DNA of 64,000 nt, taken from the NCBI GenBank assembly GCA_003971905.1, contig RSEE01000019.1:248001-312000 (forward strand). Reading direction: 5' to 3'. The number at the start of each line of letters is the position of its first letter. Position 1 is the stretch's first letter. Source of the DNA: Moniliella sp. 'wahieum'. Its lineage: Eukaryota. Shown here in pieces: positions 1 through 64,000 of this stretch. The translations under genes were made by a program, and so were the position numbers. Below the pieces are notes generated by a model. That model made no database searches. It had not been told where the DNA came from and saw nothing but the letters and a program-made list of their open reading frames with translations.

Positions 1-2
1 TG

Positions 3-305
3 GCAATCGGATGGCAGACAGCGTTTGCGTTCAACCCAGCCCGCGACTTTGGTCCTCGTGTGGCAATGTGGATTGTGGGCTACCCCAAGCACGTCCTTTG
101 GACTCGAGACGCATGGTACTGGATCTGGACCCCAATCATTGGTCCCTTGTCGGGTGGATTGTTTGGCGCTTTCATTTACGACGCTTTCATCTATACTGGT
201 TCCGAATCGTGGCTAAACGCTCCATGGTTTGGCCACAAACTTCCTGAGGTCGCTTCCGATTTTACCGACCCTGAGACGCAGCAGGGGTCTTCCATTCAGA
301 AGTAA
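3..305 (+). CDS. Aquaglyceroporin (MIP family), C-terminal part; 5' end outside window
   Basis: Frame from nt 3 reads AIGWQTAFAFNPARDFGPR...WYWIWTPIIGPLSGGLFGAFIYDAFIYTG. NPARD second motif is typical of glycerol facilitators. Stop TAA 303-305. Confidence 0.9.
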   Translation, partial: AIGWQTAFAFNPARDFGPRVAMWIVGYPKHVLWTRDAWYWIWTPIIGPLSGGLFGAFIYDAFIYTGSESWLNAPWFGHKLPEVASDFTDPETQQGSSIQK

Positions 306-939
306 GACCATCAGATATTGATCCTCGCACTAAAAAACGCACCATCAATACTATCTCGCGGGTATATTGCCCCTCTTTTTCGCGTCTCATCACACTCGTC
401 ACTTGAACATTCACTATCCTTCGCATGCACTCATATGATGCGCCGTCTCGAGCGGTGGGGCGCCCCCCCCATTCCATTGCCTACATCATATTTGTGTGTG
501 CTCGCTTTTTTGCATCCGCAACTTGGGGTATTGGTATGCCCTCTTTTGGGGGATTATACGAGGCTGTGTAGGTATAATCCCCTCTCCATATAGTCCTGTT
601 GCTCCTCTCCCTCTCATCGAAGAATTGTCGACCGTCCACACTTTTGAACAGCTGTTCTGGTAATTTTGCCCTTTTTGTATCTCATGGGCTCTGTTCAGCG
701 CTTGTTTTCGCTCCCCCCTTTGCCTCTTCCTGTCTCGTGCATGCCATGCCTTGCTTCTGGTCCAACGTCCCACACATTGAATCGTTTTAACGGAACTGTT
801 ATCGGTAATCATTTTTTTTCCGCGTTAATAGCTCGTGACCTACGCCTGCTGATGTGACCCGATTCCAGTTGTCTCTGTTCCGGTCGCTTATGTGTCAGAC
901 TCCCCATCTTCTTTTTTGTGTGGCATATATTGCACCCGC

Positions 940-1480
940 ACCCAGTCCACCTTTTTGGTGCATTGCATTATGAGGCGGTGCGGGAGCCTATTCTACCAAC
1001 CGTGCCCTCCATCCCTGACACCCACGTCCACAACGAGCCAACTGGGGGAAAAGGAGAAGGGATAAGAGGTGGGAGCAACGAAGGCGATGCCTGTGACTGC
1101 CGAGTGATGGGGCCGGGAGCATTCATGGTAAGAGGATCAGGAATGGAGGTGGACGGCACGTGCAGGACTCGGGAAGACTGGTGTCGATGTTTGCGTACCG
1201 GATGGTGGTACATCAGAGCACTGCGACCCTTTGAAACACCCTAGAAGGAGCTGCTTCGGCTGTTGGAACAAGCAGAAAATGAGACAAGAATGCCAAGGAC
1301 CAGCACGGACGCACCCAAGGATAACACTTCTTCACTCAGGTGATGACGATGTGACCTCACGAGGATATGCTATGCCACCAAGACAGCGAGCAAGAAGTTT
1401 GGACGCTGGAAAGAATAAAGGCTTTTCATTTAGAAGTGCTTTCCCTTTTGGAGAACGAGGATCTACTCACTGTGTTTATC
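940..1480 (+). mobile_element. Decayed fragment of CRE/SLACS-type non-LTR retrotransposon (RLE endonuclease region)
   Basis: FGALHYEAVREPIL..SIPDTHVHNEP and MGPGA..GMEVD match the better-preserved copy at 26378-27260 (FGALHEAVREPILQLLRSIPDTHVHNEP, MGPGALGGTGMEVD); multiple stops and indels. Confidence 0.75.
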
Positions 1481-1489
1481 GAGCTTGAA

Positions 1490-2300
1490 CACTACTGACG
1501 GATCAGAACGGGGCGAGAGGCGAGGTGAGGCCTTTCAGTTGGGGCGTCGGCTCCCGTGGCAACGTTGTGTATGCACCGGAAAGAGCAGCAAGAGCGTATC
1601 CGTAGGCACAGAACCTTTTGAAAGGTTTTGGCCGGAAGGCAGTGATATACAGACAAAGAGACAGGGTCGGAGAGGTCCTGTCACGGACAATTTAACTTTT
1701 GTAGAGAATCGCAGCGGGATCCGTACTACAGACTCGGACACTGAAAGTTGGAGGGAGTGGATGGACAGCAAAGAATGTCTAGACGATAGGATTCCGAAAT
1801 AGGAAGAGGCAGTCGCTGAATCAACTCGGCAGTGGGACTGCTGGTGAGCTAGGGAGAGTAACGTGGGTGTTGTCTGGTGGGTCAACTAAGGATGGATTCT
1901 CACGGATATGGTGTTACAAATTGACCCGCTGATAGGAGAATGAACGCAGAACAGAGGGTATACAGACAGGAACTTTAAGGAAGCAAATACTACAACGTAC
2001 TACATGAAGGAATCAATAAAGGCAAAAATGTGGTTCTCAAATGAAGGAGCACACATCAAGTGGTAGGGATAGGTTCTCCCATGCTCGGTTGGGAACAGGA
2101 ACGGAGAGTCAAACACGAGGAAGGCTCCAAGTAATGGGCAGATTCTACATCCCCAGCAACAACGACAAGGAATAAGGGGTTAGTCTCACAGCGAGAACGA
2201 GACCCCTTGATCAGGAAGCTGACACAGGTCTCAAGGGATCTCAACTTAGAGCTCATTTGAGTTCAAAAGACCCACCAAAAAGTTTTACAGTAGAATAAAA
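1490..2300 (-). mobile_element. Possible highly decayed Ty3/gypsy integrase relic
   Basis: Minus-strand fragments NHIFAFIDSF.YVVVF and LSLAHQQSHCRV weakly resemble integrase core motifs; heavily interrupted. Confidence 0.3.
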
Positions 2301-4086
2301 TCAGTAGTATAAGGACTCAAAGCTCACACGTACGAATCTCCTCAGCCGTACGGAAGGGACTCGATCTTGGTTGCACGGGCTGAAGGAAGCATGCTCTGTT
2401 TAGGGGTACAGGAGTAGATGGGTTGCTCGATGATCTAGCCTGCAATGATAGCCCGTAACACCCTCACTCTTTCCATGGCCGAGCTGATTGGTTTTGCAGA
2501 TTCGCCCCGGATGAGAGTCGCCCATGATCACGAGAGCCTCCCTCCTTCCTTGAGAGCTGAGGGCCCCATTCGAGCGTCGAGGGTGGGTCTCGCATTCGAG
2601 TGTTGGTCTCGTAGTGGAGCGGCGGAGTTGAGTTTCAGTGTGAGTTCTTCTACACCATAACGACTTTCACATCCGCACTATTCTGATGATGAGATCTGAG
2701 AGGACACAGTATAATATACCTCCAAGATGGCGAGCAAATGTTTGGGCACTGTATGTGGAAGAGGTAAGTGATGAGAGTCTCAATTGAGATGGTTCACCGC
2801 CCAGATTCCTTCCACGCTCCTTCGTCCCTTGCTCATGGGTCCACTCACACCACTGGCTGCTCGTGTGGCATGCACGATCCACACAGCGCATCAAGATCTA
2901 TACTGAGATTTTGTGCAATCGGAATCTCTGTGAGACTGTGGACAGCCCCGTTGCTGTCTTCGTTTCCCATTCTTACTCACTTTCGAAGCACCCACTGGCA
3001 GGCACTCTCCTTCGAGCGTGTAGCACTGTGCTCCCCCATCAAAGGGGACTTCACCAAAAGGCATAAGATGCTTGACGCACAAAACGCCCGACGGGTGACA
3101 CGAGACGGGATGTGGGTATATATAGTAGAGGTGCACCTGTCACGTATACCTTACTTGCTGTGACAGCCCTTTGGGGCCCCAAATGCCACTTATGCGCACG
3201 AGAGGGGATCAATGGTGAAGAATACAGAACATTCCTGCGCATGATATGGTGTTTCGCTGCTCTCATTTGCACGGCTGCCACTCACATATGTCTGCGTGAA
3301 CATCAAGATTGGGCTACTGATGAATTGGCCCGATATCTCTCTCTTCCGTGGAGTGTTTGAATAAGTTTTGAGCCTGCCTGAGCATCGTATGGGTATAGGG
3401 CGTGGCAGCTGGTCCCGGGCCGTTTCTGTTCGCACTCGAGGCTATTTTGGTCCCATAATGTCCCGCCAGTCGGACACACCTGTCAGCTCCATTTTCCGAT
3501 AGAAATAATTGTAAGCTGTAACTTACATGCTCTGTTAAAAGCACAAATTGGAGAGAATGAATGAGGACGGCCAAGTCCCCGCCGCTTCTTCCCCTCTGCC
3601 TTGCTCGCCTCCCATAATTAAGCACAGAGGGCTTCCCCTCGCAGCAGGCTCCTCCATCGCACACACACTCTATCCCCCCATTTGGCCTCAGGATTGCATC
3701 CGGTGTTCGTACTATTAACCACACTGGCCCTTCTGAAGACGTTCTGATGGGCGACTCTGCCCCTACCTCTCGCTTCTGGGAACGCGAGCCTCAGTAGCCT
3801 CGGCAGTCTATATAACCGGAGGTGCTTTATAGTAGCTAATCGATAGCTTCTTTTAAACCATGTCGTGGGCAGTCACTATCACAATCTCCGATCTAAAAAA
3901 TGTCCAATTTTCATATCTGCGTTTGATCTTCGAATTTCAACATTCATCCTCCTACCACACGTGTTCGCTAAAGCACCCAGCGGCGGCCATCATCGACAAG
4001 ACCAACTGCCCCTGCCTCCCTTTCCCTTAAACGCATTGCCTCGCCTGCGCACAGCCCCCCTCGTTCATTCTTATCTCTGTCGCAGC

Positions 4087-4958
4087 ATGAGCCTCAAGAC
4101 CAACGGAACCCCCTCCAGCGGACGCGTGGTGGAGAGCGTATCAATCGACAAGTGGGTGCCGATGAGGGGCGATGCGGCCCAGCCCTACGTGGCCTATGTC
4201 CTCGCCATCCGCATCCCACCCGTCCAGAAGTGGACTGTCAAGCGGCGCTACAATGACTTTCTTCAGCTTTCCACAGCATTGACTGCCGCTCCACCTCAGG
4301 GTGCTGGTCGCGCCCCACCATCGGAACTGCCGCCCAAGCGGGCGTTCCAAACCGGCTGGCGGCAAACGTTCTCCTTTGGCGCTGCAGCCCGAGAACACGC
4401 CCATCAGCTGGCAGATGAACGTTTGCCCCTCCTCCAGGACTGGGTTCAGGCCATAATTCAACACGCTGATCCGATCTGGCGCTCCTCCCGCGCCTTCCGC
4501 GCCTTCCTCGCCCTCCCAGACGACGCTCAGTTTAATATGGTACCTTCTAAGCCACGTGGTGCGGCCGACGCAGCTGGTGGCAGCGCGACACGCACTCCGG
4601 CACCCATGCCGGGGGGATGGACGGGGCCCAGCGTACGCCGTTTAGGTGCAGCCGCCTTGGCTCCTCCCGCCGCGCCGCGCCCCCACCCCCAGCAAATGAG
4701 ACCTCTCTTACCCGCGGCTTGGGTGACGATGAGCTTTTGAAGAGCCAGAACGACGTGATGGAGCGGCAGGACGACCAACTTCGTAACCTTGCCGCCACCA
4801 TCCGGCGTCAGCGCGAGTTGGGCCTGACGATCAACCAAGAGTTGCGCGAGCAGACAGAGATGCTGGGCCAAATGGACCGCGAGCTGGATGGGGTCCAGGA
4901 CAAGATGACATCCAGTAACAAACTCATGCGCCGTCTTGATAACGATCGACCTTACTAG
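4087..4958 (+). CDS. VAM7: PX-domain + Qc-SNARE vacuolar protein (Vam7-like); one frameshift near 4680
   Basis: PX motif WTVKRRYNDFLQL...LPPK; second frame gives SNARE helix QNDVMERQDDQLRNLAATIRRQRELGLTINQELREQTEMLGQMDRELD; no TM anchor. Confidence 0.85.
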
Positions 4959-5620
4959 GACCCTCCCCACTTTTTCTGTTTACCCCCCCCTCACTCATTT
5001 GGGCTTATTTTCCTTCCGTTTTTGCATCGTATACCATTCGGTCCTCTGCCATAACCGTCCCTGACGTAGTGAACATGCCTCACGTTTTAACTTCTCCAAT
5101 CAACAAAGCATGTTAGCTGTGCCCGTGTTTCAATAACGTGGTACCTCGACTTCCCCGCAATCCGTTTCGGCCAGAGACGGCGGGACGTCATTCAGATTCG
5201 CTCAACTCGTGCCTTCCTGTGACAGTGCCTTCCTGTGACATGTTGGGCTGGTACGCGACGCCCTGGGGAATCATACATCCTTCGCTGGCGCTTCACTATT
5301 ACCTTCATTTACATGATCTGTAGTTTTCCATTGGGCCACCAGAGGCAGCAGGTCCTAGCTAAGAACAGGCTGGCACACCTTAGGCCCATAGCGTTTTTTA
5401 TCGAGAGTGGGAACGAGGCGGGCAGTCTGTCCAGCGTACATTGGCAGAACACGAAGTGCTGCGAGCCTATCCCAGCCAACCAACTACGACTAACACGAAA
5501 CGGACAAGACATGTGAAGAACAGCCAGAGGCCGGAGTTCGGGTTGAAGGTTTACAACGTCCAGGGAATCACGAGACAGCTGTCATGGTAGTTCAGGCTCC
5601 GATCGAAGTGGGAGCTAGAA

Positions 5621-6070
5621 TTAAGCCGAGTGCTTCGAGATGGCGGCGTTGAGCTTGGGCGGGGCAGCGCCGATCACCTCGTCGATCTTCTGGCCGTCCT
5701 TGTAGAAGATGAACGTTGGCATCGCCGTCACACCGGCCGTGGCAGCAATCTGCGGCTGCTCGTCCACGTCGACCTTGTAGAACTCAAGCTTGTCGGCGGG
5801 CGTCGAGCCCTGCAGCTTCTCGAAGATGGGCGAGATCATCTTGCATGGCCCACACCAAGTAGCCCCTAGACAGAAAATGAAACGGAAGTCAGTACGTGCG
5901 GGCCATGATCGCGAACCGGATGAGGGACTCGAGCGAGGATAAGAACAAGCCACGCCCACATCCAGCGATCCTACTTGATGGGATGAACACTCACAGAAGT
6001 CAATCACAACGGTCTTGCCGCTGTTGATGATGGTCTGGAACGACTCGAAGGACTCAATAGCCTGCACCAT
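5621..6070 (-). CDS. TRX1: Thioredoxin; exons 6070-5995 and 5865-5621, intron 5866-5994
   Basis: VVIDFW-ATWCGPCKMISP active site restored by splicing GTGAGT...CTGAC...TAG; MPTF motif. Confidence 0.95.
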   Translation of the reverse strand: MVQAIESFESFQTIINSGKTVVIDFCECSSHQVGSLDVGVACSYPRSSPSSGSRSWPARTDFRFIFCLGATWCGPCKMISPIFEKLQGSTPADKLEFYKVDVDEQPQIAATAGVTAMPTFIFYKDGQKIDEVIGAAPPKLNAAISKHSA

Positions 6071-6715
6071 GATGAAGGGGAAGCAGCTGAAGCAGAGGAA
6101 GGTGGTGGGAGAGGAGCACGTGGGGGGGCAGCGACAGAGACCTTAAGTAGCAGCCGGCGGCCGTGCGGGCCTCCGACCAGCTTCCCCGTTCTTAGAACAG
6201 GGGCAGTGTGTCTGCAATGACGCCATGATCGATGATGGACGATGCATGATGGCTCTCGTAAAGGCCGAACACTGCCCTCTTCCAGCCTGCGGCCTTCCCC
6301 AAAGGGTTTAAAGCGCAGCAGGCCGGTGGGCAGATGATTACCTAATCCTTCCAACTCGCTTCGTTGTGCTTCGACTTGATCGGATTGGATGTGGCAGTGG
6401 GATGGGCGCCGCCTCCGCTACGAACTAGCCGCAGCACCACGACCCCCCCATCAAATGGCCATCCGCTTGAAGCTTGAGCTTAGTCGTTAAATTTAACGAA
6501 TAGAGCGGCCTTGGGACTCAGGCTGAGCGCTCCTCTCCTCGCGAACATTGGCCAAGGTTGGTTGCCGGTGGGGCCTTAGGTCTTGGGCCTTAAGCTTCAA
6601 GGGGCATTGCAACGAGCACATGAATGGGAAGGAAAAGGATAGGCACTGTTGGGACCATGATCTGTGCGCACAGAACCACCCGTAGAATCACTGATTTTGC
6701 ATCAACGTTCAACCT

Positions 6716-6815
6716 ACACATCATGCATCATGTATCTCACCTGTCACTGGGACTGGTCCATCCGCATCATGCATCATGCATCATGCATCATGCATCATAT
6801 TGCACACCATGCATG
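6716..6815. repeat. (ATGCATC)n 7-bp tandem/palindromic tract
   Basis: ATGCAT at 6769, 6776, 6783, 6790 (period 7) plus nearby degenerate copies. Confidence 0.9.
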
Positions 6816-7150
6816 AGATACGAGGCCCATGTGAATGTGATACATGATGTTCGGTCGGAGCCTCCAACTTGGCAAGCAACAAGCCCGGCTGTGAGTGGGA
6901 AAAGTCCCATCAGGCCTGCCTTTGCCTTCTTAGCTGCTCCAAGGAGACATCCCCGTCGACATTGCACATTCATTGGGGCTTCTCACTTCATCCTATGGGC
7001 CACCGACTATTGTATGTCACCGCATTCGATGAGCATATGCACTGTGTGTATTGTCAAAAGATAGATAGATCGTGGCATGGGGCGTGGGGCGTTGTGGGGC
7101 CTACAGAGAAGAATATGGGGCAGTTCCAGATGAAGCCAGACACTCCCAGT

Positions 7151-8145
7151 TCACAGCTTGGCCTTGGCCAGCGGGTCCTTGCGGGAGATCTTGGCTTTGA
7201 TCAGGCCCGAAGGGTGTTGCTGGGAGGAAGACCTCGGCGTCCTTCTCGTTGGTGTTGGACAGCCCCTTAAAGGAGAGGTCGACAGGAACATAGTGCTTGT
7301 TCGGCAGCGCATACTCCACATCCTCGAGCCACTTGTGCGCGCCGGTCGAGAAGAAAGGCTTGGAGTCGTTGAGAATGTCAGAGGCCATTGTGAACTGGTA
7401 GCCTGCACCGAGGCCGAGTCATCTGTAGCAAACACGCGGATCGTGTGTGCCTTGGCCGCATCCGCAATCGCATCAAAGTCCGTTAGGCCATCCTTGGCAG
7501 CCAAGAGCTGCGGCAGAGGGGTGGCCGGGACGTTGAAGGAATAGGTCAAGTCGATAGCGGTAGAAAAGATACGATCGTTCACCGGCACCAGAGTGGTGAA
7601 TTCGTCCTTGTAGAAGCCATGGAAGGCCGAGCCGGACGACTTAAGGACCAGCAGGTCCTTCAATCCACCCTCCAGTTTGCTCACCACAGGCGCCCCCGTC
7701 GCACCCCGCCGGGCTTCGAGGTAAACCGTGCGCACCTCATTCCATCCCGAACAAAAGAGTGCTTGTGCGGGCCATCCTCAAGCACAATCCGGGTCCACTT
7801 GAGCTTTTGAATCGTCACATCCACCCCGGTCAGGTGGTCGTACTTGCCCAAGAAGTGGGACGCCGCCGAGAGAGCAAAGCGCTCGGGCACAAGGACGTCC
7901 CCAGGCGCCAGCGTTTTAGCAAGAACGTTGAGCGTGTTCTTGACAGAGTCGGTGGCCACAACCAGAGAGTTGTCGGCGTGCGTGTAGGACTGAGCCAACT
8001 TGTTCTCCTTGGCCACCGGGCCGCGCAACAGGCAACGGACAATGTATTCGACAATCTGGTGCTTGCTCTTGTCCTGAGGGTCGCGCACAACACGGAGGAT
8101 GCGGACGAGGTCCTTGCCGTAGCTGTAGTCGTAGAGGTGGACCAT
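7151..8145 (-). CDS. Urate oxidase (uricase), peroxisomal; 2-3 frameshifts
   Basis: YGKDLVR, YTHADNSLVVATDSVKN, LLVLKSSGSAFHGF..DEFTTL..DRIFST, SASVQAT, YALPNKHY; C-terminal AKL (PTS1). Confidence 0.95.
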
Positions 8146-8999
8146 TGTCGTAGGAGTAGTAAAGTGTTGAATGCGAATGGGGGAAGGCGAGGGGATGGGA
8201 TGAGGGCCGCAACGTTCGGCGGCATCGGAACTTAAATACGTCAGGACAAGCAGAGGGGCCGGCGCATCTCTCACCTAGATAACAACGTGACACTGCGCTG
8301 GTGCACAGGTGAAATGTTGAACACTCGCCGGAAGATGCGCAACGCCTTCCGGTTCTCCGTCTTGAAGAAGCTCGAGGGGCCAATAGTAAAGGTCAGGTCA
8401 TTCGCGCCCAGCCGGTCTCTCCCGACATTCTTCTTCCGTTTTTCGGGTCAGCTTCCACAGGTTCAAGGTCCAAGTTGCTGGCCCACAGCTTCCTCCGACA
8501 GTGCCCCCCTCCACTCCGAGAGCTAGTGCGGCTCTCTGCGCCAGGGAACCGGACCAGGACCCGAGGCATCCGAAATCGTTGAATCATTTCACTGATACTA
8601 CAGACTCATCACAATTCAGGAAATCTGCACCTCTTCGTATCGTAATTTCCAAAGCATTGCATGAAAGGCCTAAGGAGGCGGAACCAAAAAGAATTGCCGC
8701 GCCGACTACACTGGCTTATCCGGTGTATGCTCTGCGACTTCGTATGTCAACTATACTCAATCCTCACGGTCAACCTATTCAAGAGAACTGTCCAGACATC
8801 AGCAGGTCAGGACTCTATGGCTCCCACTGTCATTAATCATTCACTCCCAATCCAAAACATGAGTAAGCGCAAGTAACGAACGTGACATGTGAGCGTCGGA
8901 GACGTCTGATCGAGCTGGGAACCATATCTCCCATGAGCGACTCTTCAATAAAAACACGCTTCCAGTGCTCAAACATCTTGTTGACTGTCTTTCTGTGGC

Positions 9000-10450
9000 A
9001 CATATAACTATAGTAATGCCCGCAAGTGGTCATGACCATCGGGGGGAAGATCGGCTCTATCGATAGTATAGAGTGCCTTCTTGATAATTGGGATTCTTGT
9101 TGCATTCTTCCACTTCAAAAGTAACAGAAGAACGGATGGAGGAACGGTAGTAGTGGCGAAACCGAGGAAGACTTGGACTTGAGGAAACGCTTCACCGTTG
9201 GCCATGACCTACTAAATCGACCCAACCTTGGACGGATCCATTGGGGCCCCGTTGGACATAATGACGCAGCCTACTACTAGGTACTCCGGATGAGGGATGT
9301 GTCAGACTGGCATTTGTCGAGGTTGAGGTAGAACTTTTGGCCCGCTGTGCAGGCCCCTCACACCACCTCCGCAATCTGGTACTGGCTCCCTTTGTCGTTG
9401 GTCGGAAAGTGTACATGCGTCAAGTTATGCAAACACTGAAGCGTCGGGGAGGTAGCAGAGGAGGACGTTCATCATGCCTTGGAAAGTGGCGGGGCATTGA
9501 AAACAGGCTAAATGGCAACCAGTGACTCAAAATGCTCGGTCCGTGGGTGAGAGGAAGACAGTCTTACATCCGTCGCCTTCTTCGATCACTAACAAGTTGT
9601 AAATCCCCCACGGAGGTTGGATTTCGTGGATTAAGATGCGCCCCCCCGAGAGGCGGTCGTGCGAGTCACTAATCTGTAGAAATGCCAACTCGTTCTTGAT
9701 GCTCAACGAGTTGAACAGCGTCCCACATAGTCCAACAACACAGGCTCGACGAGCCGTCCTTCTTCTTGACACACAGGACGCCCGCCGTACTGAAAGGAGA
9801 CTTGGATATTGACCGGATGAAATCTGAAGCTGTATTACCCTCGAGAGCCATTGGCCACGGCCTGCATTTTGCGCCCGCCAATAAGAGGCATACTAGACTA
9901 GTGAGCGTGTGGGGTTGGTGCCGGGGACAAGACTGATGGTGTTGTCGGCAGCACGATAGGAGGGGAACGCCTTGGCCTCCGACTTTGAGAAGGTGCGTAA
10001 GGAGAGGTAACGAGAGGGGGAAAGTCTGGCGTACGTACTGGAGTACTTATAGGCGTATCAATTTCGTTGGGAAACGTATGACCTCGGGACCAAGGGCAAC
10101 GGCGACAAACAGGATGGCCAACTGGTGCTCAACGGAGTAGGCCACAGCCTCGTATTCCCTTGCCATACCTAACTCAACCTTTTTCAGAGAGAGAAGGTCA
10201 ATAGGAGGTTCACATCAGTGAGAGGCAGGGACAAAGGGAGCCGAAGATCGCGTAAAGGAGAAAAGTTAGCGTGCTGCGAGACGAACAGCGGGGTGGAGGG
10301 GTGAAGGGGGAAGACAAGTGGTTGGCTGGGAGGGAGCTACAATGTGGAAAGTGGCCCTAACCCATAGGCGGACAGGGCATGGCGAAGCGAGGATGCCAGC
10401 ACAATAAGCGGGGCCTTTTTGGTATGGTGTCGCGAAGACGTGGTCATGTA
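9000..10450 (-). mobile_element. Decayed Ty3/gypsy LTR retrotransposon pol (RT/RNase H) relic
   Basis: FIRSISKSPFSTAGVLCVKKKDGS, NSLSIKN..DRLSGG..YNLLVIEEGDGCKTVF and VQVFLGFA correspond to chromovirus-type RT motifs; many stops. Confidence 0.8.
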
Positions 10451-10599
10451 TGACACATGGTGATCACGGCCCAGCAACGTATGGAAACGATGAATGTGAG
10501 AGGGGAAATATGTAATAGGGTTGTAAGGAGTTGGGCCGGAAGAGAGACCCCACTATGAGGGGATGATGGGTGGATGTGGAAATGTGGAAAAAAACCTCG

Positions 10600-11600
10600 G
10601 TCGACACCTCATGGGACCCGACCCCCAAAACAGAGCCCTAACACTCCTATGTCATCATACCCTAGGTGATGGAGGGCACCCGAAGACAATTAATCTGACG
10701 GAAAGGGCCAAGGACGACTGGGACCCACTGCCGTCCCAGACAGCATCAGCGACAGGAGCATGGAGAGGGAGGGGCGAGGTGGAGGTGGGGCACTCGCCAA
10801 TGTCTCTGCGTGCTTACATCTCGGATGACGTGGTCCCATCCCGGCTTGATCAATCGATCTCCCCCTCCAGCAGGAATATCTGACGATGGGTGCCGTTAAC
10901 CTCCGATACGAGGTCGAACATGTCCCTGCCGTCTCTGCAATAAAAGCATAGCAGTGAGGCGGCGTCAAATGTGGTTCGCCACACCAAGGAGTAGGTACCT
11001 GTCTCGATCATGTCTTATGACGCCGAGCCTGTGTTTCGTTTCTTATGCCACCGACTTTCCCTCGCTTACCTCCGCCGACGACGGAGACGATGACTGAAAG
11101 GGCTGGGCATTTTGTCATAGTTTAATTGGCTGATCTCGCACCCATTCCCACACTATTTCTTTGTCTCGAGCGTTTCGCTCTTTCCTTTTGTACTTCTGCT
11201 TCGCTCTCCATATATCGTCTGTTCTTGCTTCTGCCCGACAACCGATTGCTACATCCCAGACCTTTTGTCTGGACTCTGCTCTCCGATCGCGCACCCGACT
11301 GCGACTACCCCACGGTTACCCACACAGCGCTCATGTTGCGTAATATAATAGTACTCTTTCTATATCCGAATTTTGGAGATGAACGGGGGAGCCAAACGTC
11401 ATGTCGAGAATCGAACGCGAAATCAACTTAATCTGCTGAATGGAGCGGTTGAGCAAGCTTGTGGATGGGTGAGCAAAGGGGAGGTGGACGAAACGTTTGT
11501 CCCTGGAACCGATATCGACAACACAGCGTGCCGTGTTATTGGTCTTTTCGTTAATCAAAAAAATCCACCCGAGCTACGAGAGGGTGTTGTCTTTTATGGC
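10600..11600 (+). mobile_element. Decayed Ty1/copia RT/RNase H relic
   Basis: ADDGDDD.K (cf. ADxAGDxDDRKS), KRHVE..VSKGEVDETFVPG (cf. RNase H C-terminus), followed by PPT-like GAGAGGG-TGTT at about 11578-11588. Confidence 0.4.
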
Positions 11601-11859
11601 AGCCCTTACCGTTACCATCATTCACGCTCGCCACGTCTTCTAGGCTGGGCTCATCCAATACGATCTACGTTCGGGTTGGCCAGTGCATATTAGTTTGCCA
11701 TGAATTGCCGATGCGACCGCCTTCGAGCGTTTCTCCCCAGCTGTGAGAGATCTGACATGCTGAGCGCTGCTGACAGGAGAGGGCCATGTGTTGGACCAAA
11801 AGCTTTTTCACAAGCAACAGAGGGTAAACCGGTGGCCGGTGACTGGTGACCGGAGTCGC

Positions 11860-12720
11860 GCAGCGATGTCACATGTCACGTGTCACTGTGACGGGGTTTG
11901 CACACGCGACGGTCACCATCACATGTCGCATGCCACATGCACGGGCGGCATGCCACATGTCACCCATCCATGCCTGCATGTCATGCATCATGCATCATGC
12001 GCGTCACATGTCGGCCAAGGGTCAAGATAGTCACTCATGATGCACATGATGCATGATGCGTGCATGATGCATGAATGGAACACAGGGGCTCGGTCGTAAC
12101 CACGTCTGGATCAAGTACTCTTCGGTCTCAGGGCCTGACCGGCCTGAGCGCCTGAGCGCCTGAGCCGCTAATAAGCCTCAGCAGCCTGAGGCTGAGCAGG
12201 CTGAGAGCGCTCAGGCTGAGCGCTCAGGCTGGAACCGCGAGCCCAAGCTTCGAGCGGCAAGGACCGTGCGGCGTGCACTGTGGCTTGCACTCTTTCTGCG
12301 CCGCTAGGGCGAGTGCAAGGACTTCCACGGCGTCGTTGGGCGTTGCACTTCAGTATGAGGCCACAGTTGTGGTATGGCCTGGGATTCTTGGGGCTAGTTA
12401 GTTTGAGAGGATGGCGAGCTCAGACGCTAAGTAGCAACGTGTTGTAACGCGAGTACGCTAGTAACGCTCAACTAGCAAAGCAGTAAAGCGAGCAGCGAGC
12501 AACAGCTATGCCTAATCGACAATCGGTAATCATTAATCAATCTAACCATCAATCAGCCCAAGCCTGACGAGATCGCCGCCAGTGGCCGTTTGCCACCCGA
12601 TTGCATCTGCGCATGCGTGGGTGGGTCAGATTGGTCTCAGAAGTGAGATGCGAGGGGAGGAGCTTAGCGCTTAGTGTTTAAAGTTAACGTTTTAATGTTA
12701 GACGGTAGCACTACAGCGCT
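11860..12720. repeat. Mosaic of 7-bp-period palindromic blocks (ACATGT, ATGCAT, AGCGCT, ATTAAT, AACGTT) upstream of the C2H2 gene
   Basis: tcacatgtca, tcatgcatcatgcatca, ctgagcgctcag, tcattaatca, ttagcgctta directly visible. Confidence 0.8.
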
Positions 12721-13480
12721 AGCATGGAGCAGCGCCAGCAGGCAGCCATCGATACGATCCGAGAATTGGGGGCAAAGGGCGCGCGGCGCATGAGCACTGG
12801 TGTGGTTCATTCCTTTCGAACTCGGTGAGACTGTGCCTGCGCCTGGACGTGTGCCTGGCTGGGGCTTGCGCGCGGGGTCGGGCAAGCGGCCATTCGTCTT
12901 GCCTGTGTTTCGATCAGGATTAGGATTTCGATTACGCCTGAGGCCCTGCCTTGCGGCTGCGATCGTTCCTTTGCCATTACAGGCACGCGGCGGGACAATG
13001 TGCAGGCGGCGCGCTGCCCAGCCTGGGCGCTCAGCCTCAGCCTCACGCCCCCGCGGCCGGCGCCGCACAGGGGCAGTGCCTGCAGGCGGGCGGCTCAGAA
13101 GCGCTCACCGCAGGCCTCAGGCTGAGGCCCACGCGTCACGAGCCGAGGGACCGGCGCGGTGGGATGCGCTCGGCATCCCGCACAGCGCCAGTGCTGGCCC
13201 CATCGCAGACAGGCACCCGTGGCGGACGCAGTGCTCTGCAGTGCTGCTGCCGCTGCTGCCGGCAGCGGCGGACGCCGGCGTGCTGCTTGCCGCCCCGCCG
13301 CTCCCTCCGCCCCCCTCCCCACCACCCTCAGCCTCACGCCTCGGCAGCCCCGGCCCCACCCCCGTCCCTTGCCCTGTGCTCAGGTCCAGGCACGCCCCAC
13401 CCACCTCCGCCCTCGCCACGCCCTCGCCTTCCATCTTGTCTCTACCGCCGCCGGCCTCGGCTGCTGACCTCCAGGCGCCC

Positions 13481-15805
13481 ATGTACGCATCCGCACCACC
13501 GCCGCTCCATCACACCCCCCCACCCCCGGCACGCTCCCGAGCCAGCACCCACACCTCCATGGTCATGCCTCGGCTCCTGCCCCACCCCACCCCTACGCTG
13601 TGCCTGGTGCCCCCCTGCTCCGCTTGGGGGCGCCCCTCCCAGCGTCGGTGCATACTATGGCACAGGCACCTACCTCCCACCTGACACCTACGCCCCATCC
13701 TCTGCCCTCTACACCTCCCTGCCCCCGTCCCCCATCCAGCCTGGCGTCCACCTCTTCCAACCTCTGTGGCTGCCCCTCCACCCGCGCCTTGGGGCGCTCC
13801 CGCTCCTCCCCGTCTGGCGCTGCTTCCGCCTACCTCCCTTCTCCCGGCCCAGGTGCCTTTGGCCAGCCCCAATTCCCTCCCCCGCATTCGCTTCCTGCTC
13901 CCTACCCCGCCTCCGCCTTCTCCCCTGCGCTTCAGACGGCGTCGTCATCCATGGCACCCGCTTCGATACCGGCCAAACGTCTGCCAAAGAAAGAGGACAT
14001 GGACGATGACGACGATCGCCCGCTCGCCGAGTCTCTCCCCGCAGTAGCCCGGTCCGCTCCCCCTCGCCCGCAGCGGCGTACTATGACCAAACCTGATCCT
14101 TCTGCTGACCCTAGTCCGCCTACTCTCCCCCCTCCAACGGCAGGAGATGGCACGACGAATGGCACAGCCGAGCAGGATGAAGAGGGAAAGAAGATGAGTC
14201 ATGTCACCATGTTCCGCTGTACTGGCTATGGTGACTGCAACATGGTTTTACCCGCAGTGAACATCTGGCTCGCCACCAGCGCAAGCACAATGGCGCCAAG
14301 CCTTTCACCTGCCATTGTAGCAAATCATTTTCCCGCCTCGACAATTTACGCCAGCACGCGAATACAGTGCACGCGTCGTTGTCGCAAAAGAATGAAGAGA
14401 TGCTTTCGGAACTATCCACTCTTCACGCCAACTCGCCGCCAAAGCCGCTCAGGCTCAGTTGGCGGCCAATCAGGTGATTGGCCGCACGCGCGCGCCTCGC
14501 ACTTCTGGGGCAGGGCGAGGGAATCCGGGTCATGCGCGAAAACGAAGGCGGCTGAGTAGTACTGCCTCTGCCCACGCCAATGGAACTGGCGCCGGGGTGT
14601 CACGAGCTCTCACACCACCCCTCCTGCACCTCCTTCTGCTTCAGGGGACAGCCTGGACATCTATCGTCCATGATTCCCCTCCCCAGTGCATGCCAGGACC
14701 CGCTGGCCCCGCGCCCGCCAACGGCCACTTCGATGCAGGGAGCGGGATACGATTCAGGCTACTTGGGTGGTATGGACTTTTTCTGGCTTGGCCGTCCTTC
14801 CTCGGCGGCGGGAGTACACTATTTGATATGTGGCGACCGGGATCGCGCTCGACGGACACGTACCCTCCCAACAGGGGGGTATGGTTATGGCGAGTACCGC
14901 CGTCCGCCGACGTCAGAGTACCATGACCGCGGAAGGCGCGGACGAATACCGCTCCGACCCGTACGCCCGCCCTGCCACCAACGGAGGCGACTATCCGCGT
15001 CCCAGTACTTCGCCTCGGCCGTGATGGCCGGTTCCAGCGGGGAGATTTTCCCTGCGTCCGGCGCGGAATGGCGGGCGTCCCGCCCACCTACCGCCGCAGG
15101 GGCGGGGAGCGCCCTCGCTCCACCCACCACTTCCACCGCCTCTTCTGCTCTGGCCACCTCTGCTCGTCCTTTGAGCAGGGCCGCGACCTTCCTGCTCTGC
15201 CCTGCCTGTAGGCCCCTGGACCGCGCTGGCGCCTCTGGTTCGGGCCGACCAGGCACGCGGGGCCAGGAACGGACAGGTAGCACGTGGGATCGCCCTGCCA
15301 CTCGAGGCTCGCCGCCGGGCAAGTCGGATCGACCCGTGTTGCCACCCCTCTCCTCCTCAGTCGACCGGCCACAACTCCGGAGGGACGGGGGGCCGACCCA
15401 ACCTCCACGTCCGGCCAGTCGGGATTTGTTCTCTACTCTGCTCAGCGGCTCCGACCTGCGGCCCCCTCGAACCACTCGCTCTTTTTCCGCGCGCCTTCGC
15501 GTGGGGGCGAGACGGAGGAGCGACCCTTGGGGCGTGCACCCTCTCGGTCCGGGGGTCGTTTGGCGGATTGGGTATGGGTCGTTGACCGCGGTCCGATCCC
15601 CGCCGCTCGGTGCGACGGTTTCGCACGGCAATGGCACGCGAATGGGAACGGGTATGGCTCCCGTGCCCTACCTCCCCCTCAACTCCACGTGCCGTCTGAC
15701 GAAGAGAACGATTCTCCCTTCCGCTTTGCTCCGCCCGCTCCCAAGACAGCCGAGGAGGACGATGGGCGGTTGCCTCGCCCAAGGCGAGCCTACGCGCCAG
15801 CGTAA
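13481..15805 (+). CDS. C2H2 zinc-finger transcription factor, Usv1/Nsf1/Rgm1-like; several frameshifts, start uncertain
   Basis: Restoring one T at about 14249 gives [54 protein letters not shown]; low-complexity RP(S/T) tail ending SPFRFAPP...RRAYAPA*. Confidence 0.85.
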
Positions 15806-16733
15806 AATTTTGTTGCGCCGAGGGGGTCGTTGGCTTCTTGGCTCTTGGCTCTATCTTGGTCCCTACCCTCCGCACGAGCTCACTACGCCTCAGCCCTTCA
15901 AGCCATCTCTTTCGCACCATGCGCTTGTGCTCTTGGGGGCCCTCTGTATCTTCCACACACGATGGGGCCACCGAGCACCATATGACCTTAAACTGGCTAC
16001 GCTTTCTCTGCACCCTGTCTAACTAGTTTCTCTGTTTTTTCTTTTCCTTGCTCTACCCCCCCCTCCGCCCTCGGGCCTCAAGCCGCATGATCATCCCCAA
16101 TGGCTAATGACTGGTGACCTCACGTGGTGCCTTTCTGTCCGAGTGGGATGGTGGGAGGGGGCGTAGATGGCGCCCATTCATACCTATACGAACTGCCATG
16201 CTCGTATCGTACCCCATTTGTTTGTTTGTCGAGAAAGAGTCGATAGGGATAGGGTCGCTATTGGCCCGCCGACCGAGCATCCCATGCACCACCCAACGCG
16301 AGTCACTGGTCACCTACGATGGGCTCTATCTCACCAGTGCATCACGCACCTTGCAGCACGGGATAGAGGGAGGGGTAGGGCATGCCGTGACAGCACGGGA
16401 CAGAGGTGCATTCCATTGCAAACCTTTGCTCTCATAGTCCACGAGCAAAGGGACAAAAGAGCAGTACCACAACCCCGCAAAAACGCCCTCGTAGAGCAGT
16501 AAAAGGGAGGACCGGTGCGCAGCGCACGGCCCTTCGCACCAAGAGGCAAGTAGATTGGTATACGGAACAGGTCGTCGGTCGTAGTGCAATATAAAGTAAG
16601 TGGAGAGGTGGGGATGTGGAAGAGAGAACGGAACGGGGGCATGGAGAGCATGCAAAGGAGAGTGGTTGGAGAGCGGTGGGGGGGGGGGGGGGGGACGGAG
16701 AGGAGGAAGGAAGAGGAGAGGAGGAATGCAGGC

Positions 16734-19700
16734 TCATGTTGTAGCCGTCTTATCAAACAACCGACGCACCACATCGAACTTGAGTCGTCTCGAGGCGGGA
16801 GTGGAGCGGAGCGGGCTTTTGGACCCAGAAGCGGAAACCGAAGCGGTAGCAGAGGCGACATTCTGTTCCACTTGCTCGAGCGGCGGGTCGGACTGGGCAT
16901 GAACCCAACGTGTTCGCCCAGCTCGCTCGACGACGCGGCCGCTCAAAGCGGGAGCCGAGCGTTTGGTGCGCAATACTCTCTTCTCTGCCCGGAGACCGAT
17001 GGGCGAGATGGGACGGGGGAGCGATCCAGTCCCTCGACGTGGCTCCTTCGGTTCCCCTGGACCCAACAAGTCCCCCCTCGATGGGTGCAGCGTGTTGGTC
17101 GAGGCAGCGTGGCGTAGGCGCGGTCCTGCGTGCCAGCGCCCGCTTCTGGGGGATAATAGGGGCGGATGTGCGCCCGCCGGACCGGAGAGATGGGCGGAGA
17201 TAAGGCAGCCAAGCCAAAGCTGGCGCCAGCACCAGCAAGATAGGCTGGCCCAGGTTCAAAGACAAGCCCTTTTCGTTCCAAGATTGCCTGGAGGTGGGGC
17301 TGGGCTAAAGAGCCAGCCACGTCTGTGCGTGTTGAGGAAGGGGCGTGCTGCTCTTCCCCCCCCCTGTTGGGGGGAGTGATGTTACGTTGAGTTGCCGCTG
17401 ACTCGGCCGATTCGCCTGACCCTTCGCGCAGCGGAGAACGGACCAAGTGCGGGAAGTCGTGCCGTCCTGCACGGCGTGCACAAGGGGTGTCCGCTCCGCC
17501 TCCTCTGCCTCTGCCTTCCCTCGGCGACGTGCGTATAAGGTGGGAGGAAAAGGTACACTCTCTGTCGCGTTGCGTGTAGGCGAAGGAAGCGCCAATGGCG
17601 TCACCTTCTGTCCACGCGATCCACCGGGGTGCGCGGCCGAAAGCGAGGGGGGCGTGCTTGGCTGGCGGGCCGAGGGCAAGGTCGGGGTTCTAACCTTTTC
17701 CGGAGAGGGGCCATGAGACGGGTAACGAGCATGAGGCGCAACGGGGTCAGGAGCAGAGAGCGCGACGGAGGCCGCCGAGGCAACCAGGCCAGCGGGCATG
17801 GTGGCGGCCGAAGTGGATGGCAAGGCATCGCAAAAGGAATGAGTGCCGGTTTGGTCGCGGTCGCGTTGGCGTTCGCGCGTCATTGCCTGACCGAGGGCAG
17901 CGAGTTGCTGGGCCAAAGTGAGAGTGGTGCCATCGTCGAGCTGGACGGCAAGATTGGGCGCTTGGCCTTCCCCTGCGCCTTGGCCGCGTGCGAGAATGGC
18001 GGCGGCCTGTGCGGCCGCAGGCAATGGGTTGGGTGGGACGACGAGCGAGGTGCTAGTCCGGGATGTAGGTACGGGCGATGAGCGCTTTGCACCTGGGTGG
18101 GACGAGCGCGGAAAAGACAGTGGGGGGGTTGCGGAGGCAGTGGGGGTAGAAGGAGCGGTATCTGACTGGCTCATTTGGGCTGCCCCTGGAGAAGGGAGCA
18201 GGTCGACTGATCTGTCCTTGAGCAAGTCGACTGACCTGTTCCTAACTATGCGGGGCGACGGTTCGCTTGGGTAGCGTGTTTTTAATCCCAAAGACGTACC
18301 CGCCGAGTAAGCGCGGTAAGGCGGGATAGAGAAGTGGGGGCTGGAAGAAGGTGAAGGCATTGAGTTGGGAGCCAATTCTTCCCATTCGTCCCTTGCCCCC
18401 GTGTCATCCGATGCAGTCACCATCCCAGTCCCATGAGACAAGACATTTGCATACCGCTGGGACGAACTGACATTGACTCCGCGCCCAGGCAGGCCAAAGA
18501 GCACCCCCTTCTCACCGGCGCTACCAAATACGTCATCCTTGGTATCATGGCGTTGGGGTCGTGACTCAGGACCTGAGTTGCTGGCATTGCCGCTGACGGA
18601 TGACACGGCCGAAGGAGGACGTGAAGACGTTGGGGTAGGGTAGTCCGACACGCCCGAGTCCTTGAGTGGCGCATCGGGCACAATGGATGCCATGGTTGTA
18701 CTAGGTGAAGTGGGTTGGGGCGGCAGGGGCGGTGCGGCGGCGCGTTTCCGCAACATTCGTTCCGAAATGATTGGAAGTGAGGGGCGCCGCGGACCAGAAA
18801 AACTGGCGGTGCGTACTTGGGGTTGAGGTTGGGAGGGGTTGGGAGCAACAGGAACAAGTGGGGAAGAAGTTGGTTCAATCGAGACGATTCCTTGGCTCGT
18901 CCCCGTTGTGCTTGGAGCCTGAACATCGGGCGGGGCAGCAGGGGCTAGTCGAGGACGTTCTGTGTGGGGACTGGGGGTGGTACGGGGGAAGATGCGTGAG
19001 TGGGGGGAGGTGGGGGAGGGTAAAGAGGGGAATGAGAAGGCGAGATCCGGGGCTTGGGGGGCCGGCAAGGCCGAGGGGCCAGTTAGGTTGGAAGAGTGGT
19101 GCGAACGCAAGTTGACCAGCGAATGCATCTTGGGCAGGCGGCTGACCCTCGGGCCACTCGAGCCGCCGAGCGGCGTCGTGGAACCGCTGTCCTTGCGGTG
19201 GCGGGACAACATAGAGAGGCGGAAGTAGAGACCGCGTCAGCAATCCGCTCAAACGAGCGTGTGGGCATCAGGCGGTAGCGGCGGGCGGTGGGGGAGGGAG
19301 GCCCGCTACCTGGGGGACTGCCTTGAGATGGCATTAGCGATGGCCGTCGCCATGGGTCGCCCAAACTGGACAAATCGGAGCCTGAAGACGACTCGAGGGC
19401 GAGGTGCAAGGCGCTGGACATGGAATGGTTGGCGAGGGATTGTGGGGTGGCCCCATTTTCGTCTGCTGCATCAATGTTGGCGCCCGCCTGCACCAACAGT
19501 TGCACCACCCCGGCATGGCCGTTGGCCACGGCGAGGTGGAGCGGAGTGGCGCCGACGGGACTGTGAGCGGGCGAGAGGGAGGCGCAGCATCGGCCCCGGC
19601 GGGAGAAGAGGAGGAAGAGACGGAGCAAGCAGAGGGCACGCGGGCTGGGGGGCGAGGTAGGCTGGGGGTGGCGCGGTGGGCGAGGAGGAGGGCGACAACA

Positions 19701-19888
19701 GCAATGTGCCCGGCGGCAGCGGCAGCATGAAGTGGCGCCAGGCCATCGGTGACAGTGTCGGGGGAGAGTCCGACCGCAAGGGCGGCACGGACAGCCGGCT
19801 CGTCGCCAGCCAAGGCAGCGGCAACGAGCTGGCGTGGGCGCCAGAGACGACTGCGGGGGGGATGGGGGGCGGGGGTGCCGGGACCCAT
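16734..19888 (-). CDS. Ankyrin-repeat protein with long Ser/Pro-rich disordered tail; frameshifted, 3' end uncertain
   Basis: GLAPLHAAAAAGHIAVVALLL and GATPLHLAVANGHAGVVQLLVQAGANIDAADENGATP ankyrin repeats; 635-aa downstream ORF on the same strand. Confidence 0.75.
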
Positions 19889-20064
19889 GTTGATGCGGAG
19901 CAGTGGGAAAGGGAGAGGCGCGCCCCGGGCGTGGATGAGGCCAAGAGAAGATGGGTGGGACGGCAGTGGGGAGGGGTAATTAATGGTGAACGGACTGGCA
20001 ATGGGGAGCTGCAATGCAAGAAGGCCCATGTGGCTCCGCGTCTTTTGCCGGTGCAGACACGGTG

Positions 20065-20660
20065 TTGATGAATGATTAATGATTGGCCTGGCTCGCCTGA
20101 TCGGCCGGTCGGTCCATGTGCTTGAAGCTTGAAGCTTGAGGGGCTCTCGGATCTCAGCGCCGCTCAGTACTCAGTAAGTACTCAGTCTGAGCGCTGAGTC
20201 TCAGCAGTACGTTCGGTCTGAGTAGCTAGTAATAGCCTAACCGGGCCGGAGCCACAGGTTGAGCTGTGGCGTGGCAAGAATAGGCCCAGGCCCAGAAAGA
20301 ACCCAGGCCAAGGCTGCATAAGGCCTAAGGGCCACAGCACACAGACCCTGGCACAGCCACACTGCTGCTGCTGCTCGTCTGCGTGAGCGTGAGCCATGTG
20401 TGCTGAGTCTGCCGAGTCCCCCGAGTCCGCCGCTTGCCTTTTCGTGCCCCTGCGCATGTCCCCATGAGACTATCGACTATCCCCCATCATGCATATCATG
20501 CATCATGAATCATTCCTCGCCTCCCGACTCTCCGATCTCACACAACGACCACCCTCTTCCCACCACTGCTGCTGTACGACGCACCACACACGAATGCTAC
20601 GCGTCGGGGCAGACGTGGGGTGCGTTAAACGTTAAAAGCTCGTTAAGCGCTAAGCGAGGC
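20065..20660. repeat. Palindromic 7-bp-lattice mosaic upstream of the ankyrin gene
   Basis: tgattaatga, ttgaagcttgaagcttga, tcagtactca, tgagcgctga, taaggcctaa, tcatgcatca, taaacgttaa, taagcgctaa. Confidence 0.8.
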
Positions 20661-21289
20661 CCATATACTGTGGGCTCCACTTGTCAGAGAAATACAGCAC
20701 CCGCTCAAAATCCGTCTCTGGCACCACATCCTCAACACACGTCACATGTCACAGCTACTGCCAATATTGCCACACTGCTATATTACTGAGTAACGCCTGC
20801 TACCGCGCCCCAGCCCTTCTCGCCGAATAAAAAAAAGCTTCGCCACAAGAACTGTGCATGAATGTTCCGCAGAGAGCGATCTCAAAGATCACTGCAAGAG
20901 AATTCATGCTCCACCGCTCCCACACACCACTCGTCCATCGCGTCTCCCTAAGTCTCTCTCCATATCCCCGACACACTCTCTTACAGTATATATACACCCA
21001 CACATCCCCCCCCTCATTATGTGTGTCCGTGCTCTCAATGGCGTACCGGATACCTCTCTTGTATTCGATTTTGTCACGCAGGCCTATAGCTAGTGATGCT
21101 GGCCATGGGGAATGGAAATGGTATTCCAGAGCTAATAAGGAGAGCTAGACCTTTGGGCCGAGGTAGGCTCCGGGCTCGGAGCCCGGAAGGTCCGGGACGC
21201 ACTGCCCCGATGCGCTGTGTGTATCGCGCCACGTGCCACTGAAGGCCGATGGGCTCTGAACCCAAGATTTTCAATGGAATAAGCGCTAA

Positions 21290-22990
21290 CAATTATTGCT
21301 AAGCTCGCTCCTCCTCAAGCCGCAGGAGGCCTCAACGTTCAACGTCCTCAACGTCCTCAACGTTCAAGTTGAACGTTGAACGTTTTTGAAGTTGATGTCG
21401 GCCTCGCTACTACCACAGGATGTGAGCACTGAACGTCGCATTGGACTAAGGAGCTTCTGCGACTGAATCGTCCAGAAGACTGGTGCGAGCTCGGAAGGAA
21501 TGAAAACTGACTCACGTGGCTCAGGGTACGCGCGGTCCTATAGGACGGATGTCAACAGTTAACGTTTAATGTTCCCGCGTTCACGACCTTTCACGACGTT
21601 CATGCCCAAAAGAGAAGTCTGGCAGCCCGACGCGTCTCCTCCTCAAAGCTTCGGCAGTCATATAGTCATAGCTTAGTTTTCCCTCTCTTCCACTCCCTCC
21701 TCCCTCTCCGCTACTCTCTACTACTCGCTCACCAGCAATCAATCTCTATCGTCTATTTGACCTACAGTTCTTGATGGCCGTTTCGCTTGGCATCGGGATC
21801 CGGTGACATCATCAAGTGTCAATTGAGTACGCTTCTATTCAGACTGAGTACTGAGCGTGTACTGTGTACTGTACGTTACTGTTCGTTACTATAGTTACTG
21901 AACGTTCGTTGAACACGTTGAACGTACTGAACGTACTGAACGTACTGAACGTTGAACTTTGAAGACGTTGAAGCTTCCTTGAAGAGCTTGAAGCTGGAAG
22001 TCAAGGCTAAGCCTTATCAGTTAGGCCTAAGGCTTAGTATTAAGCGCCTAAGCCCCCCTACTGATTCTAAGGCTGGATGAGGCCGAGGCCTGAGACTCAG
22101 GCTCTCAGGCCCTCAGCCTGAGGGTTGAGACGTTGAGGCTCAACTGAGCAGCGCTGTGAGCCTCAGTCCACAGCCTGAGGCCTGAGGTGGCGGATGGACG
22201 GCAGGGATACTGAACTTCTCGGTTGTATGAGGTGGCGGGACGCCCTGGGTAGGTGGACGACCCATGCGCACTGCCTACGTCCACAACATACGCCCCACAT
22301 GGGATAGACACTCCAAGCAATCGGCAGAGGAGACACCGTGCCGCCGGAATGGAATTGAGGGGCAGAGCACTGCAGAGCCGCATTCTGCATCGCATCACCC
22401 CGTCTGTCCTCACAAATCAATCATCGATCACCGCTCACAACATAGCCTGCGGGCAGATCTCAGATTTGCGTCTTAGATCTCAGACCTGCAGACAATAGAC
22501 AGGTGCTCGCATGGGGGCCGTGTGCGCGCTGCGCATGTGAGAAAGCGGGACGTTGAAAGCGGGTGGGAGAGTGCTGTGTCAGGCCTCAGGCGGTGCGCCG
22601 GCCTTGGCCTGCCTTGGCTGCGCAGCCAGTGCCTTGCTCGCTCCTCTGGCCGGGGCAGAGGCGGTGCAGGGCGCGCAGTGTTCGTGATGCATGCAGGCGC
22701 ACCGCAGCTGGCGCATGTCGGCACACCGTGTGAGCGCGCTGGCTGAGCGCGCTCAGATCTCTGATCCGCTCAGACCTGCTCACTCTGAGTGCAGCGCTGA
22801 GAGGCGCTGAGAGGCGCTGAGGTGCGCTGAGGCGCCGAGGTCTGAGGGCCTGAGGCATACTGAGCGTACCGAGTATTATGTATCTGTGCACGTACCTACC
22901 CAGTGTAAAAAAACTAAAGCTCAAGCCAGCAACCCGCCACTACCCGTCCTCGGGAATAACCCTGCCCTCCTCCTAAGCTCTAGGCCTCAG
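21290..22990. repeat. Long palindromic-lattice mosaic region (AACGTT, AGTACT, AAGCTT, AGGCCT, AGATCT, AGCGCT blocks)
   Basis: tcaacgttca, tgaacgttgaacgtt, tgagtactga, ttaggcctaa, tgaggcctga, ttagatctca; no ORF track entries over 21293-22104. Confidence 0.8.
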
Positions 22991-23128
22991 GCCCTCAGGC
23001 TTTACCGGTTACCGGTTGCCGGCCTCCGTTGGTTACTCATGCTGCTCTCGTCTACGCTCAGCGCTCACTTGCTTCTTCTCGCCACCGTCACTGTCCCCTC
23101 GTCGCTGCACTCCCCCTCCCCGCGTATA

Positions 23129-24628
23129 ATGCCCGCCGTTGCCGCGCTCGGCGCGCTTACCCTCTCCGCCGCCGAGGCCGCTGCCACGCTGGGCTACCCC
23201 CATCTGGTCCAGAACCATGGCCCTGCGTTGGTGTGGCAGGCGTTTGTCGCACTCGTCGTCACCAAGCTTGTCCTCCTGTTTGCCGCCACGCCTTGGGCCC
23301 GCACACCGCTCGCCGCCATCGTCATCGCCCTCGACGCCGCCTTCTTGCACCACATCATACCACCCAAGCAGGGGTTCTGGGCTGCGCTGCCTGCCCGGCT
23401 CGAAGCCCAGGTCCACACACTCCTACATGCCGCCTGGACTCCTTCCCTTGCTGCTGCTTATCACGCGGGCCTGGCACACCTACGCAAGGGCCACCAAGCC
23501 ACAGCCACCCATGTCCCGCGATGGTACGAGCTGGTTTGCCTTCATTTTGCTGCGCTCTCCCATCAAGCCCTGGACCATGGTGCCCATTGGTACAAAGTAG
23601 CACAGTTGCATGCCACTCAGCTGCATGGCTGGGCTGCTGAGCGCATCCCACCCTCCGTTGTGCACGCCGCGCACCACCCCACCCTTGTCCAGGCTGCCAA
23701 AACAACACGCTTCCATGTTACATCTGGATGGAACACGCTATGGTTCCATGGCGCTAAGGGTTACGCCGCGTCCCGAGCCCATGGCACGCACTTTGCCCAG
23801 GCTGCCTCGGAGCGTATGCCTTTGGTGTACGGCCACGTCGCACAACACTGGCCTATGTATGCAGTTATAGCCCAGCTGATTCTCGTGACCGGTCTCTTCC
23901 TCACCCAGCCTCAAATCCTCCGGCCGACCCGAGACTGGCTTAACCAAATCCGACACTCCTGCCACGGGTGACACTTCCGTTGTTATTCCCGAACGGTACC
24001 AGCTGCACTCGCATGTTTCGTCTCCCGACACCACGATCGCAGAGGACGAGAATACCGCCGGTATCGACAGGGTGGATCCCGTTACGTACGTCGACCCCTA
24101 CCAAGCGCAATGGGTCTGACACGATCAAAAAGCTGAACAATGACTCTCTCCCTGCCCCGTCCCAAAAGGATGACGTGTCCAAGAAGACAAATGGGCTGGT
24201 TTCGCCCTCGGTTCTCCCTGCTACGCCAGCCAAGCCTCTGAAACCTAACCCACTCGCCACTGCGGTAAATGGCGCGTCTTCTTCTCCCCATACGCCTGCC
24301 AAGCCCGCCTCCCAGCCTCCTAGCGCATACAAATCCCTTCCTTCTCCACCGGACGAGGCCGATAACCGCTCAATCTTCAAACGGAACGGGTCGGGCCTGC
24401 GCAAACTCCGTAACTCTCTTCGTCGCAGCCCGGCCGCTGAGGGAGAGGGAAAACGGTCACGGTTTGGGTTACGGTCGCGTGGCGCTATGGCTTCCTCTGC
24501 CTCTCTCAACTCACCTGCCAATGGCGACACGTCCGTCGACGCCTCTTTCGATACGAGTGCCACCACATCACCCCTGCGCAAACGCAAGGCCCCCTCTCGG
24601 CCATCATCTTGGGCGATATCAAGCCTTA
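23129..24628 (+). CDS. Hypothetical membrane protein (hydrophobic N-terminal helices, basic/Ser-rich tail); frameshift near 23965
   Basis: Long coding-like ORF MPAVAALGAL... with TM-like segments, continuing in a second frame to SPLRKRK; no recognised domain; end approximate. Confidence 0.55.
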
Positions 24629-25559
24629 ATACCACGTGTCTCTTTCAGGCCCATGATCCCTCCTTCTTTATCTTGAGGGGTTCCCCCCACCCCCCTTGTC
24701 TACCCCTACTACTACCCACTCTCCGCGCCTCTGCTCGCTTCCCCCGCCCCCACTGTACTCCCTTTCGCAGAGAAGTAGGTTCTTGTCGCACATGATGATT
24801 CCTTGGGTATATATTTTTTTTCTCGCCTCCCCCGGTACTGTCGGGGTCTTTCTGCAATTCCAAGACCTATTTGGCCTTAGGCTTCATGCCTCATGCCTCA
24901 TGCCCCATGATGGCCTCGCATACTCGCCATGTTCCATGAGCTCTTGAAGACTTTGATTGATTATTTGACCTGTTGTGTCTGTAAGTGAGGGTCCCGGGAG
25001 GTCATGCACATAACGCATGCCATGCATCAACGATTTGTATGCGGTGATCGATTATCACCCTTTCAAACTCCATCCCATACCATGTTTGTGGGAGGCTCGG
25101 GATCGGCAGGAGTTGGCGGAATGGGGCGGAATACGGAAGTGGAGGTCGAGAAAAGTCAGGCTATAAATTTCTTCCTTCTTCGCTTGAAGCTGGATGCAAG
25201 CATTCGTTCTCCCCACCATGTAATACCCGGTTCACAACGGGAGCGCCCGTGACCAAGGGCCCTCCAACCGAGACATCAAACTTCAAGGCCCACTCAGTTC
25301 TCTCTCCACCTCCATGACCCAATTCGAATCGATCTTAAAGCTTCAACGGTCAACGTTCAAGGTGAGTTGCGCATCTCTTCCCCCCCCGCCCTTCCCTCAC
25401 ATGTGGGGGAAGGGGGCACCAATGATTTGAACGAACCAAATTCTTGAGACTTGGCGTCGATGAGAACCCAAATGTTCTTTTTATGTCTTTCGCTCCTTTA
25501 TGAGGCTCCTCCTTCGTGATGCATTAAGCATCCTTCCTACCAGACTGTTGCTGACTATT

Positions 25560-26300
25560 TTGCATCCAGATGCGATCCTCGGTGCAGGTATCCACTGCTA
25601 CCCATACCCCGGTCGGTCACAATGACTTGACTCTACCTCACGTGGAAACTTCTGTTGGTATCCGTCACGCCGTCCTACCGTTGCCACTTAGGCCAAACTC
25701 GTACTCAACCGCGATCGATATTCGATGCTCGAGGGATGATCTGCACGCACCACCTCATCCAGTGCCCACCTCCGTGCGGTTGTGTGACTGAGGTTCCTGG
25801 GTCTACTGATCACGCTATCCTCGTCTCCCGGCCGCAAGGGCGAGCTGGTCGCATCGTATCTTGTTTCTCCACATCTTCCGGCCGAAGAGGATTGAGAGAC
25901 TAATGACACTAGCTTGGTGGGATCTTGCACTCGAGTCTCTCCGTTAAGATTATCGATCACGATCTCCCAAACCCTCCTGACGCCGATAACTAGATGACTA
26001 CCCAAATTACCACGGTACACTACCACCACGGACAGCATCCCATGCCCAAGACGACAGTGGGCGCCCCTTCATTTCAACTCTGCCTCTGCCACGGGCCCTG
26101 TTCCCCCCTCTCCTGCCGGTCATCGTACAGAGGATGCGGGCTGGTTAAGACTGCCCTCTTTTATTGGTTGTACTTGGTCAGCATCCTGCTCCAGGCCTAT
26201 AGTCTCCTAATGCATGGTTTTAATTTACGGCCGGAACGACGGTAGAAACGCTTTGAATCCAGGCGTGTTGTTTTTGATGCTGTTTCCACGCCCATGCCAT
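25560..26300 (+). mobile_element. Possible decayed LINE (APE endonuclease) relic
   Basis: STAIDIRCS and GSTDHAIL resemble APE C-terminal motifs (SxID, SDH); heavily degenerate. Confidence 0.3.
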
Positions 26301-26377
26301 ATGCAACCGCAACGGCAACACGGGCCCAGTCTCCGCGAGGTAACCCTATTGACCTGTTATGCATGTTGTGTGCATTC

Positions 26378-27260
26378 CATTGACAGAGCTTAAGGCTGGG
26401 ACAGGGGGAACGCTACGTCTAAACCGAACCGTTCATCTTGCGGGGGTTACTTGGAGGCGCCACCAAGATTAAGGGACCAGGGGGATCGCCAGGATATCAG
26501 GACCCTCCGGCTCACGCCATCCGGTCCCGTACCCTAGGAAGCGCGTGTGGACACGGAGGAACGTGGTTGACATACGAGCGAGGAACCATTTCCACTGAGA
26601 CTTAGTAGCCAACTCCTTCCAATGCGCAAACAACTTGCCCGCCGTCTTGGTGCCGTAGTATCCTCGCGTCGTCAAAACCAGGGGGAAAAACGGTTCTTGA
26701 GTGCGTCCCTGGTACTTGGCGTTCTTGTCGCATTCTGCTTGTTCAAGCAGCCGAAGCAGTTCCTTCTCCCGGCGTTCCAAAGGCGACGCAGTGCTCTCAT
26801 GCACCACCCGCCGGTACGCGCTCTGCGCCTCCTGCGATCCCGTGTCGCGCAGCGTGTGGTCTACCTCCATTCCGGTTCCTCCCAATGCTCCGGGCCCCAT
26901 CAGCGGTAATCGGTGCGCTGTGCCTTCCGTCCGCGCCTCGTCCCATCCTCTTCCTCCACCATAGGTTCGTTGTGGACGTGGGTGTCGGGGATGGAGCGGA
27001 GGAGCTGGAGAATGGGCTCCCGCACTGCCTCATGCAACGCACCAAACTTGGCCTGGGTGCGGGTGCAGGACATGATATGTTCCAGCGAGGACATGATGCC
27101 GCACTTGCACATGCTGCGCGTGGTGCGGCACAGCGTGCGGAGCTGGAGACCAACCTGGACCTGCTGGTCAGAAGCTTGAGGTACGGGACGGATGGAATGG
27201 CGGAGAGCCAGTTGTGGCTCAGCGGGTTGCTGTGCTCAACCACATGGCGACCATCGGCAG
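26378..27260 (-). mobile_element. 5'-truncated CRE/SLACS-clade non-LTR retrotransposon (CCHC knuckle + restriction-like endonuclease + 3' UTR)
   Basis: HNWLSAIPSVP; C-K-C-x7-H-x3-C knuckle; RTD..EVD..E.DKNAKY..FFPLVLTTRG RLE motifs; stop at 26469 then about 90-nt 3' UTR. Confidence 0.8.
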
Positions 27261-27601
27261 CGTCATGCATGTTACATGCTATGGGTGAGCGATGATCGAT
27301 GATTTACTTCCCGATCGTCGCGCGCCACATGTCACACGTCACGCGTCACAGCCAGCAAGCAGAAGCAGGTGGTGAGCAGGTGGTAGGCGCCGGATGGAGG
27401 ACTAGATTATTGCAGAGGCAAAATGGAGGAAGTAATTAATAAGGGCTCGTCCTCCTTGCCCTCTTTTTGTTTGGAGTAGGTCTCCCGCCAGCCTGGTTTA
27501 TCGGCATCGGCAGCAGGCATCTCCACCGCTCAGTAGCGAAATCCTACCCACTCCTCTCTCTAGTACCCTGCCCTCTGCTCTATCCTATACTGCATCCATA
27601 T

Positions 27602-27702
27602 CATTGACAGAGCTTAAGGTTGGGACAGGGAAACGCTACGCCTAAACCGACACGTTCATATTGCGTGTGTTGCTTGGTAGCGCCACCCTGTTAAGGAACC
27701 AG
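27602..27702 (-). mobile_element. Isolated 3'-end copy of the same CRE-like element
   Basis: Diverged copy of 26378-26480 (cattgacagagcttaagg.tgggacaggg..aacgctacg.ctaaaccga...gcgccacc...ttaagg.accag). Confidence 0.8.
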
Positions 27703-29433
27703 CAAAAGATAGCCGTTCATTATTTCGATCATTAAAATCGTCAGCAATTCCGAGATATATTCATCGAATATTCGTCACAGGTACAGTGCCCACTGCCACG
27801 GGGCAGGGGGAAGCTTCGCTGCATGTTCATTGATCGATGTTCGGCCGTTGCGAGCTTTGTAAGAATGGGAGTGAGACTCGCATGCTCATTTGCCTCATGA
27901 TTACGGCCGTTGAAGGTCAGCACCACCCAGTGTACTGAGTAACGATCTTTCTATTCGGCCTTTTGAGCCCAGCTTCGGATCGGTGGGGTCGCGCGCGGGG
28001 CGTTGTGGGAGCATAAGCTCGGGGAGCGTGTGTTCTCCCACGTGGCGCGCTGCGGACGCATCTCCTTCCACCGCGCTATTGGGCGTTTAATTACAGGAAG
28101 TGCCTCCCTTTTTGCCCCTTATTCCCCGCCCCTTCATCCGCTTTTGCGGCCGCAATACAATGAGATTCCTGCCTGGCTACGAAATGGTCTTCAGGGTGTT
28201 ATTGTTGTCTAGTACCTATTTCCCAGCCACCGTTGGACGGGGGTGTCGGTGGTGACCTAGATATGCTTCAATCACACGCACATACTATTATGAGAGCGAA
28301 AAGCATTTAAGCCAACAGCGGTTGGGGTGTGTGGGAATCATAGAAGCTTTGGAAGTTTGGTCCCTCTTCCACCGTGCCGGAGGTAGCAGTCGATCCTTTT
28401 CGAATTGAAGGTCCTCGGAAGCACGGGAAGACTCAACTAAGCGCTCGCCTATTACGATAATGCGATGGGTAATGGATAACTAGATAACTCGTCTCAACAG
28501 TAACAACACAAGACACAGCTCTCTGGCTCGCCTTCGTCGCGGGTTATCTCTTGGGGGTCTAGCAAAGAGGACGCGACCTGACTCAATGGCCGTCTTTTCC
28601 ATTTCGGACATGCACCGGTGGCACTCAGAACTTCGAAAGACTCATGTATGCAGACCGTGACGTCAATACATGCCGAGGGTCACCTCCGATCCGCATTACT
28701 TTCCCTCCTACTAATGACCACGATTGAGTGCGTGGTTATTACAGGGATAGTAGACAATAAGTAAGTTGCTGTGGGGCTTGTTGAAGACTACGATCCCCAA
28801 CCCTTTTCTCCATGTCGAGGGTAAGTTTTTCCGGTTCATACTTCTATCGTATTCGGTAACAGCTTTTCCCACTCTACAGTACTGTATAATTGGTAATGGT
28901 ATCCACTTGGGCCCCAGAGCGATGTAGTGTATGGTAGGATGGACAGACAGTCAATCTACGCATGATCTACGTCGTAGTAATCAAAGTGACCATTGAATTG
29001 CGAAACAGCACGTGGACATACTAATCCCACCGAAGAGCATCCCCTCTCTATAAAATGTAAGCCTTTTCCTCTTTCATATACTCAGGTACATGCTTTTTCT
29101 GTCCCTTCAGCCAAAGCATCTGTCCCTATACTAAACTTGGTCAATATGGCGTGTCTGAGTATAGAACCCACAACCGGGGACAAATGAAGGTGGATACGTG
29201 GATGAGTGCAGTCTCGATGCTATGGCGCAGTTGAAACGCACAGAGCCATTAGAATGACGAGGTGTGTTGTGCACGGACTGAGAGAATGAAGAGACAGTGT
29301 ATAGCAAGTGCACCCGGATTTGTTTAACCACCCATCCCTCCCTCCTAATCTGCCTTACGTCTTAACTCCTCCACCATCCTCTTCCCAATAGGTGCGGCAA
29401 TTGCACAGAGCCTATTGCTTTTCTGCCACCTAC

Positions 29434-30609
29434 ATGTCTCCTTCTCGCCCTTCGGGATCCTTGCCGACCCAACAAAGCTCACAGCAAGCATGCCGCCGTC
29501 CTTCACAGGATAACAACCTGCGCAGGCTTCCAGGTCCTTCCTCCCTTATTGCATTTTCTGTGCAGGGCCCATCCCCGGTCTTGTCCCCAATCCTTCTCGA
29601 CACAGCCACACCCAATCCGTACCTAACTCGGTCTTCCTCACCGACCCACGAGACCGCTCCCTGGATCCGGCATGGCATGAACGTGCTCAACTGTACCAGC
29701 TCGGGGTAGAGAGGGCTGGGCGCCCATCCGCTGGTGCCTTACGTCGGAGCACCTTAGACCACACCTCGTCTACACCACGCTCCACCACTACCAGTTCCTC
29801 GGGCGGGATTGGAAATGCCTCTCCCCTCCACTGGCTTGGCATATCGCCGACCTTCGGAACCTATCCTTGCTTCCTCTCCCGGCCGGAGGTTTGGTCCTAC
29901 AGGCCTGTCCACACCTATCACTGTCTCCGCCTCTACCTCTACCTCTATCGATGTCTCTACGTCTGCGTCTACTTCGGTTTCTACTTGTGCCTGGGTCTCT
30001 GCTTCTGCCTCGGCCTCGGCCGCGCCCCTTGCCCCTCTCCGGTCAGCTCGTCGCTCTCTCTCCCACGTCTCCTCCCCTCTGGGGGACTCGGTGCGATTGA
30101 TTACCGACAAGAATATGTTGCGTTGGTCCATGAGTGGCAGTACCCAGCTCCCCATGCTGCGGCCTTTACCTACTCTGGAGACCGACTCACTTGGCTTGCC
30201 CTCACCATTGCTAGGATCCGATGATGCTCTGTCCAACCCCACGCCCGAGACCGAGGCGGAGCCAGAAACAAAATCCGAACTTGGGCCCGAACCTGAGTCT
30301 ACGGCCAACAGGGCGGGCCGGGTGAAACGGAAACAGGTGAGCAACGCATGTACCAATTGTCAGCGCGCTTCCAAGGGATGCAGTGCGACGCGGCCGTGTG
30401 ATCGTTGCGTTCGGTTGCGCTTGAGCGACACGTGCCGCTCTTCGGTTCACAAGCGGCGCGCAGGCCCGCGTGCCGTCCTTGCCAGCCAGTCTTTCTCCGT
30501 CGCGACCGAGAGCAAGGATAATCCTCGCTCCCCCACGTACGGACAGGCCTCTCCTCCGCCTTCTCGCCCAAGCCCCGTTGACTTTTCGGGGCCGCATCCT
30601 GGGGGGTAA
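29434..30609 (+). CDS. Zn(II)2Cys6 binuclear-cluster transcription factor; start uncertain, possible terminal intron about 30606-30746
   Basis: KRKQVSNACTNCQRASKGCSATRPCDRCVRLRLSDTC six-cysteine cluster at about 30325-30435. Confidence 0.8.
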
Positions 30610-31164
30610 ACAGCCCCTTCCCTCCCCCCATCTTATTATTGTCGTCCGTAGCATTTCATCTTTGTTTCTTGGCCACAGAAGGGACAAGAGAGCGCACTAT
30701 AGCCCATTCAAGAAACAACCCCTAACGTGCTTACACTTACTACAGACCTGTCCTCTTCTACCTGTTTGACTTGTCTTCTGGTTCGTTTCACCTTTCTCAC
30801 CGTTTCCACTAGTTGTCCCCCCTCGTCAGCCCCATTCTGGCCCGAGGTCGACGCAGGGCACCAGAAGAGGAGAGGATGGCCGGTCTATGCCGCAGACGAT
30901 TTTGGTCTTTGTAATGGTGGAACGAGTTATTAGTCGTTCTACAGCAGCTATCACGAAAGAAGAACGATGCATGGACATGCACTGCACGAGAGACCAGATT
31001 TGGGGAACGAGGGGGCATGAGGATGGTTAGATGGTGGATGATGCGTCGTGATCGATGGAAGGGGAAAAGGGTGGAAGTGGAGAACAAGGGAGGTGACGAG
31101 ATGTGGGTGAAGGGAAGAGGCCCATCATCACAGGGTGCTGCAAGCCTCGTGAACCACTGGGCCT

Positions 31165-33708
31165 CTACCTCGCATAGGGGTGCGCTGCACAAGTGCGGGA
31201 GGTAGGTAGGAAGGAATGTGGCGCGGCGCGAGAAACCAACAGATAAATTTGCCTACTGTGGCGACGACCAGGGATCCGCGAATGAACAAGAGAGCCACGC
31301 TTGCCTGAGCGGTAGCTTTCGGGCGGGCGAACAGAGTCGGCCGGGCACGGGGGCAAGGGCACACGAGGCTGGTCTGATCGCGGAGATCCGGGTGGGGGAG
31401 GGGCAAGAGAATAGGAGCCAGCCCATCGCGAGTGGGAACCCGAGGAAGAGGCGGTGCCGTGAGAGGGTGGAACCCACTCGTCGTGTCCAGACATGTGCGT
31501 CGATAATGCAGTGATGGAAGAACGGGAGGCCAGGTAGGCGTCCGTTCGTATCGACTCGGACATGCTCGAAAGACTCAGCGCTGAGCTGGCTCGTGAAGCT
31601 TCCGTTCGCACGGACGCGCCGGGAGCCGAGAGGGGATAACCTTCACTTGGCGGGGGACCCAGGCTAGAAAGGGGTCGACGCCTTTTGTACTCCAGCGTGT
31701 TGGCAAGCATCTCGACTGGGAGAGAGTTGCGCGCAGCAGACAAGCGTCGAGGTGGGGTATATTCCGCTGGACTAGGGAGGTCCCGGGTGAACGGAAGTTC
31801 GGGTGGAGGTAGCCCGATCGCGGTGGGCGCCCAACTGTGGCGGTGTAGAGCGAGATGAGAAAGCCCTCTAGGCAACTTATCGGGTTGGCTCCGATCCTGA
31901 GTCGGTGGCTCTTGTTTGCTTGATGTATCATCGCCTACGCCCTCATTGGCCGCCGCCGCCACCCCCTCCTCGCTGACTTCCCCCTCCTTGGCATGAACGT
32001 CGACCTCCTTCTCCTTGGGGTGGATCTCAGCTGATGTGTCAATGCTAGCACGGCTTTCCGAGTTCGATTCCACACGGAACTCTCGGCGGCGTTTGCGCCC
32101 AGCACAACCCTAGAAGAAGTGGAAAGAGAGAGTCAGACGCAAGCCGCAAACTGTGGATGAACAAACGTACTTTGACGAGGATATGTCGGTTGAGCGCGTC
32201 TTTTCGAGAAAAAGGCTTGTGGCACTCGGGGCAAGCAAACGGTTTGGTCCTCAAGTGAATTCGACAGTGCCTTCGCAAGTCGTGATTTCGTACAAATGCA
32301 GCACACCGCACGAGGTACACTTGAACGGCCGCGGCGGCCCGGGAGTTGGGGCGGTAGGCTGAGCATGTGGGGGCAGCCGAGGCGGTGGTGGGCCAGCTGG
32401 GGAAGGAATGACCCCCGGGGTAAATTAGGGTAGTTGCTAGCCCACTCGGCATGGGCGGCAGCTGACCCGGGGTGCTGGTGTGACAACTGATGAGGTCCGG
32501 GCAGAGCCGTAAGTTCGTACACAGGAGGTCCACAATGGGCGGAATGGCGAGACTCCAAGGATGGGGGGTGAGCTTGTTGTGGGAAAGACGAACTGTGGGG
32601 CTCAGGTTCGGGCCAGCGCATCAGAGGATGTGAGGGCGTTTCAAAAGTGTGCGATGGCAGGCGAGTCGGATAGGCATGAATAGAGGAGAGGGGAGGCGAG
32701 GTCCGAGCGGGAACAAGAGGGGAATGGGCAACAGGGATGAGATGGCCATGTGGCAGCAGACGATGGGGGGGCACGCCATGCATCTGGAGTGGGGCCAGAA
32801 AGAGAGGAGCGAACATGTCGATTCGCATGTGAGTTGCGGCCGGTGGAGGCAAGTGGGGGTGCATAGGCGGGAGTGTAGCTGTTGGCATATGACATTCGCC
32901 GTTGAGGGCCGATGGAGGGGACAAAGGGATAGTGGCCATCATCGCCGCCTTCATCAGTGTGTGCAGATGAGGGTGACAGGCGAGCCGAGGGAACGGGTCT
33001 AGGGCGGACGGGGGCGGACAGAGGAGGGAGACGGGACAAAGAATCGCTCGAATCACCGTACGCAGTGCTGTGCCTCCGGGGCGGCAAGGGAGGCAAGCGT
33101 CCGGAGGGCACGCCCGAAGATCCAGAAATGCTTGAGCGCGGGCTGGGGTTGGAAGTCAAGTCGGCGTGGGGAGTGTGGCGCTTGAGAGAAGACGGACGCG
33201 AGGGGCGAGCAGAGAAGGTATAGGTTCCGAGGCCGCCGGAAGATTGTTCGGGGCTGTGCGCATGAGACGAGCGAGACGCGTGGTCGGCAAAGCCAAAACC
33301 CTGGGCCAACGAGGGCAGACTACGATGAGGAGGCTCAGAAGGGTAGGTGTCGCGGGTGAGACGGGGAAGAGGGGCATCAGGGTGTGGGATGGGATGGGAA
33401 GAGACGGAGGCAGGGGCCGGATCGGGGAGGGAATTTTGAGCTTGACGTTGAGCTGGTGCTGGAGGGACCGAAGGCGAGGTAGAGCCAGAGCCAGAGCCAG
33501 AACCAGAGCCGGCTGGCGAGAGGGACGGCGCGCGGGGGTTGGGAACCGAGGGTGCGCAGGGACAGGTGGGCCAGCATCGCCAGGCATTGGGACTGAAGTG
33601 TGCGAGGGGGGATGAGAGAAGGTGGTGGTGTCCGGCTGCGATGGGAGACGGGCTGAAGCTAGGGCTCCAGGCTCTTCTGGGGGGAGTGGGGGGTACGTGG
33701 TCATGCAT
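31165..33708 (-). CDS. Two-finger C2H2 transcription factor, FlbC-like; intron 32110-32170, frameshifts
   Basis: FVRNHDLRRHCRIHLRTKPFACPECHKPFSRKDALNRHILVK|GC joined across a 61-nt GTACGT..CTGAC..TAG intron; matches the FlbC-type finger pair as I recall it. Confidence 0.8.
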
Positions 33709-33889
33709 CCTGGGCAATCTGTTGTGCTGGGTCCAGGTTGTTCCTGCAGAGAGACACGCGGATTTGAGAAAGCCAGCAGGGGGACCCACACGCACCAGCC
33801 TAGTGTCGGCGAAAAACGATGGCCTTTTATTCTCCGCTGATTTTAGCATGTAAAACGCGCGGCAGCATCGGCTGCGAGCGTGGGTGCGC

Positions 33890-34010
33890 TGGCCAGACAG
33901 CCTGACAGCCGCAGCCAGACAAGGCCAGACAAGGCCAGACAAGACACAGACAAGGCCAGACAGCCCGACAGTTCGACAGCCCGACAGCCCGACAGCCAGA
34001 CAGCCAGGTC
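33890..34010. repeat. Degenerate (C/G)AGACA(G/A)-type tandem repeat in the FlbC-like promoter
   Basis: ccagacaagg x3, cccgacag x3, ccagacag. Confidence 0.75.
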
Positions 34011-34276
34011 CGCGCAAAACCAGGGCGTAGCCCAAACGAGATCCTATCACCCGCCAGCTGGTTCCCATGCTCTATCTCCGGTGGCCATCGCTCATATCAC
34101 ACGGTACTCAGCACTCGGCAGCACCAGCACGCGTAGGATCCGCGGTACACGTCACACGCATCACGCTGGAAGCTACCTTCGCCCGCCACAAGCTTTCGGA
34201 TGCACCCGACGCCACGAAGCAACCGTCTCAAAATTCCTGACAGAGACCGGTATTGTTTGGGCTGTAGCAGCTGTAG

Positions 34277-34327
34277 CAGGACCCCGGACATCACCCATTG
34301 CTCATCGGTGGAGGCACGTCCCGTTCG
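34277..34327 (+). repeat. Left terminal inverted repeat
   Basis: caggaccccggacatcacccattgctcatcggtggaggcacgtcccgttcg. Confidence 0.95.
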
Positions 34328-34779
34328 TCAGGCCGATTTCACCCTTTTTGCACCCACCTCGAGGGTGCAAACGAACGGGATGTGCCGATTTTGGCCGATT
34401 TTGGCCCAAATTTGCCCCCTTGAACGGATGAGCCTATCAGTAGGGTTAGAATTACATAAGACACTTGCCCCGTGCCGCACTTGCTTACGCAAGCACAAGA
34501 AATTGTTAGGGTTCGGCTGGGGTGTCCCATCACGTCGCGTCGGGTGGTGCTGACTTAAGCGTGTTTTGGCCGCAACCATGTCTGCCTTTGCCTGCCTCTT
34601 CCCACGACGCGCCGAGCTCGAGAGCACTTCCAACGCGTCCCCCATGCTTCGCCCGTGCAGCAGCGCAAGTGCTTTGCCTGCCTCCAAAGGTGCAACCATC
34701 CTGGCCACACGTGTTGGCGACAAGGCGTCGGATACAGTCCACTCTTTGTCAGAGACGCGCACGGCCCTGATCACTTGGT

Positions 34780-37129
34780 GATTGGCGTTTTCCAACCGTC
34801 TGTCTTTCCCCCCATTACGATCAAGGTCGCTACTCTTGGAGGGAGTCGCTTGTCATGATGCAGGACGCGAAGCACGCTATAAAGACCGCCCGCGACCAGC
34901 TCACAAGCGGTGCTCGTTGCCTGGTTCTCGGGAGATACGCTGTCGGTTATGGGGACTTGGTCGCCCTCAATGACAAAGGGGCGCTTTACAATCGCGACAT
35001 ATTTCGATTGGACAAACAAGACGATCGAGCTGCAGCCCGCCTCTTCTCGGCCTCCACGCTAGCGGCGGTGGGCGACGCAGACGACCTGAACCGTGGCCTA
35101 TTCGTGTACCTCTATGTGATCGGCCTCGTTCAGTCGGCTATCCAGCACCGATCGCTTCCCCATTCCACGCGAGCGTACATGCTGCTCACTGCGTACTACT
35201 TTTCCATCTATGGGCGAACTTCATATCCTCCGACTCGCAGTACACGGCGGTCAATTTGGTCAGTCCGGGGATGCTCGACATCTTCAACCGCCTCATCACC
35301 GGGATGCTCGGCCTGATGTTGATTTACAGGGACGATTACAATAGCCGAATTCCCTTCACCCCTTGGACTCATTCGACCGAGACGTTAGAACACCACTTTG
35401 CTTCAGCGCGCCGACTCTTATCGGAGTTTGATGCTGTCGAGTACCAGCAGGTACGTCCCCCCCCCTGGCCCTCTGTCCCCCCTCCTTTCTAATGCTGTCG
35501 TCTTCCTGCAAACTGAAATCTGACTTATCCAGATCATGTCGAAAATTCATGGCCTCGCGCTCCACACGGTCGACATGGAGATTATGGTCTGAGTCATAGG
35601 ATGGACAAATATCCTGCTTCTGGCTACAACCACACCGTCTTTGACACTGCCGGGGTATGTCTCGATATTCTCAAGACATTTCCATCGGCGATCAATATGG
35701 AGCACATTTGTGCCGACGCCGCCAATGCGGCACTGTTCTGGCATCATGGGTGGGAATGGGACTGACTCCTCATTCGGATCCTCAACCTGCACCAGCTGCA
35801 CCTGTTCCCCTTCTCGAAGATGATGAGCCTTCCATCGTCCCCAACCACGACACTGTCTATGCCGCGATGCAACACTTTGTGGACCATTCTCAAGAGCCCT
35901 TCTCTCCCTGGGGAGAGGGCGATGCGGTACCCGCGACGTCTGACCCAGGTCCCGTATCCGCCCACGATGGCACGGTGGATGAGGGAGATGAGGTGGTCTC
36001 CAAAACCAGGCTGCGACTGATGGCGTTGGTGGAGGCTCGAGAGCAATGCCTGTATGTTTATCTCACCCATATAGTACGCGACGACGGCCGCGATTCTAAC
36101 AAACTCTGCAGCGAGAATTCTTCTGAGGTCAATGTTGACGCCGCTATCCAAGCCTCCCGCATGCGCATATCCAGCCTCCTGAGCCCGGCCTCAAGCATGT
36201 CCCCTGTTATGGCTGTATCCAACCCGCCCGATTGGACTCCAGTACGAACCTTGACCGAAAGCTCTTTCTCTCCTTCAGGACGAAGGTTGAAGACAGCTTA
36301 AGCTCCCAGGCGGGGAAGAAATGGAATACTGCGGGTGATTGCGGTTTGGGCAAGACGTGTTCTGCCCTAAATGGATTGCACAAAAATGCGGAGGCGGCGT
36401 TGTACAGCAGTGTGCTGAAGGAGCTTCAAGATGGGCCTGGCGCTGTCATTTATTCGGGGCCGGCCCGCAGGCTGCGATGGATGGGACAATCGAGACTCGA
36501 GCCCGTGACGGCTAACCAACAGGAGCGCCACGATCTTGTCGAGGAGGGTCGGGCGAAGAAGGCCAACGAGAAGCGGGTCAAGGCACTTTTCAACGTGGTA
36601 AAGAGGGTCAGCTTGTTGCCTTTGGACATTGCCAAGGGTGGTGTTTGCCGATCACCCCCCTCACCATAGGGGATCTGGTCGTCTTCCTGTCCCTCGACAA
36701 AACAGAGGTGACACCCACCGTTCAGATCGGCCATGGCAAGTCCATAACACTCACCATTTGTTCTTATTGCTGCTAACATTCGTATTCGAAGTGGTGAGCA
36801 TGTACACACAGGCGTCGAAAACTGTACCCCACAGCTGGGTGAACAATTGGTCGAACTTATCTACGCTCTCGTACATCTCGCTTCGCTGCCTGAAAGAAGG
36901 GACCCAGCCCACGTACACGTCCAACATGAAGTGGTCACTCAACACGAGGCGTTACTACCATGTGCCAGCTTTTCAGGTCCTGCGACGTTTACCAGGCGAG
37001 CATGTCTTCAAGCAGGCCAAGAGCGACGATTATACTGATTACACTGTGCAGCTTTCTCCCCAGGCAGCCGCGATGTTCGCCATGGTGGAGAAGGAGCACT
37101 TTCTCACTCCCTTGCTGGTGGGGAAGTAG
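34780..37129 (+). pseudogene. Transposase, apparently 5'-deleted, with introns (e.g. 35451-35533) and frameshifts
   Basis: MMQDAKHAIKTARDQL (DxxH..K..R), DKQDDRAAARLFS, PWTHSTETLEHHFASAR (LE..F...R), ASGYNHT; N-terminal part appears absent. Confidence 0.7.
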
Positions 37130-37593
37130 TCGCAGAGAATACCAATGGCTTTACATGCAGTGCCGCCTGCTATATAGAAGCACCTGTTGCGTATCAATCA
37201 GAGCAGGAGCTTGGAATTTGGAGATGAAGTCTGGAGGGTGGGCCCACCTCTCAGGTTGAGGGCGTAGGTAGGGTTCCTGCGTAGGTTAATTACCAAAGTT
37301 GGTACTAGCCAGTGGATGCTATTTGCTATCGTCACTGCATGTTGCGCGAGGTTGCGCGCTACTGCGTTTCGAATATTTCATGTTGTGCCGCTTTGTAGCC
37401 TGTGCCACCCCAGGCCGCCGGTTGAAACTTTGGCAAAAAAATTACCTAAGATCCGGATTTTGGGGATTCATCTACCATTTTGCACCCCTGAACGGGATGT
37501 GCCACCCTTTTTGCCCATTTTAGCCCCTAAATTTTGCACCCCCAACGGGATGTGCCGGCACTTTTTTGGCCCTGCGGGCCCAAATTTGCACCC

Positions 37594-37644
37594 CGAACGG
37601 GACGTGCCTCCACCGATGAGCAATGGGTGATGTCCGGGGTCCTG
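37594..37644 (-). repeat. Right terminal inverted repeat
   Basis: cgaacgggacgtgcctccaccgatgagcaatgggtgatgtccggggtcctg. Confidence 0.95.
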
Positions 37645-38355
37645 CTGTAGCCTGCTGTAGCAGGTCGTAGCAGGAGCACTATGTACATCCCGTGTACATC
37701 CCGTGTAGATGGTGCCCTGTGGTGCCATCGGGTCTATGACCTATGGGCCGGCCTGGGTCCGGCCGGCCTCCGGGGCCACATAATAGTTCACGGTGAATCG
37801 GAGGCCACCGGTTACCTTGACCAGTCTGCATGGCACCATCGTGGCTGCAGCGCCCGGAGTAGCAGCCCGTAAACAGCCCGGAACACGTTCACACGTTCAC
37901 ACGTTCACAAGAACGTTCCCTGTTCTATGCCCCTCGCCACAATCCCCTGGCACACATCGGTGTGCGTCTAAGGACAGCCCACCACATAACCGCTAAGTTG
38001 CGAAGTCTTTGTAGCTCCCCTCGTGCAGTGCAACACACCATCAACTGCCTGCTCTCTTGTCTTCTACCGCTCAGGCGGAAGCTAATGGGCGAACAGTTCG
38101 ACCCGGCCCTTTACAAGTGCACCGAAGACGCGCTGGAACGTGAAGCTCTTGTACTTGAAGATGTGCCTGGAGCTTGGAGCTTTGGGCTTAGCGGCACGTG
38201 ACAGAGGGAATCATTTCATTTCTTTTGTTAGTGCCAGTTGCAGTGCTGCCAGTGTCCTACCCAACCTTTCAAAAGTTTCGTTCCCGCTTGCGCTTCCGTG
38301 CCCAAACACCGCGTCGCTTGCCGTCCGCGTCGCCTTAGATTGCGAGCTCACCATC

Positions 38356-41300
38356 ATGGCCCCGGGTGCACGCAGCTTTCCGTCCTGGGCCCGATGGCGC
38401 CATCCAGGTCCGCACTGTCGGCGCTCGCCGCGGTGGGGGCAGGGTGGAGGTGCGCCAAGCCGCGGGCGTGGGCGTGGGCGTGGTGGCGGCGCGTCTCCCG
38501 CAACCGCCGCCGGCACCCCCACTGTCTGGCCTGATGTGCCTGCGCCTGTGATTGACCCTGACCAGGAGGCTCCAACGCTGCCCCAGCTACACCAGTGGTG
38601 GCTCCACCATCTTCAAGCTCGAGCTGACGAGTCCTACAATACCTTTGGCCACTCGTCTAGCTACGGTAGGGCCAAGTCCACCCTGCAGAACCACGTCAAG
38701 GTGTGGAAGAAACACGCCGACTATGATCGCATCCTCGCCACCCCTGACGCGTGTGGCGCCAAGATGAAGAATGTCCCAGATGGTTATGGCCCACTTCATG
38801 CTGAACAGCTGATCCGCCTTAGTAATTTTGGCGAAAAGACTGTGGGCGAAATGGAAGCGGTTACCAGCGAGGGTATATCTCCAACGACTGGGACCCGCCC
38901 CCTTCCTCGGGCTTGGCAAAGTCTGGCACACGTGGATCTTATTCAGGGCGAAAGCGAGTTATTGAACAGCCTCTAGACCCGAACTCCTCCCCACCCCAGC
39001 AGCCTCCCCGCCAGGGTAGCTCCCACACACGCTGCCGCGGGCAAAAAGCGCAAACCCCAACATACCGAAATCGAGGACGCGGCCCAGGACCTAGGCAAGG
39101 AATCGACTCGCAAGAAGCGCAAGTCGACAAAAGCTTACATCCCAACGCTTGGTTCCGGGGGGTACGGGATTATGCTTGCTCTTTGGTCTCACACGGCTGA
39201 CGCTGAGCGCTTCGGCACGGCCGCGTTGGTGGGCGAGGGTGCTGGTGCTGCCCTCCTCAACGATGATGATGAGACGGACGAAGAAATGGGAGAAGGAGAT
39301 GAGGTGATGCTTACCAAGAATGAGATCATTGCTGATGGTCAACGTTGGTGCACCGCTGACTATGTGTTGGGAAGCACGGGTGCCGCAGGCGATGCTGAGG
39401 TCGCTGGCCGCATGGGCCGGAGGAACGGTCGAGTTGCTTTTGCCAATGGGGGGCAGTTCACTTTCACTCCTTGGAATAACATTAACACCCTCAAAGAGAA
39501 CGAGTATGTGTACGAGATCCGGTCTCGACCTGCCAAATATTGTCTCACCGCCGAGGGCATGGTTGTCGCCCGTGCTTTGGCCCAGCATGCCAAACTGCGG
39601 AGGATTAACGAGCGCAAGCAGATGGAAGCGGAAGAGGCAGCCCAGCGAGCAGCCCAAGAGAAGGAGGCTGCGAAGGAGGCAGCCAAGGAGGCCGCTAAGC
39701 GAGAACGTCTTGCCAACCGGAAAGGTCCAACTAGGCGAAAGGAAAAGGGTATGAGGCCAATTGGGGACATCAACGATTCTTCCTCAGACGACGGTCTGGC
39801 GTTAGAACCCCCACCTACGCTGAGCATGGCCCAGCACCGACCACGATCATTCTTGCCTGAAGATGACTCACCCCCCACCCCCTCGTCCTGAGCCCAGCTT
39901 CCGCCCGACTCGGGCACCTTCTCGATCCCACTTGTCCTCTTCCCCCCCTGTAACCCCCGCTGCTCCCCATGAAGCAGTAAGGCCATTGGTTGCACCACTC
40001 ACAGGTAGGGAGGAAGCTGCAACTACCGCGTTTCCCTACACCTATCTTTCTCGCACCGGTGCCGAAACGTTGGAGAGGGCGGGGGCGCTTACGCGTCTGC
40101 GTGATTCCGACTACACCCCCATCTTCTTGATTCGCTTCCCTGTAAATCTTAAGGCTCAACTCGTTTCCTCTGGTATCATCGAGGCGCCACACATTGACCC
40201 TTCCTCTCCTGACTTTGTACGGGCTTGGATCACTCGCGACTCATCCCTCCCTATCGCCTCTGGATTAGAAGGGTGCCCTCGTCGCGCCTCCGCACCTTCT
40301 GCCTCTGCCACCATCGACCTCCTCTCCGACTCGGATGAGGAGCCTTCCCCTCTTCCCCAATTGGAACGACCAGGAAAGCACCGTCTACCGCGCCCGCCTG
40401 CCAGGCAGGAGCGAGTCAGATCTCAGACAGCAACGGCAATGCCACCGCACCTGGGCGCGCATCAAAAGCGACTCTTGTTCTTCCGCCCCAGCTCAGGCGT
40501 GCGCCACCAACGAATGTGACTATTGAGCTAGACGATTCGGATGAATCAGACGAGTCGCATATTCTGCAAGGTGCATCCGCTGTGCCCGCGCGGCCGGCAC
40601 CCCACACTTTTGGATCAACCTTTCGTCTTGTCTCTCCTCCTTCTGGGAGCAGCAGGGGTCCCACAACCGAGCCCGAAGATTTCCCTCCTGCCGAATCTGA
40701 CAGGCGCGACTCGCAATCCCAAGCACTTACCATTGCGGCGGGGAGGCTTCTCAGTCGCAGTTGCAGTCGCAATCCCAGTCCCAGCGCCCTAAGGCCTAAG
40801 CGTGTTGCGCGGCCCATACCTGGGACGGAATGACGATTCCCAAGGTACCACCTTACCGATGGAAACACAAGCCACAACACTTCCCCCACGTCAGAAGATG
40901 GTGGAAGCACGAAGCGTCGCCCACAGACCTATCGTGCCCCTCGAAAAGCGTGCACGGTTATCCAACATTGTCCCCCCCCCCGCAATCGGAATGAGCTGGC
41001 ACAACGCGCTGGTACCTCGAGGGGAAGCAGCGTTGGCTGACCAGGGTGGCTCTAGTCGCACGCGGACTGACTGTGCTCCTGTCGAAGGGGGTGGTCCACA
41101 AGCCTACCGCCCACCGAGTTTGAGCCAATCGTATGGCCCAAAGGCTCATTTGATGTGTTCTTGGTCATGGACCATCGCGAGGTACTGGTCAAAGGCGCCA
41201 GTGCGGACCAGGCCCGTGCTGCCGGTGGGCCAACTGACTTTGAAACAGCGTTGCGGGAACGGCATGGTGTGGCCACGCTCAGCCGTGCCCTGAGCCTGGG

Positions 41301-42188
41301 GGATGCGCTGTGGGTGGCTCGGGACAAGAAAGACCCTTCGAGGGAGGTGGTTCTGGACTTTATTTGTGAGCGGAAACGCATGTCCGACCTTCATATCTCC
41401 TCCGCGATGGCCGGTACGAAGAGCAGAAGTTCCGCCTCGCCCAAACGGGGCTCTCACATGTTCTGTATGTGGTGGAGGGATCAGTGGCCCAACTGTACGG
41501 TGCCAATGCCCCTGCCGCTGCAAGCGGAAGAAACGTAGCCTCGAGTCAGTCCAGTCGTCAGGCTCTGATGACTGCTGAATCCGAGCTCCAGCTGCTGGAT
41601 GGGTACTTTGTTGACACACGCCCGATCCCGCACGGTCAATCGAGTACTATGCGCGGATGCACAATGTCATTACAGACTTGGTGGCGGTACGTGCGCTTGT
41701 TGTTATTGTTTGTGGACAGAGCTGACGAGAAGCGGGAGCAGAATACGGATCTGCATGAGCTTCCATCGGAAGTGATCAGCCGATCCTCCTACCTTTCTTT
41801 GCAAACCTATCTCCGCCAACGGGAGCCGGACCGGGTGTACCTCACATCGTACAAGGATCATGTGCGGCTGAATGGCAAGTCGGCCAATAAGTGTGTACGG
41901 GATGTGTGGACGCAGATGCTGTTGTGTCCGTGGCATCTCTGCCGAGAAGGCGGCCGAGATGCTGGATCACTATCCGACCCCGCACGCGTTTTGGCATCGC
42001 CTCCGCCAAGAGCAAGAGCAAGAGCAAGGCGCAGACGAGCGGACGGGGCGGGAGGCGGGGAAGGCGCGACGTGCACCATCTGAACGAGGCCGCACCTTCC
42101 TCCAGCGCACCATCCAGCGCCCGAGCGGCGCAGGCGGCTGGGGGAGGGGCTGTCGGCCAGGATGTGGGACCTGTTCATGGAGGAGTGA
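38356..42188 (+). CDS. MUS81: Crossover-junction endonuclease Mus81; intron about 41687-41740, frameshifts
   Basis: Winged-helix YIPTLGSGGYGIMLAL..FTPWNNINTLKE..YCLTAEG; ERCC4 domain LVMDHRE..LGDALWVAR..VLDFICERKRMSDL..RDGRYEEQKFRL; HhH GISAEKA..YPTP. Confidence 0.92.
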
Positions 42189-42889
42189 CAAGAGGGGCGG
42201 TGGGAGGGAGGGTGGATGGATGCTGGTGGCGGATGGAGCAATGGCAGTGGGCCGCGTAGCGCATATGTGTGATGGATGCTGTGACAGACAGACCGCGCAG
42301 GCACCAGGCCCACCCGAGCCGAGCTCCTCCCGCCAAATAAGGGGCGAGCTGCGGGCGTCGGAGTTGGGCGGTCGGACCGCGGTTAGCTTCCTGAGTGCAT
42401 ATAGACAGCGGCTATATAAAAGGTGGTCGGTGCTCCCGCTCTCCTGTTACATGTTACACGCGCCCACACCGGCCCCTGCACCGCCCTGCTGGTGGCCCAC
42501 CGCCATCCCCCTGTCCTCCCTCATCCAGCGCCACGCCCATGGTGGTGCCTCTGCGCAAGCCTGTGCCCACCAGCCCATATCCTCCCCTTCACCCGACGCC
42601 TCGCGCCCCTCCACCCCCCACAGCGTGCGACAGCTCACAGCGTTCCGGTCATGGTGAAGCATCCGTTGAGCGCAACCTTCCGTCAGCGAACATCCGGTCC
42701 CGCTCGCTACGCCAGCGTCTTTTGATTGGAGCAGAGCAGGTCTTCCGACGGGCACCGAGCATAGTAACAGCGCCCCTAACGTCCTTCTCCCCCTTTCCGT
42801 GCCCCCTCCTTTCGCCCTCTCCCTCCTCTGCTCAGCCCCCGCTTCCCGTTGGGCACGACAGAGGACACCCCACGGCGCACCCCGCAGAA

Positions 42890-44994
42890 ATGGACCCGGC
42901 AAAGGTGTCCTCTTTACCTTCCTTCCCTCACTCCGCCAGTCTTAATCCTATGCATGATGTGCAGATGCCGCACGGGCAAGCCATACAAGCTCCCACCGGC
43001 ACCTTCCTCCCTTCACCGCAGCAGTGGCATCGTACATGCCAGTGTCTCTGCTTGGAGATCATCATCCTGATGATGAGCTTGAGGGAAGACCCCGGGAACA
43101 GAATCGGTCTCAGGGTCTGTATGACCGCTCTAACTGCGGCGACGGTGAAAGCGAACATATAGGAGTCCATGGTCCCATTCCGGAAGATATTCCCACCCCC
43201 CTGATTCGCTTTTGCGCCCATCTTCCCGCGCTAGTATTTCGGACAATTCTTCGTTCTCTCCCTTACTACCGTTGTACAATCCAAGATCCGTTGAAGAACC
43301 CATGCTCGCCGACCTGCTCCCATCTACTACTAATGTCGAGCAAGGGTCTATGGTTTCGTCGTCGGAGCTGGATCAAAGCCTTCTCGATTCTCTTCTAACC
43401 ACTACCCCCTCTCATGCTTCCTCTTCCACGCCTGGGCACTATTAGACCGGGGATTGGATACTCTGAGCTCTGCAGGCTTACCTCGAGAGCCACCGCTTAA
43501 CACAACCTTCCATCAACCACGGCACCCATCATTTGACGCTGGTGTGGCACCACACAATCCTCCACCCTCACATTCTCCGGTTGTTCCTGGCATGGGGAGA
43601 TGTCACCTCCCCGGCACCCTCTCCCAGGGGAGACGGTCTGGTCGTCGGCCCAAGCATACTGTGGCCCGTCGGCGGGCAGTCCAGTACCCCAAATCTTTGC
43701 TCCGGCAGATCCCTTTGTGGCTGCCAGACCGCCTTCCTGGGCTGAAGTGGAACCGAGCGTTATGTCCACTGGCCCACTCTCTCCCTTCAAGCCAAGGGAG
43801 GCAGCAACAGCGACGCCTCCAACAGCCGTACACATCATTCCCAGGGCAGCCGTCCCACGCCAGCCACAATCAGGAAGAGAGGCGCAGATCGGCGGCTGAT
43901 GAGTACGTTGCGCCCCGCGACCCCTCCCCCTCCTTTTAAGCGCCAGCCCCCGGTGAAGGCAGACGATACCGAGGAGTTGGCAGCGCAGATTGCGCATTCC
44001 CAAGCCGTGGCCTATTTTGCGGAGCGAGGATGGAGCTGGTCTCCGTCTGTGTCCGCCGAACTGCCTCACGTTCCCGATGAAGCACGCGCAGGTCGTCCTC
44101 GCCTTGCCAGGATGTCACTCAAGAAGCGAATGCCGTCGATAAAGACCATGGTCACCCGGGGTCTGCCCCACCCACCGGTTCGCAATTCATCTATTGTGGT
44201 CTTGAGGCGGCACCCAAGGTTGAAGACCAGCACCAAGGCACCACAGTCGTTGAAGTTGACGATCCAAATCATGGGAGTGGTAGCTTTGATCAACGGTCCC
44301 GCCCATTTCGTCGCTCCGTATCATCTACACTCATTCGTTCCGTGTCGCTGGGGCGCTACAGGCGCCACTCCAGATCAAGAAGCATGGGTGATGAACTTTC
44401 CCGGACCCAAGCAGCCTCTCGCTCTGACCGCCCTGCCAGCTCATCGTTGGCCCCAGGAGAGCTCCGGCCTAAGCATGCGTCGGCCCGTAGAAAAACAGCA
44501 AGAGCGTCCCGAGCCCAAGCAGGCCAACACAACTCTCTTGCATCTGCGCAAAACATGCCATCCTCCTGGGCACGGCGGAACCATGCTCGGTCCAAGGTCG
44601 AAGGGCGGACAAGTCCCACCACACCGACGAACACCGACCTGGTGTCCCACCCGTCTCTCTACCGAAATACGTATTAGGCATGATCCCGTTCCCCACCTCT
44701 CATCACTCTCCGCATCAGTCGGCCCCCAGCAAGTTTAACCATGCCCTCTCCCATCCTCTGCACGTTTCCTCTGGTGATCCGCATGCCTCCGCTCCTCCGG
44801 AGGGCGTGACAACGGGACAGGTGCACAACAAAGACGAGGCTACTCTGGACCGGAGCAAAGCGAAAGAAACTACATTTCCCTCCGAGGTCCGGGAAAGAGC
44901 TACCAAACCGCCATCTCCCTCTCGTCCCGCTTTCCCTTGGTCGCGGCTGCGACTTCGCCTGTCGAGCCGCCGGGGGAGTAACGGAGAGGCATAG
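42890..44994 (+). CDS. Hypothetical low-complexity protein (fragmented by frameshifts)
   Basis: TATATAAA at about 42413, pyrimidine-rich leader, chain of coding-like + strand ORFs; no recognisable domain. Confidence 0.4.
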
Positions 44995-45176
44995 ATTCCG
45001 CCCCCACCTCGCCGTTGCCTCATCTTCATGCGCCTACCCCCTCCTCTCGCTAGCGGCGCCCAGTATAAAGGCATTCAGGATCCAGCAATGTGGGTTCGGA
45101 TGGAACTGTCCATTTTGGGGAGTTGGGGGTGTGGAGCGGGCAAACCTGTGATGGCAGAAGAGGGGCTGCCAGCCCC

Positions 45177-45638
45177 TCAGCCAAGGAAGTTGATGACAAA
45201 GAAGTGAAGGATGACCGAGGCAAAGACAAATCACCAAAGGCACTATGCAACCCCCCGTATGTTAGCTCCCATCGATCATAGTCATATAGGTGGGGACATA
45301 CCGCTCAGGAGAGATGGTGTGGTAAGTGTCTTGGTTGGCGGGGTTGGCCTGCATCCGCAGCGAGGCGCCAGCACGAACTGTCCCACCGTCGCAGAGAAGC
45401 CAGCGAGGAAGGAGTTGAAGGGGAAGTTGGTGATGGCCACTGCATACGCGAACTGCAGTGCGCCCGAGAGCATAAGGAAGACGAGGAAGCTGTCGACGAG
45501 CTTGAGTTTGCGCGGAGTGTTTTGGTGGTACGAGGTGAGGAGCGTGGCGAGCGGGTTGCTGGTGGCCTTGGAGGACGTGGGCGCAGGCGGGCGCAGGGGC
45601 GCGCTGGCCGCAGCAGCGGAGCGGGAACGAGGAGCCAT
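45177..45638 (-). CDS. OST2: Oligosaccharyltransferase subunit Ost2/DAD1; intron 45243-45301
   Basis: TPRKLKLVDSFLVFL..QFAY..FPFNSFLAGF...VGQFVL..LRMQ..ISPER|AFGDFVFASVILHFFVINFLG* (two 1-bp shifts). Confidence 0.93.
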
Positions 45639-47445
45639 GGGACTGGAGGTGGTGGTTGCGGGAGGCGGAGACGGGGGGCGGAAAGGTTGGGTTGGGTTGC
45701 GGGAGGCGATGCCCCGCGAAGGCTCTGCGCCACGTGGAGCCTCGGTAGGCGTGGCCAGCTAGTCAGATCGGGACTGTCCTGTTCCAGACAGCGCCTACGC
45801 GAATCACGTGCCAAGCGTCCTATCCCCTGCACGTGACGCCTGACGCCCCTGGCGGTGCCTCTCCCTCCTCCCGCCCGTACGCCGCTTTTGTTTGGCGGCT
45901 ACTGTGGGTTGGTGTATGACCGCTGGGAGTACAGACCGATGCACGAACGCTGCTCCCCACCTTCAAGGCGTAGCAGCTTCACCCGGTCGGTAGCACGCTA
46001 TGGCTCTGCCTCCACCCTCCATCAGCCATCTATCTCCATCATGCATCATGAATCATTGCATCCTGACGGAGGCGGCACAGACCTGCATCTGTGCCGAGCA
46101 CGCCGCGTTTGGAAGAGAGAGAAGCAACCCTAAGCCTTGGCCAGCCAAGTTTCGAGAGAGTTTGCCATTTCGGGCTCCAGCTCCAGCTCAGCGCGAGCTC
46201 CAGTATGTATATACAGACTGCTTATGCGCTTACGGAGGCTACGCGTTGCGAAAGGCCGACCCACTGCGCGATGTGGCGAGAGCGCGCTGAAGAACGTTCA
46301 CACCGCGCCTCGTACCCTCTATGCTGAGGAACAAGTATCACAAAACCCAAACCATCAACGATGGGGAGCGAGATGGATTGGGCACCCTCCTGCCCCCGGC
46401 CGCGACGAAGATGAAGTCAACAGAAGGGGTCTTCTTTTTTATTGCGGTCTGAGATCTGACGTAATAAGAGATGTTCCTTGATACTATAAGTCTTTCCTCG
46501 GCGCGCATCAAGCCATCATACTGCGTTCTCAGCAGGAACAGCGCTGTCAGCGCTCAGCGCAGCGAGCACTGGGTCTGCCAACCATATCGACGAACACATG
46601 TGAAGGTGAGGAGAGGGAAGCATGAGAAAGCAGACAAAAAAGTATAAAAGGAGGAATGAATTCAAGATCTGGCGTTTTCCTTCTCCCCCATCAACATATC
46701 AGCTCCTTCAGGCTATCGCGGAGAGGTGGGGCCCATCCCGCAGTTGGCTCAATCCCGGCTGTCGATGCCATTCAACGTCTGTTCCAACCAACCACGCGCT
46801 TCCAAATACAAAGGTAAGCCCAATATCCATTCTCTTCTTATGATGCGCTTTAAATAGCCTGTTCCCTCGAGAAGCCTTGCTATACACATCGCAACGTGTG
46901 CAAGGCATCAAAGGCCGACAACTATTTTTATTCAGAGCCTGATCCACTTCCTCTGCTGCAACATTCGTGATCGTGGCGAGCACGGCCACTGACATTGACT
47001 CTGTTTTCTTAAGATGCTGTACTCTCCAACCTCTTCATCACATTGGCAGCCCCGATTTGACATGTGGCTTCAAACTCCCACTCACTCTCCACATCAAGTC
47101 TCATATACCCCGATGAGTAGGGATACTTTTCACGATATGGAAAACACGCACATGTACCCAGTATACCTACTTTCTGTTGTTCAAGTCCTTGAGGACATAA
47201 GTCGACCTTATGTTCCGTTGAGAATCCTTATGCATATGCCCACAATCTCGAATGGAAGTGTTGACTTAATAGCTTGAGATATCGATCGCATCGTTTATCC
47301 AATGGGTTTGAGAGATATAATAACCGCAATATTGAGTTGGAAGTGTAGCAAGTAGAAGCCCAAAGGGGTGTAGACTAGTCCGGACTGTAGGCCAAAGTAA
47401 CAGACAATATGTGATTCTCAAGAGATCACCAGTAGTACACTGTAA

Positions 47446-47529
47446 GCCTCGCTATTTCAATCGGTAGAATTTGAGACTCTTATTAAGAGGTCCATCTCAC
47501 GGTTGTGGGTTCGAGTCCCACGTGGGGCG
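47446..47529 (+). tRNA. tRNA-Lys(CTT) with short intron
   Basis: Acceptor GCCTCGC/GTGGGGC, anticodon arm TGAGA-CT-CTT-A-[intron]-A-TCTCA, T-arm GTGGG-TTCGAGT-CCCAC, T-rich terminator; D-stem atypical. Confidence 0.85.
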
Positions 47530-48006
47530 TTTCTTTTGGTATCGAGCTCAATCTTGGGGCGCCATTTCTAATGCGGTGTAACATGTGATGTGAATATGGA
47601 ATGCTCAGTGGCCCGGTGGCCTGATTCCAGACTACTGGCGGGAAGCGCTCAAGCGATAATCGATAATCGATAACCTGGAGAGCTAAAGGATGTTCCTGTC
47701 GATCTGTTGCTACATGCTGTTCCTCGCCCGGATGCCCTGCCGCTTGCAGGACTCGACTCTGCCGGCCGGCTGGGATGCGAAAGTGGGCAGATTGACATGC
47801 ACAGTGATTGTTCCGCCCCATGCGGAAGAGGTTAATGAATTATTTCTAAGCTGTCCCCCATGGTGCATGGGGCAGTGCACGGCAAATGCTGGTGCCGGGC
47901 GGCAGTAGGGTTTGGTCTCCACCAGTGCGTTAGGGCCTGTAGGGCGTGGGCTCATCGACTGCTACCTCCCACACCACCCTCTTCGCTTCCTTCGTCCGTG
48001 TCCGCC

Positions 48007-48510
48007 ATGCTCTCCGGTGTCGTCCGCTCTGCCGTCGTTGCGCGTGCTGTCACCCGTGCTGCCCTCCCGCCGCCCGCCGTCCTGCGACCTGTGCGTACTT
48101 TTCTGGCCTCATTCCCCTTGCTCTCTCTCCCTGGCCGCCCCCCCTGACCCTCCCTTCTTTCCAGTGTTCGTGCGCAACTACTCGCTCACCACGAGGAGGA
48201 GACGTACGAGGAGTTCACTGCCCGCTACGTCAAGTTCTTCGGTGAGGCCGAAGACCTGTTTGAGGTCCAGCGTGGCTTCAACAACTCCTTCTCCTACGAC
48301 CTCGTTCCCTCTCCCGAAGTTGCTGAGGCCATCATCCGTGCCGCGCGCAGGGTCAACGACTACCCTACTGCGGTTCGTGTCTTCGAGGCACTCAAGGCTA
48401 AGGTGGAGAACAAGGAGCAATACCAGCAGTACCTTGACGTCCTGGAGCCTGTGCGTAAGGAGCTTGGCGTTACTCTCAAGGAGGAGCTCTACCCTGATCC
48501 TGCCAAGTAA
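48007..48510 (+). CDS. COX6: Cytochrome c oxidase subunit Va (yeast Cox6); intron about 48091-48164
   Basis: Arg/Ala-rich presequence; ETYEEFTARY..DLFEVQRGFNNSFSYDLVPSP..RAARRVNDYPTAVRVFEALKAKVENK..ELGV.LKEEL. Confidence 0.95.
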
Positions 48511-49177
48511 ATTTCTTCATCTCAATGTTCCCGCCTCTTGCGTTTCAGTTGAGCAACCCAAGAAATACCAGGCATGACAATTGCAATCATCCATCTCAAC
48601 AGCGTACTCTCTGTGTGTACGACCGATGCAGGGGGCCAGCAGGGCCATGTAGGAACTAGTAATAGACCCAGTCGAAATTCAAGTGCTATGTTCACACCTT
48701 GTACCAGCATACAACTTGTAGGCCCTGCGGCCAAAACTGGGCTGACCAACTACAGATGAGATGATCGATGATTGCCAAAACATTATTGCGTTAATCGTGC
48801 TTTTGGACCAAAATCTGTGTGCGGGAGCAGCCAGGTGCAGCAGACATAATATGGCTGTCCCGTATTATAAGTTGGTATAGGCTCCGCCGGGATTATAATG
48901 ATGGTTGGACAGGGACAAACACTTAGGCGGTCGCCCTCATCCGGCCCCAAGGACGCCCGCCTTCATGCCCGACAATCATTCGCTACTACTCCACTCTGTT
49001 TGCTCCTTCTGGATACTCGTCTCTTCACGAACAAGTATGCCTATCCTCTCTGGCTGAGTTACTTTCGGGTTACGCATTGCGGCGGCGCTGACGGCTCAAA
49101 CTATAGAGCGCTGGATGCGCCTCATCATCTGATATTCTCTTGCTTCACTAGGAACGAAATATCTGAATTGCTGACGC

Positions 49178-51498
49178 TTAGCGGGTCGAGATGACGGCCA
49201 CGTCCCAGCTTTGCACCTGGTGCGACACCGGGTCTGGTGCAAAGAGATCAAGAACGGGCAGCAGGACAGCACGGGAATCCACCATGGACTGCACCTTCTC
49301 CCAGTCGGTCCGTGTCGGGACAAGCACACGCACCTCGCTCCACTTCTTATCGGAGGTAAGGCGTGCCAGGCTTGTGGGCGAGCTAAGGCGCACCAACTCC
49401 ATACGATAATGAGAGACAGTGTGGCCACCATAAGTGCCCCGCACATCGTGCCATGCGTAACCGTCTTCCATCCCGGTTGACACATCAGCCTGGACCTTGG
49501 GAGGCTCATCGTCATCACTTTCATCCGGGTGGGCAGCCTTACTGGCGGCTTGAACACGTTCCACAAGGTCAGGGTTGGGTACGCCCGTATGAGCGAGCAC
49601 CTGCCATTCGATCCGGGCATTCGAGGGAGCGCCGTTGATGGAAGGACTGCGTAGAGGATGGGAGGCGATAGATCCCCGCGTTGAGTTTGGCCCATCCAAG
49701 AGGCATGCCAAGCATCTGCAGCTACTTGCTCTGGATCGGGCTCCTCTTCATCCGATGTGGTGGCCATGTGACCCCAGACCGCTTGAGCCGCCTCGGCCAA
49801 GGCGCGGGCCGAAGCATACTCATTTTGAGGCAAAGACGACGTAAGTGCGTCCTCCGAAAGGCGAGTCTGGGAAACAGGCTCGCCCTCCTGGTTGGTGATC
49901 CAAGCAATGCCGCCCTGCACAAAGTGTTGGTTCCCCCCTCCGGTGGGCTAAGGGGGCAGCCGTCAAGTCAACTAGGGCGGCGCGCAGGATGCGACGCACA
50001 TGTTGCAGTGCCAACACAGCTTGTCCTCCCGCCCCAGTGGGCACGACCATGGTTGCGGGCACCAAGGCAATTTGCCCAGCAATTGAAACTGCACCCGAGG
50101 CCGATACCACGGCCTGGGCGTACGGGCCGATGTTGGCTGGGGCCCAGTAGGAGCGGGACTGGACATGCAAGGCAGAGCGAGCATGTCGGTGGTCCTTTTT
50201 GCTTCCTCCATCGACTCGGCCCGTTAATGTCATCATAAGCCCTGCCTCGGTTGTGGAGGACGACGACGGAGGGCAATGCACGCCCGTGATGCCGGAGCAA
50301 CGCCAAATTGTTTGCCATACTCAGCGTTGAGGGATGCAAAATGGCTTTGGGACGAAAGGTAGACATTGACATGGTCAATCGCAATGATCTCCTTCGACTT
50401 CCCACCATGCTCGGGGGATTGAGGGGGGATGGGGACCATAGTTAGACCATGTTGGTGCAGAGCAGTCATGACTTGCTGAAAGGCGGCTTGGGCGGCTTGT
50501 GCCATGTCGTCCGCGTGACGGCTAACCACTGTGATGGTGCAGCAGCCCTCGTCCAGAGTCATCCTTGGCTTAGATGAGGTGGAGGACCAAGGAAGCATAT
50601 GAGCCGAAGGGTAATGTGGGGGAGGGGTAGAAGAGCTGGGAGGGAGACACAGAGACACTGCGGTGCTCAATTGGTCAAGGAGCGCAGGGCGCGGAATCGT
50701 CCCTTCTCCAAGCACTTTCCGTGCCATCGCAGCCTTCGAGGCGTCCTTGGGTACCAAGTAAGCCTCTCGCGCCGCGAGATAAGCCACATCGGCAATTCCT
50801 CCTGTATCCGTGTGCATGACGACCTTCGTTTCGCCCAGGTGGACTCTGCCTTTGATGTGCAATGGCGAATCAAGCGTCAAAGTCTCATACTCTCCCCCCT
50901 CTCCGGCAACGTGGGCACCGTACTGGCGTGCGAGCATATCCAGTTTAGGTCGGAGCATCCCCAGTGACTTGCCCAGGTCGCGCACACCCAGACCAGCACC
51001 AGCGACCTTGATCAAGACAGCGTCCAAGCCCGCGGCCACCATCTCGTTTACCAGTGTCGCTTGCGGCCGCTTCCACAGATACGCCAACACAGACAGTTTC
51101 AACCTTGAACAAACGTGTTCTACGCGCACCCGTTGGTAATTGGACTCTATCGCCCCCACGCTCACTGCATCGGCATCGGGGTGGTGAGCAAGAACTGTGC
51201 GGAGCAGACGCGCCAAATCCTCCGTCTCGTCCCCCTGGTCCCCTCCGGCATATTGAGCACCGGTATCGCGAGCTGTGCCGTCAATATGACCGCGATATAG
51301 TGGCAGGTCCATAGCGGCAGCAACCACATGGACCGCATCGTGTCCGGCCGTCTGATACATCCACGAGTCCATCTCGCCCGACTGGCCCTCGGGGGGAGCA
51401 AGGGTCGCAAGGCCAACAATTTCGTGTCCAGCAGCAACACAGTGCATCAGGTTGAAGCACGAGTCCTTCCCCCCGGACAACAGGCCGATGATCTTCAT
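49178..51498 (-). CDS. DPH6: Diphthine-ammonia ligase with C-terminal RidA/YjgF domains; frameshifts
   Basis: MKIIGLLSGGKDS, DSWMYQT, SNYQRVRVE, GEGGEYETL, LHVQSRSYWAPANIGPYAQ. Confidence 0.95.
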
Positions 51499-51875
51499 GT
51501 TGCTCGAGATGCCGTGTTGACGTGGATGGAGATGGGGTGAGTGGTAGTGGTAACCCATGCCGTAGTAGTCAGGGCAACGAAAATTCCGCAAATAAATGCC
51601 CCTACATTTGAAACGTTCAGCAGACGTCAGGCTCAAGCGCTGGCCAATCCTTCCTACCGCCGAGAACCTTGGAGGTCGTTCATCTTCCACGGGTAGCCCT
51701 TCCATCTTTACCATGGTGTTCGCACCGGCCATGGCCCAATACGACACAGTCGAATAAAAGTACAGATAATCCAGAGCACGACGTTTATAAACACACAACA
51801 GCCTCAATCTAGTGCCCGCCCTCTGGGCGTTTTTCGATTAATTGCAGGGGAGTGTGGGTTAGTGGACAAAAAATT

Positions 51876-51974
51876 GGGGCTCAGCGGGAATTGAACCCAC
51901 GACCACCTCTATTCGAACTGAAACCAGCCCGGGCACGTCCCGAAAGAGGCATGATACCACTACACCATGAGCCC
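51876..51974 (-). tRNA. tRNA-Pro(CGG) with intron
   Basis: GGGCTCA/TGAGCCC acceptor, CCTCT-TT-CGG-G-[intron]-T-AGAGG, GTGGG-TTCAATT-CCCGC, oligo-T terminator. Confidence 0.9.
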
Positions 51975-52683
51975 TCGATGATTTACGCCACCTTACACAG
52001 TTACGGTCTCACACATAAAACTCGAAGGGCACGGACTTGACACGCAAAACACTATGGAACACAAACAGTATGGAAGGTATTCCGCGTAACTCTTCGCACA
52101 ACTTTAATTGAGCACAGCATCATAGTATTGATGAGAGAGACCTGTGAAGTCCTGATGATCCTCTAGTAGGGTGATACAATCGCACTAACTGTGGTCTTGG
52201 TGTTGGTCTAAAAGCCAATTAAAAACCACGGCAAAACTACGTCTACACACAGAGCGAGAGGGACATTCTCATCTAAACCAGCCACGGTTGCACCACCGGG
52301 CCTGGCTGCGGAACAGGAGGAGATCTTGACCACAAACCATCCGTTTTTGGCTCAATAACTCTGTATACCATAAGATACACCGACGCGTGTGTATGTATAC
52401 TAAAGCTGCTAAAGCGTTATTGTGGCCGACGCATCTTCAGTGGGTGTGAACCCGGTGAACGCCACAGAAAATGGTTGAGATGCGCTCAACCACATGGCTT
52501 CGGAAGAGTCTTTACCTCCTGAATTTTGCAATACCCATGGGGTTATTTCTAGCCCCCTCTGTCTCCGCAAAGACTCTATAGACATCATCCGTGCCACACT
52601 AATATGTAATGGGCAATCTATTCAAAAAGAAAATGAGGGCGCTGATGTGATGAACCTTTGGCAGAGAACTTAGGTTCAAAAAG

Positions 52684-52771
52684 CGAATCCTGCCGGGCTC
52701 GAACCGACGACCATTACCATGACTCTCAGGCGAAGCCGGAAAGTAACACTCTACCACTGAGCTAAGAATCC
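52684..52771 (-). tRNA. tRNA-Arg(CCG) with intron
   Basis: GGATTCT/AGGATTC acceptor, GCTC-AGTGGTA-GAGT D-arm, TTACT-TT-CCG-G-[intron]-T-GGTAA, GTCGG-TTCGAGC-CCGGC, oligo-T terminator. Confidence 0.85.
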
Positions 52772-53734
52772 CTGTACATGCCTGGGTCTGGGCAAGGCAC
52801 ATGTACTTCATGCGTTTCCGTCGTTAATGGATTTAGGAACTAAGTGTCGGAATGGGGGCTTGGTGTGCAAGAGTATGGCTGAGACAGCACGGACAGAAGC
52901 TCACAAAATGCGAAAGACGTATAGGTATTGATAGGATCTGGAGTTCGATCGTCCTAGAGGGTGATGCAATCGCACTAGTGATGGTGGTCTAAGCCAACCA
53001 CTCAGCAACGCCTATAGAAGAACTGCAATGCTGTTATTGCTTGGGGGAGGTGGAGGCCCACACCGTTTCCGCCAAATCAGCCAGGCACCCGGCTCGCACC
53101 CTCTGTTGTGGGCCGGCCTGCACGCGAGGACTCAAAGTAAGCATCCAATATTCCACGGCTGCTACGCGCTACGTGACGAGCACGCGTCGACAAACGCCGC
53201 TCATTAAATGAGCGCGTCGCTTCCCCGCATGTCCGCGGCTTTTGGAACTAAGATTCACTCGAGTCATATGCTGCGCACCGGTAGGGTTGGGACACTGCGC
53301 CTGCGCCGCAGTATTGATGCCCGCACTGGAGCAGCCAGCTGCGGGTGGTGCCTGGCTGCATCTCAATACCCCTCCGTCTATCGGAGTCCGACGTAGCTGC
53401 GGCCGCGCGTCGTCGCTCCCTTTGTCTCTCCACCACCCCCCCCCCGTCCTCCTTTTTGCCCCAACCAGCGCTTACTGGCGACGACGTTCCCCTCGTCGCC
53501 CTCCCGACCAATCCTCTAGCGCGCGCACGCTAGCCCAATCTCGTCTCCGCCCCTTGCCAGTGCTTCACCCCCGTGGTCGCAGTAGTTCACCTTGCCTAAC
53601 CGGTCCCCCTCGCCCACCTTGTCTTCTCACCAGCCCCTCCCGCAACCAATCCCCCCTCCTCTCGCGCAACTTGCGCCTACGCCTGTTGTGCCCTCCTCCC
53701 CTGAAACCGTGTCCACCCATATCGATCACAAGCA

Positions 53735-54968
53735 ATGGCTATCAACCGTTCCCTTTCCTTTCCCCCCGTGGGGGAATCACTCGGCGTGTGCGTCGGTACC
53801 GCTTCGTCCACCCCAACCACCCCACCCCAACTGGGACAGCTTTCCTCCACCGAGCTTCTCGTTCTCGAAGCCTCAAGAGCGATCTTGCTTTCCCGTTCTT
53901 CTTTGACCCACCCCCAATCGCTGAATCGCAGCCAGCGCGGCAGGCTTCCCTCACTAAACATTCCGCCCCGTCTCCGCCTCTGCCGCTACCTTCAGCGACG
54001 TTCTGGACAGCACATCAAAATTGAACCAGTATCGCCCACGATGTTGCCACCTAACACTCTCGCCTCTATGGCCAACGTTTTAGAAGCACCCCAAGACTTA
54101 CACCACTTATTGGACCCAATGATGCCTATGCTAGGTTCCACTTCGTCCCCTCATATGGACCCTTCAATGTCTGCCCCTGCGCCTGTAACTCGCATTGCTC
54201 CTCAAGATGAAACTACAACCTCTCCGCATGAAAGCGAAGATGGCTATGTGACAAGTGCCGATCCCGAGGATGTCTTTTGGGCCTTACCACCGTCCCTTTC
54301 GATCCTAGCGCCAAGTCAGCAGAAGCCCAAGCAGCCATTGCATTTGCCGCTATGTCAACACTTTCTCCTACCCCAGTAGAGGGCAATCGTATTTCTCCGC
54401 AGGTCCCCATTGGTTTCGACTTCTCTTCTCAGCCTACATCCTTTCCCAGCCCTCTTCCTACGTTGCCCCCCATCCCAAATCCCGGATTCTTCTGGACATA
54501 TCTACCTCCGCTTCCGTCTTCGCTTCCAAACGGGGTTCCGGTCTCAAGTACGGATATAGTGATGCTGCCTCTCCCAGTTGCGACTCCTCCTTGGCACCGT
54601 CCAATAAGAAGGGTCAGCGTCGTCCGCGCAAGGCATCTGAACTTCTTCCGGTGGATGCACCGGTTCAAAAACGCACCTATTATGGTGCAAGCCAGACATC
54701 TCGTCGAGACTATGGTCGTACGCATGAGGAGGTGGAGGAGACGTCGCCGAGTACTGCTCCTCCTACCTCTTCGGATCCTGCCGTCTCTGCGCTCTTGGAG
54801 CGAAGGCACAAAAACACGATTGCTGCCCGTCAGTCGCGCCGCCGGAGGGCGGAGGAGCTTTCGCAGCTCAAGGCAGAGAATGAGCGGTTGACGGCTGAGT
54901 TGGCTAGTGCTCGAGCTGCATTAGCTGCTTTTCAGGTTCGCTTTTCGCTTTCGCTTCCTCCCGCTTGA
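53735..54968 (+). CDS. bZIP transcription factor, Gcn4/CpcA-like; start uncertain, frameshifts
   Basis: ERRHKNTIAARQSRRRRAEELSQLKAENERL basic-zipper at C-terminus, preceded by PVDAPVQKRTY..SQTSRR. Confidence 0.75.
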
Positions 54969-55600
54969 TGTGGATTCCGTTTCTGTGTTTCTTAAACTTC
55001 CGTTTGCTTTTCTTTTTCTCTTCTGTTCAACGTTGACCCTTTTGTGCCTCTATCCGATCTCGACCTTTCTGAGCGGTTCTTGTTCCATGTCCTTGCCGCG
55101 TAACAATAATATAAAAAAGTATGTTTCCTTTGACACCTTTGTCATGCTTGGGGATCAACGACGGTCTGGAGGCGCGAGGGGGGGGCAAAGTTGGGCAGTA
55201 GAGGTGGTTCGCGAACAGAGGACGGGACCCAGCTGTGACATGTGACACGGCAGGGGAGGAAAGGAGCAAACGATACTGGCCCTGCGTGCGTGTGAAAGTT
55301 GAAACTGATGTTGAGCGTTCACGTTGGTGCGTCATGCATCCCACTCAGACATCATGCATCACGGGCATTGGCTCGTGCCGGGTGGAGGCGGCTCGGCTGC
55401 CGAGGCTGCTGCCGTTGGTTGTGAGTGGCGACCACTACTTGGCTTCATTAAGGCACTTGGCTTCGAGGTTGTTGCCCAGCGCCCCTTTCTCTCCGCTCAC
55501 CTGCCATCGCACCACCACCACCACTACTACCAACTTCGGCCAACCACCGCCTCCTCCCGTTGCGCTCTCTTTCATCGCTCACTGCAGCCCAGCACCCCGA

Positions 55601-58372
55601 ATGGCCTCTCTGTCGTCTTCATCGCCGCCCCCGCAGTGGTCGTCGCCTTACTCCGCCACCACTCTCCTTCCTTCCTCGCCTGCACCCACATCCGCGCCTG
55701 CACCCGCACCAGCACCAGCATCCGACGCCACATCCGCACCTTCACCTGCACCTGCAGCCGCACCGGTGCCTGCATCCCTAAGTCAGGCGCTCTCCCTCCC
55801 AGACCCACCCAATCTGTCCTTGCCATCTATTGTTCCTCTCTCCAGGTCTTCCTCTGCGTCAAGGGGGGCACCCTGATACCCGCGAACGAACCCACTCGGT
55901 TGATCGGGATCGCCCGCCCACCACCCGCTCCCATTCTCCTTCTCAACCCGCCCGCCCTCGCTCTCACACTGGCCCAGATCCCCGGTTACACCCCGTTTCC
56001 TCCAGCGTGCTTCCCGTTCAGAGCTTGCCTGATGCGGCCGGCCATTCGGGTGATATGAGCCGGGTCCTCATTTCTTTGTTACGCAGAGAAGAGGAGGAGG
56101 GTAGCACACAGGGCACTCCCGATCCCGACACGGTCTTGCGCGAGGCAGTGCCCGCCGTAGGGGGGGCAACAGAGGGCGTGAATGGCCATCTTCGTTGTTC
56201 CATCTGCCTCGGCCTGTTTGTGCGCCCCTACACGGCTGCGCAGGGATGTGGACATACCTACTGCCAGACATGCTTGCTCCGCACTTTTCTTGCCGCGGAA
56301 GAGCGAATCGAGACGCAAGCACGGCAAGAGAGCCAGGCGTTTGTGGATCAAGAGCAACGTTTTCTCCTTGCTTCCTATCGGTCTCGCCCCGAAGATGTTG
56401 AAGAGGAAAGACTACCCCAGCTCCCTTCGCCACCCATGGAAGGCCTCCCACGGGCCAATGGTTCAACCGCTGCAAGGCCCCGAGCAGTCACCAACTGCCA
56501 TGCAGGAGAGGCTACGCATCCTCCTTTCCCTCTCCGTGCCATGCCCGACCTGCCGTGCTCCTCTTACCTTAAATGACCTGGCTCCTTTCCCCCATCGTCC
56601 GCCATATGGTGGACAGCCTACCAGTTCTATGCCCCTACCAAAACGAGGGCTGTGCTTACACTCCTGAACGAAGCGAGCTGTTGGCTCACATGGCGGCCTG
56701 TGTCCACTCCCACCCTGCTACAAAGCATCACGACCACGAACCCGATGGAGAGGAGGGGGGCAAGTCTGTTGCCTGTCCGAGCTGCCACCAACCACTGGAA
56801 GGCATGCCCCTCTCGCGCCACCGCCGGCGAATTTGCTCGCAGACAGAGGTGGTATGCCCATTGTGCCGCGAGAGTGGCATTCTTCGCGGCATGCTACAAG
56901 GCCATTTGACCGACGAATGTGCTTCGGGTCCGGTTCAGTGTCCACGGGCCAAATACGGGTGTTTGTGGGAAGGGAAACGTGTGTTGTCCCGATGGCCTAT
57001 CCACACTCACAGCGGCTCAACTCCGTGATAATATTCACGTCTCTCGCCCTCCCAAACCCGAACATCACGGCCACCCGGGTGCAAGGGATGCACTAGATGG
57101 GGACACCCCTTCTCGTTGCCCAGTTCTCCAGCCCGACCTCTTGGTTCCTCCAAAACAGGGACCAGACTGCAACGGAGCCGCGCCTGTGCGCACCTGGACC
57201 ACATCTGTTTATGATTCTGACACGCACATATGCCCTTTAGCACCTCTTGAGGGCTGGCTTCAGGCGCATCAGCAAGAGATGGACCAGATGAAAATGGAAA
57301 ACGCACTGCTTCGTTCGTCCTTGAAGCAGGTACAAGAAACGTTAACAGGGTTGGCGATCAACTCGGACCGACATGAGGCGGCTCTGAGACCCTTCTTGCC
57401 CCCGCTTCCTACGACTGCAGGCCCTCTGGCCAGTACCAGTGCCAGTTTAGCATCGCTCGTGGACGATTTGCTAGCCCCACCTCCCCCCTCTACCCAGGGC
57501 GTCGGAGGCAACAGACGATTCTGTCAGTTCCTCCCACCTCGGGGCCGTCGCTATGGGTCCTAGCCCCCAATCAAGCCAACAACCGCCAAGTCCGAGCCAC
57601 GACCGCTCCTCCGTCCCGGTCCCGATGCCCATGCGGCACGAAAGAACCAATTCAACGGGGTATGGACCGCGTTCGCCAGCGCGAGGTCAGGGTGCTCTCT
57701 CGGCCTCGGCACCGGCTGTGGTCGATGCGGACCTGCCGTCTCAAGCAGCGGAGTGGGGAAGCTGGACTGGAGCCGAAGCCATGTGGCCCCCGTCTGTTGG
57801 GCGTGTGCCTGCCCTGTTCTCGGGAACACAGGCCAACCAGGTCCTGCTTCGCGCGATTTGGCCCAGGAACTCGCCGAGTTGCGCACAAGCGTTCAGGGTC
57901 TTACCGGCCGCTTGACGATGGGCGAGACGCGGACCGAACAAGTATTTCGTTTGGCCCAAGGCACAAATGCTGAGACGGCGCGTTTGGTAGAAGAAACGGC
58001 GGGACTCGGGAGAATGCTGGGGCCACTGCACATGCAGATGCATCAGGTACGGTACCCCCTGCTCCTCCCCGTTTCTACCCTTGCTACTTGCTAACTTTTG
58101 CCTGCTGTGTAGATTATGATGCAAACTCAACGTTCCTGTCCCCCAATGTTTATGCCACGCCCATCTGGTGTCGAAGCTGCGGGGAATGCACATCCCTTGG
58201 TCGGGCGGCGCGGGGCCGGGGCGACCACCGGGCCCATGGGACCCATGGGACCTACTACTCCCGCAGGGATGGGGCCAGGGTAGGACCGGGAGTGGGCCCG
58301 GGCTCCCTACCACCTACAGCAGGAGCAGCACAGTTCCGGAGATGGACGTTGCTGGACGGGACCAAGCTCTAG
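55601..58372 (+). CDS. RING finger + TRAF-type zinc finger protein; intron about 58048-58111, frameshifts
   Basis: CSICLGLFVRP..CGHTYCQTC..CPTCR; CPYQNEGC..H..C; CPLC..H..C; CPRAKYGC; coiled coils; ends GTKL*. Confidence 0.85.
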
Positions 58373-58755
58373 GGTGGTTGACACTGCCACTGACATGGCC
58401 GCCTTCCACTCCAAGGCGGGACCCAATCTCGTTCATTTCCTTTTGACTGGTTACTCTGCACCTGATTACATCCCTTGGTCTGGGGCTGAAGCTTGTCCAA
58501 GTCCGAAGACCGCATCGATCGACATCTGACCCTGATACCACCCACTCCTGTTCGCTTGTGTGAAGAAGCTCCCCACAAATGCAATGTTCAGCTGGTAATG
58601 ATGTTCATCGATCAGCTGTTGCAGCCTGCCCGCTCTGACTGCGAGTTAAACGTTAAACTGAGCAGCCTGGGCCGGGCTGTTATCTCGGCAGCTTAAATCT
58701 ATTCCGTGCCCATACCATGGGATAGGAATCTCGGAATCGACGGCGGAGACGGCAA

Positions 58756-58992
58756 TGTTGACTGTGATCCTCTGGCTCCAGTCGGTTAGACCAGGTTCGC
58801 CTCGGTTCCATCGGCTTCCACGCTGACGTCCCTGCGTGTCACTGTCCCTGTGCCCTGCACTCTCTCCTGTGTGACTCACTGTCCCTGTGCCTAGTCCAGC
58901 CTCCTATATAGATGCCTCTGTACCCAGACCCAACTCTGGCTCCAATCCATCACCTTCTCCTCATTCTGCCCGTCCGGCTCCCTAGGCCAACA
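58756..58992 (+). repeat. 5' LTR (237 bp)
   Basis: Identical to the 3' LTR except four small indels. Confidence 0.95.
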
Positions 58993-59113
58993 GAGCTAAA
59001 TCTGATCCCCCCGGAAGGGGAGCGCTCTTCAAGCAAGCCCACCCCCAAGCCTACAAGCCCAAGCTAAGCCGCCAAGCCCACAAGACACACCCGTCCTCCC
59101 GCCCAACAACACC

Positions 59114-59189
59114 ACCGCCACAATCGGCACCTTACGCCACAATCGGCATACTACCGCACAATCGGCATACTACCGCCACAATCGGCACA
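59114..59189 (+). repeat. Four-copy 19-20-bp tandem repeat inside the LTR element
   Basis: Core cacaatcggca at 59119, 59138, 59157, 59177. Confidence 0.9.
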
Positions 59190-59906
59190 CTCGTCCCCCC
59201 CAGATGGGGCAATGATTTTTAGGGACAACACACGACGGAACAAAACGTGTCGGGTATCGTCAACGAGACGAAATTCCTCCAACGACAAAACGGCGCAGGC
59301 GAATCGCAGAAAGCGGGGGTGGCTGCTCATCAAGTGCCCACCCACGGCTACACGCCCCGGATTGCCAATTCATCCGGGGCACCTGGGGAAAGGATGGGGG
59401 GGGTGGTCACCCAACTTCTTCCACTCCTCTTTTTCAACAACAAAGAGAACCCAAACAGATCAAGACGGTTGACGCATAGCGCCCGTTCATTTCCCATGCC
59501 CAATGGACCCCACTGGCACCAGGCATGCGGAACCAAACAACTACCAAACGCATCCAATTTTGATGCCAAACGACCTTGGACCGCATTTACTCCAAGTTTC
59601 CAATTTTCTTTCACTACACCTATAACTGGTGCTTTTTACTTTTGCCCACCAAATCGCTTCGGGGCGCAACCCCTACTACTTTTACTTCTAAGACTTCTAC
59701 AAGCATCTGGCGGTCGCACAATACACCAACCACAAGCGCTCGGCTCGTTCAGGTGTCATCCTGGACAGCGGGGGTGTAGGCCAGTCGTGTGGCCATGCAC
59801 AACTCCAGGCCATTCGTCCCGGTTGCCACTCAAGTCCTCCCCTCTACATCCACTGGCAGGAGCTCATCCCACAACCGATGTCTCCGGGTTCCCTGGCCAG
59901 CGGGGG

Positions 59907-60145
59907 TGTTGACTGTGATCCTCTGGCTCCCAGTCGGTAGACCAGGTTCGCCTCGGTTCCATCGGCTTCCACGCTGACGTCCTGCGTGTCACTGTCCCTG
60001 TGCCCTGCACTCTCTCCTGTGTGACTCACTGTCCCTGTGCCTAGTCCAGCCTCCTATATAGATGCCTCTGTACCCAGACCCAACTCTGGCTCCAATCCAT
60101 CACCTTCTCCTCATCCTTCTGCCCGTCCGGCTCCCTAGGCCAACA
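59907..60145 (+). repeat. 3' LTR (239 bp)
   Basis: See 5' LTR. Confidence 0.95.
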
Positions 60146-60238
60146 GGCAACAACCTGGCCGAAGCATTTGAATCGGCAAGCGGAAATGGGTTGGCGGGTT
60201 ACCGTGCTGATGTTTCCTTTGGGGTTTTTGGTCCAGAT

Positions 60239-60245
60239 TGAGTCA
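60239..60245. promoter_or_regulatory. Candidate Gcn4/CpcA (AP-1-type) site TGAGTCA upstream of MET3
   Basis: Exact TGA(C/G)TCA consensus about 480 bp upstream of the ATG; function inferred. Confidence 0.4.
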
Positions 60246-60724
60246 TGTGACGCCCTGAGGCCTGCGGCAGTCTACCAAAGTGGACACGTGTTTGTAATGC
60301 TGAGCTCAGCGGGGCACGCAGGCTAGAGAGGCCACGGGCCGTACGCGTGAGCTCAGGCTGAGCCAGTGATGACATTCTTGTTTTCCGGCTAGGCATGACC
60401 AATGTGCACCGGCCATGGTGGGTGATGCGTAGTCCTGCCAGCCTCCGGGGTCGAACCTCGCCCGGTTGCGTCAAAGGCAGGCACGGCGCCTGCCCGCCCA
60501 GTGTCATTTAACAGCATTTAACAGCACTCCCCCATGCAGGGGCAGTGTATTGCGTGCTAGGGCAATGCCGCCTCCATTTTATTTCCGGCTGTCGCGATTG
60601 GCTTTTCTTCCATCGGGTGTATTTGTGCATTTCGCTCCTCAGTCCGGTCCTCTTCTCGGCCTCGTCTTTCTTTTCTTCCCCCCACCTCCCTCGCCTCCTT
60701 CCTTCACATTTCCACTCGCTCGCC

Positions 60725-62451
<1,727 letters not shown>

Positions 62452-63258
62452 ACTCGCCTAGCCACTTTGTTCCCATGTGTACTCTATAATGTGATGCGCG
62501 TTATCACATGTGCACTGCATGTCATCCCTCTGGCCTCTCTATGTTTGTACAGCGCAATACAGTCCATAGCTGGGAAGAACCCAGTACATAGCCCTCTCTT
62601 CCTTTTCCTTTTTGCGGGTGTGTGGGCCCCCAGAGGTAAAGAAAGATGTGCCCGTCGATCTTTGCGAAGAGGATGGCTGGGTAACTGTTCTAGGCCTTTG
62701 CAAAACGCAAGCAGGCACGTCAAGCTCAAGCCAGTACCTGGGACACATTCCAGATCGTTCTTCCCTGACTATGGCGATACTCGGGGTATCTAAACGACGC
62801 CCTATAAAATAGTTGAACACACCGGAAATGCTACCAGCGAAGAGCCTCTCATTGTGGAGATGGTTGTCGCTCATATACCGCCACGCTCTTTCGCATCGAG
62901 TCGCGTTACATTCGATGCAGAAACGAATGATGGTAGCCTTTGCCTCCTGATTGGGTGGGCGCTAAGCTGAACTCAAAGAAGAGGGAGTTTGAGGGGCCTC
63001 CCTTAGGGGCCCGATGATGGACGCATCACTTTTCGCAAGTCGGCCACAACACTTGCAATGACAACGTAATCATTTTTGAACTGGCCCAAGGCGTCCACCG
63101 ATGTCCACCTGACAGGGCGGAATGGACGGTGACCATTCCGCTGCGGGCCTTGGGGTGTTCAACGTTCAACGTTTCACGTTCAACTACGAAAGTCGTCGAT
63201 GCCTTTCGTCGTCCATTCGGCCTTCCAGCCTGCCCATCACCATCGCCATCTCTTGTCC

Positions 63259-64000
63259 ATGGCGTCCACCCTGTCACTGCCGCCGCCCCAACATGGCGCA
63301 CCGGATGATGCCGACGGGGCGCCGCCGCTCCTCCTCCCGCAACTGCTGCGCAACGCTTTGCCGCTGGCCAGCTCATCCTCCCGCCTCCCAGCATGCGCAC
63401 TCTGATCGACAAGACTGCCCACTACATCGCCCGCAATGGTCCTGGCTTCGAGGAATCCCTGCGAAAATCTGATGCCGAAAAAAAGGAGAATCGCCTCCCA
63501 TTTCTTCTCCCAACTGACCCATACCATGCGTATTTTTCCCGCACACTTGACCGTATTCGCCGCGGCGAGCCTCTCGATCCAGTCGGCATTCCTGGCGCGC
63601 CTGAGGGGCAGGCCTTGCAAGACCCTCCGCTCTTCAGCAACAGCAGCAGACGGAGGACGAGGATTCCGAGGTTCCTCCTCCTCCTTCCTCTCTTACGTCT
63701 GACATCCCGACCACCACAGCGCTCGACTTGTTAGTATCAGCTTCCTGTCCCTCGGGTCCCCACACATTAAGCGTTCCCAATTGCTGACCACTGTTTGGAT
63801 TGGAAACAGAGATGTGATCAAGCTTACTGCGCTTTTTACTGCGACGCGTGGACGCGAATTTGCAACTCATCTGCTCCAAACGGAGAACCAATCATACCAG
63901 TACGAATTTCTGCGCCCCTCCCACTCGCTCCACCCGTTCTACAATCGCTTGGTGGAACAGTACCAGCTCGTCATCGACGCGCCTAGTGCTATCCAAGTCT
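63259..64000 (+). CDS. PRP21: Splicing factor 3A subunit 1 (Prp21), SURP domains; intron about 63731-63809; runs off window
   Basis: PPPSMRTLIDKTAHYIARNGPGFE..FLLPTDPYHAY; DVIKLTALFTA..QYEFLRPSHSLHPFYNRLVEQY. Confidence 0.92.

Follow-up and report, generated by a model that had tools for sequence, protein, structure and literature searches.

Footprints and targets of cut-and-paste transposons

Several cut-and-paste systems leave a trace of their passage in the host DNA. With hAT, Transib and MULE elements, and with RAG, the flanks of the break are closed as hairpins and end joining produces footprints (PMC5499845). Palindromic footprints derived from the flank are diagnostic of such hairpins, unlike the footprints of mariner, which derive from the element (PMC4561436). 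As a case in point, Ac/Ds in Candida leaves short deletions together with short palindromes of P nucleotides, and two types of footprint predominate (PMC5873905). Among basidiomycetes, hAT7 elements with 7-bp target-site duplications, reported from the rusts in 2025, are described in Puccinia and Melampsora, and Kyakuja elements, also with 7-bp duplications, in Laccaria (PMC12730594).

The DNA considered here is a window of 64,000 nt, the whole stretch that was analysed, from contig RSEE01000019.1 of Moniliella sp. 'wahieum'; all counts below refer to it. Between its genes lie 7-base palindromic repeats in which a TNA triplet, a 4-bp palindrome and a second TNA follow one another, a pattern noticed by an earlier reader of the letters alone and confirmed as real. 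This lattice is probably the accumulation of DNA-repair scars left by a cut-and-paste transposon that makes flank hairpins and uses T-N-A targets in non-coding DNA. Footprints of hAT elements are known for Ac/Ds from plants, budding yeast and Candida albicans. The scars would resemble them in largely retaining the two copies of the duplicated target, in having at the joint short palindromic P nucleotides copied from the flank, and in the predominance of a few products in a fungus (PMC5873905; PMC4561436). Classical hAT elements differ in that they make 8-bp duplications and leave footprints centred on the base adjacent to the element, whereas here the centre is TNA, with 7 bp between the break points; also unlike them, the lattice is dominated by a fixed +7 product and builds arrays, and the window yielded no such element.

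The 7-bp duplications of hAT7 and Kyakuja, both basidiomycete DNA transposons, bring these elements closer, and hAT7 groups with Ac/Tam3 and with hATs of fungi, a superfamily whose chemistry involves flank hairpins (PMC12730594). The passages on them mention no footprints for either. Their hosts, however, are Pucciniomycotina and Agaricomycotina, whereas the nearest named relatives of the window are Ustilaginomycotina at 44-49% identity; no sequence of either was found in the window, and the likeness is one of the 7-bp length. Transib and RAG, with duplications of 5 bp, and MULE, with about 9 bp, depart from the 7 bp proposed here. V(D)J coding joints, Transib and MULE nevertheless share with the proposed making of the scars a flank hairpin, its off-tip opening by a host nuclease, palindromic additions and end joining, while Muta1 is unlike them, its excision being mostly precise in yeast (PMC5499845). 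Galileo, of the P superfamily, duplicates 7 bp as well; its target consensus is palindromic about an N and lies within a longer palindromic motif, but reads GTANTAC and not nnTNAnn (PMC4168063).

A repeat rule restricted to TNA

The 19 examples located by the earlier note are all in the sequence, displaced by at most one base, and the stretch 21290-22190 holds eight TNA-[4-bp palindrome]-TNA sites (21332, 21357, 21370, 21559, 21845, 21946, 22021 and 22176). To measure enrichment, XNY-[4-bp palindrome]-XNY was counted across the window for all 16 X/Y pairs and compared with Markov models. The TNA pair occurs 71 times, against 7.5 expected at order 1, 6.2 at order 3 and 15.4 at order 5 (z = 15-26 across orders), and the remaining 15 flank pairs are near chance (z <= 3.3). 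The core is palindromic in 71 of the 202 TNA-N4-TNA sites, where 12.6 (1/16) are expected, versus 20 of 93 at spacer 2 and 4 of 137 at spacer 6. That at least 10 different cores share this geometry also holds, since 13 of the 16 possible palindromic cores are present, in 46 clusters. The commonest accounts for only 13 of the 71 sites; no core sequence is common to the sites, as it would be in a transcription-factor array.

Exact period-7 runs of at least 14 nt obey the TNA rule in 22 of 36 cases, against about 3% of possible units. Palindromic TNA 7-mers that stand isolated show no enrichment (180 versus 164 +/- 12). Clusters lie outside any ORF of at least 135 aa in 34 of 46 cases, though such ORFs fill 65% of the window. 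As a control for specificity only, 676 kb of environmental DNA (metagenome loci around ATP sulfurylase) contained two independent mirrored loci, versus 39 in the 64-kb window. The best of 80 metagenome loci was 81% identical and so not closely related, and there were no look-alike stretches in the other genomes searched. The specificity of the rule is threefold: for TNA, for non-coding DNA and for this genome. The earlier note knew of no description of this grammar, and none appeared in the literature searched, the underlying type of scar being itself well known. Table 1 gathers the loci; a permissive Rfam scan of 20100-22850 returned one sub-threshold, irrelevant match only.

Table 1. Scar loci and the P-like transposon, numbered from the first base of the window
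Position	Feature	Details
6226-6798	Scar cluster upstream of minus-strand thioredoxin gene	(TCATGCA)x5 at 6764-6798
8830-8892	TCA-TTAA-TCA and TGA-CATG-TGA, upstream of minus-strand uricase gene	
11866-12673	Scar cluster upstream of plus-strand gene starting about 12794	TCATGCA and TGATGCA arrays in opposite orientations; +9 scar (12036), near-perfect +11 scar (12052), +8 array (12143)
20071-20751	Scars in first part of divergent intergenic region 20171-22810	Near-perfect +11 scar at 20169
21330-21384	Mixed array of +9 and +7 units, CC-TCA-AC-gt and TCA-AC-gt	Flips to inverse TGA-AC-gt x2 via a 13-bp palindrome at about 21360-21372
21559-21568	Single TTA-ACGT-TTA site	
21843-21965	Dense scar tract	TGA-GTAC-TGA (21845), TGA-ACGT-TGA (21946); two-copy +9 scar GT-TGA-AC + ac + GTTGAAC (21908); period-9 array (ACTGAAC+gt)n at 21919-21952
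21978-21993	Clean two-copy +9 scar, CT-TGA-AG + ag + CTTGAAG	7-nt direct repeat, first 2 nt mirrored by the spacer
22021-22030	TTA-GGCC-TAA site amid TAA/TTA-GCC/GGC repeats	
22096-22187	TCA/TGA-GGCC scar tract	TGA-GGCC-TGA at 22176
22421-23067	TCA-TCGA-TCA, TTA-GATC-TCA, TCA-GGCC-TCA, TTA-CCGG-TTA and TCA-GCGC-TCA, start of next gene region	
25045-25959	Scattered single sites	
27293-27442	TGA-TCGA-TGA, TCA-CGCG-TCA, TAA-TTAA-TAA	
34278-37643	P-like DNA transposon	Only DNA transposon found in the window
46037-48771	Sites around tRNA gene and COX5A	(TAATCGA)x2.9 at 47654-47673
55027-55361	Three sites, 5' side of RING/TRAF zinc-finger gene	
58605-58658	TCA-TCGA-TCA and TAA-ACGT-TAA	
63157-63184	(GTTCAAC)n array upstream of Surp-domain gene	

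Anatomy of the unit event

The TNA grammar does not encode a sequence; its palindromes reflect the flanks beside them. At 39 of the 45 TNA-anchored period-7 loci, TNAcd occurs twice as a 5-nt direct repeat, with a 2-nt inverted copy of cd in between. Fourteen of these 39 show the 5+2 structure only and therefore cannot have been made by a plain 7-bp tandem duplication, which fits just one of the 45 loci. The unit event adds 7 bp, either as ab-TNA-cd + d'c' + TNA-cd or as the mirror form ab-TNA + b'a' + ab-TNA-cd. When 5-nt repeats followed by two mirrored nucleotides were sought by an unbiased scan that did not impose TNA, the two orientations gave 51 events (4.3 expected) and 47 events (4.7 expected), and the triplet emerged by itself: of the 98 events, 69 have T at position 0 and 70 have A at position 2. 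Left- and right-handed events occur at equal frequency, which places the two mirror centres 7 bp apart, each 2 nt away from TNA and symmetric about its N. The earlier note had taken TNA for a second inversion centre. This has to be given up, as TNA is a direct repeat: 58 of the 71 sites have the same N in both copies, and just 5 have complementary ones.

Just beyond the 7 bp, the target sequence is poor in T at -4 and in A at +4, with 4 of 58 counts after symmetrisation. Two-copy events fall on flanks that were already palindromic in 16 of 37 cases, above the prediction of a simple model. The loci also form a decay series, with 39 perfect ones (0.35 expected) and 32 that carry one violation (5.1 expected).

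Rarer scars consist of a 7-nt direct repeat with a central TNA and, for the +8 and +9 classes, one or two mirrored bases; +11 scars have bases mirrored from both sides with one mismatch each, and there are two period-11 loci. Under a 7-bp model the spectrum comprises 38 loci of class (m=2,t=2) where 0.17 are expected, 6 of class (2,1) against 0.07, 5 of class (1,0) against 0.07 and 4 of class (2,0) against 0.03. For class (2,2) the other 15 centre triplets yield 0-7; the +6, +8 and +9 classes are specific to TNA, and +7 is dominant. Repeats of TNA-centred 7-mers carry a P-type spacer in 5 of 5 loci at spacer 1 and in 4 of 5 at spacer 2, with only three unambiguous two-copy +9 scars, and the control for this model is limited in that arrays permit two registers and 7 of 15 non-TNA period-9 loci also have a mirrored spacer in some register. 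The proposed 7-bp duplication is deduced, against an imperfect control, mainly from symmetry, the centres being 7 bp apart, and from a few clean TNA-centred 7-mer loci. Other lengths were tried and rejected. A Transib-like duplication of 5 bp needs P additions to come from the TNA end as frequently as from the distal one, and only the array at 24884-24904 has them; for the 8-bp hAT model, the predicted even periods with P=2 are weak, and K=6+2 yields 7 and 6 versus about 1.

Mobile elements in the window

A scan for terminal inverted repeats (TIRs) bordered by duplications of 5, 7 or 8 bp retrieved the P-like element only, and no element with a TNA-centred duplication. Pfam was searched with 129 ORFs of at least 135 aa and with 88 of the 277 ORFs of 75-134 aa, taken from poorly annotated regions. 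Among these ORFs of at least 75 aa there was no relic of a hAT, MULE or Kyakuja transposase, and the domains of hAT transposases (BED finger, RNase-H-like core, hAT dimerisation) had no match in the 129 + 88 sequences. Internal paralogues likewise displayed no scar-type indels: the LTR pair 58756-58993 / 59907-60146 and the pair 26378 / 27602 differ only by 1-3-bp and unrelated indels.

The P-like element has 58-nt TIRs at 97% and a 14/14 terminal match with an 8-bp GCTGTAGC duplication that contains no TNA. Its target was re-used: extra copies are separated by the spacers A and CT, which match terminal bases of the element and not the flank. Cut-and-paste activity re-using a duplicated target is therefore directly visible in this window. 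In Pfam the element remains below threshold, its family profile matches none of the PDB sequences, and BLAST with its ends detected no further copies in the window. The predicted structure of its homologue P0005 (pLDDT 56, pTM 0.52) has the Drosophila P transposase as its only significant match (6PE2/6P5A, E 1e-8/1e-7, TM by target 0.54-0.57), and an atlas lead also points to this identity. By predicted fold, TIRs and 8-bp duplication, the element can be assigned to the P-element superfamily.

Proposed making of the scars

How could a transposon write such a lattice? It would repeatedly insert at T-N-A-centred targets in non-coding DNA, then leave again. Insertion would duplicate 7 bp of target, nnTNAnn; upon excision the transposase would close each flank as a covalent hairpin, which a host nuclease would open about 2 nt off the tip, so that 4 nt, cd d'c' or b'a' ab, would overhang and be self-complementary. 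Usually one overhang would be kept by end joining and the other trimmed back to the duplex ending exactly at TNA, giving +7, while retention of more overhang would give +8, +9 or +11. The scar would recreate a target, and its palindromic flank would be struck about five times more often per site. With the target recreated by each event, repeat visits, perhaps followed by later slippage, would build the 7-bp arrays, and occasional long fold-backs would reverse their orientation. A hAT-superfamily element with 7-bp duplications, for example of the hAT7 group, is the most likely agent, with Kyakuja-type elements, which likewise make 7-bp duplications, as an alternative.

Several features of the joints speak to this scenario. 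Short direct repeats anchored on TNA are retained there (5-nt ones dominate, with 6-nt and 7-nt ones beside them); the extra bases are inverted, P-nucleotide-like copies of the flank in 39 of 45 loci, the 13 cores each matching their own flank; and the products include the small trims and P lengths expected of excision footprints, the +7 product being, however, more stereotyped than typical end-joining footprints. The earlier note had proposed an iterative fold-back or template-switch process centred on TNA. Fold-back survives, as the core inverts the two flanking nucleotides. TNA is apparently the duplicated target and not the centre, and the anatomy points to hairpin-capped ends of double-strand breaks and to end joining, with P nucleotides as in hAT and V(D)J chemistry, rather than to template switching during replication.

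Scars of identical anatomy would be expected if a host or domesticated nuclease, for example a domesticated hAT-like transposase, made hairpin-capped breaks with a 7-bp stagger at TNA where promoter chromatin is open, one scar being added per cycle of cutting and repair. The negative search for a TNA-duplicating element in the window, the unusual stereotypy of the +7 product and the mainly intergenic location of the scars, upstream regions of genes included, fit such an activity. Yet a staggered break without an insert gives no reason for both 7-bp copies and for hairpins on both flanks, whereas duplication is the natural outcome of insertion followed by excision; an element missing from one 64-kb window need not be missing from the genome, and basidiomycete elements with the needed properties are known (PMC12730594). 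We hold this explanation to be rather unlikely, and somewhat less likely still its extension, in which there would now be no mobile element, a domesticated hairpin-forming transposase or host nuclease would cut promoter TNA, and the heptamer arrays would be co-opted as structural promoter elements. If that were true, with arrays that form cruciforms or exclude nucleosomes, a programmed cut-and-scar process would keep rewriting the regulatory DNA of the fungus. Another candidate process, replication slippage of hairpin-prone, quasi-palindromic 7-mers expanding as ordinary microsatellites in the manner of CNG triplets, was the initial idea. Multi-copy arrays, such as the five copies at 6764-6798, cannot be told from slippage products, and palindromic flanks are over-represented among the events. 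It was dropped because of the 14 loci with five matching and two mirrored bases, against a single plain duplication in 45; it also leaves flank copying, the exclusive use of TNA and the +9 and +11 classes without explanation, and finds no support in isolated palindromic TNA 7-mers, making slippage quite improbable.

The second reading of the earlier note was a promoter grammar kept by selection, made of arrays of transcription-factor half-sites or of cruciform-forming, nucleosome-excluding elements. Tracts that are intergenic and upstream of genes, with strongly self-complementary arrays, would suit it, but 7-bp scars tolerated only outside coding sequence account for the location equally well, and the analysis yielded nothing in its favour: 13 cores have no common sequence, each is dictated by the two nucleotides next to TNA, isolated 7-mers are not enriched, and many sites are single events or are decaying. 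Such a code is very unlikely, even though the scars may have secondary uses. We give as little credit to the P-superfamily family seen in the window as author of the lattice. This element does re-use its own target, but its duplication is of 8 bp, without TNA, and its spacers match its own ends and not the flank. Moreover, the Drosophila P element cuts within its own ends and makes no flank hairpins. To be sure, P-superfamily duplications are of 7 or 8 bp and sit at palindromic targets, as the Galileo consensus illustrates (PMC4168063). An element of PIF/Harbinger or CACTA type, with a 3-bp TNA duplication typical of PIF/Harbinger (PMC4561436), might leave behind two nucleotides from each of its inverted terminal repeats in the way of mariner, and the two retained dinucleotides would make a 4-bp palindrome. 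The core should then be constant within a family, instead of having 13 forms and matching the flank in 39 of 45 loci; excision of the mPing type is precise (PMC4561436), and 7-nt direct repeats are impossible from a 3-bp duplication, which makes this origin highly improbable. Finally, an error of assembly or sequencing deserves hardly any credence, because the pattern follows a flank-mirroring rule and is mostly excluded from long ORFs; it also shows a graded decay series.

Possible transposon traffic and intergenic DNA

About 65 scars are found in the approximately 22 kb outside long ORFs, a density of about 3 per kb. In the four intergenic stretches examined, 5-8% of the sequence consists of perfect scars alone; over all non-ORF DNA their share is 1.4%. 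If excision scarring is indeed the cause, a transposon that is locally invisible would be a main source of new sequence, of palindromes and of 7-bp microsatellites between and upstream of genes, and its traffic would have written part of the intergenic DNA of this fungus. The scars would then report, with no need for bench work, the target (nnTNAnn), the length of the duplication and the offset, about 2 nt, at which the host opens hairpins, and they should supply abundant, directional markers for comparing strains. They also invite caution: a rule-based grammar of intergenic repeats can be a record of mutation and not a regulatory code.

Extent and specificity of the lattice

The lattice, in which TNA-[4-bp palindrome]-TNA units recur at a 7-bp period, is real, strongly non-random and specific. 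All 19 located examples in the earlier note are present, each within one base. X-N-Y, a 4-bp palindrome and a second X-N-Y were counted for all 16 X/Y pairs against Markov simulations, and the enrichment of TNA suspected in that note is confirmed, with 71 sites (46 clusters) in the window vs 7.5, 6.2 and 15.4 under models of order 1, 3 and 5 (z 25, 26 and 15), none of the other 15 pairs rising above z 3.3. The core is palindromic in 71 of the 202 TNA-N4-TNA sites (12.6 expected), four is the spacer length that stands out, and the rule is obeyed by 22 of the 36 exact period-7 runs that reach 14 nt or more. Many cores take part, as had been claimed, and not one or two: 13 of 16 occur, TGCA being the commonest (n = 13). 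As a specificity control, 80 stretches of environmental DNA surrounding ATP sulfurylase genes, together 676 kb, gave 89 sites, or 0.13 per kb, inside the range of other geometries, vs 1.11 per kb in the window. While the palindromic-core rule stands, the idea that TNA is itself an inversion centre does not: because N is identical in 58 of the 71 sites and complementary in 5, TNA is a direct, not an inverted, repeat.

Clusters lie outside any ORF of at least 135 aa in 34 of 46 cases, while such ORFs make up 65% of the window. Several of the 12 others are in ORFs without a family match or at frame switches within MUS81. Sites 40416 and 40790 are the exact points where the open frame of MUS81 switches; they probably lie in introns, the alternative being 7-bp frame-shifting insertions. 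The interval 21290-22190 sits within a 2.6-kb stretch without Pfam-supported genes, flanked by a minus-strand ankyrin gene (end ~20170) and a plus-strand ORF (start 22811).

The window is eukaryotic (G+C ~57%), with the gene content of an ordinary basidiomycete: Pfam identifies a PX-domain protein, thioredoxin, uricase, an ankyrin protein, a C2H2 protein, MUS81, DAD1, COX5A, diphthine-ammonia ligase, a RING/TRAF protein, ATP sulfurylase and a Surp protein. The lineage is poorly sampled, since the closest named relatives of the diphthine-ammonia ligase, in Ustilaginomycotina (Moesziomyces, Testicularia, Sporisorium, Tilletia, Malassezia), are only 44-49% identical; two further assemblies reach 69-74%.

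Features of the window outside the core lattice counts
Feature	Position	Remarks
P-superfamily DNA transposon (P-like element)	34278-37643 (region 34261-37661)	only DNA transposon in the window
Non-lattice array, (GCCAGACA) x13.6	33892-34007	~250 bp before left end of P-like element
Non-lattice array, (TGTACATCCCG) x2.4	37682-37707	~40 bp past right end of P-like element
Two-copy 8-mer loci, CT/AG spacer	13228, 21580, 22601, 37341 (and 37644-37661)	
Clean two-copy +9 scar	21908	GT-TGA-AC + ac
Clean two-copy +9 scar	21978	CT-TGA-AG + ag
Clean two-copy +9 scar	12036	CA-TGA-TG + ca
Arrays also fitting +9	21346, 21919-21952	
+11 loci	12052, 20169	each one mismatch off the two-sided prediction
MUS81 domains	38977-39888, 41071-42080	WH; ERCC4
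tRNA genes (n = 3)	47446-47529, 51876-51974, 52684-52771	84-99 nt, from which probably intron-containing; ARAGORN gives odd anticodons for two and misses the third
LTR-like pair	58756-58993, 59907-60146 (region 58751-60150)	240-bp direct repeats, 97.5% identity, TGTTG start, CAACA end, GGCAA flanking both sides; looks like a small LTR element (~1.4 kb); internal ORF without Pfam match
Inverted pair	931-1414, 26614-27067	~480-bp segments, 73% identity, 25 kb between; paralogous genes that have diverged, or an old repeat

Anatomy of the unit event

The period-7 match extends at least 2 nt past TNA on one side in 59 of the 71 sites. When TNA was not imposed, a scan for 5-mers repeated across a 2-nt spacer that reads as the reverse complement of the two neighbouring bases returned 51 events in one orientation (4.3 expected) and 47 in the other (4.7 expected); of these 98, 69 carry T in the first base of the repeat (position 0) and 70 carry A in the third (position 2), the remainder being mostly other registers of the same arrays. 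Writing the target as ab-TNA-cd, and the inverted copy of cd as d'c', TNAcd is repeated at period 7 at 45 loci and the spacer is d'c' in 39, namely 14 with a 5-nt direct repeat plus 2 mirrored nt (5+2) only, 10 with one extra base and 15 full palindromic repeats or arrays. The mirrored 5+2 structure has two independent places in the 676-kb control (a short array at a contig end and a conserved coding site common to three homologous loci) vs these 39 loci. Left- and right-handed events are equally common and the inverted bases derive from the TNA-distal side, the opposite form being found in one array only (24884-24904); this places the two inversion centres 7 bp from each other, one on each side of TNA at a distance of 2 nt.

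The spectrum of loci was modelled as a duplication of ab-TNA-cd with m mirrored bases and a second copy trimmed by t bases. Observed/expected loci are 38/0.17 for (m,t) = (2,2), 6/0.07 for (2,1), 5/0.07 for (1,0) and 4/0.03 for (2,0), small numbers in which arrays permit a second register; (1,1), with 26/0.23, and (0,0), with 16/0.07, largely overlap (2,2) at palindromic targets. TNA is clearly above all 15 other centre triplets in (2,2), (2,1) and (1,0). Scars adding nine or eleven bases (+9, +11) are listed in the table. A mirrored spacer in some register is also seen in 7 of 15 non-TNA period-9 loci, several of which are lattice-related or flank the P-like element. From these patterns we infer a 7-bp target duplication, ab-TNA-cd.

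Target reconstruction took in 29 two-copy loci. N tracks availability (C/G in 22 of 29 vs 66% of available TNA), and T at -4 and A at +4, directly outside the 7 bp, are depleted (4 of 58 symmetrised counts). Already palindromic flanks are in excess (16 of 37 events); because palindromic TNA 7-mers standing alone show no enrichment in the window (180 vs 164 ± 12), such targets are preferred, not pre-accumulated.

Between 21357 and 21384 a TCAACGT array turns into its reverse complement, TGAACGT, via the 13-bp palindrome GTTCAA-G-TTGAAC, and a similar opposite-array pair occurs at 11981-12000 and 12045-12074. The flip at ~21360-21372 looks like a longer fold-back that was copied.

Proposed origin of the scars

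A plain 7-bp tandem duplication, which describes one of the six loci lacking a d'c' spacer (five fall in neither class), is unable to produce the 14 loci of the 5+2-only class, and element-derived footprints are unable to give 13 cores each matching its own flank. The P-like element carries 58-nt terminal inverted repeats (TIRs), an 8-bp near-palindromic target duplication (GCTGTAGC), subterminal GAACGGGATGTGCC repeats and internal ORFs with broken frames. Its protein core is kin to uncharacterised Agaricomycete proteins, and the predicted model of one homologue has the Drosophila P-element transposase as sole significant match, an atlas lead concurring. On either side the 8-bp target is present once more, with spacers A (left) and CT (right) that match the element's own ends and not the mirrored flank; the additional copies look like traces of earlier visits to that site. 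The scar differs in type from those of the lattice, and re-use of a duplicated target in this genome is directly visible here. Within the P superfamily, Galileo is a precedent for N-centred 7-bp palindromic targets (GTANTAC; PMC4168063), although their sequence differs from nnTNAnn. Two-copy 8-mer repeats with a 2-nt spacer have CT or AG, the dinucleotides ending the P-like element, in 4 of 7 loci (~0.9 expected), and may represent a second type of scar, derived from the element, small as the numbers are.

The lattice sequences match, by analogy, the documented behaviour of elements leaving hairpin-capped flanks. In hAT, Transib, MULE and RAG the flanks are closed as hairpins, which host enzymes open, and end joining then leaves footprints (PMC5499845); in Candida, Ac/Ds footprints consist of short deletions and short P-nucleotide palindromes, two products predominating (PMC5873905); and palindromic flank-derived footprints are set against the element-derived ones of mariner, and against PIF/Harbinger, which excises precisely and has a TTA/TAA duplication (PMC4561436). 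Each flank hairpin would be opened 2 nt off its tip, giving 4-nt self-complementary overhangs on a duplex base of exactly TNA. If one overhang were kept and the other trimmed, seven bases would be added (+7); +8, +9 or +11 would result where more is kept. Since every scar would recreate the target, repeat visits, or later slippage (indistinguishable here), would build arrays. There are 39 perfect loci, 32 that break the rule once (5.1 expected) and 53 that break it twice (44.9 expected), a graded decay series with ~65 scars in 22 kb of non-ORF DNA.

As to the element itself, PMC12730594 (2025) defines hAT7 as hAT elements of Puccinia and Melampsora that make 7-bp duplications and group with Ac/Tam3 and fungal hATs, and reports 7-bp duplications for Kyakuja in Laccaria. 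hAT7 has the combination of superfamily and duplication length predicted by the scars; no hAT7- or Kyakuja-like element was found in the 64-kb window by a search for TIRs with target duplications or by Pfam searches of 129 ORFs of at least 135 aa and 88 of 75-134 aa. The earlier note knew of no description of this grammar, and in the literature on Ustilago and basidiomycete transposon excision footprints outside subscription journals we found none. The scar type itself is already known. What appears to be undescribed is how densely the scars lie, their 7-bp geometry centred on TNA, the stereotyped +7 product and the growth of arrays.

What the first reader, a model, noticed from the sequence alone, without database searches (positions are those of the whole stretch)
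34271..37650. Terminally intact P-element-like transposon in a basidiomycete, with unusual TSD
Seen: perfect 51-bp TIRs, a flanking duplication and a transposase with QDAKHAIKTAR and STETLEHHFASAR motifs. Established: DxxH..K..R(N) and LExxFxxxR are hallmarks of P-element/THAP9 transposases, which have CA..TG termini and 7-8-bp TSDs and are rarely reported in fungi. With CAGG..CCTG termini the TSD is 6 bp (CTGTAG); 8 bp (GCTGTAGC, AGG..CCT termini), 4 bp or 2 bp also fit this one copy because the site is partly palindromic. Inference: this defines the ends of an element family whose proteins are usually annotated as hypothetical, possibly a distinct fungal P-like lineage. Perfect TIRs suggest recent mobility.
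Basis: partly seen in the sequence, partly recalled or inferred. Interest (0 to 1): 0.75.

Follow-up and report, generated by a model that had tools for sequence, protein, structure and literature searches.

The report
Gutted P-type jumping gene, ends intact
This is a defective copy of a fungal "cut-and-paste" jumping gene related to the fruit-fly P element: its ends are perfect, but about 60% of its enzyme gene is missing, so it could move only with help from a complete copy elsewhere.

Summary
The perfect 51-bp terminal inverted repeats (34277-34327 / 37594-37644) and both protein motifs are real. The "transposase" is only a remnant. A profile of 50 full-length relatives (1689 positions) matches the element only at positions 999-1666. 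The N-terminal ~59%, with the first two catalytic aspartates, is absent, and the rest has at least two -1 frameshifts. This is a non-autonomous deletion derivative.

The P-like call holds at family level. An AlphaFold model of a relative has Drosophila P transposase as its best PDB match (E 1.6e-9, TM 0.56-0.59; Hermes hAT 8.7e-4, TM 0.19). D, D, DxxH and E sit on the expected secondary-structure elements around an all-helical insertion domain. The Pfam P-element HTH model passes its cutoff in 2 of 48 relatives.

Full-length relatives are 1,000-2,100 aa. They carry an N-terminal Ulp1/SENP protease domain and no THAP domain. All 96 named ones come from mushroom-forming fungi, and none is annotated as a transposase.

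The "unusual 6-bp TSD" is not established. A canonical 8-bp GCTGTAGC fits equally well, and the site lies in a local array of that octamer. Other copies, Repbase and Dfam could not be searched.

The parts
34277..34327 (+). Left terminal inverted repeat, 51 bp, perfect (begins CAGG; begins AGG at 34278 if the TSD is 8 bp)
37594..37644 (-). Right terminal inverted repeat, 51 bp, perfect reverse complement of the left one (ends CCTG)
34270..34277 (.). Left candidate target-site duplication: GCTGTAGC (8-bp model) or CTGTAG at 34271-34276 (6-bp model). A further GCTGTAGC lies at 34261-34268.
37644..37651 (.). Right candidate target-site duplication: GCTGTAGC (8-bp model) or CTGTAG at 37645-37650 (6-bp model). 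A further GCTGTAGC lies at 37654-37661 and the variant GTCGTAGC at 37664-37671.
34313..34386 (.). Left subterminal motifs GAACGGGAYGTGCC: 34313-34326 on the - strand (inside the TIR) and 34373-34386 on the + strand. Together they form a local 16-nt inverted repeat (34313-34328 / 34371-34386). Candidate transposase-binding sites (inference).
   Evidence: (I3, D3)
37477..37608 (+). Right subterminal array: 2.5 copies of a 52-bp unit carrying GAACGGGAYGTGCC at 37490, 37543 (1 mismatch) and 37595. The last copy lies inside the TIR.
   Evidence: (D2, D3)
34328..34845 (+). 5' internal region with no detectable match to the family protein. The internal deletion junction lies at or just before about 34846.
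34846..35202 (+). ORF remnant in frame 1, family profile positions 999-1119. It carries the DxxHxxKxxR motif (QDAKHAIKTAR). The family-invariant N481 and D563 are changed to D and S.
35202..35452 (+). ORF remnant in frame 3 after a -1 frameshift at 35202, profile positions 1120-1204. It carries the catalytic-E motif (TLEHHFASAR).
35453..35532 (+). Probable 80-nt intron (GTACGT...CAG). Reading resumes in frame 1 at 35533 with IMSKIHGLAL..., which parallels the relatives' sequence.
   Evidence: reading of the sequence against P0001/P0002; inference
35533..35732 (+). ORF remnant: frame 1 runs to TGA at 35590. A second frameshift follows, and frame 3 at 35607-35732 matches profile positions 1224-1265 (GYNHT motif). 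Frame 3 stops at 35763-35765.
36406..37129 (+). C-terminal ORF remnant: weak match at 36406-36591 (frame 1, profile 1470-1528, E 0.012), clear match at 36779-37096 (frame 2, profile 1564-1666, E 5.6e-13), stop codon at 37127-37129.
37130..37593 (+). 3' non-coding internal region up to the right TIR

Best explanation
The element at 34277-37644 (3,368 bp) is a non-autonomous, internally deleted copy of a large DNA transposon of the P-element/THAP9 kind. Complete members of its family encode one protein of roughly 1,500-2,100 aa. From N to C this protein has a Ulp1/SENP-type cysteine protease domain, a Cys-rich region, a P-type helix-turn-helix, and an RNase H-like DDE core split by an all-helical insertion domain, followed by a C-terminal region. 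This copy keeps both ends: 51-bp perfect TIRs plus five subterminal GAACGGGAYGTGCC motifs. It keeps only the part of the ORF from the DxxH motif onward, and that part is frameshifted. It lacks the protease domain, the DNA-binding parts and the first two catalytic aspartates, so it cannot make an active enzyme.

It inserted by cut-and-paste into a near-palindromic GCTGTAGC site in an intergenic region. It could be excised or moved again only by a full-length transposase supplied in trans from another copy. That enzyme would recognise the subterminal motifs and TIRs.

Shown: the TIRs, the motifs, the extent of the deletion, the frameshifts, and the P-like fold and signature of the family. Inferred: mobilisation in trans, the role of the subterminal repeats as binding sites, a TSD of 8 bp, and a full-length element size of about 6.5-7.5 kb.
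For: Ends: 51-53 bp perfect inverted repeat, present only at these two places in the window. Five of the 6 window matches to the subterminal motif lie in the element, against 1.17 expected, and 0 of 100 shuffles reach 6.

Remnant: phmmer of the 181-aa frame-1 piece against 1.84 billion representative proteins gives 482 hits at E<=1e-3 and 286 at E<=1e-10, best 1.3e-25. Many hits are 1,400-2,000 aa with the match near residues 1050-1300. tblastn with 13 of these covers only their C-terminal parts. The A1 profile matches only positions 999-1666 of 1689. The frameshift at 35202 is exact: profile position 1119 ends in frame 1 and position 1120 begins in frame 3 at the same base. Of the 10 family-invariant columns that the remnant covers, 8 are kept and 2 are changed.

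Superfamily: AF2 model of P0055 with the 50-sequence alignment, pLDDT 78, pTM 0.71. Foldseek against the PDB puts 6pe2_A (E 1.6e-9, TMt 0.56) and 6p5a_A (E 3.1e-9, TMt 0.59) first; both are Drosophila P transposase. Next come Hermes (8.7e-4, TMt 0.19) and Transib (5.1e-3, TMt 0.30). D313/D314 (49/50 and 47/50 conserved) lie on strand 308-316. D420 (49/50) follows strand 414-419. D471xxH474 (49/50, 50/50) follows strand 464-470. Helices 499-642 form the insertion, and E648 lies on helix 645-657. This is the layout that PMC8230255 gives for the P signature (passages read). PF12017 (P-element HTH) scores above its cutoff in 2 of 48 relatives and at E<=0.11 in 7 of 48, always about 230 aa upstream of DxxH. 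It is also precomputed in 1 of 97 relatives. The ESM Atlas nearest clusters carry PF21787/PF21788/PF21789/PF12017, with scores of 0.81-0.89, so this is a lead only.

Transposon family, not a host gene: several distinct paralogues occur per genome, for example 3 in Mycena metata and 4 in M. capillaripes.
Against: No sequence-level link to P transposase was found. The window fragments hit no Pfam family. The Pfam TNP-like RNase H and GBD models (PF21787-9) hit 0 of 48 relatives at E<=1 (32 proteins) or E<=0.01 (16 proteins). PDB sequence searches with the family profile and with two PF12017-positive relatives find no P transposase. No THAP domain was found in 0 of 48.

The spacings differ from Drosophila P: D1-D2 is 107 vs 73, D2-DxxH is 51 vs 36, and DxxH-E is 177 vs 192. 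Kolobok has no solved structure, so a Kolobok-like protein could also take P as its best PDB neighbour. TMq is only 0.28-0.29 because the query is twice the target length.

Only one copy is available. The TSD length, the existence of a full-length partner in this genome, and mobility itself are therefore untested. GTP binding was not tested.
Confidence: 0.8

Rival explanations
1. One reading: a complete, possibly still autonomous P-like transposon whose transposase can be reconstructed from this copy, and which makes an unusual 6-bp TSD (CAGG..CCTG termini) that marks a distinct lineage.
For: Perfect TIRs. CTGTAG flanks both ends directly, and CA..TG-type termini are usual for P elements (the terminal rule is recalled, not tested). 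The DxxH and LExxF motifs are present.
Against: Profile positions 1-998 of 1689 have no counterpart in the element. tblastn with 13 relatives finds only C-terminal parts. There are two -1 frameshifts and premature stops. The 6-bp reading is not better than the 8-bp one: GCTGTAGC with AGG..CCT termini gives the same empty site, and 8 bp is the P-element value (PMC7776569, passages read).
Confidence: 0.05
2. The family belongs to another DxxH-bearing cut-and-paste superfamily (Kolobok, hAT, Transib-like or KDZ) and only resembles P because P is the nearest solved structure.
For: No Pfam TNP-like RNase H or GBD hit in 0 of 48 relatives. No sequence hit to P transposase in the PDB. No THAP domain. 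Kolobok has neither a solved structure nor a Pfam model according to PMC5751038 (passages read). That paper calls Kolobok ubiquitous at low copy in fungi. CAGG termini with a possible 8-bp TSD would also suit hAT (recalled).
Against: hAT (Hermes) and Transib structures score far worse than P: E 8.7e-4 and 5.1e-3 against 1.6e-9, TMt 0.19 and 0.30 against 0.56-0.59. No hAT dimerisation, KDZ or CACTA Pfam family appears in any of the 48 scans. The P-specific HTH model PF12017 passes its cutoff in 2 of 48 and recurs at the same relative position in 7 of 48. The flanks are GCTGTAGC and not TTAA, which is the Kolobok TSD as I recall it.
Confidence: 0.1
3. The flanking direct repeat is not a target-site duplication. 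The element sits in a pre-existing host mini-repeat of GCTGTAGC(A/CT) units, and its true ends or TSD differ from both models.
For: Two octamers lie on each side, plus the variant GTCGTAGC, and they form 9-10-bp tandem units. The left junction 10-mer CTGTAGCAGG recurs at 37655-37664 in the right flank.
Against: All 4 exact octamers in 64 kb abut the element, so the array is not a general host repeat. The octamer count itself is not significant: 12 of 100 shuffles reach 4 or more. Removing the element plus one octamer leaves a coherent array, as expected for a true TSD. The spacers between octamers (A, CT, AG) equal the element's own terminal nucleotides under the 8-bp model, which fits excision footprints at a re-used site (my reading; post hoc).
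Confidence: 0.15

Closest known systems
Drosophila P element and its internally deleted non-autonomous derivatives (P superfamily; DmTNP structures 6P5A/6PE2; vertebrate THAP9)
   Same: The family protein's best structural match is DmTNP. It has the same order of HTH, split RNase H core, all-helical insertion domain and C-terminal domain. D, D, [C/D]xxH and E lie on the same secondary-structure elements. The element has long TIRs with internal subterminal repeats. An 8-bp TSD is possible at a near-palindromic site. Like most P copies in flies, this copy is an internal-deletion derivative that keeps its ends (the fly comparison is recalled).
   Different: No THAP domain; a Cys-rich region stands in its place. 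PMC7776569 states that THAP is absent from fungi. An N-terminal Ulp1/SENP protease domain roughly doubles the protein to 1,500-2,100 aa. The TIR is 51 bp against 31 bp. The termini are (C)AGG and not CATG (the CATG is recalled). The Pfam TNP-like core models do not detect it (0 of 48). GTP dependence and the 17-nt staggered cut were not tested. The deletion here removes the N-terminus, so this copy cannot encode a KP-type DNA-binding repressor (inference).
Fungal P-superfamily entries in RepBase (Pucciniales and Allomyces, 17 entries according to Muszewska et al. 2017, PMC5751038)
   Same: P-type transposons in fungi, including basidiomycete rusts (passages read).
   Different: That survey used PF12017 and PF12596 and found only 11 P copies with a domain across the fungal genomes it analysed, described as 'single occurrences'. 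The family here has 482 representative clusters at E<=1e-3, and its 96 named full-length members all come from Agaricomycetes genera. It mostly escapes those Pfam models. I could not search RepBase or Dfam, so identity with an existing entry is not excluded.
Transposons that captured a Ulp1/C48 protease domain (plant MULE and CACTA elements)
   Same: The transposon protein carries a Peptidase_C48 domain. In this family the H, D, Q and C catalytic positions are conserved in the consensus and align to yeast Ulp1 (1EUV, E 5.8e-15). Two papers that mention such plant elements appeared in a search listing only (PMC2528002, PMC4948706). The plant examples themselves are recalled.
   Different: Here the protease is fused in one ORF to a P-type core, not a Mutator or CACTA core, and the hosts are fungi. 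The window copy has lost this domain entirely.
KDZ (Kyakuja-Dileera-Zisupton) and Plavaka transposons of basidiomycetes
   Same: Large, Cys-rich transposase proteins that are abundant in Agaricomycetes and often annotated as hypothetical. Zisupton makes 8-bp TSDs (PMC12730594, passages read).
   Different: None of the 48 Pfam scans lists a KDZ or CACTA-type family. The fold search points to P.

Membership tests
P superfamily (P element / THAP9-like DNA transposons) | RNase H-like DDE core with the P signature: D on strand 1, D at the end of strand 4, [C/D]xxH right after strand 5, E on helix 4 (tested in full-length relatives) | tested here: met
   D313/D314, D420, D471xxH474 and E648 are conserved in 49/50, 47/50, 49/50, 49/50, 50/50 and 37/50 sequences. 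They lie on or after strands 308-316, 414-419 and 464-470 and on helix 645-657 of the AF2 model. The reference layout comes from PMC8230255.
P superfamily (P element / THAP9-like DNA transposons) | The same catalytic triad present in the window's own copy | tested here: not met
   Only DxxH (34858-34869 region) and the E motif remain. Profile positions 1-998, which include both aspartates, have no match in the element. The copy is a member by descent and not a functional one.
P superfamily (P element / THAP9-like DNA transposons) | Overall fold closest to a solved P transposase | tested here: met
   Foldseek: 6pe2_A E 1.6e-9, TMt 0.56; 6p5a_A E 3.1e-9, TMt 0.59. The next superfamily is hAT Hermes at 8.7e-4, TMt 0.19.
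P superfamily (P element / THAP9-like DNA transposons) | Helical insertion domain between strand 5 and helix 4 | tested here: met
   Residues 499-642 of the model are entirely helical at pLDDT about 90. [quoted passage not shown] The DxxH-to-E distance is 177 aa against 192 in DmTNP.
P superfamily (P element / THAP9-like DNA transposons) | GTP binding by the insertion domain and the 17-nt staggered cleavage | not testable with these tools
   No residue-level structural alignment and no biochemical assay were available.
P superfamily (P element / THAP9-like DNA transposons) | Pfam P-element HTH (PF12017) upstream of the core | tested here: inconclusive
   Above the 23-bit cutoff in 2 of 48 relatives (P0056 25.9, P0145 23.8). 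E<=0.11 in 7 of 48, always at the same relative position. Precomputed in 1 of 97.
P superfamily (P element / THAP9-like DNA transposons) | Sequence match to the Pfam TNP-like RNaseH_N / GBD / RNaseH_C models (PF21787-9) or to DmTNP itself | tested here: not met
   0 of 48 relatives and 0 of 7 window fragments. No P transposase appeared in PDB sequence searches with A1, P0056 or P0346.
P superfamily (P element / THAP9-like DNA transposons) | N-terminal THAP zinc-finger DNA-binding domain | tested here: not met
   No THAP hit in 0 of 48. Conserved Cys at positions 91, 166, 182 and 185 suggest a different zinc module. PMC7776569 says THAP is restricted to animals.
P superfamily (P element / THAP9-like DNA transposons) | 8-bp (7-8 bp) target-site duplication | tested here: inconclusive
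   GCTGTAGC (8 bp) flanks AGG..CCT termini. CTGTAG (6 bp), 4 bp and 2 bp fit equally because the site is near-palindromic. There is only one copy.
hAT superfamily | hAT dimerisation domain and a Hermes-like fold | tested here: not met
   No hAT Pfam family in the 48 scans. Hermes TMt 0.17-0.25 and E>=8.7e-4.
Kolobok superfamily | TTAA target-site duplication (recalled) and a Kolobok transposase profile | tested here: inconclusive
   The flanks are GCTGTAGC and not TTAA. No Kolobok profile or structure was available, so the protein comparison was not made.
KDZ (Kyakuja-Dileera-Zisupton) | KDZ transposase domain | tested here: not met
   No KDZ family listed for any of the 48 relatives or the 7 window fragments. 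That Pfam holds a KDZ model is recalled.
Ulp1/SENP (peptidase C48) domain, in full-length relatives only | C48 fold with the His, Asp, Gln and Cys catalytic positions | tested here: met
   PF02902 scores above its cutoff in 19 of 48 scanned relatives and is precomputed in 59 of 97. The A1 profile hits yeast Ulp1 1EUV at E 5.8e-15, with HW, D, Q and C aligned. The window copy lacks this domain.

The most novel reading that the evidence does not exclude
The element is the first copy with defined ends of an unclassified, widespread basidiomycete branch of the P superfamily. Its transposase has swapped the animal THAP domain for a Cys-rich module and is fused to an apparently active Ulp1/SENP desumoylase. 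This suggests transposition coupled to SUMO removal from chromatin or repair factors. In addition, the five GCTGTAGC-type octamers around this copy are separated by 1-2 nt that equal the element's own terminal bases. They may record repeated insertion and excision at one palindromic hot spot, with P-type footprints that retain transposon-end nucleotides.
Probability: 0.25. Interest if true: 0.6.

Novelty: new variant of a known kind. Interest (0 to 1): 0.4.

Why it matters
P-type transposons are regarded as rare in fungi. RepBase listed them only for rusts and Allomyces, and a Pfam-based survey found 11 copies with a P-element domain (PMC5751038).

The family behind this copy is large: 482 representative clusters. 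All 96 named full-length members come from mushroom-forming fungi. It is invisible to the usual P-element Pfam models and is annotated as 'hypothetical' or 'ubiquitin-like protease' protein. Genome annotations of Agaricomycetes therefore probably count transposon genes as host genes and undercount this superfamily.

The TIR and subterminal motifs defined here give a handle for finding complete and non-autonomous copies. The fusion of a Ulp1 protease to a P-type core raises a testable question: what does a SUMO protease do for a cut-and-paste transposase?

The particular copy in the window is an ordinary dead-end derivative.

Tried and rejected
1. Pfam on 7 window ORF fragments: no relevant family, only a chance-level DUF5546 hit at E 0.014.

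2. Other copies in the window: none by blastn, tblastn or the TIR probe.

3. Other copies elsewhere: the only open DNA collection holds prokaryotic genomes. A 22-nt TIR probe found 0 loci. Genome-wide TIR copies, empty sites, RepBase and Dfam therefore stayed unchecked.

Names came instead from the search for homologous proteins.

5. PDB sequence searches with the family profile and with two PF12017-positive relatives: only Ulp1/SENP proteases or noise, no transposase.

6. A Pfam scan of the whole alignment exceeded the size limit. It was replaced by 32 named members, so 48 of the 50 aligned sequences were scanned together.

7. Yuan & Wessler 2011 (the signature strings, including Kolobok) is not held. 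The P signature was taken second-hand from PMC8230255.

8. Literature searches for a fungal Ulp1-P fusion or for P elements in Agaricomycetes found no description. Subscription journals and RepBase Reports are not covered.

9. A third frameshift near 35735 was considered. No tool result fixes the frame after 35732, because frame-2 matches appear only from 36782. I report it as uncertain; a short intron there is also possible.

10. Long-read homopolymer errors were considered as the source of the -1 frameshifts. I judged this unlikely, because neighbouring host genes keep long open exons (534-aa and 643-aa ORFs). It was not formally tested.

11. No complex prediction was run, because no protein-protein binding claim is made.

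Full report
**1. What is in the sequence**

The region holds a 3,368-bp element (34277-37644) bounded by a perfect inverted repeat.
- The repeat finder reports arms 34270-34327 and 37594-37651, 58 nt at 97%.
- blastn reports 53 nt at 100%.
- A 32-nt TIR probe occurs exactly twice in the window, once per strand, and never in 100 shuffles.
- No other part of the 64-kb window resembles the element at DNA or protein level.

Inside each end lie copies of GAACGGGAYGTGCC:
- On the left: one on the minus strand inside the TIR (34313) and one on the plus strand (34373).
- On the right: three on the plus strand at 52-bp spacing (37490, 37543, 37595).
- These are 5 of the 6 window matches, against 1.17 expected; 0 of 100 shuffles reach 6.
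- The right-hand copies belong to a 2.5-copy, 52-bp tandem array.

**2. The coding content is a remnant, not a transposase gene**

None of the seven ORF pieces hits a relevant Pfam family.

phmmer of the 181-aa frame-1 piece against 1.84 billion representative proteins gives 482 hits at E<=1e-3 and 286 at E<=1e-10, best 1.3e-25 at 51% identity. Many hits are 1,400-2,000 aa long, with the match near residues 1050-1300. tblastn of 13 such proteins against the window aligns only their C-terminal parts, for example 1185-1452 of the 1934-aa P0002.

I built a profile from 50 relatives of at least 900 aa (alignment A1; 1689 profile positions) and ran it against a six-frame translation of the element:

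| Profile positions | Window coordinates | Frame | Note |
|---|---|---|---|
| 999-1119 | 34846-35202 | 1 | |
| 1120-1204 | 35202-35456 | 3 | |
| 1224-1265 | 35607-35732 | 3 | |
| 1470-1528 | 36406-36591 | 1 | weak, E 0.012 |
| 1564-1666 | 36779-37096 | 2 | |

Nothing matches positions 1-998, so about 59% of the ORF is missing.

The remaining part is damaged:
- The switch at 35202 is an exact -1 frameshift.
- After a probable 80-nt intron (35453-35532), reading resumes in frame 1, meets TGA at 35590, and homology continues in frame 3 from 35607. This is a second frameshift.
- Frame 3 then stops at 35763-35765. The frame beyond that point is not fixed by any tool result.
- The ORF's own stop is at 37127-37129.
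- Of the ten family-invariant columns that the remnant covers, two are changed (N481 to D, D563 to S).

**3. What the family is**

Conserved blocks in A1 are LSCDDTKL, SYACDGTEVER, QDSKHALKTxRNN and CEHxFGxxR.

An AlphaFold2 model of the 982-aa relative P0055, built with A1, has mean pLDDT 78 and pTM 0.71. Foldseek against the PDB gives:

| Target | E-value | TM (target-normalised) |
|---|---|---|
| 6pe2_A, Drosophila P transposase | 1.6e-9 | 0.56 |
| 6p5a_A, Drosophila P transposase | 3.1e-9 | 0.59 |
| Hermes (hAT) | 8.7e-4 | 0.19 |
| Transib | 5.1e-3 | 0.30 |
| RAG1 | 2.8e-2 or worse | 0.23-0.32 |

In the model the conserved residues sit as follows:
- D313/D314 lie on strand 308-316.
- D420 follows strand 414-419.
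- D471xxH474 follows strand 464-470.
- Residues 499-642 are all-helical.
- E648 lies on helix 645-657.

This is the arrangement described for the P signature: D230, D303, D339xxH and E531, with an insertion domain at 339-528 (PMC8230255, passages read). It also fits the 'almost entirely alpha-helical' GTP-binding insertion domain (PMC7776569, passages read).

The Pfam P-element HTH model PF12017 passes its cutoff in 2 of 48 scanned relatives and reaches E<=0.11 in 7 of 48, always about 230 aa before DxxH. The ESM Atlas neighbours of P0055 carry PF21787/8/9 and PF12017, at scores of 0.81-0.89, so they are a lead only.

Against membership at sequence level:
- PF21787-9 hit 0 of 48 relatives.
- THAP hits 0 of 48.
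- Three PDB sequence searches find no P transposase.

**4. An extra domain**

Peptidase_C48 (Ulp1) scores above its cutoff in 19 of the 48 scanned relatives, all among the 36 that are at least 1,300 aa long. It is precomputed in 59 of 97 full-length relatives. The A1 profile hits yeast Ulp1 (1EUV) at E 5.8e-15, with the HW, D, Q and C positions aligned. Conserved cysteines (C91, C166, C182, C185 of P0055) lie between the protease domain and the HTH.

**5. Distribution**

A search with the core of P0016 returned 97 proteins of 1,031-2,127 aa.
- 96 carry names. All are from genera that I recognise as Agaricomycetes, including Mycena, Schizophyllum, Trametes, Peniophora, Coniophora, Thelephora and Ceratobasidium. 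Only Ceratobasidium was looked up.
- They are named 'hypothetical protein' or 'ubiquitin-like protease family' protein, never transposase.
- Several genomes hold several paralogues.

The window's host is a basidiomycete. Every named hit among the 120 best to its diphthine-ammonia ligase exon is from Basidiomycota. No named species exceeds 49% identity over the full alignment, and the top named hits are Ustilaginomycotina. Two unnamed records reach 69-74%. The subphylum is therefore unresolved.

**6. Ends and target site**

With CAGG..CCTG termini the flanking repeat is CTGTAG. With AGG..CCT termini it is GCTGTAGC. Both give the same empty site, and the near-palindrome (GCTnnAGC) makes 4 bp and 2 bp fit as well. 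One copy cannot decide between them. P transposase integrates with an 8-bp stagger (PMC7776569), so I take 8 bp as the default.

The site is unusual:
- All four exact GCTGTAGC octamers in the window abut the element, two on each side. The count alone is not significant, since 12 of 100 shuffles reach 4.
- The variant GTCGTAGC follows on the right.
- The spacers between the octamers (A, CT, AG) equal the element's own terminal nucleotides under the 8-bp model.

This could be a host mini-repeat, or footprints of earlier insertion and excision at a hot spot. The second reading is post hoc and untested.

**7. How it most likely works**

A full-length family member elsewhere would supply a protein that binds the subterminal motifs and TIRs, pairs the ends, cuts with its DDE site and reinserts the element, duplicating about 8 bp. 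This copy supplies only the cis sites. Its perfect TIRs beside a decayed ORF fit a lineage that is maintained by mobilisation in trans, but no second copy was available to date it.

The element lies in an intergenic region about 440 bp upstream of an ORF (38086-) that runs into a MUS81-like gene.

**8. Comparison and novelty**

The element works like a P element and its family passes the structural tests for the P superfamily. It fails the sequence-model tests and lacks THAP. Kolobok could not be compared, because neither a structure nor a profile was available. hAT and KDZ were tested and not met.

Fungal P elements are listed in RepBase only for Pucciniales and Allomyces, and a Pfam-based survey found 11 copies (PMC5751038, passages read). 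Six literature searches found no description of a Ulp1-P fusion or of P elements in Agaricomycetes. RepBase, Dfam and the source genome could not be searched.

I rate the family as a new variant of a known kind, and the copy itself as an ordinary defective derivative.

Noticed in passing
window 34261-34277 and 37644-37671: All four exact GCTGTAGC octamers in the 64-kb window abut the element, two on each side, and the variant GTCGTAGC follows on the right. The spacers between them (A; CT; AG) equal the element's own terminal nucleotides under the 8-bp TSD model. They could be excision footprints at a re-used palindromic site, or a host mini-repeat.
   Followed up: partly
window 33892-34007: Tandem array of about 13.6 copies of GCCAGACA (also readable as 10- or 21-bp units), about 270 bp upstream of the element. 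It lies in a strongly G-over-C-skewed stretch (GC skew 0.29 for 32001-34000).
   Followed up: no
window 38086-39891 (+): Two adjacent long open frames. The second carries a MUS81-like winged-helix domain (PF21136, E 4.2e-6). The element's right end lies about 440 bp upstream of the first frame, in a promoter-proximal position (inference).
   Followed up: partly
window 50233-51837 (-): The host diphthine-ammonia ligase (DPH6) exon is at most 49% identical over the full alignment to any named species. The top named hits are Ustilaginomycotina and Malassezia; Agaricomycetes reach 41-45%. Two unnamed database proteins are 69-74% identical. The host therefore belongs to a poorly sampled basidiomycete lineage.
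   Followed up: partly
relatives P0066, P0349, P0307, P0346: Some family proteins carry unrelated extra domains or names: a methionyl-tRNA synthetase piece at the C-terminus of P0066, the name 'MARS2_3' for P0349, PF05033 in P0307 and PF03935 in P0346. These are most likely gene-model fusions with neighbouring genes and show how these transposon ORFs contaminate annotations.
   Followed up: no
one search hit list: Many shorter database relatives (about 200-800 aa) start only 60-130 residues before the DxxH motif, close to where the window copy's homology begins. These may be gene-model fragments, or similar 5'-deleted copies may be common in other genomes.
   Followed up: no
window 12001-20000: GC content is 62-65% with long overlapping open frames in several frames and on both strands (for example 12794-16022 on + and 16331-20170 on -). 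The two largest have no Pfam hit.
   Followed up: no
window 34384-34406 and 37682-37707: Small perfect tandem repeats: GCCGATTTTG x2.3 inside the left end of the element, and TGTACATCCCG x2.4 about 40 bp outside its right end.
   Followed up: no
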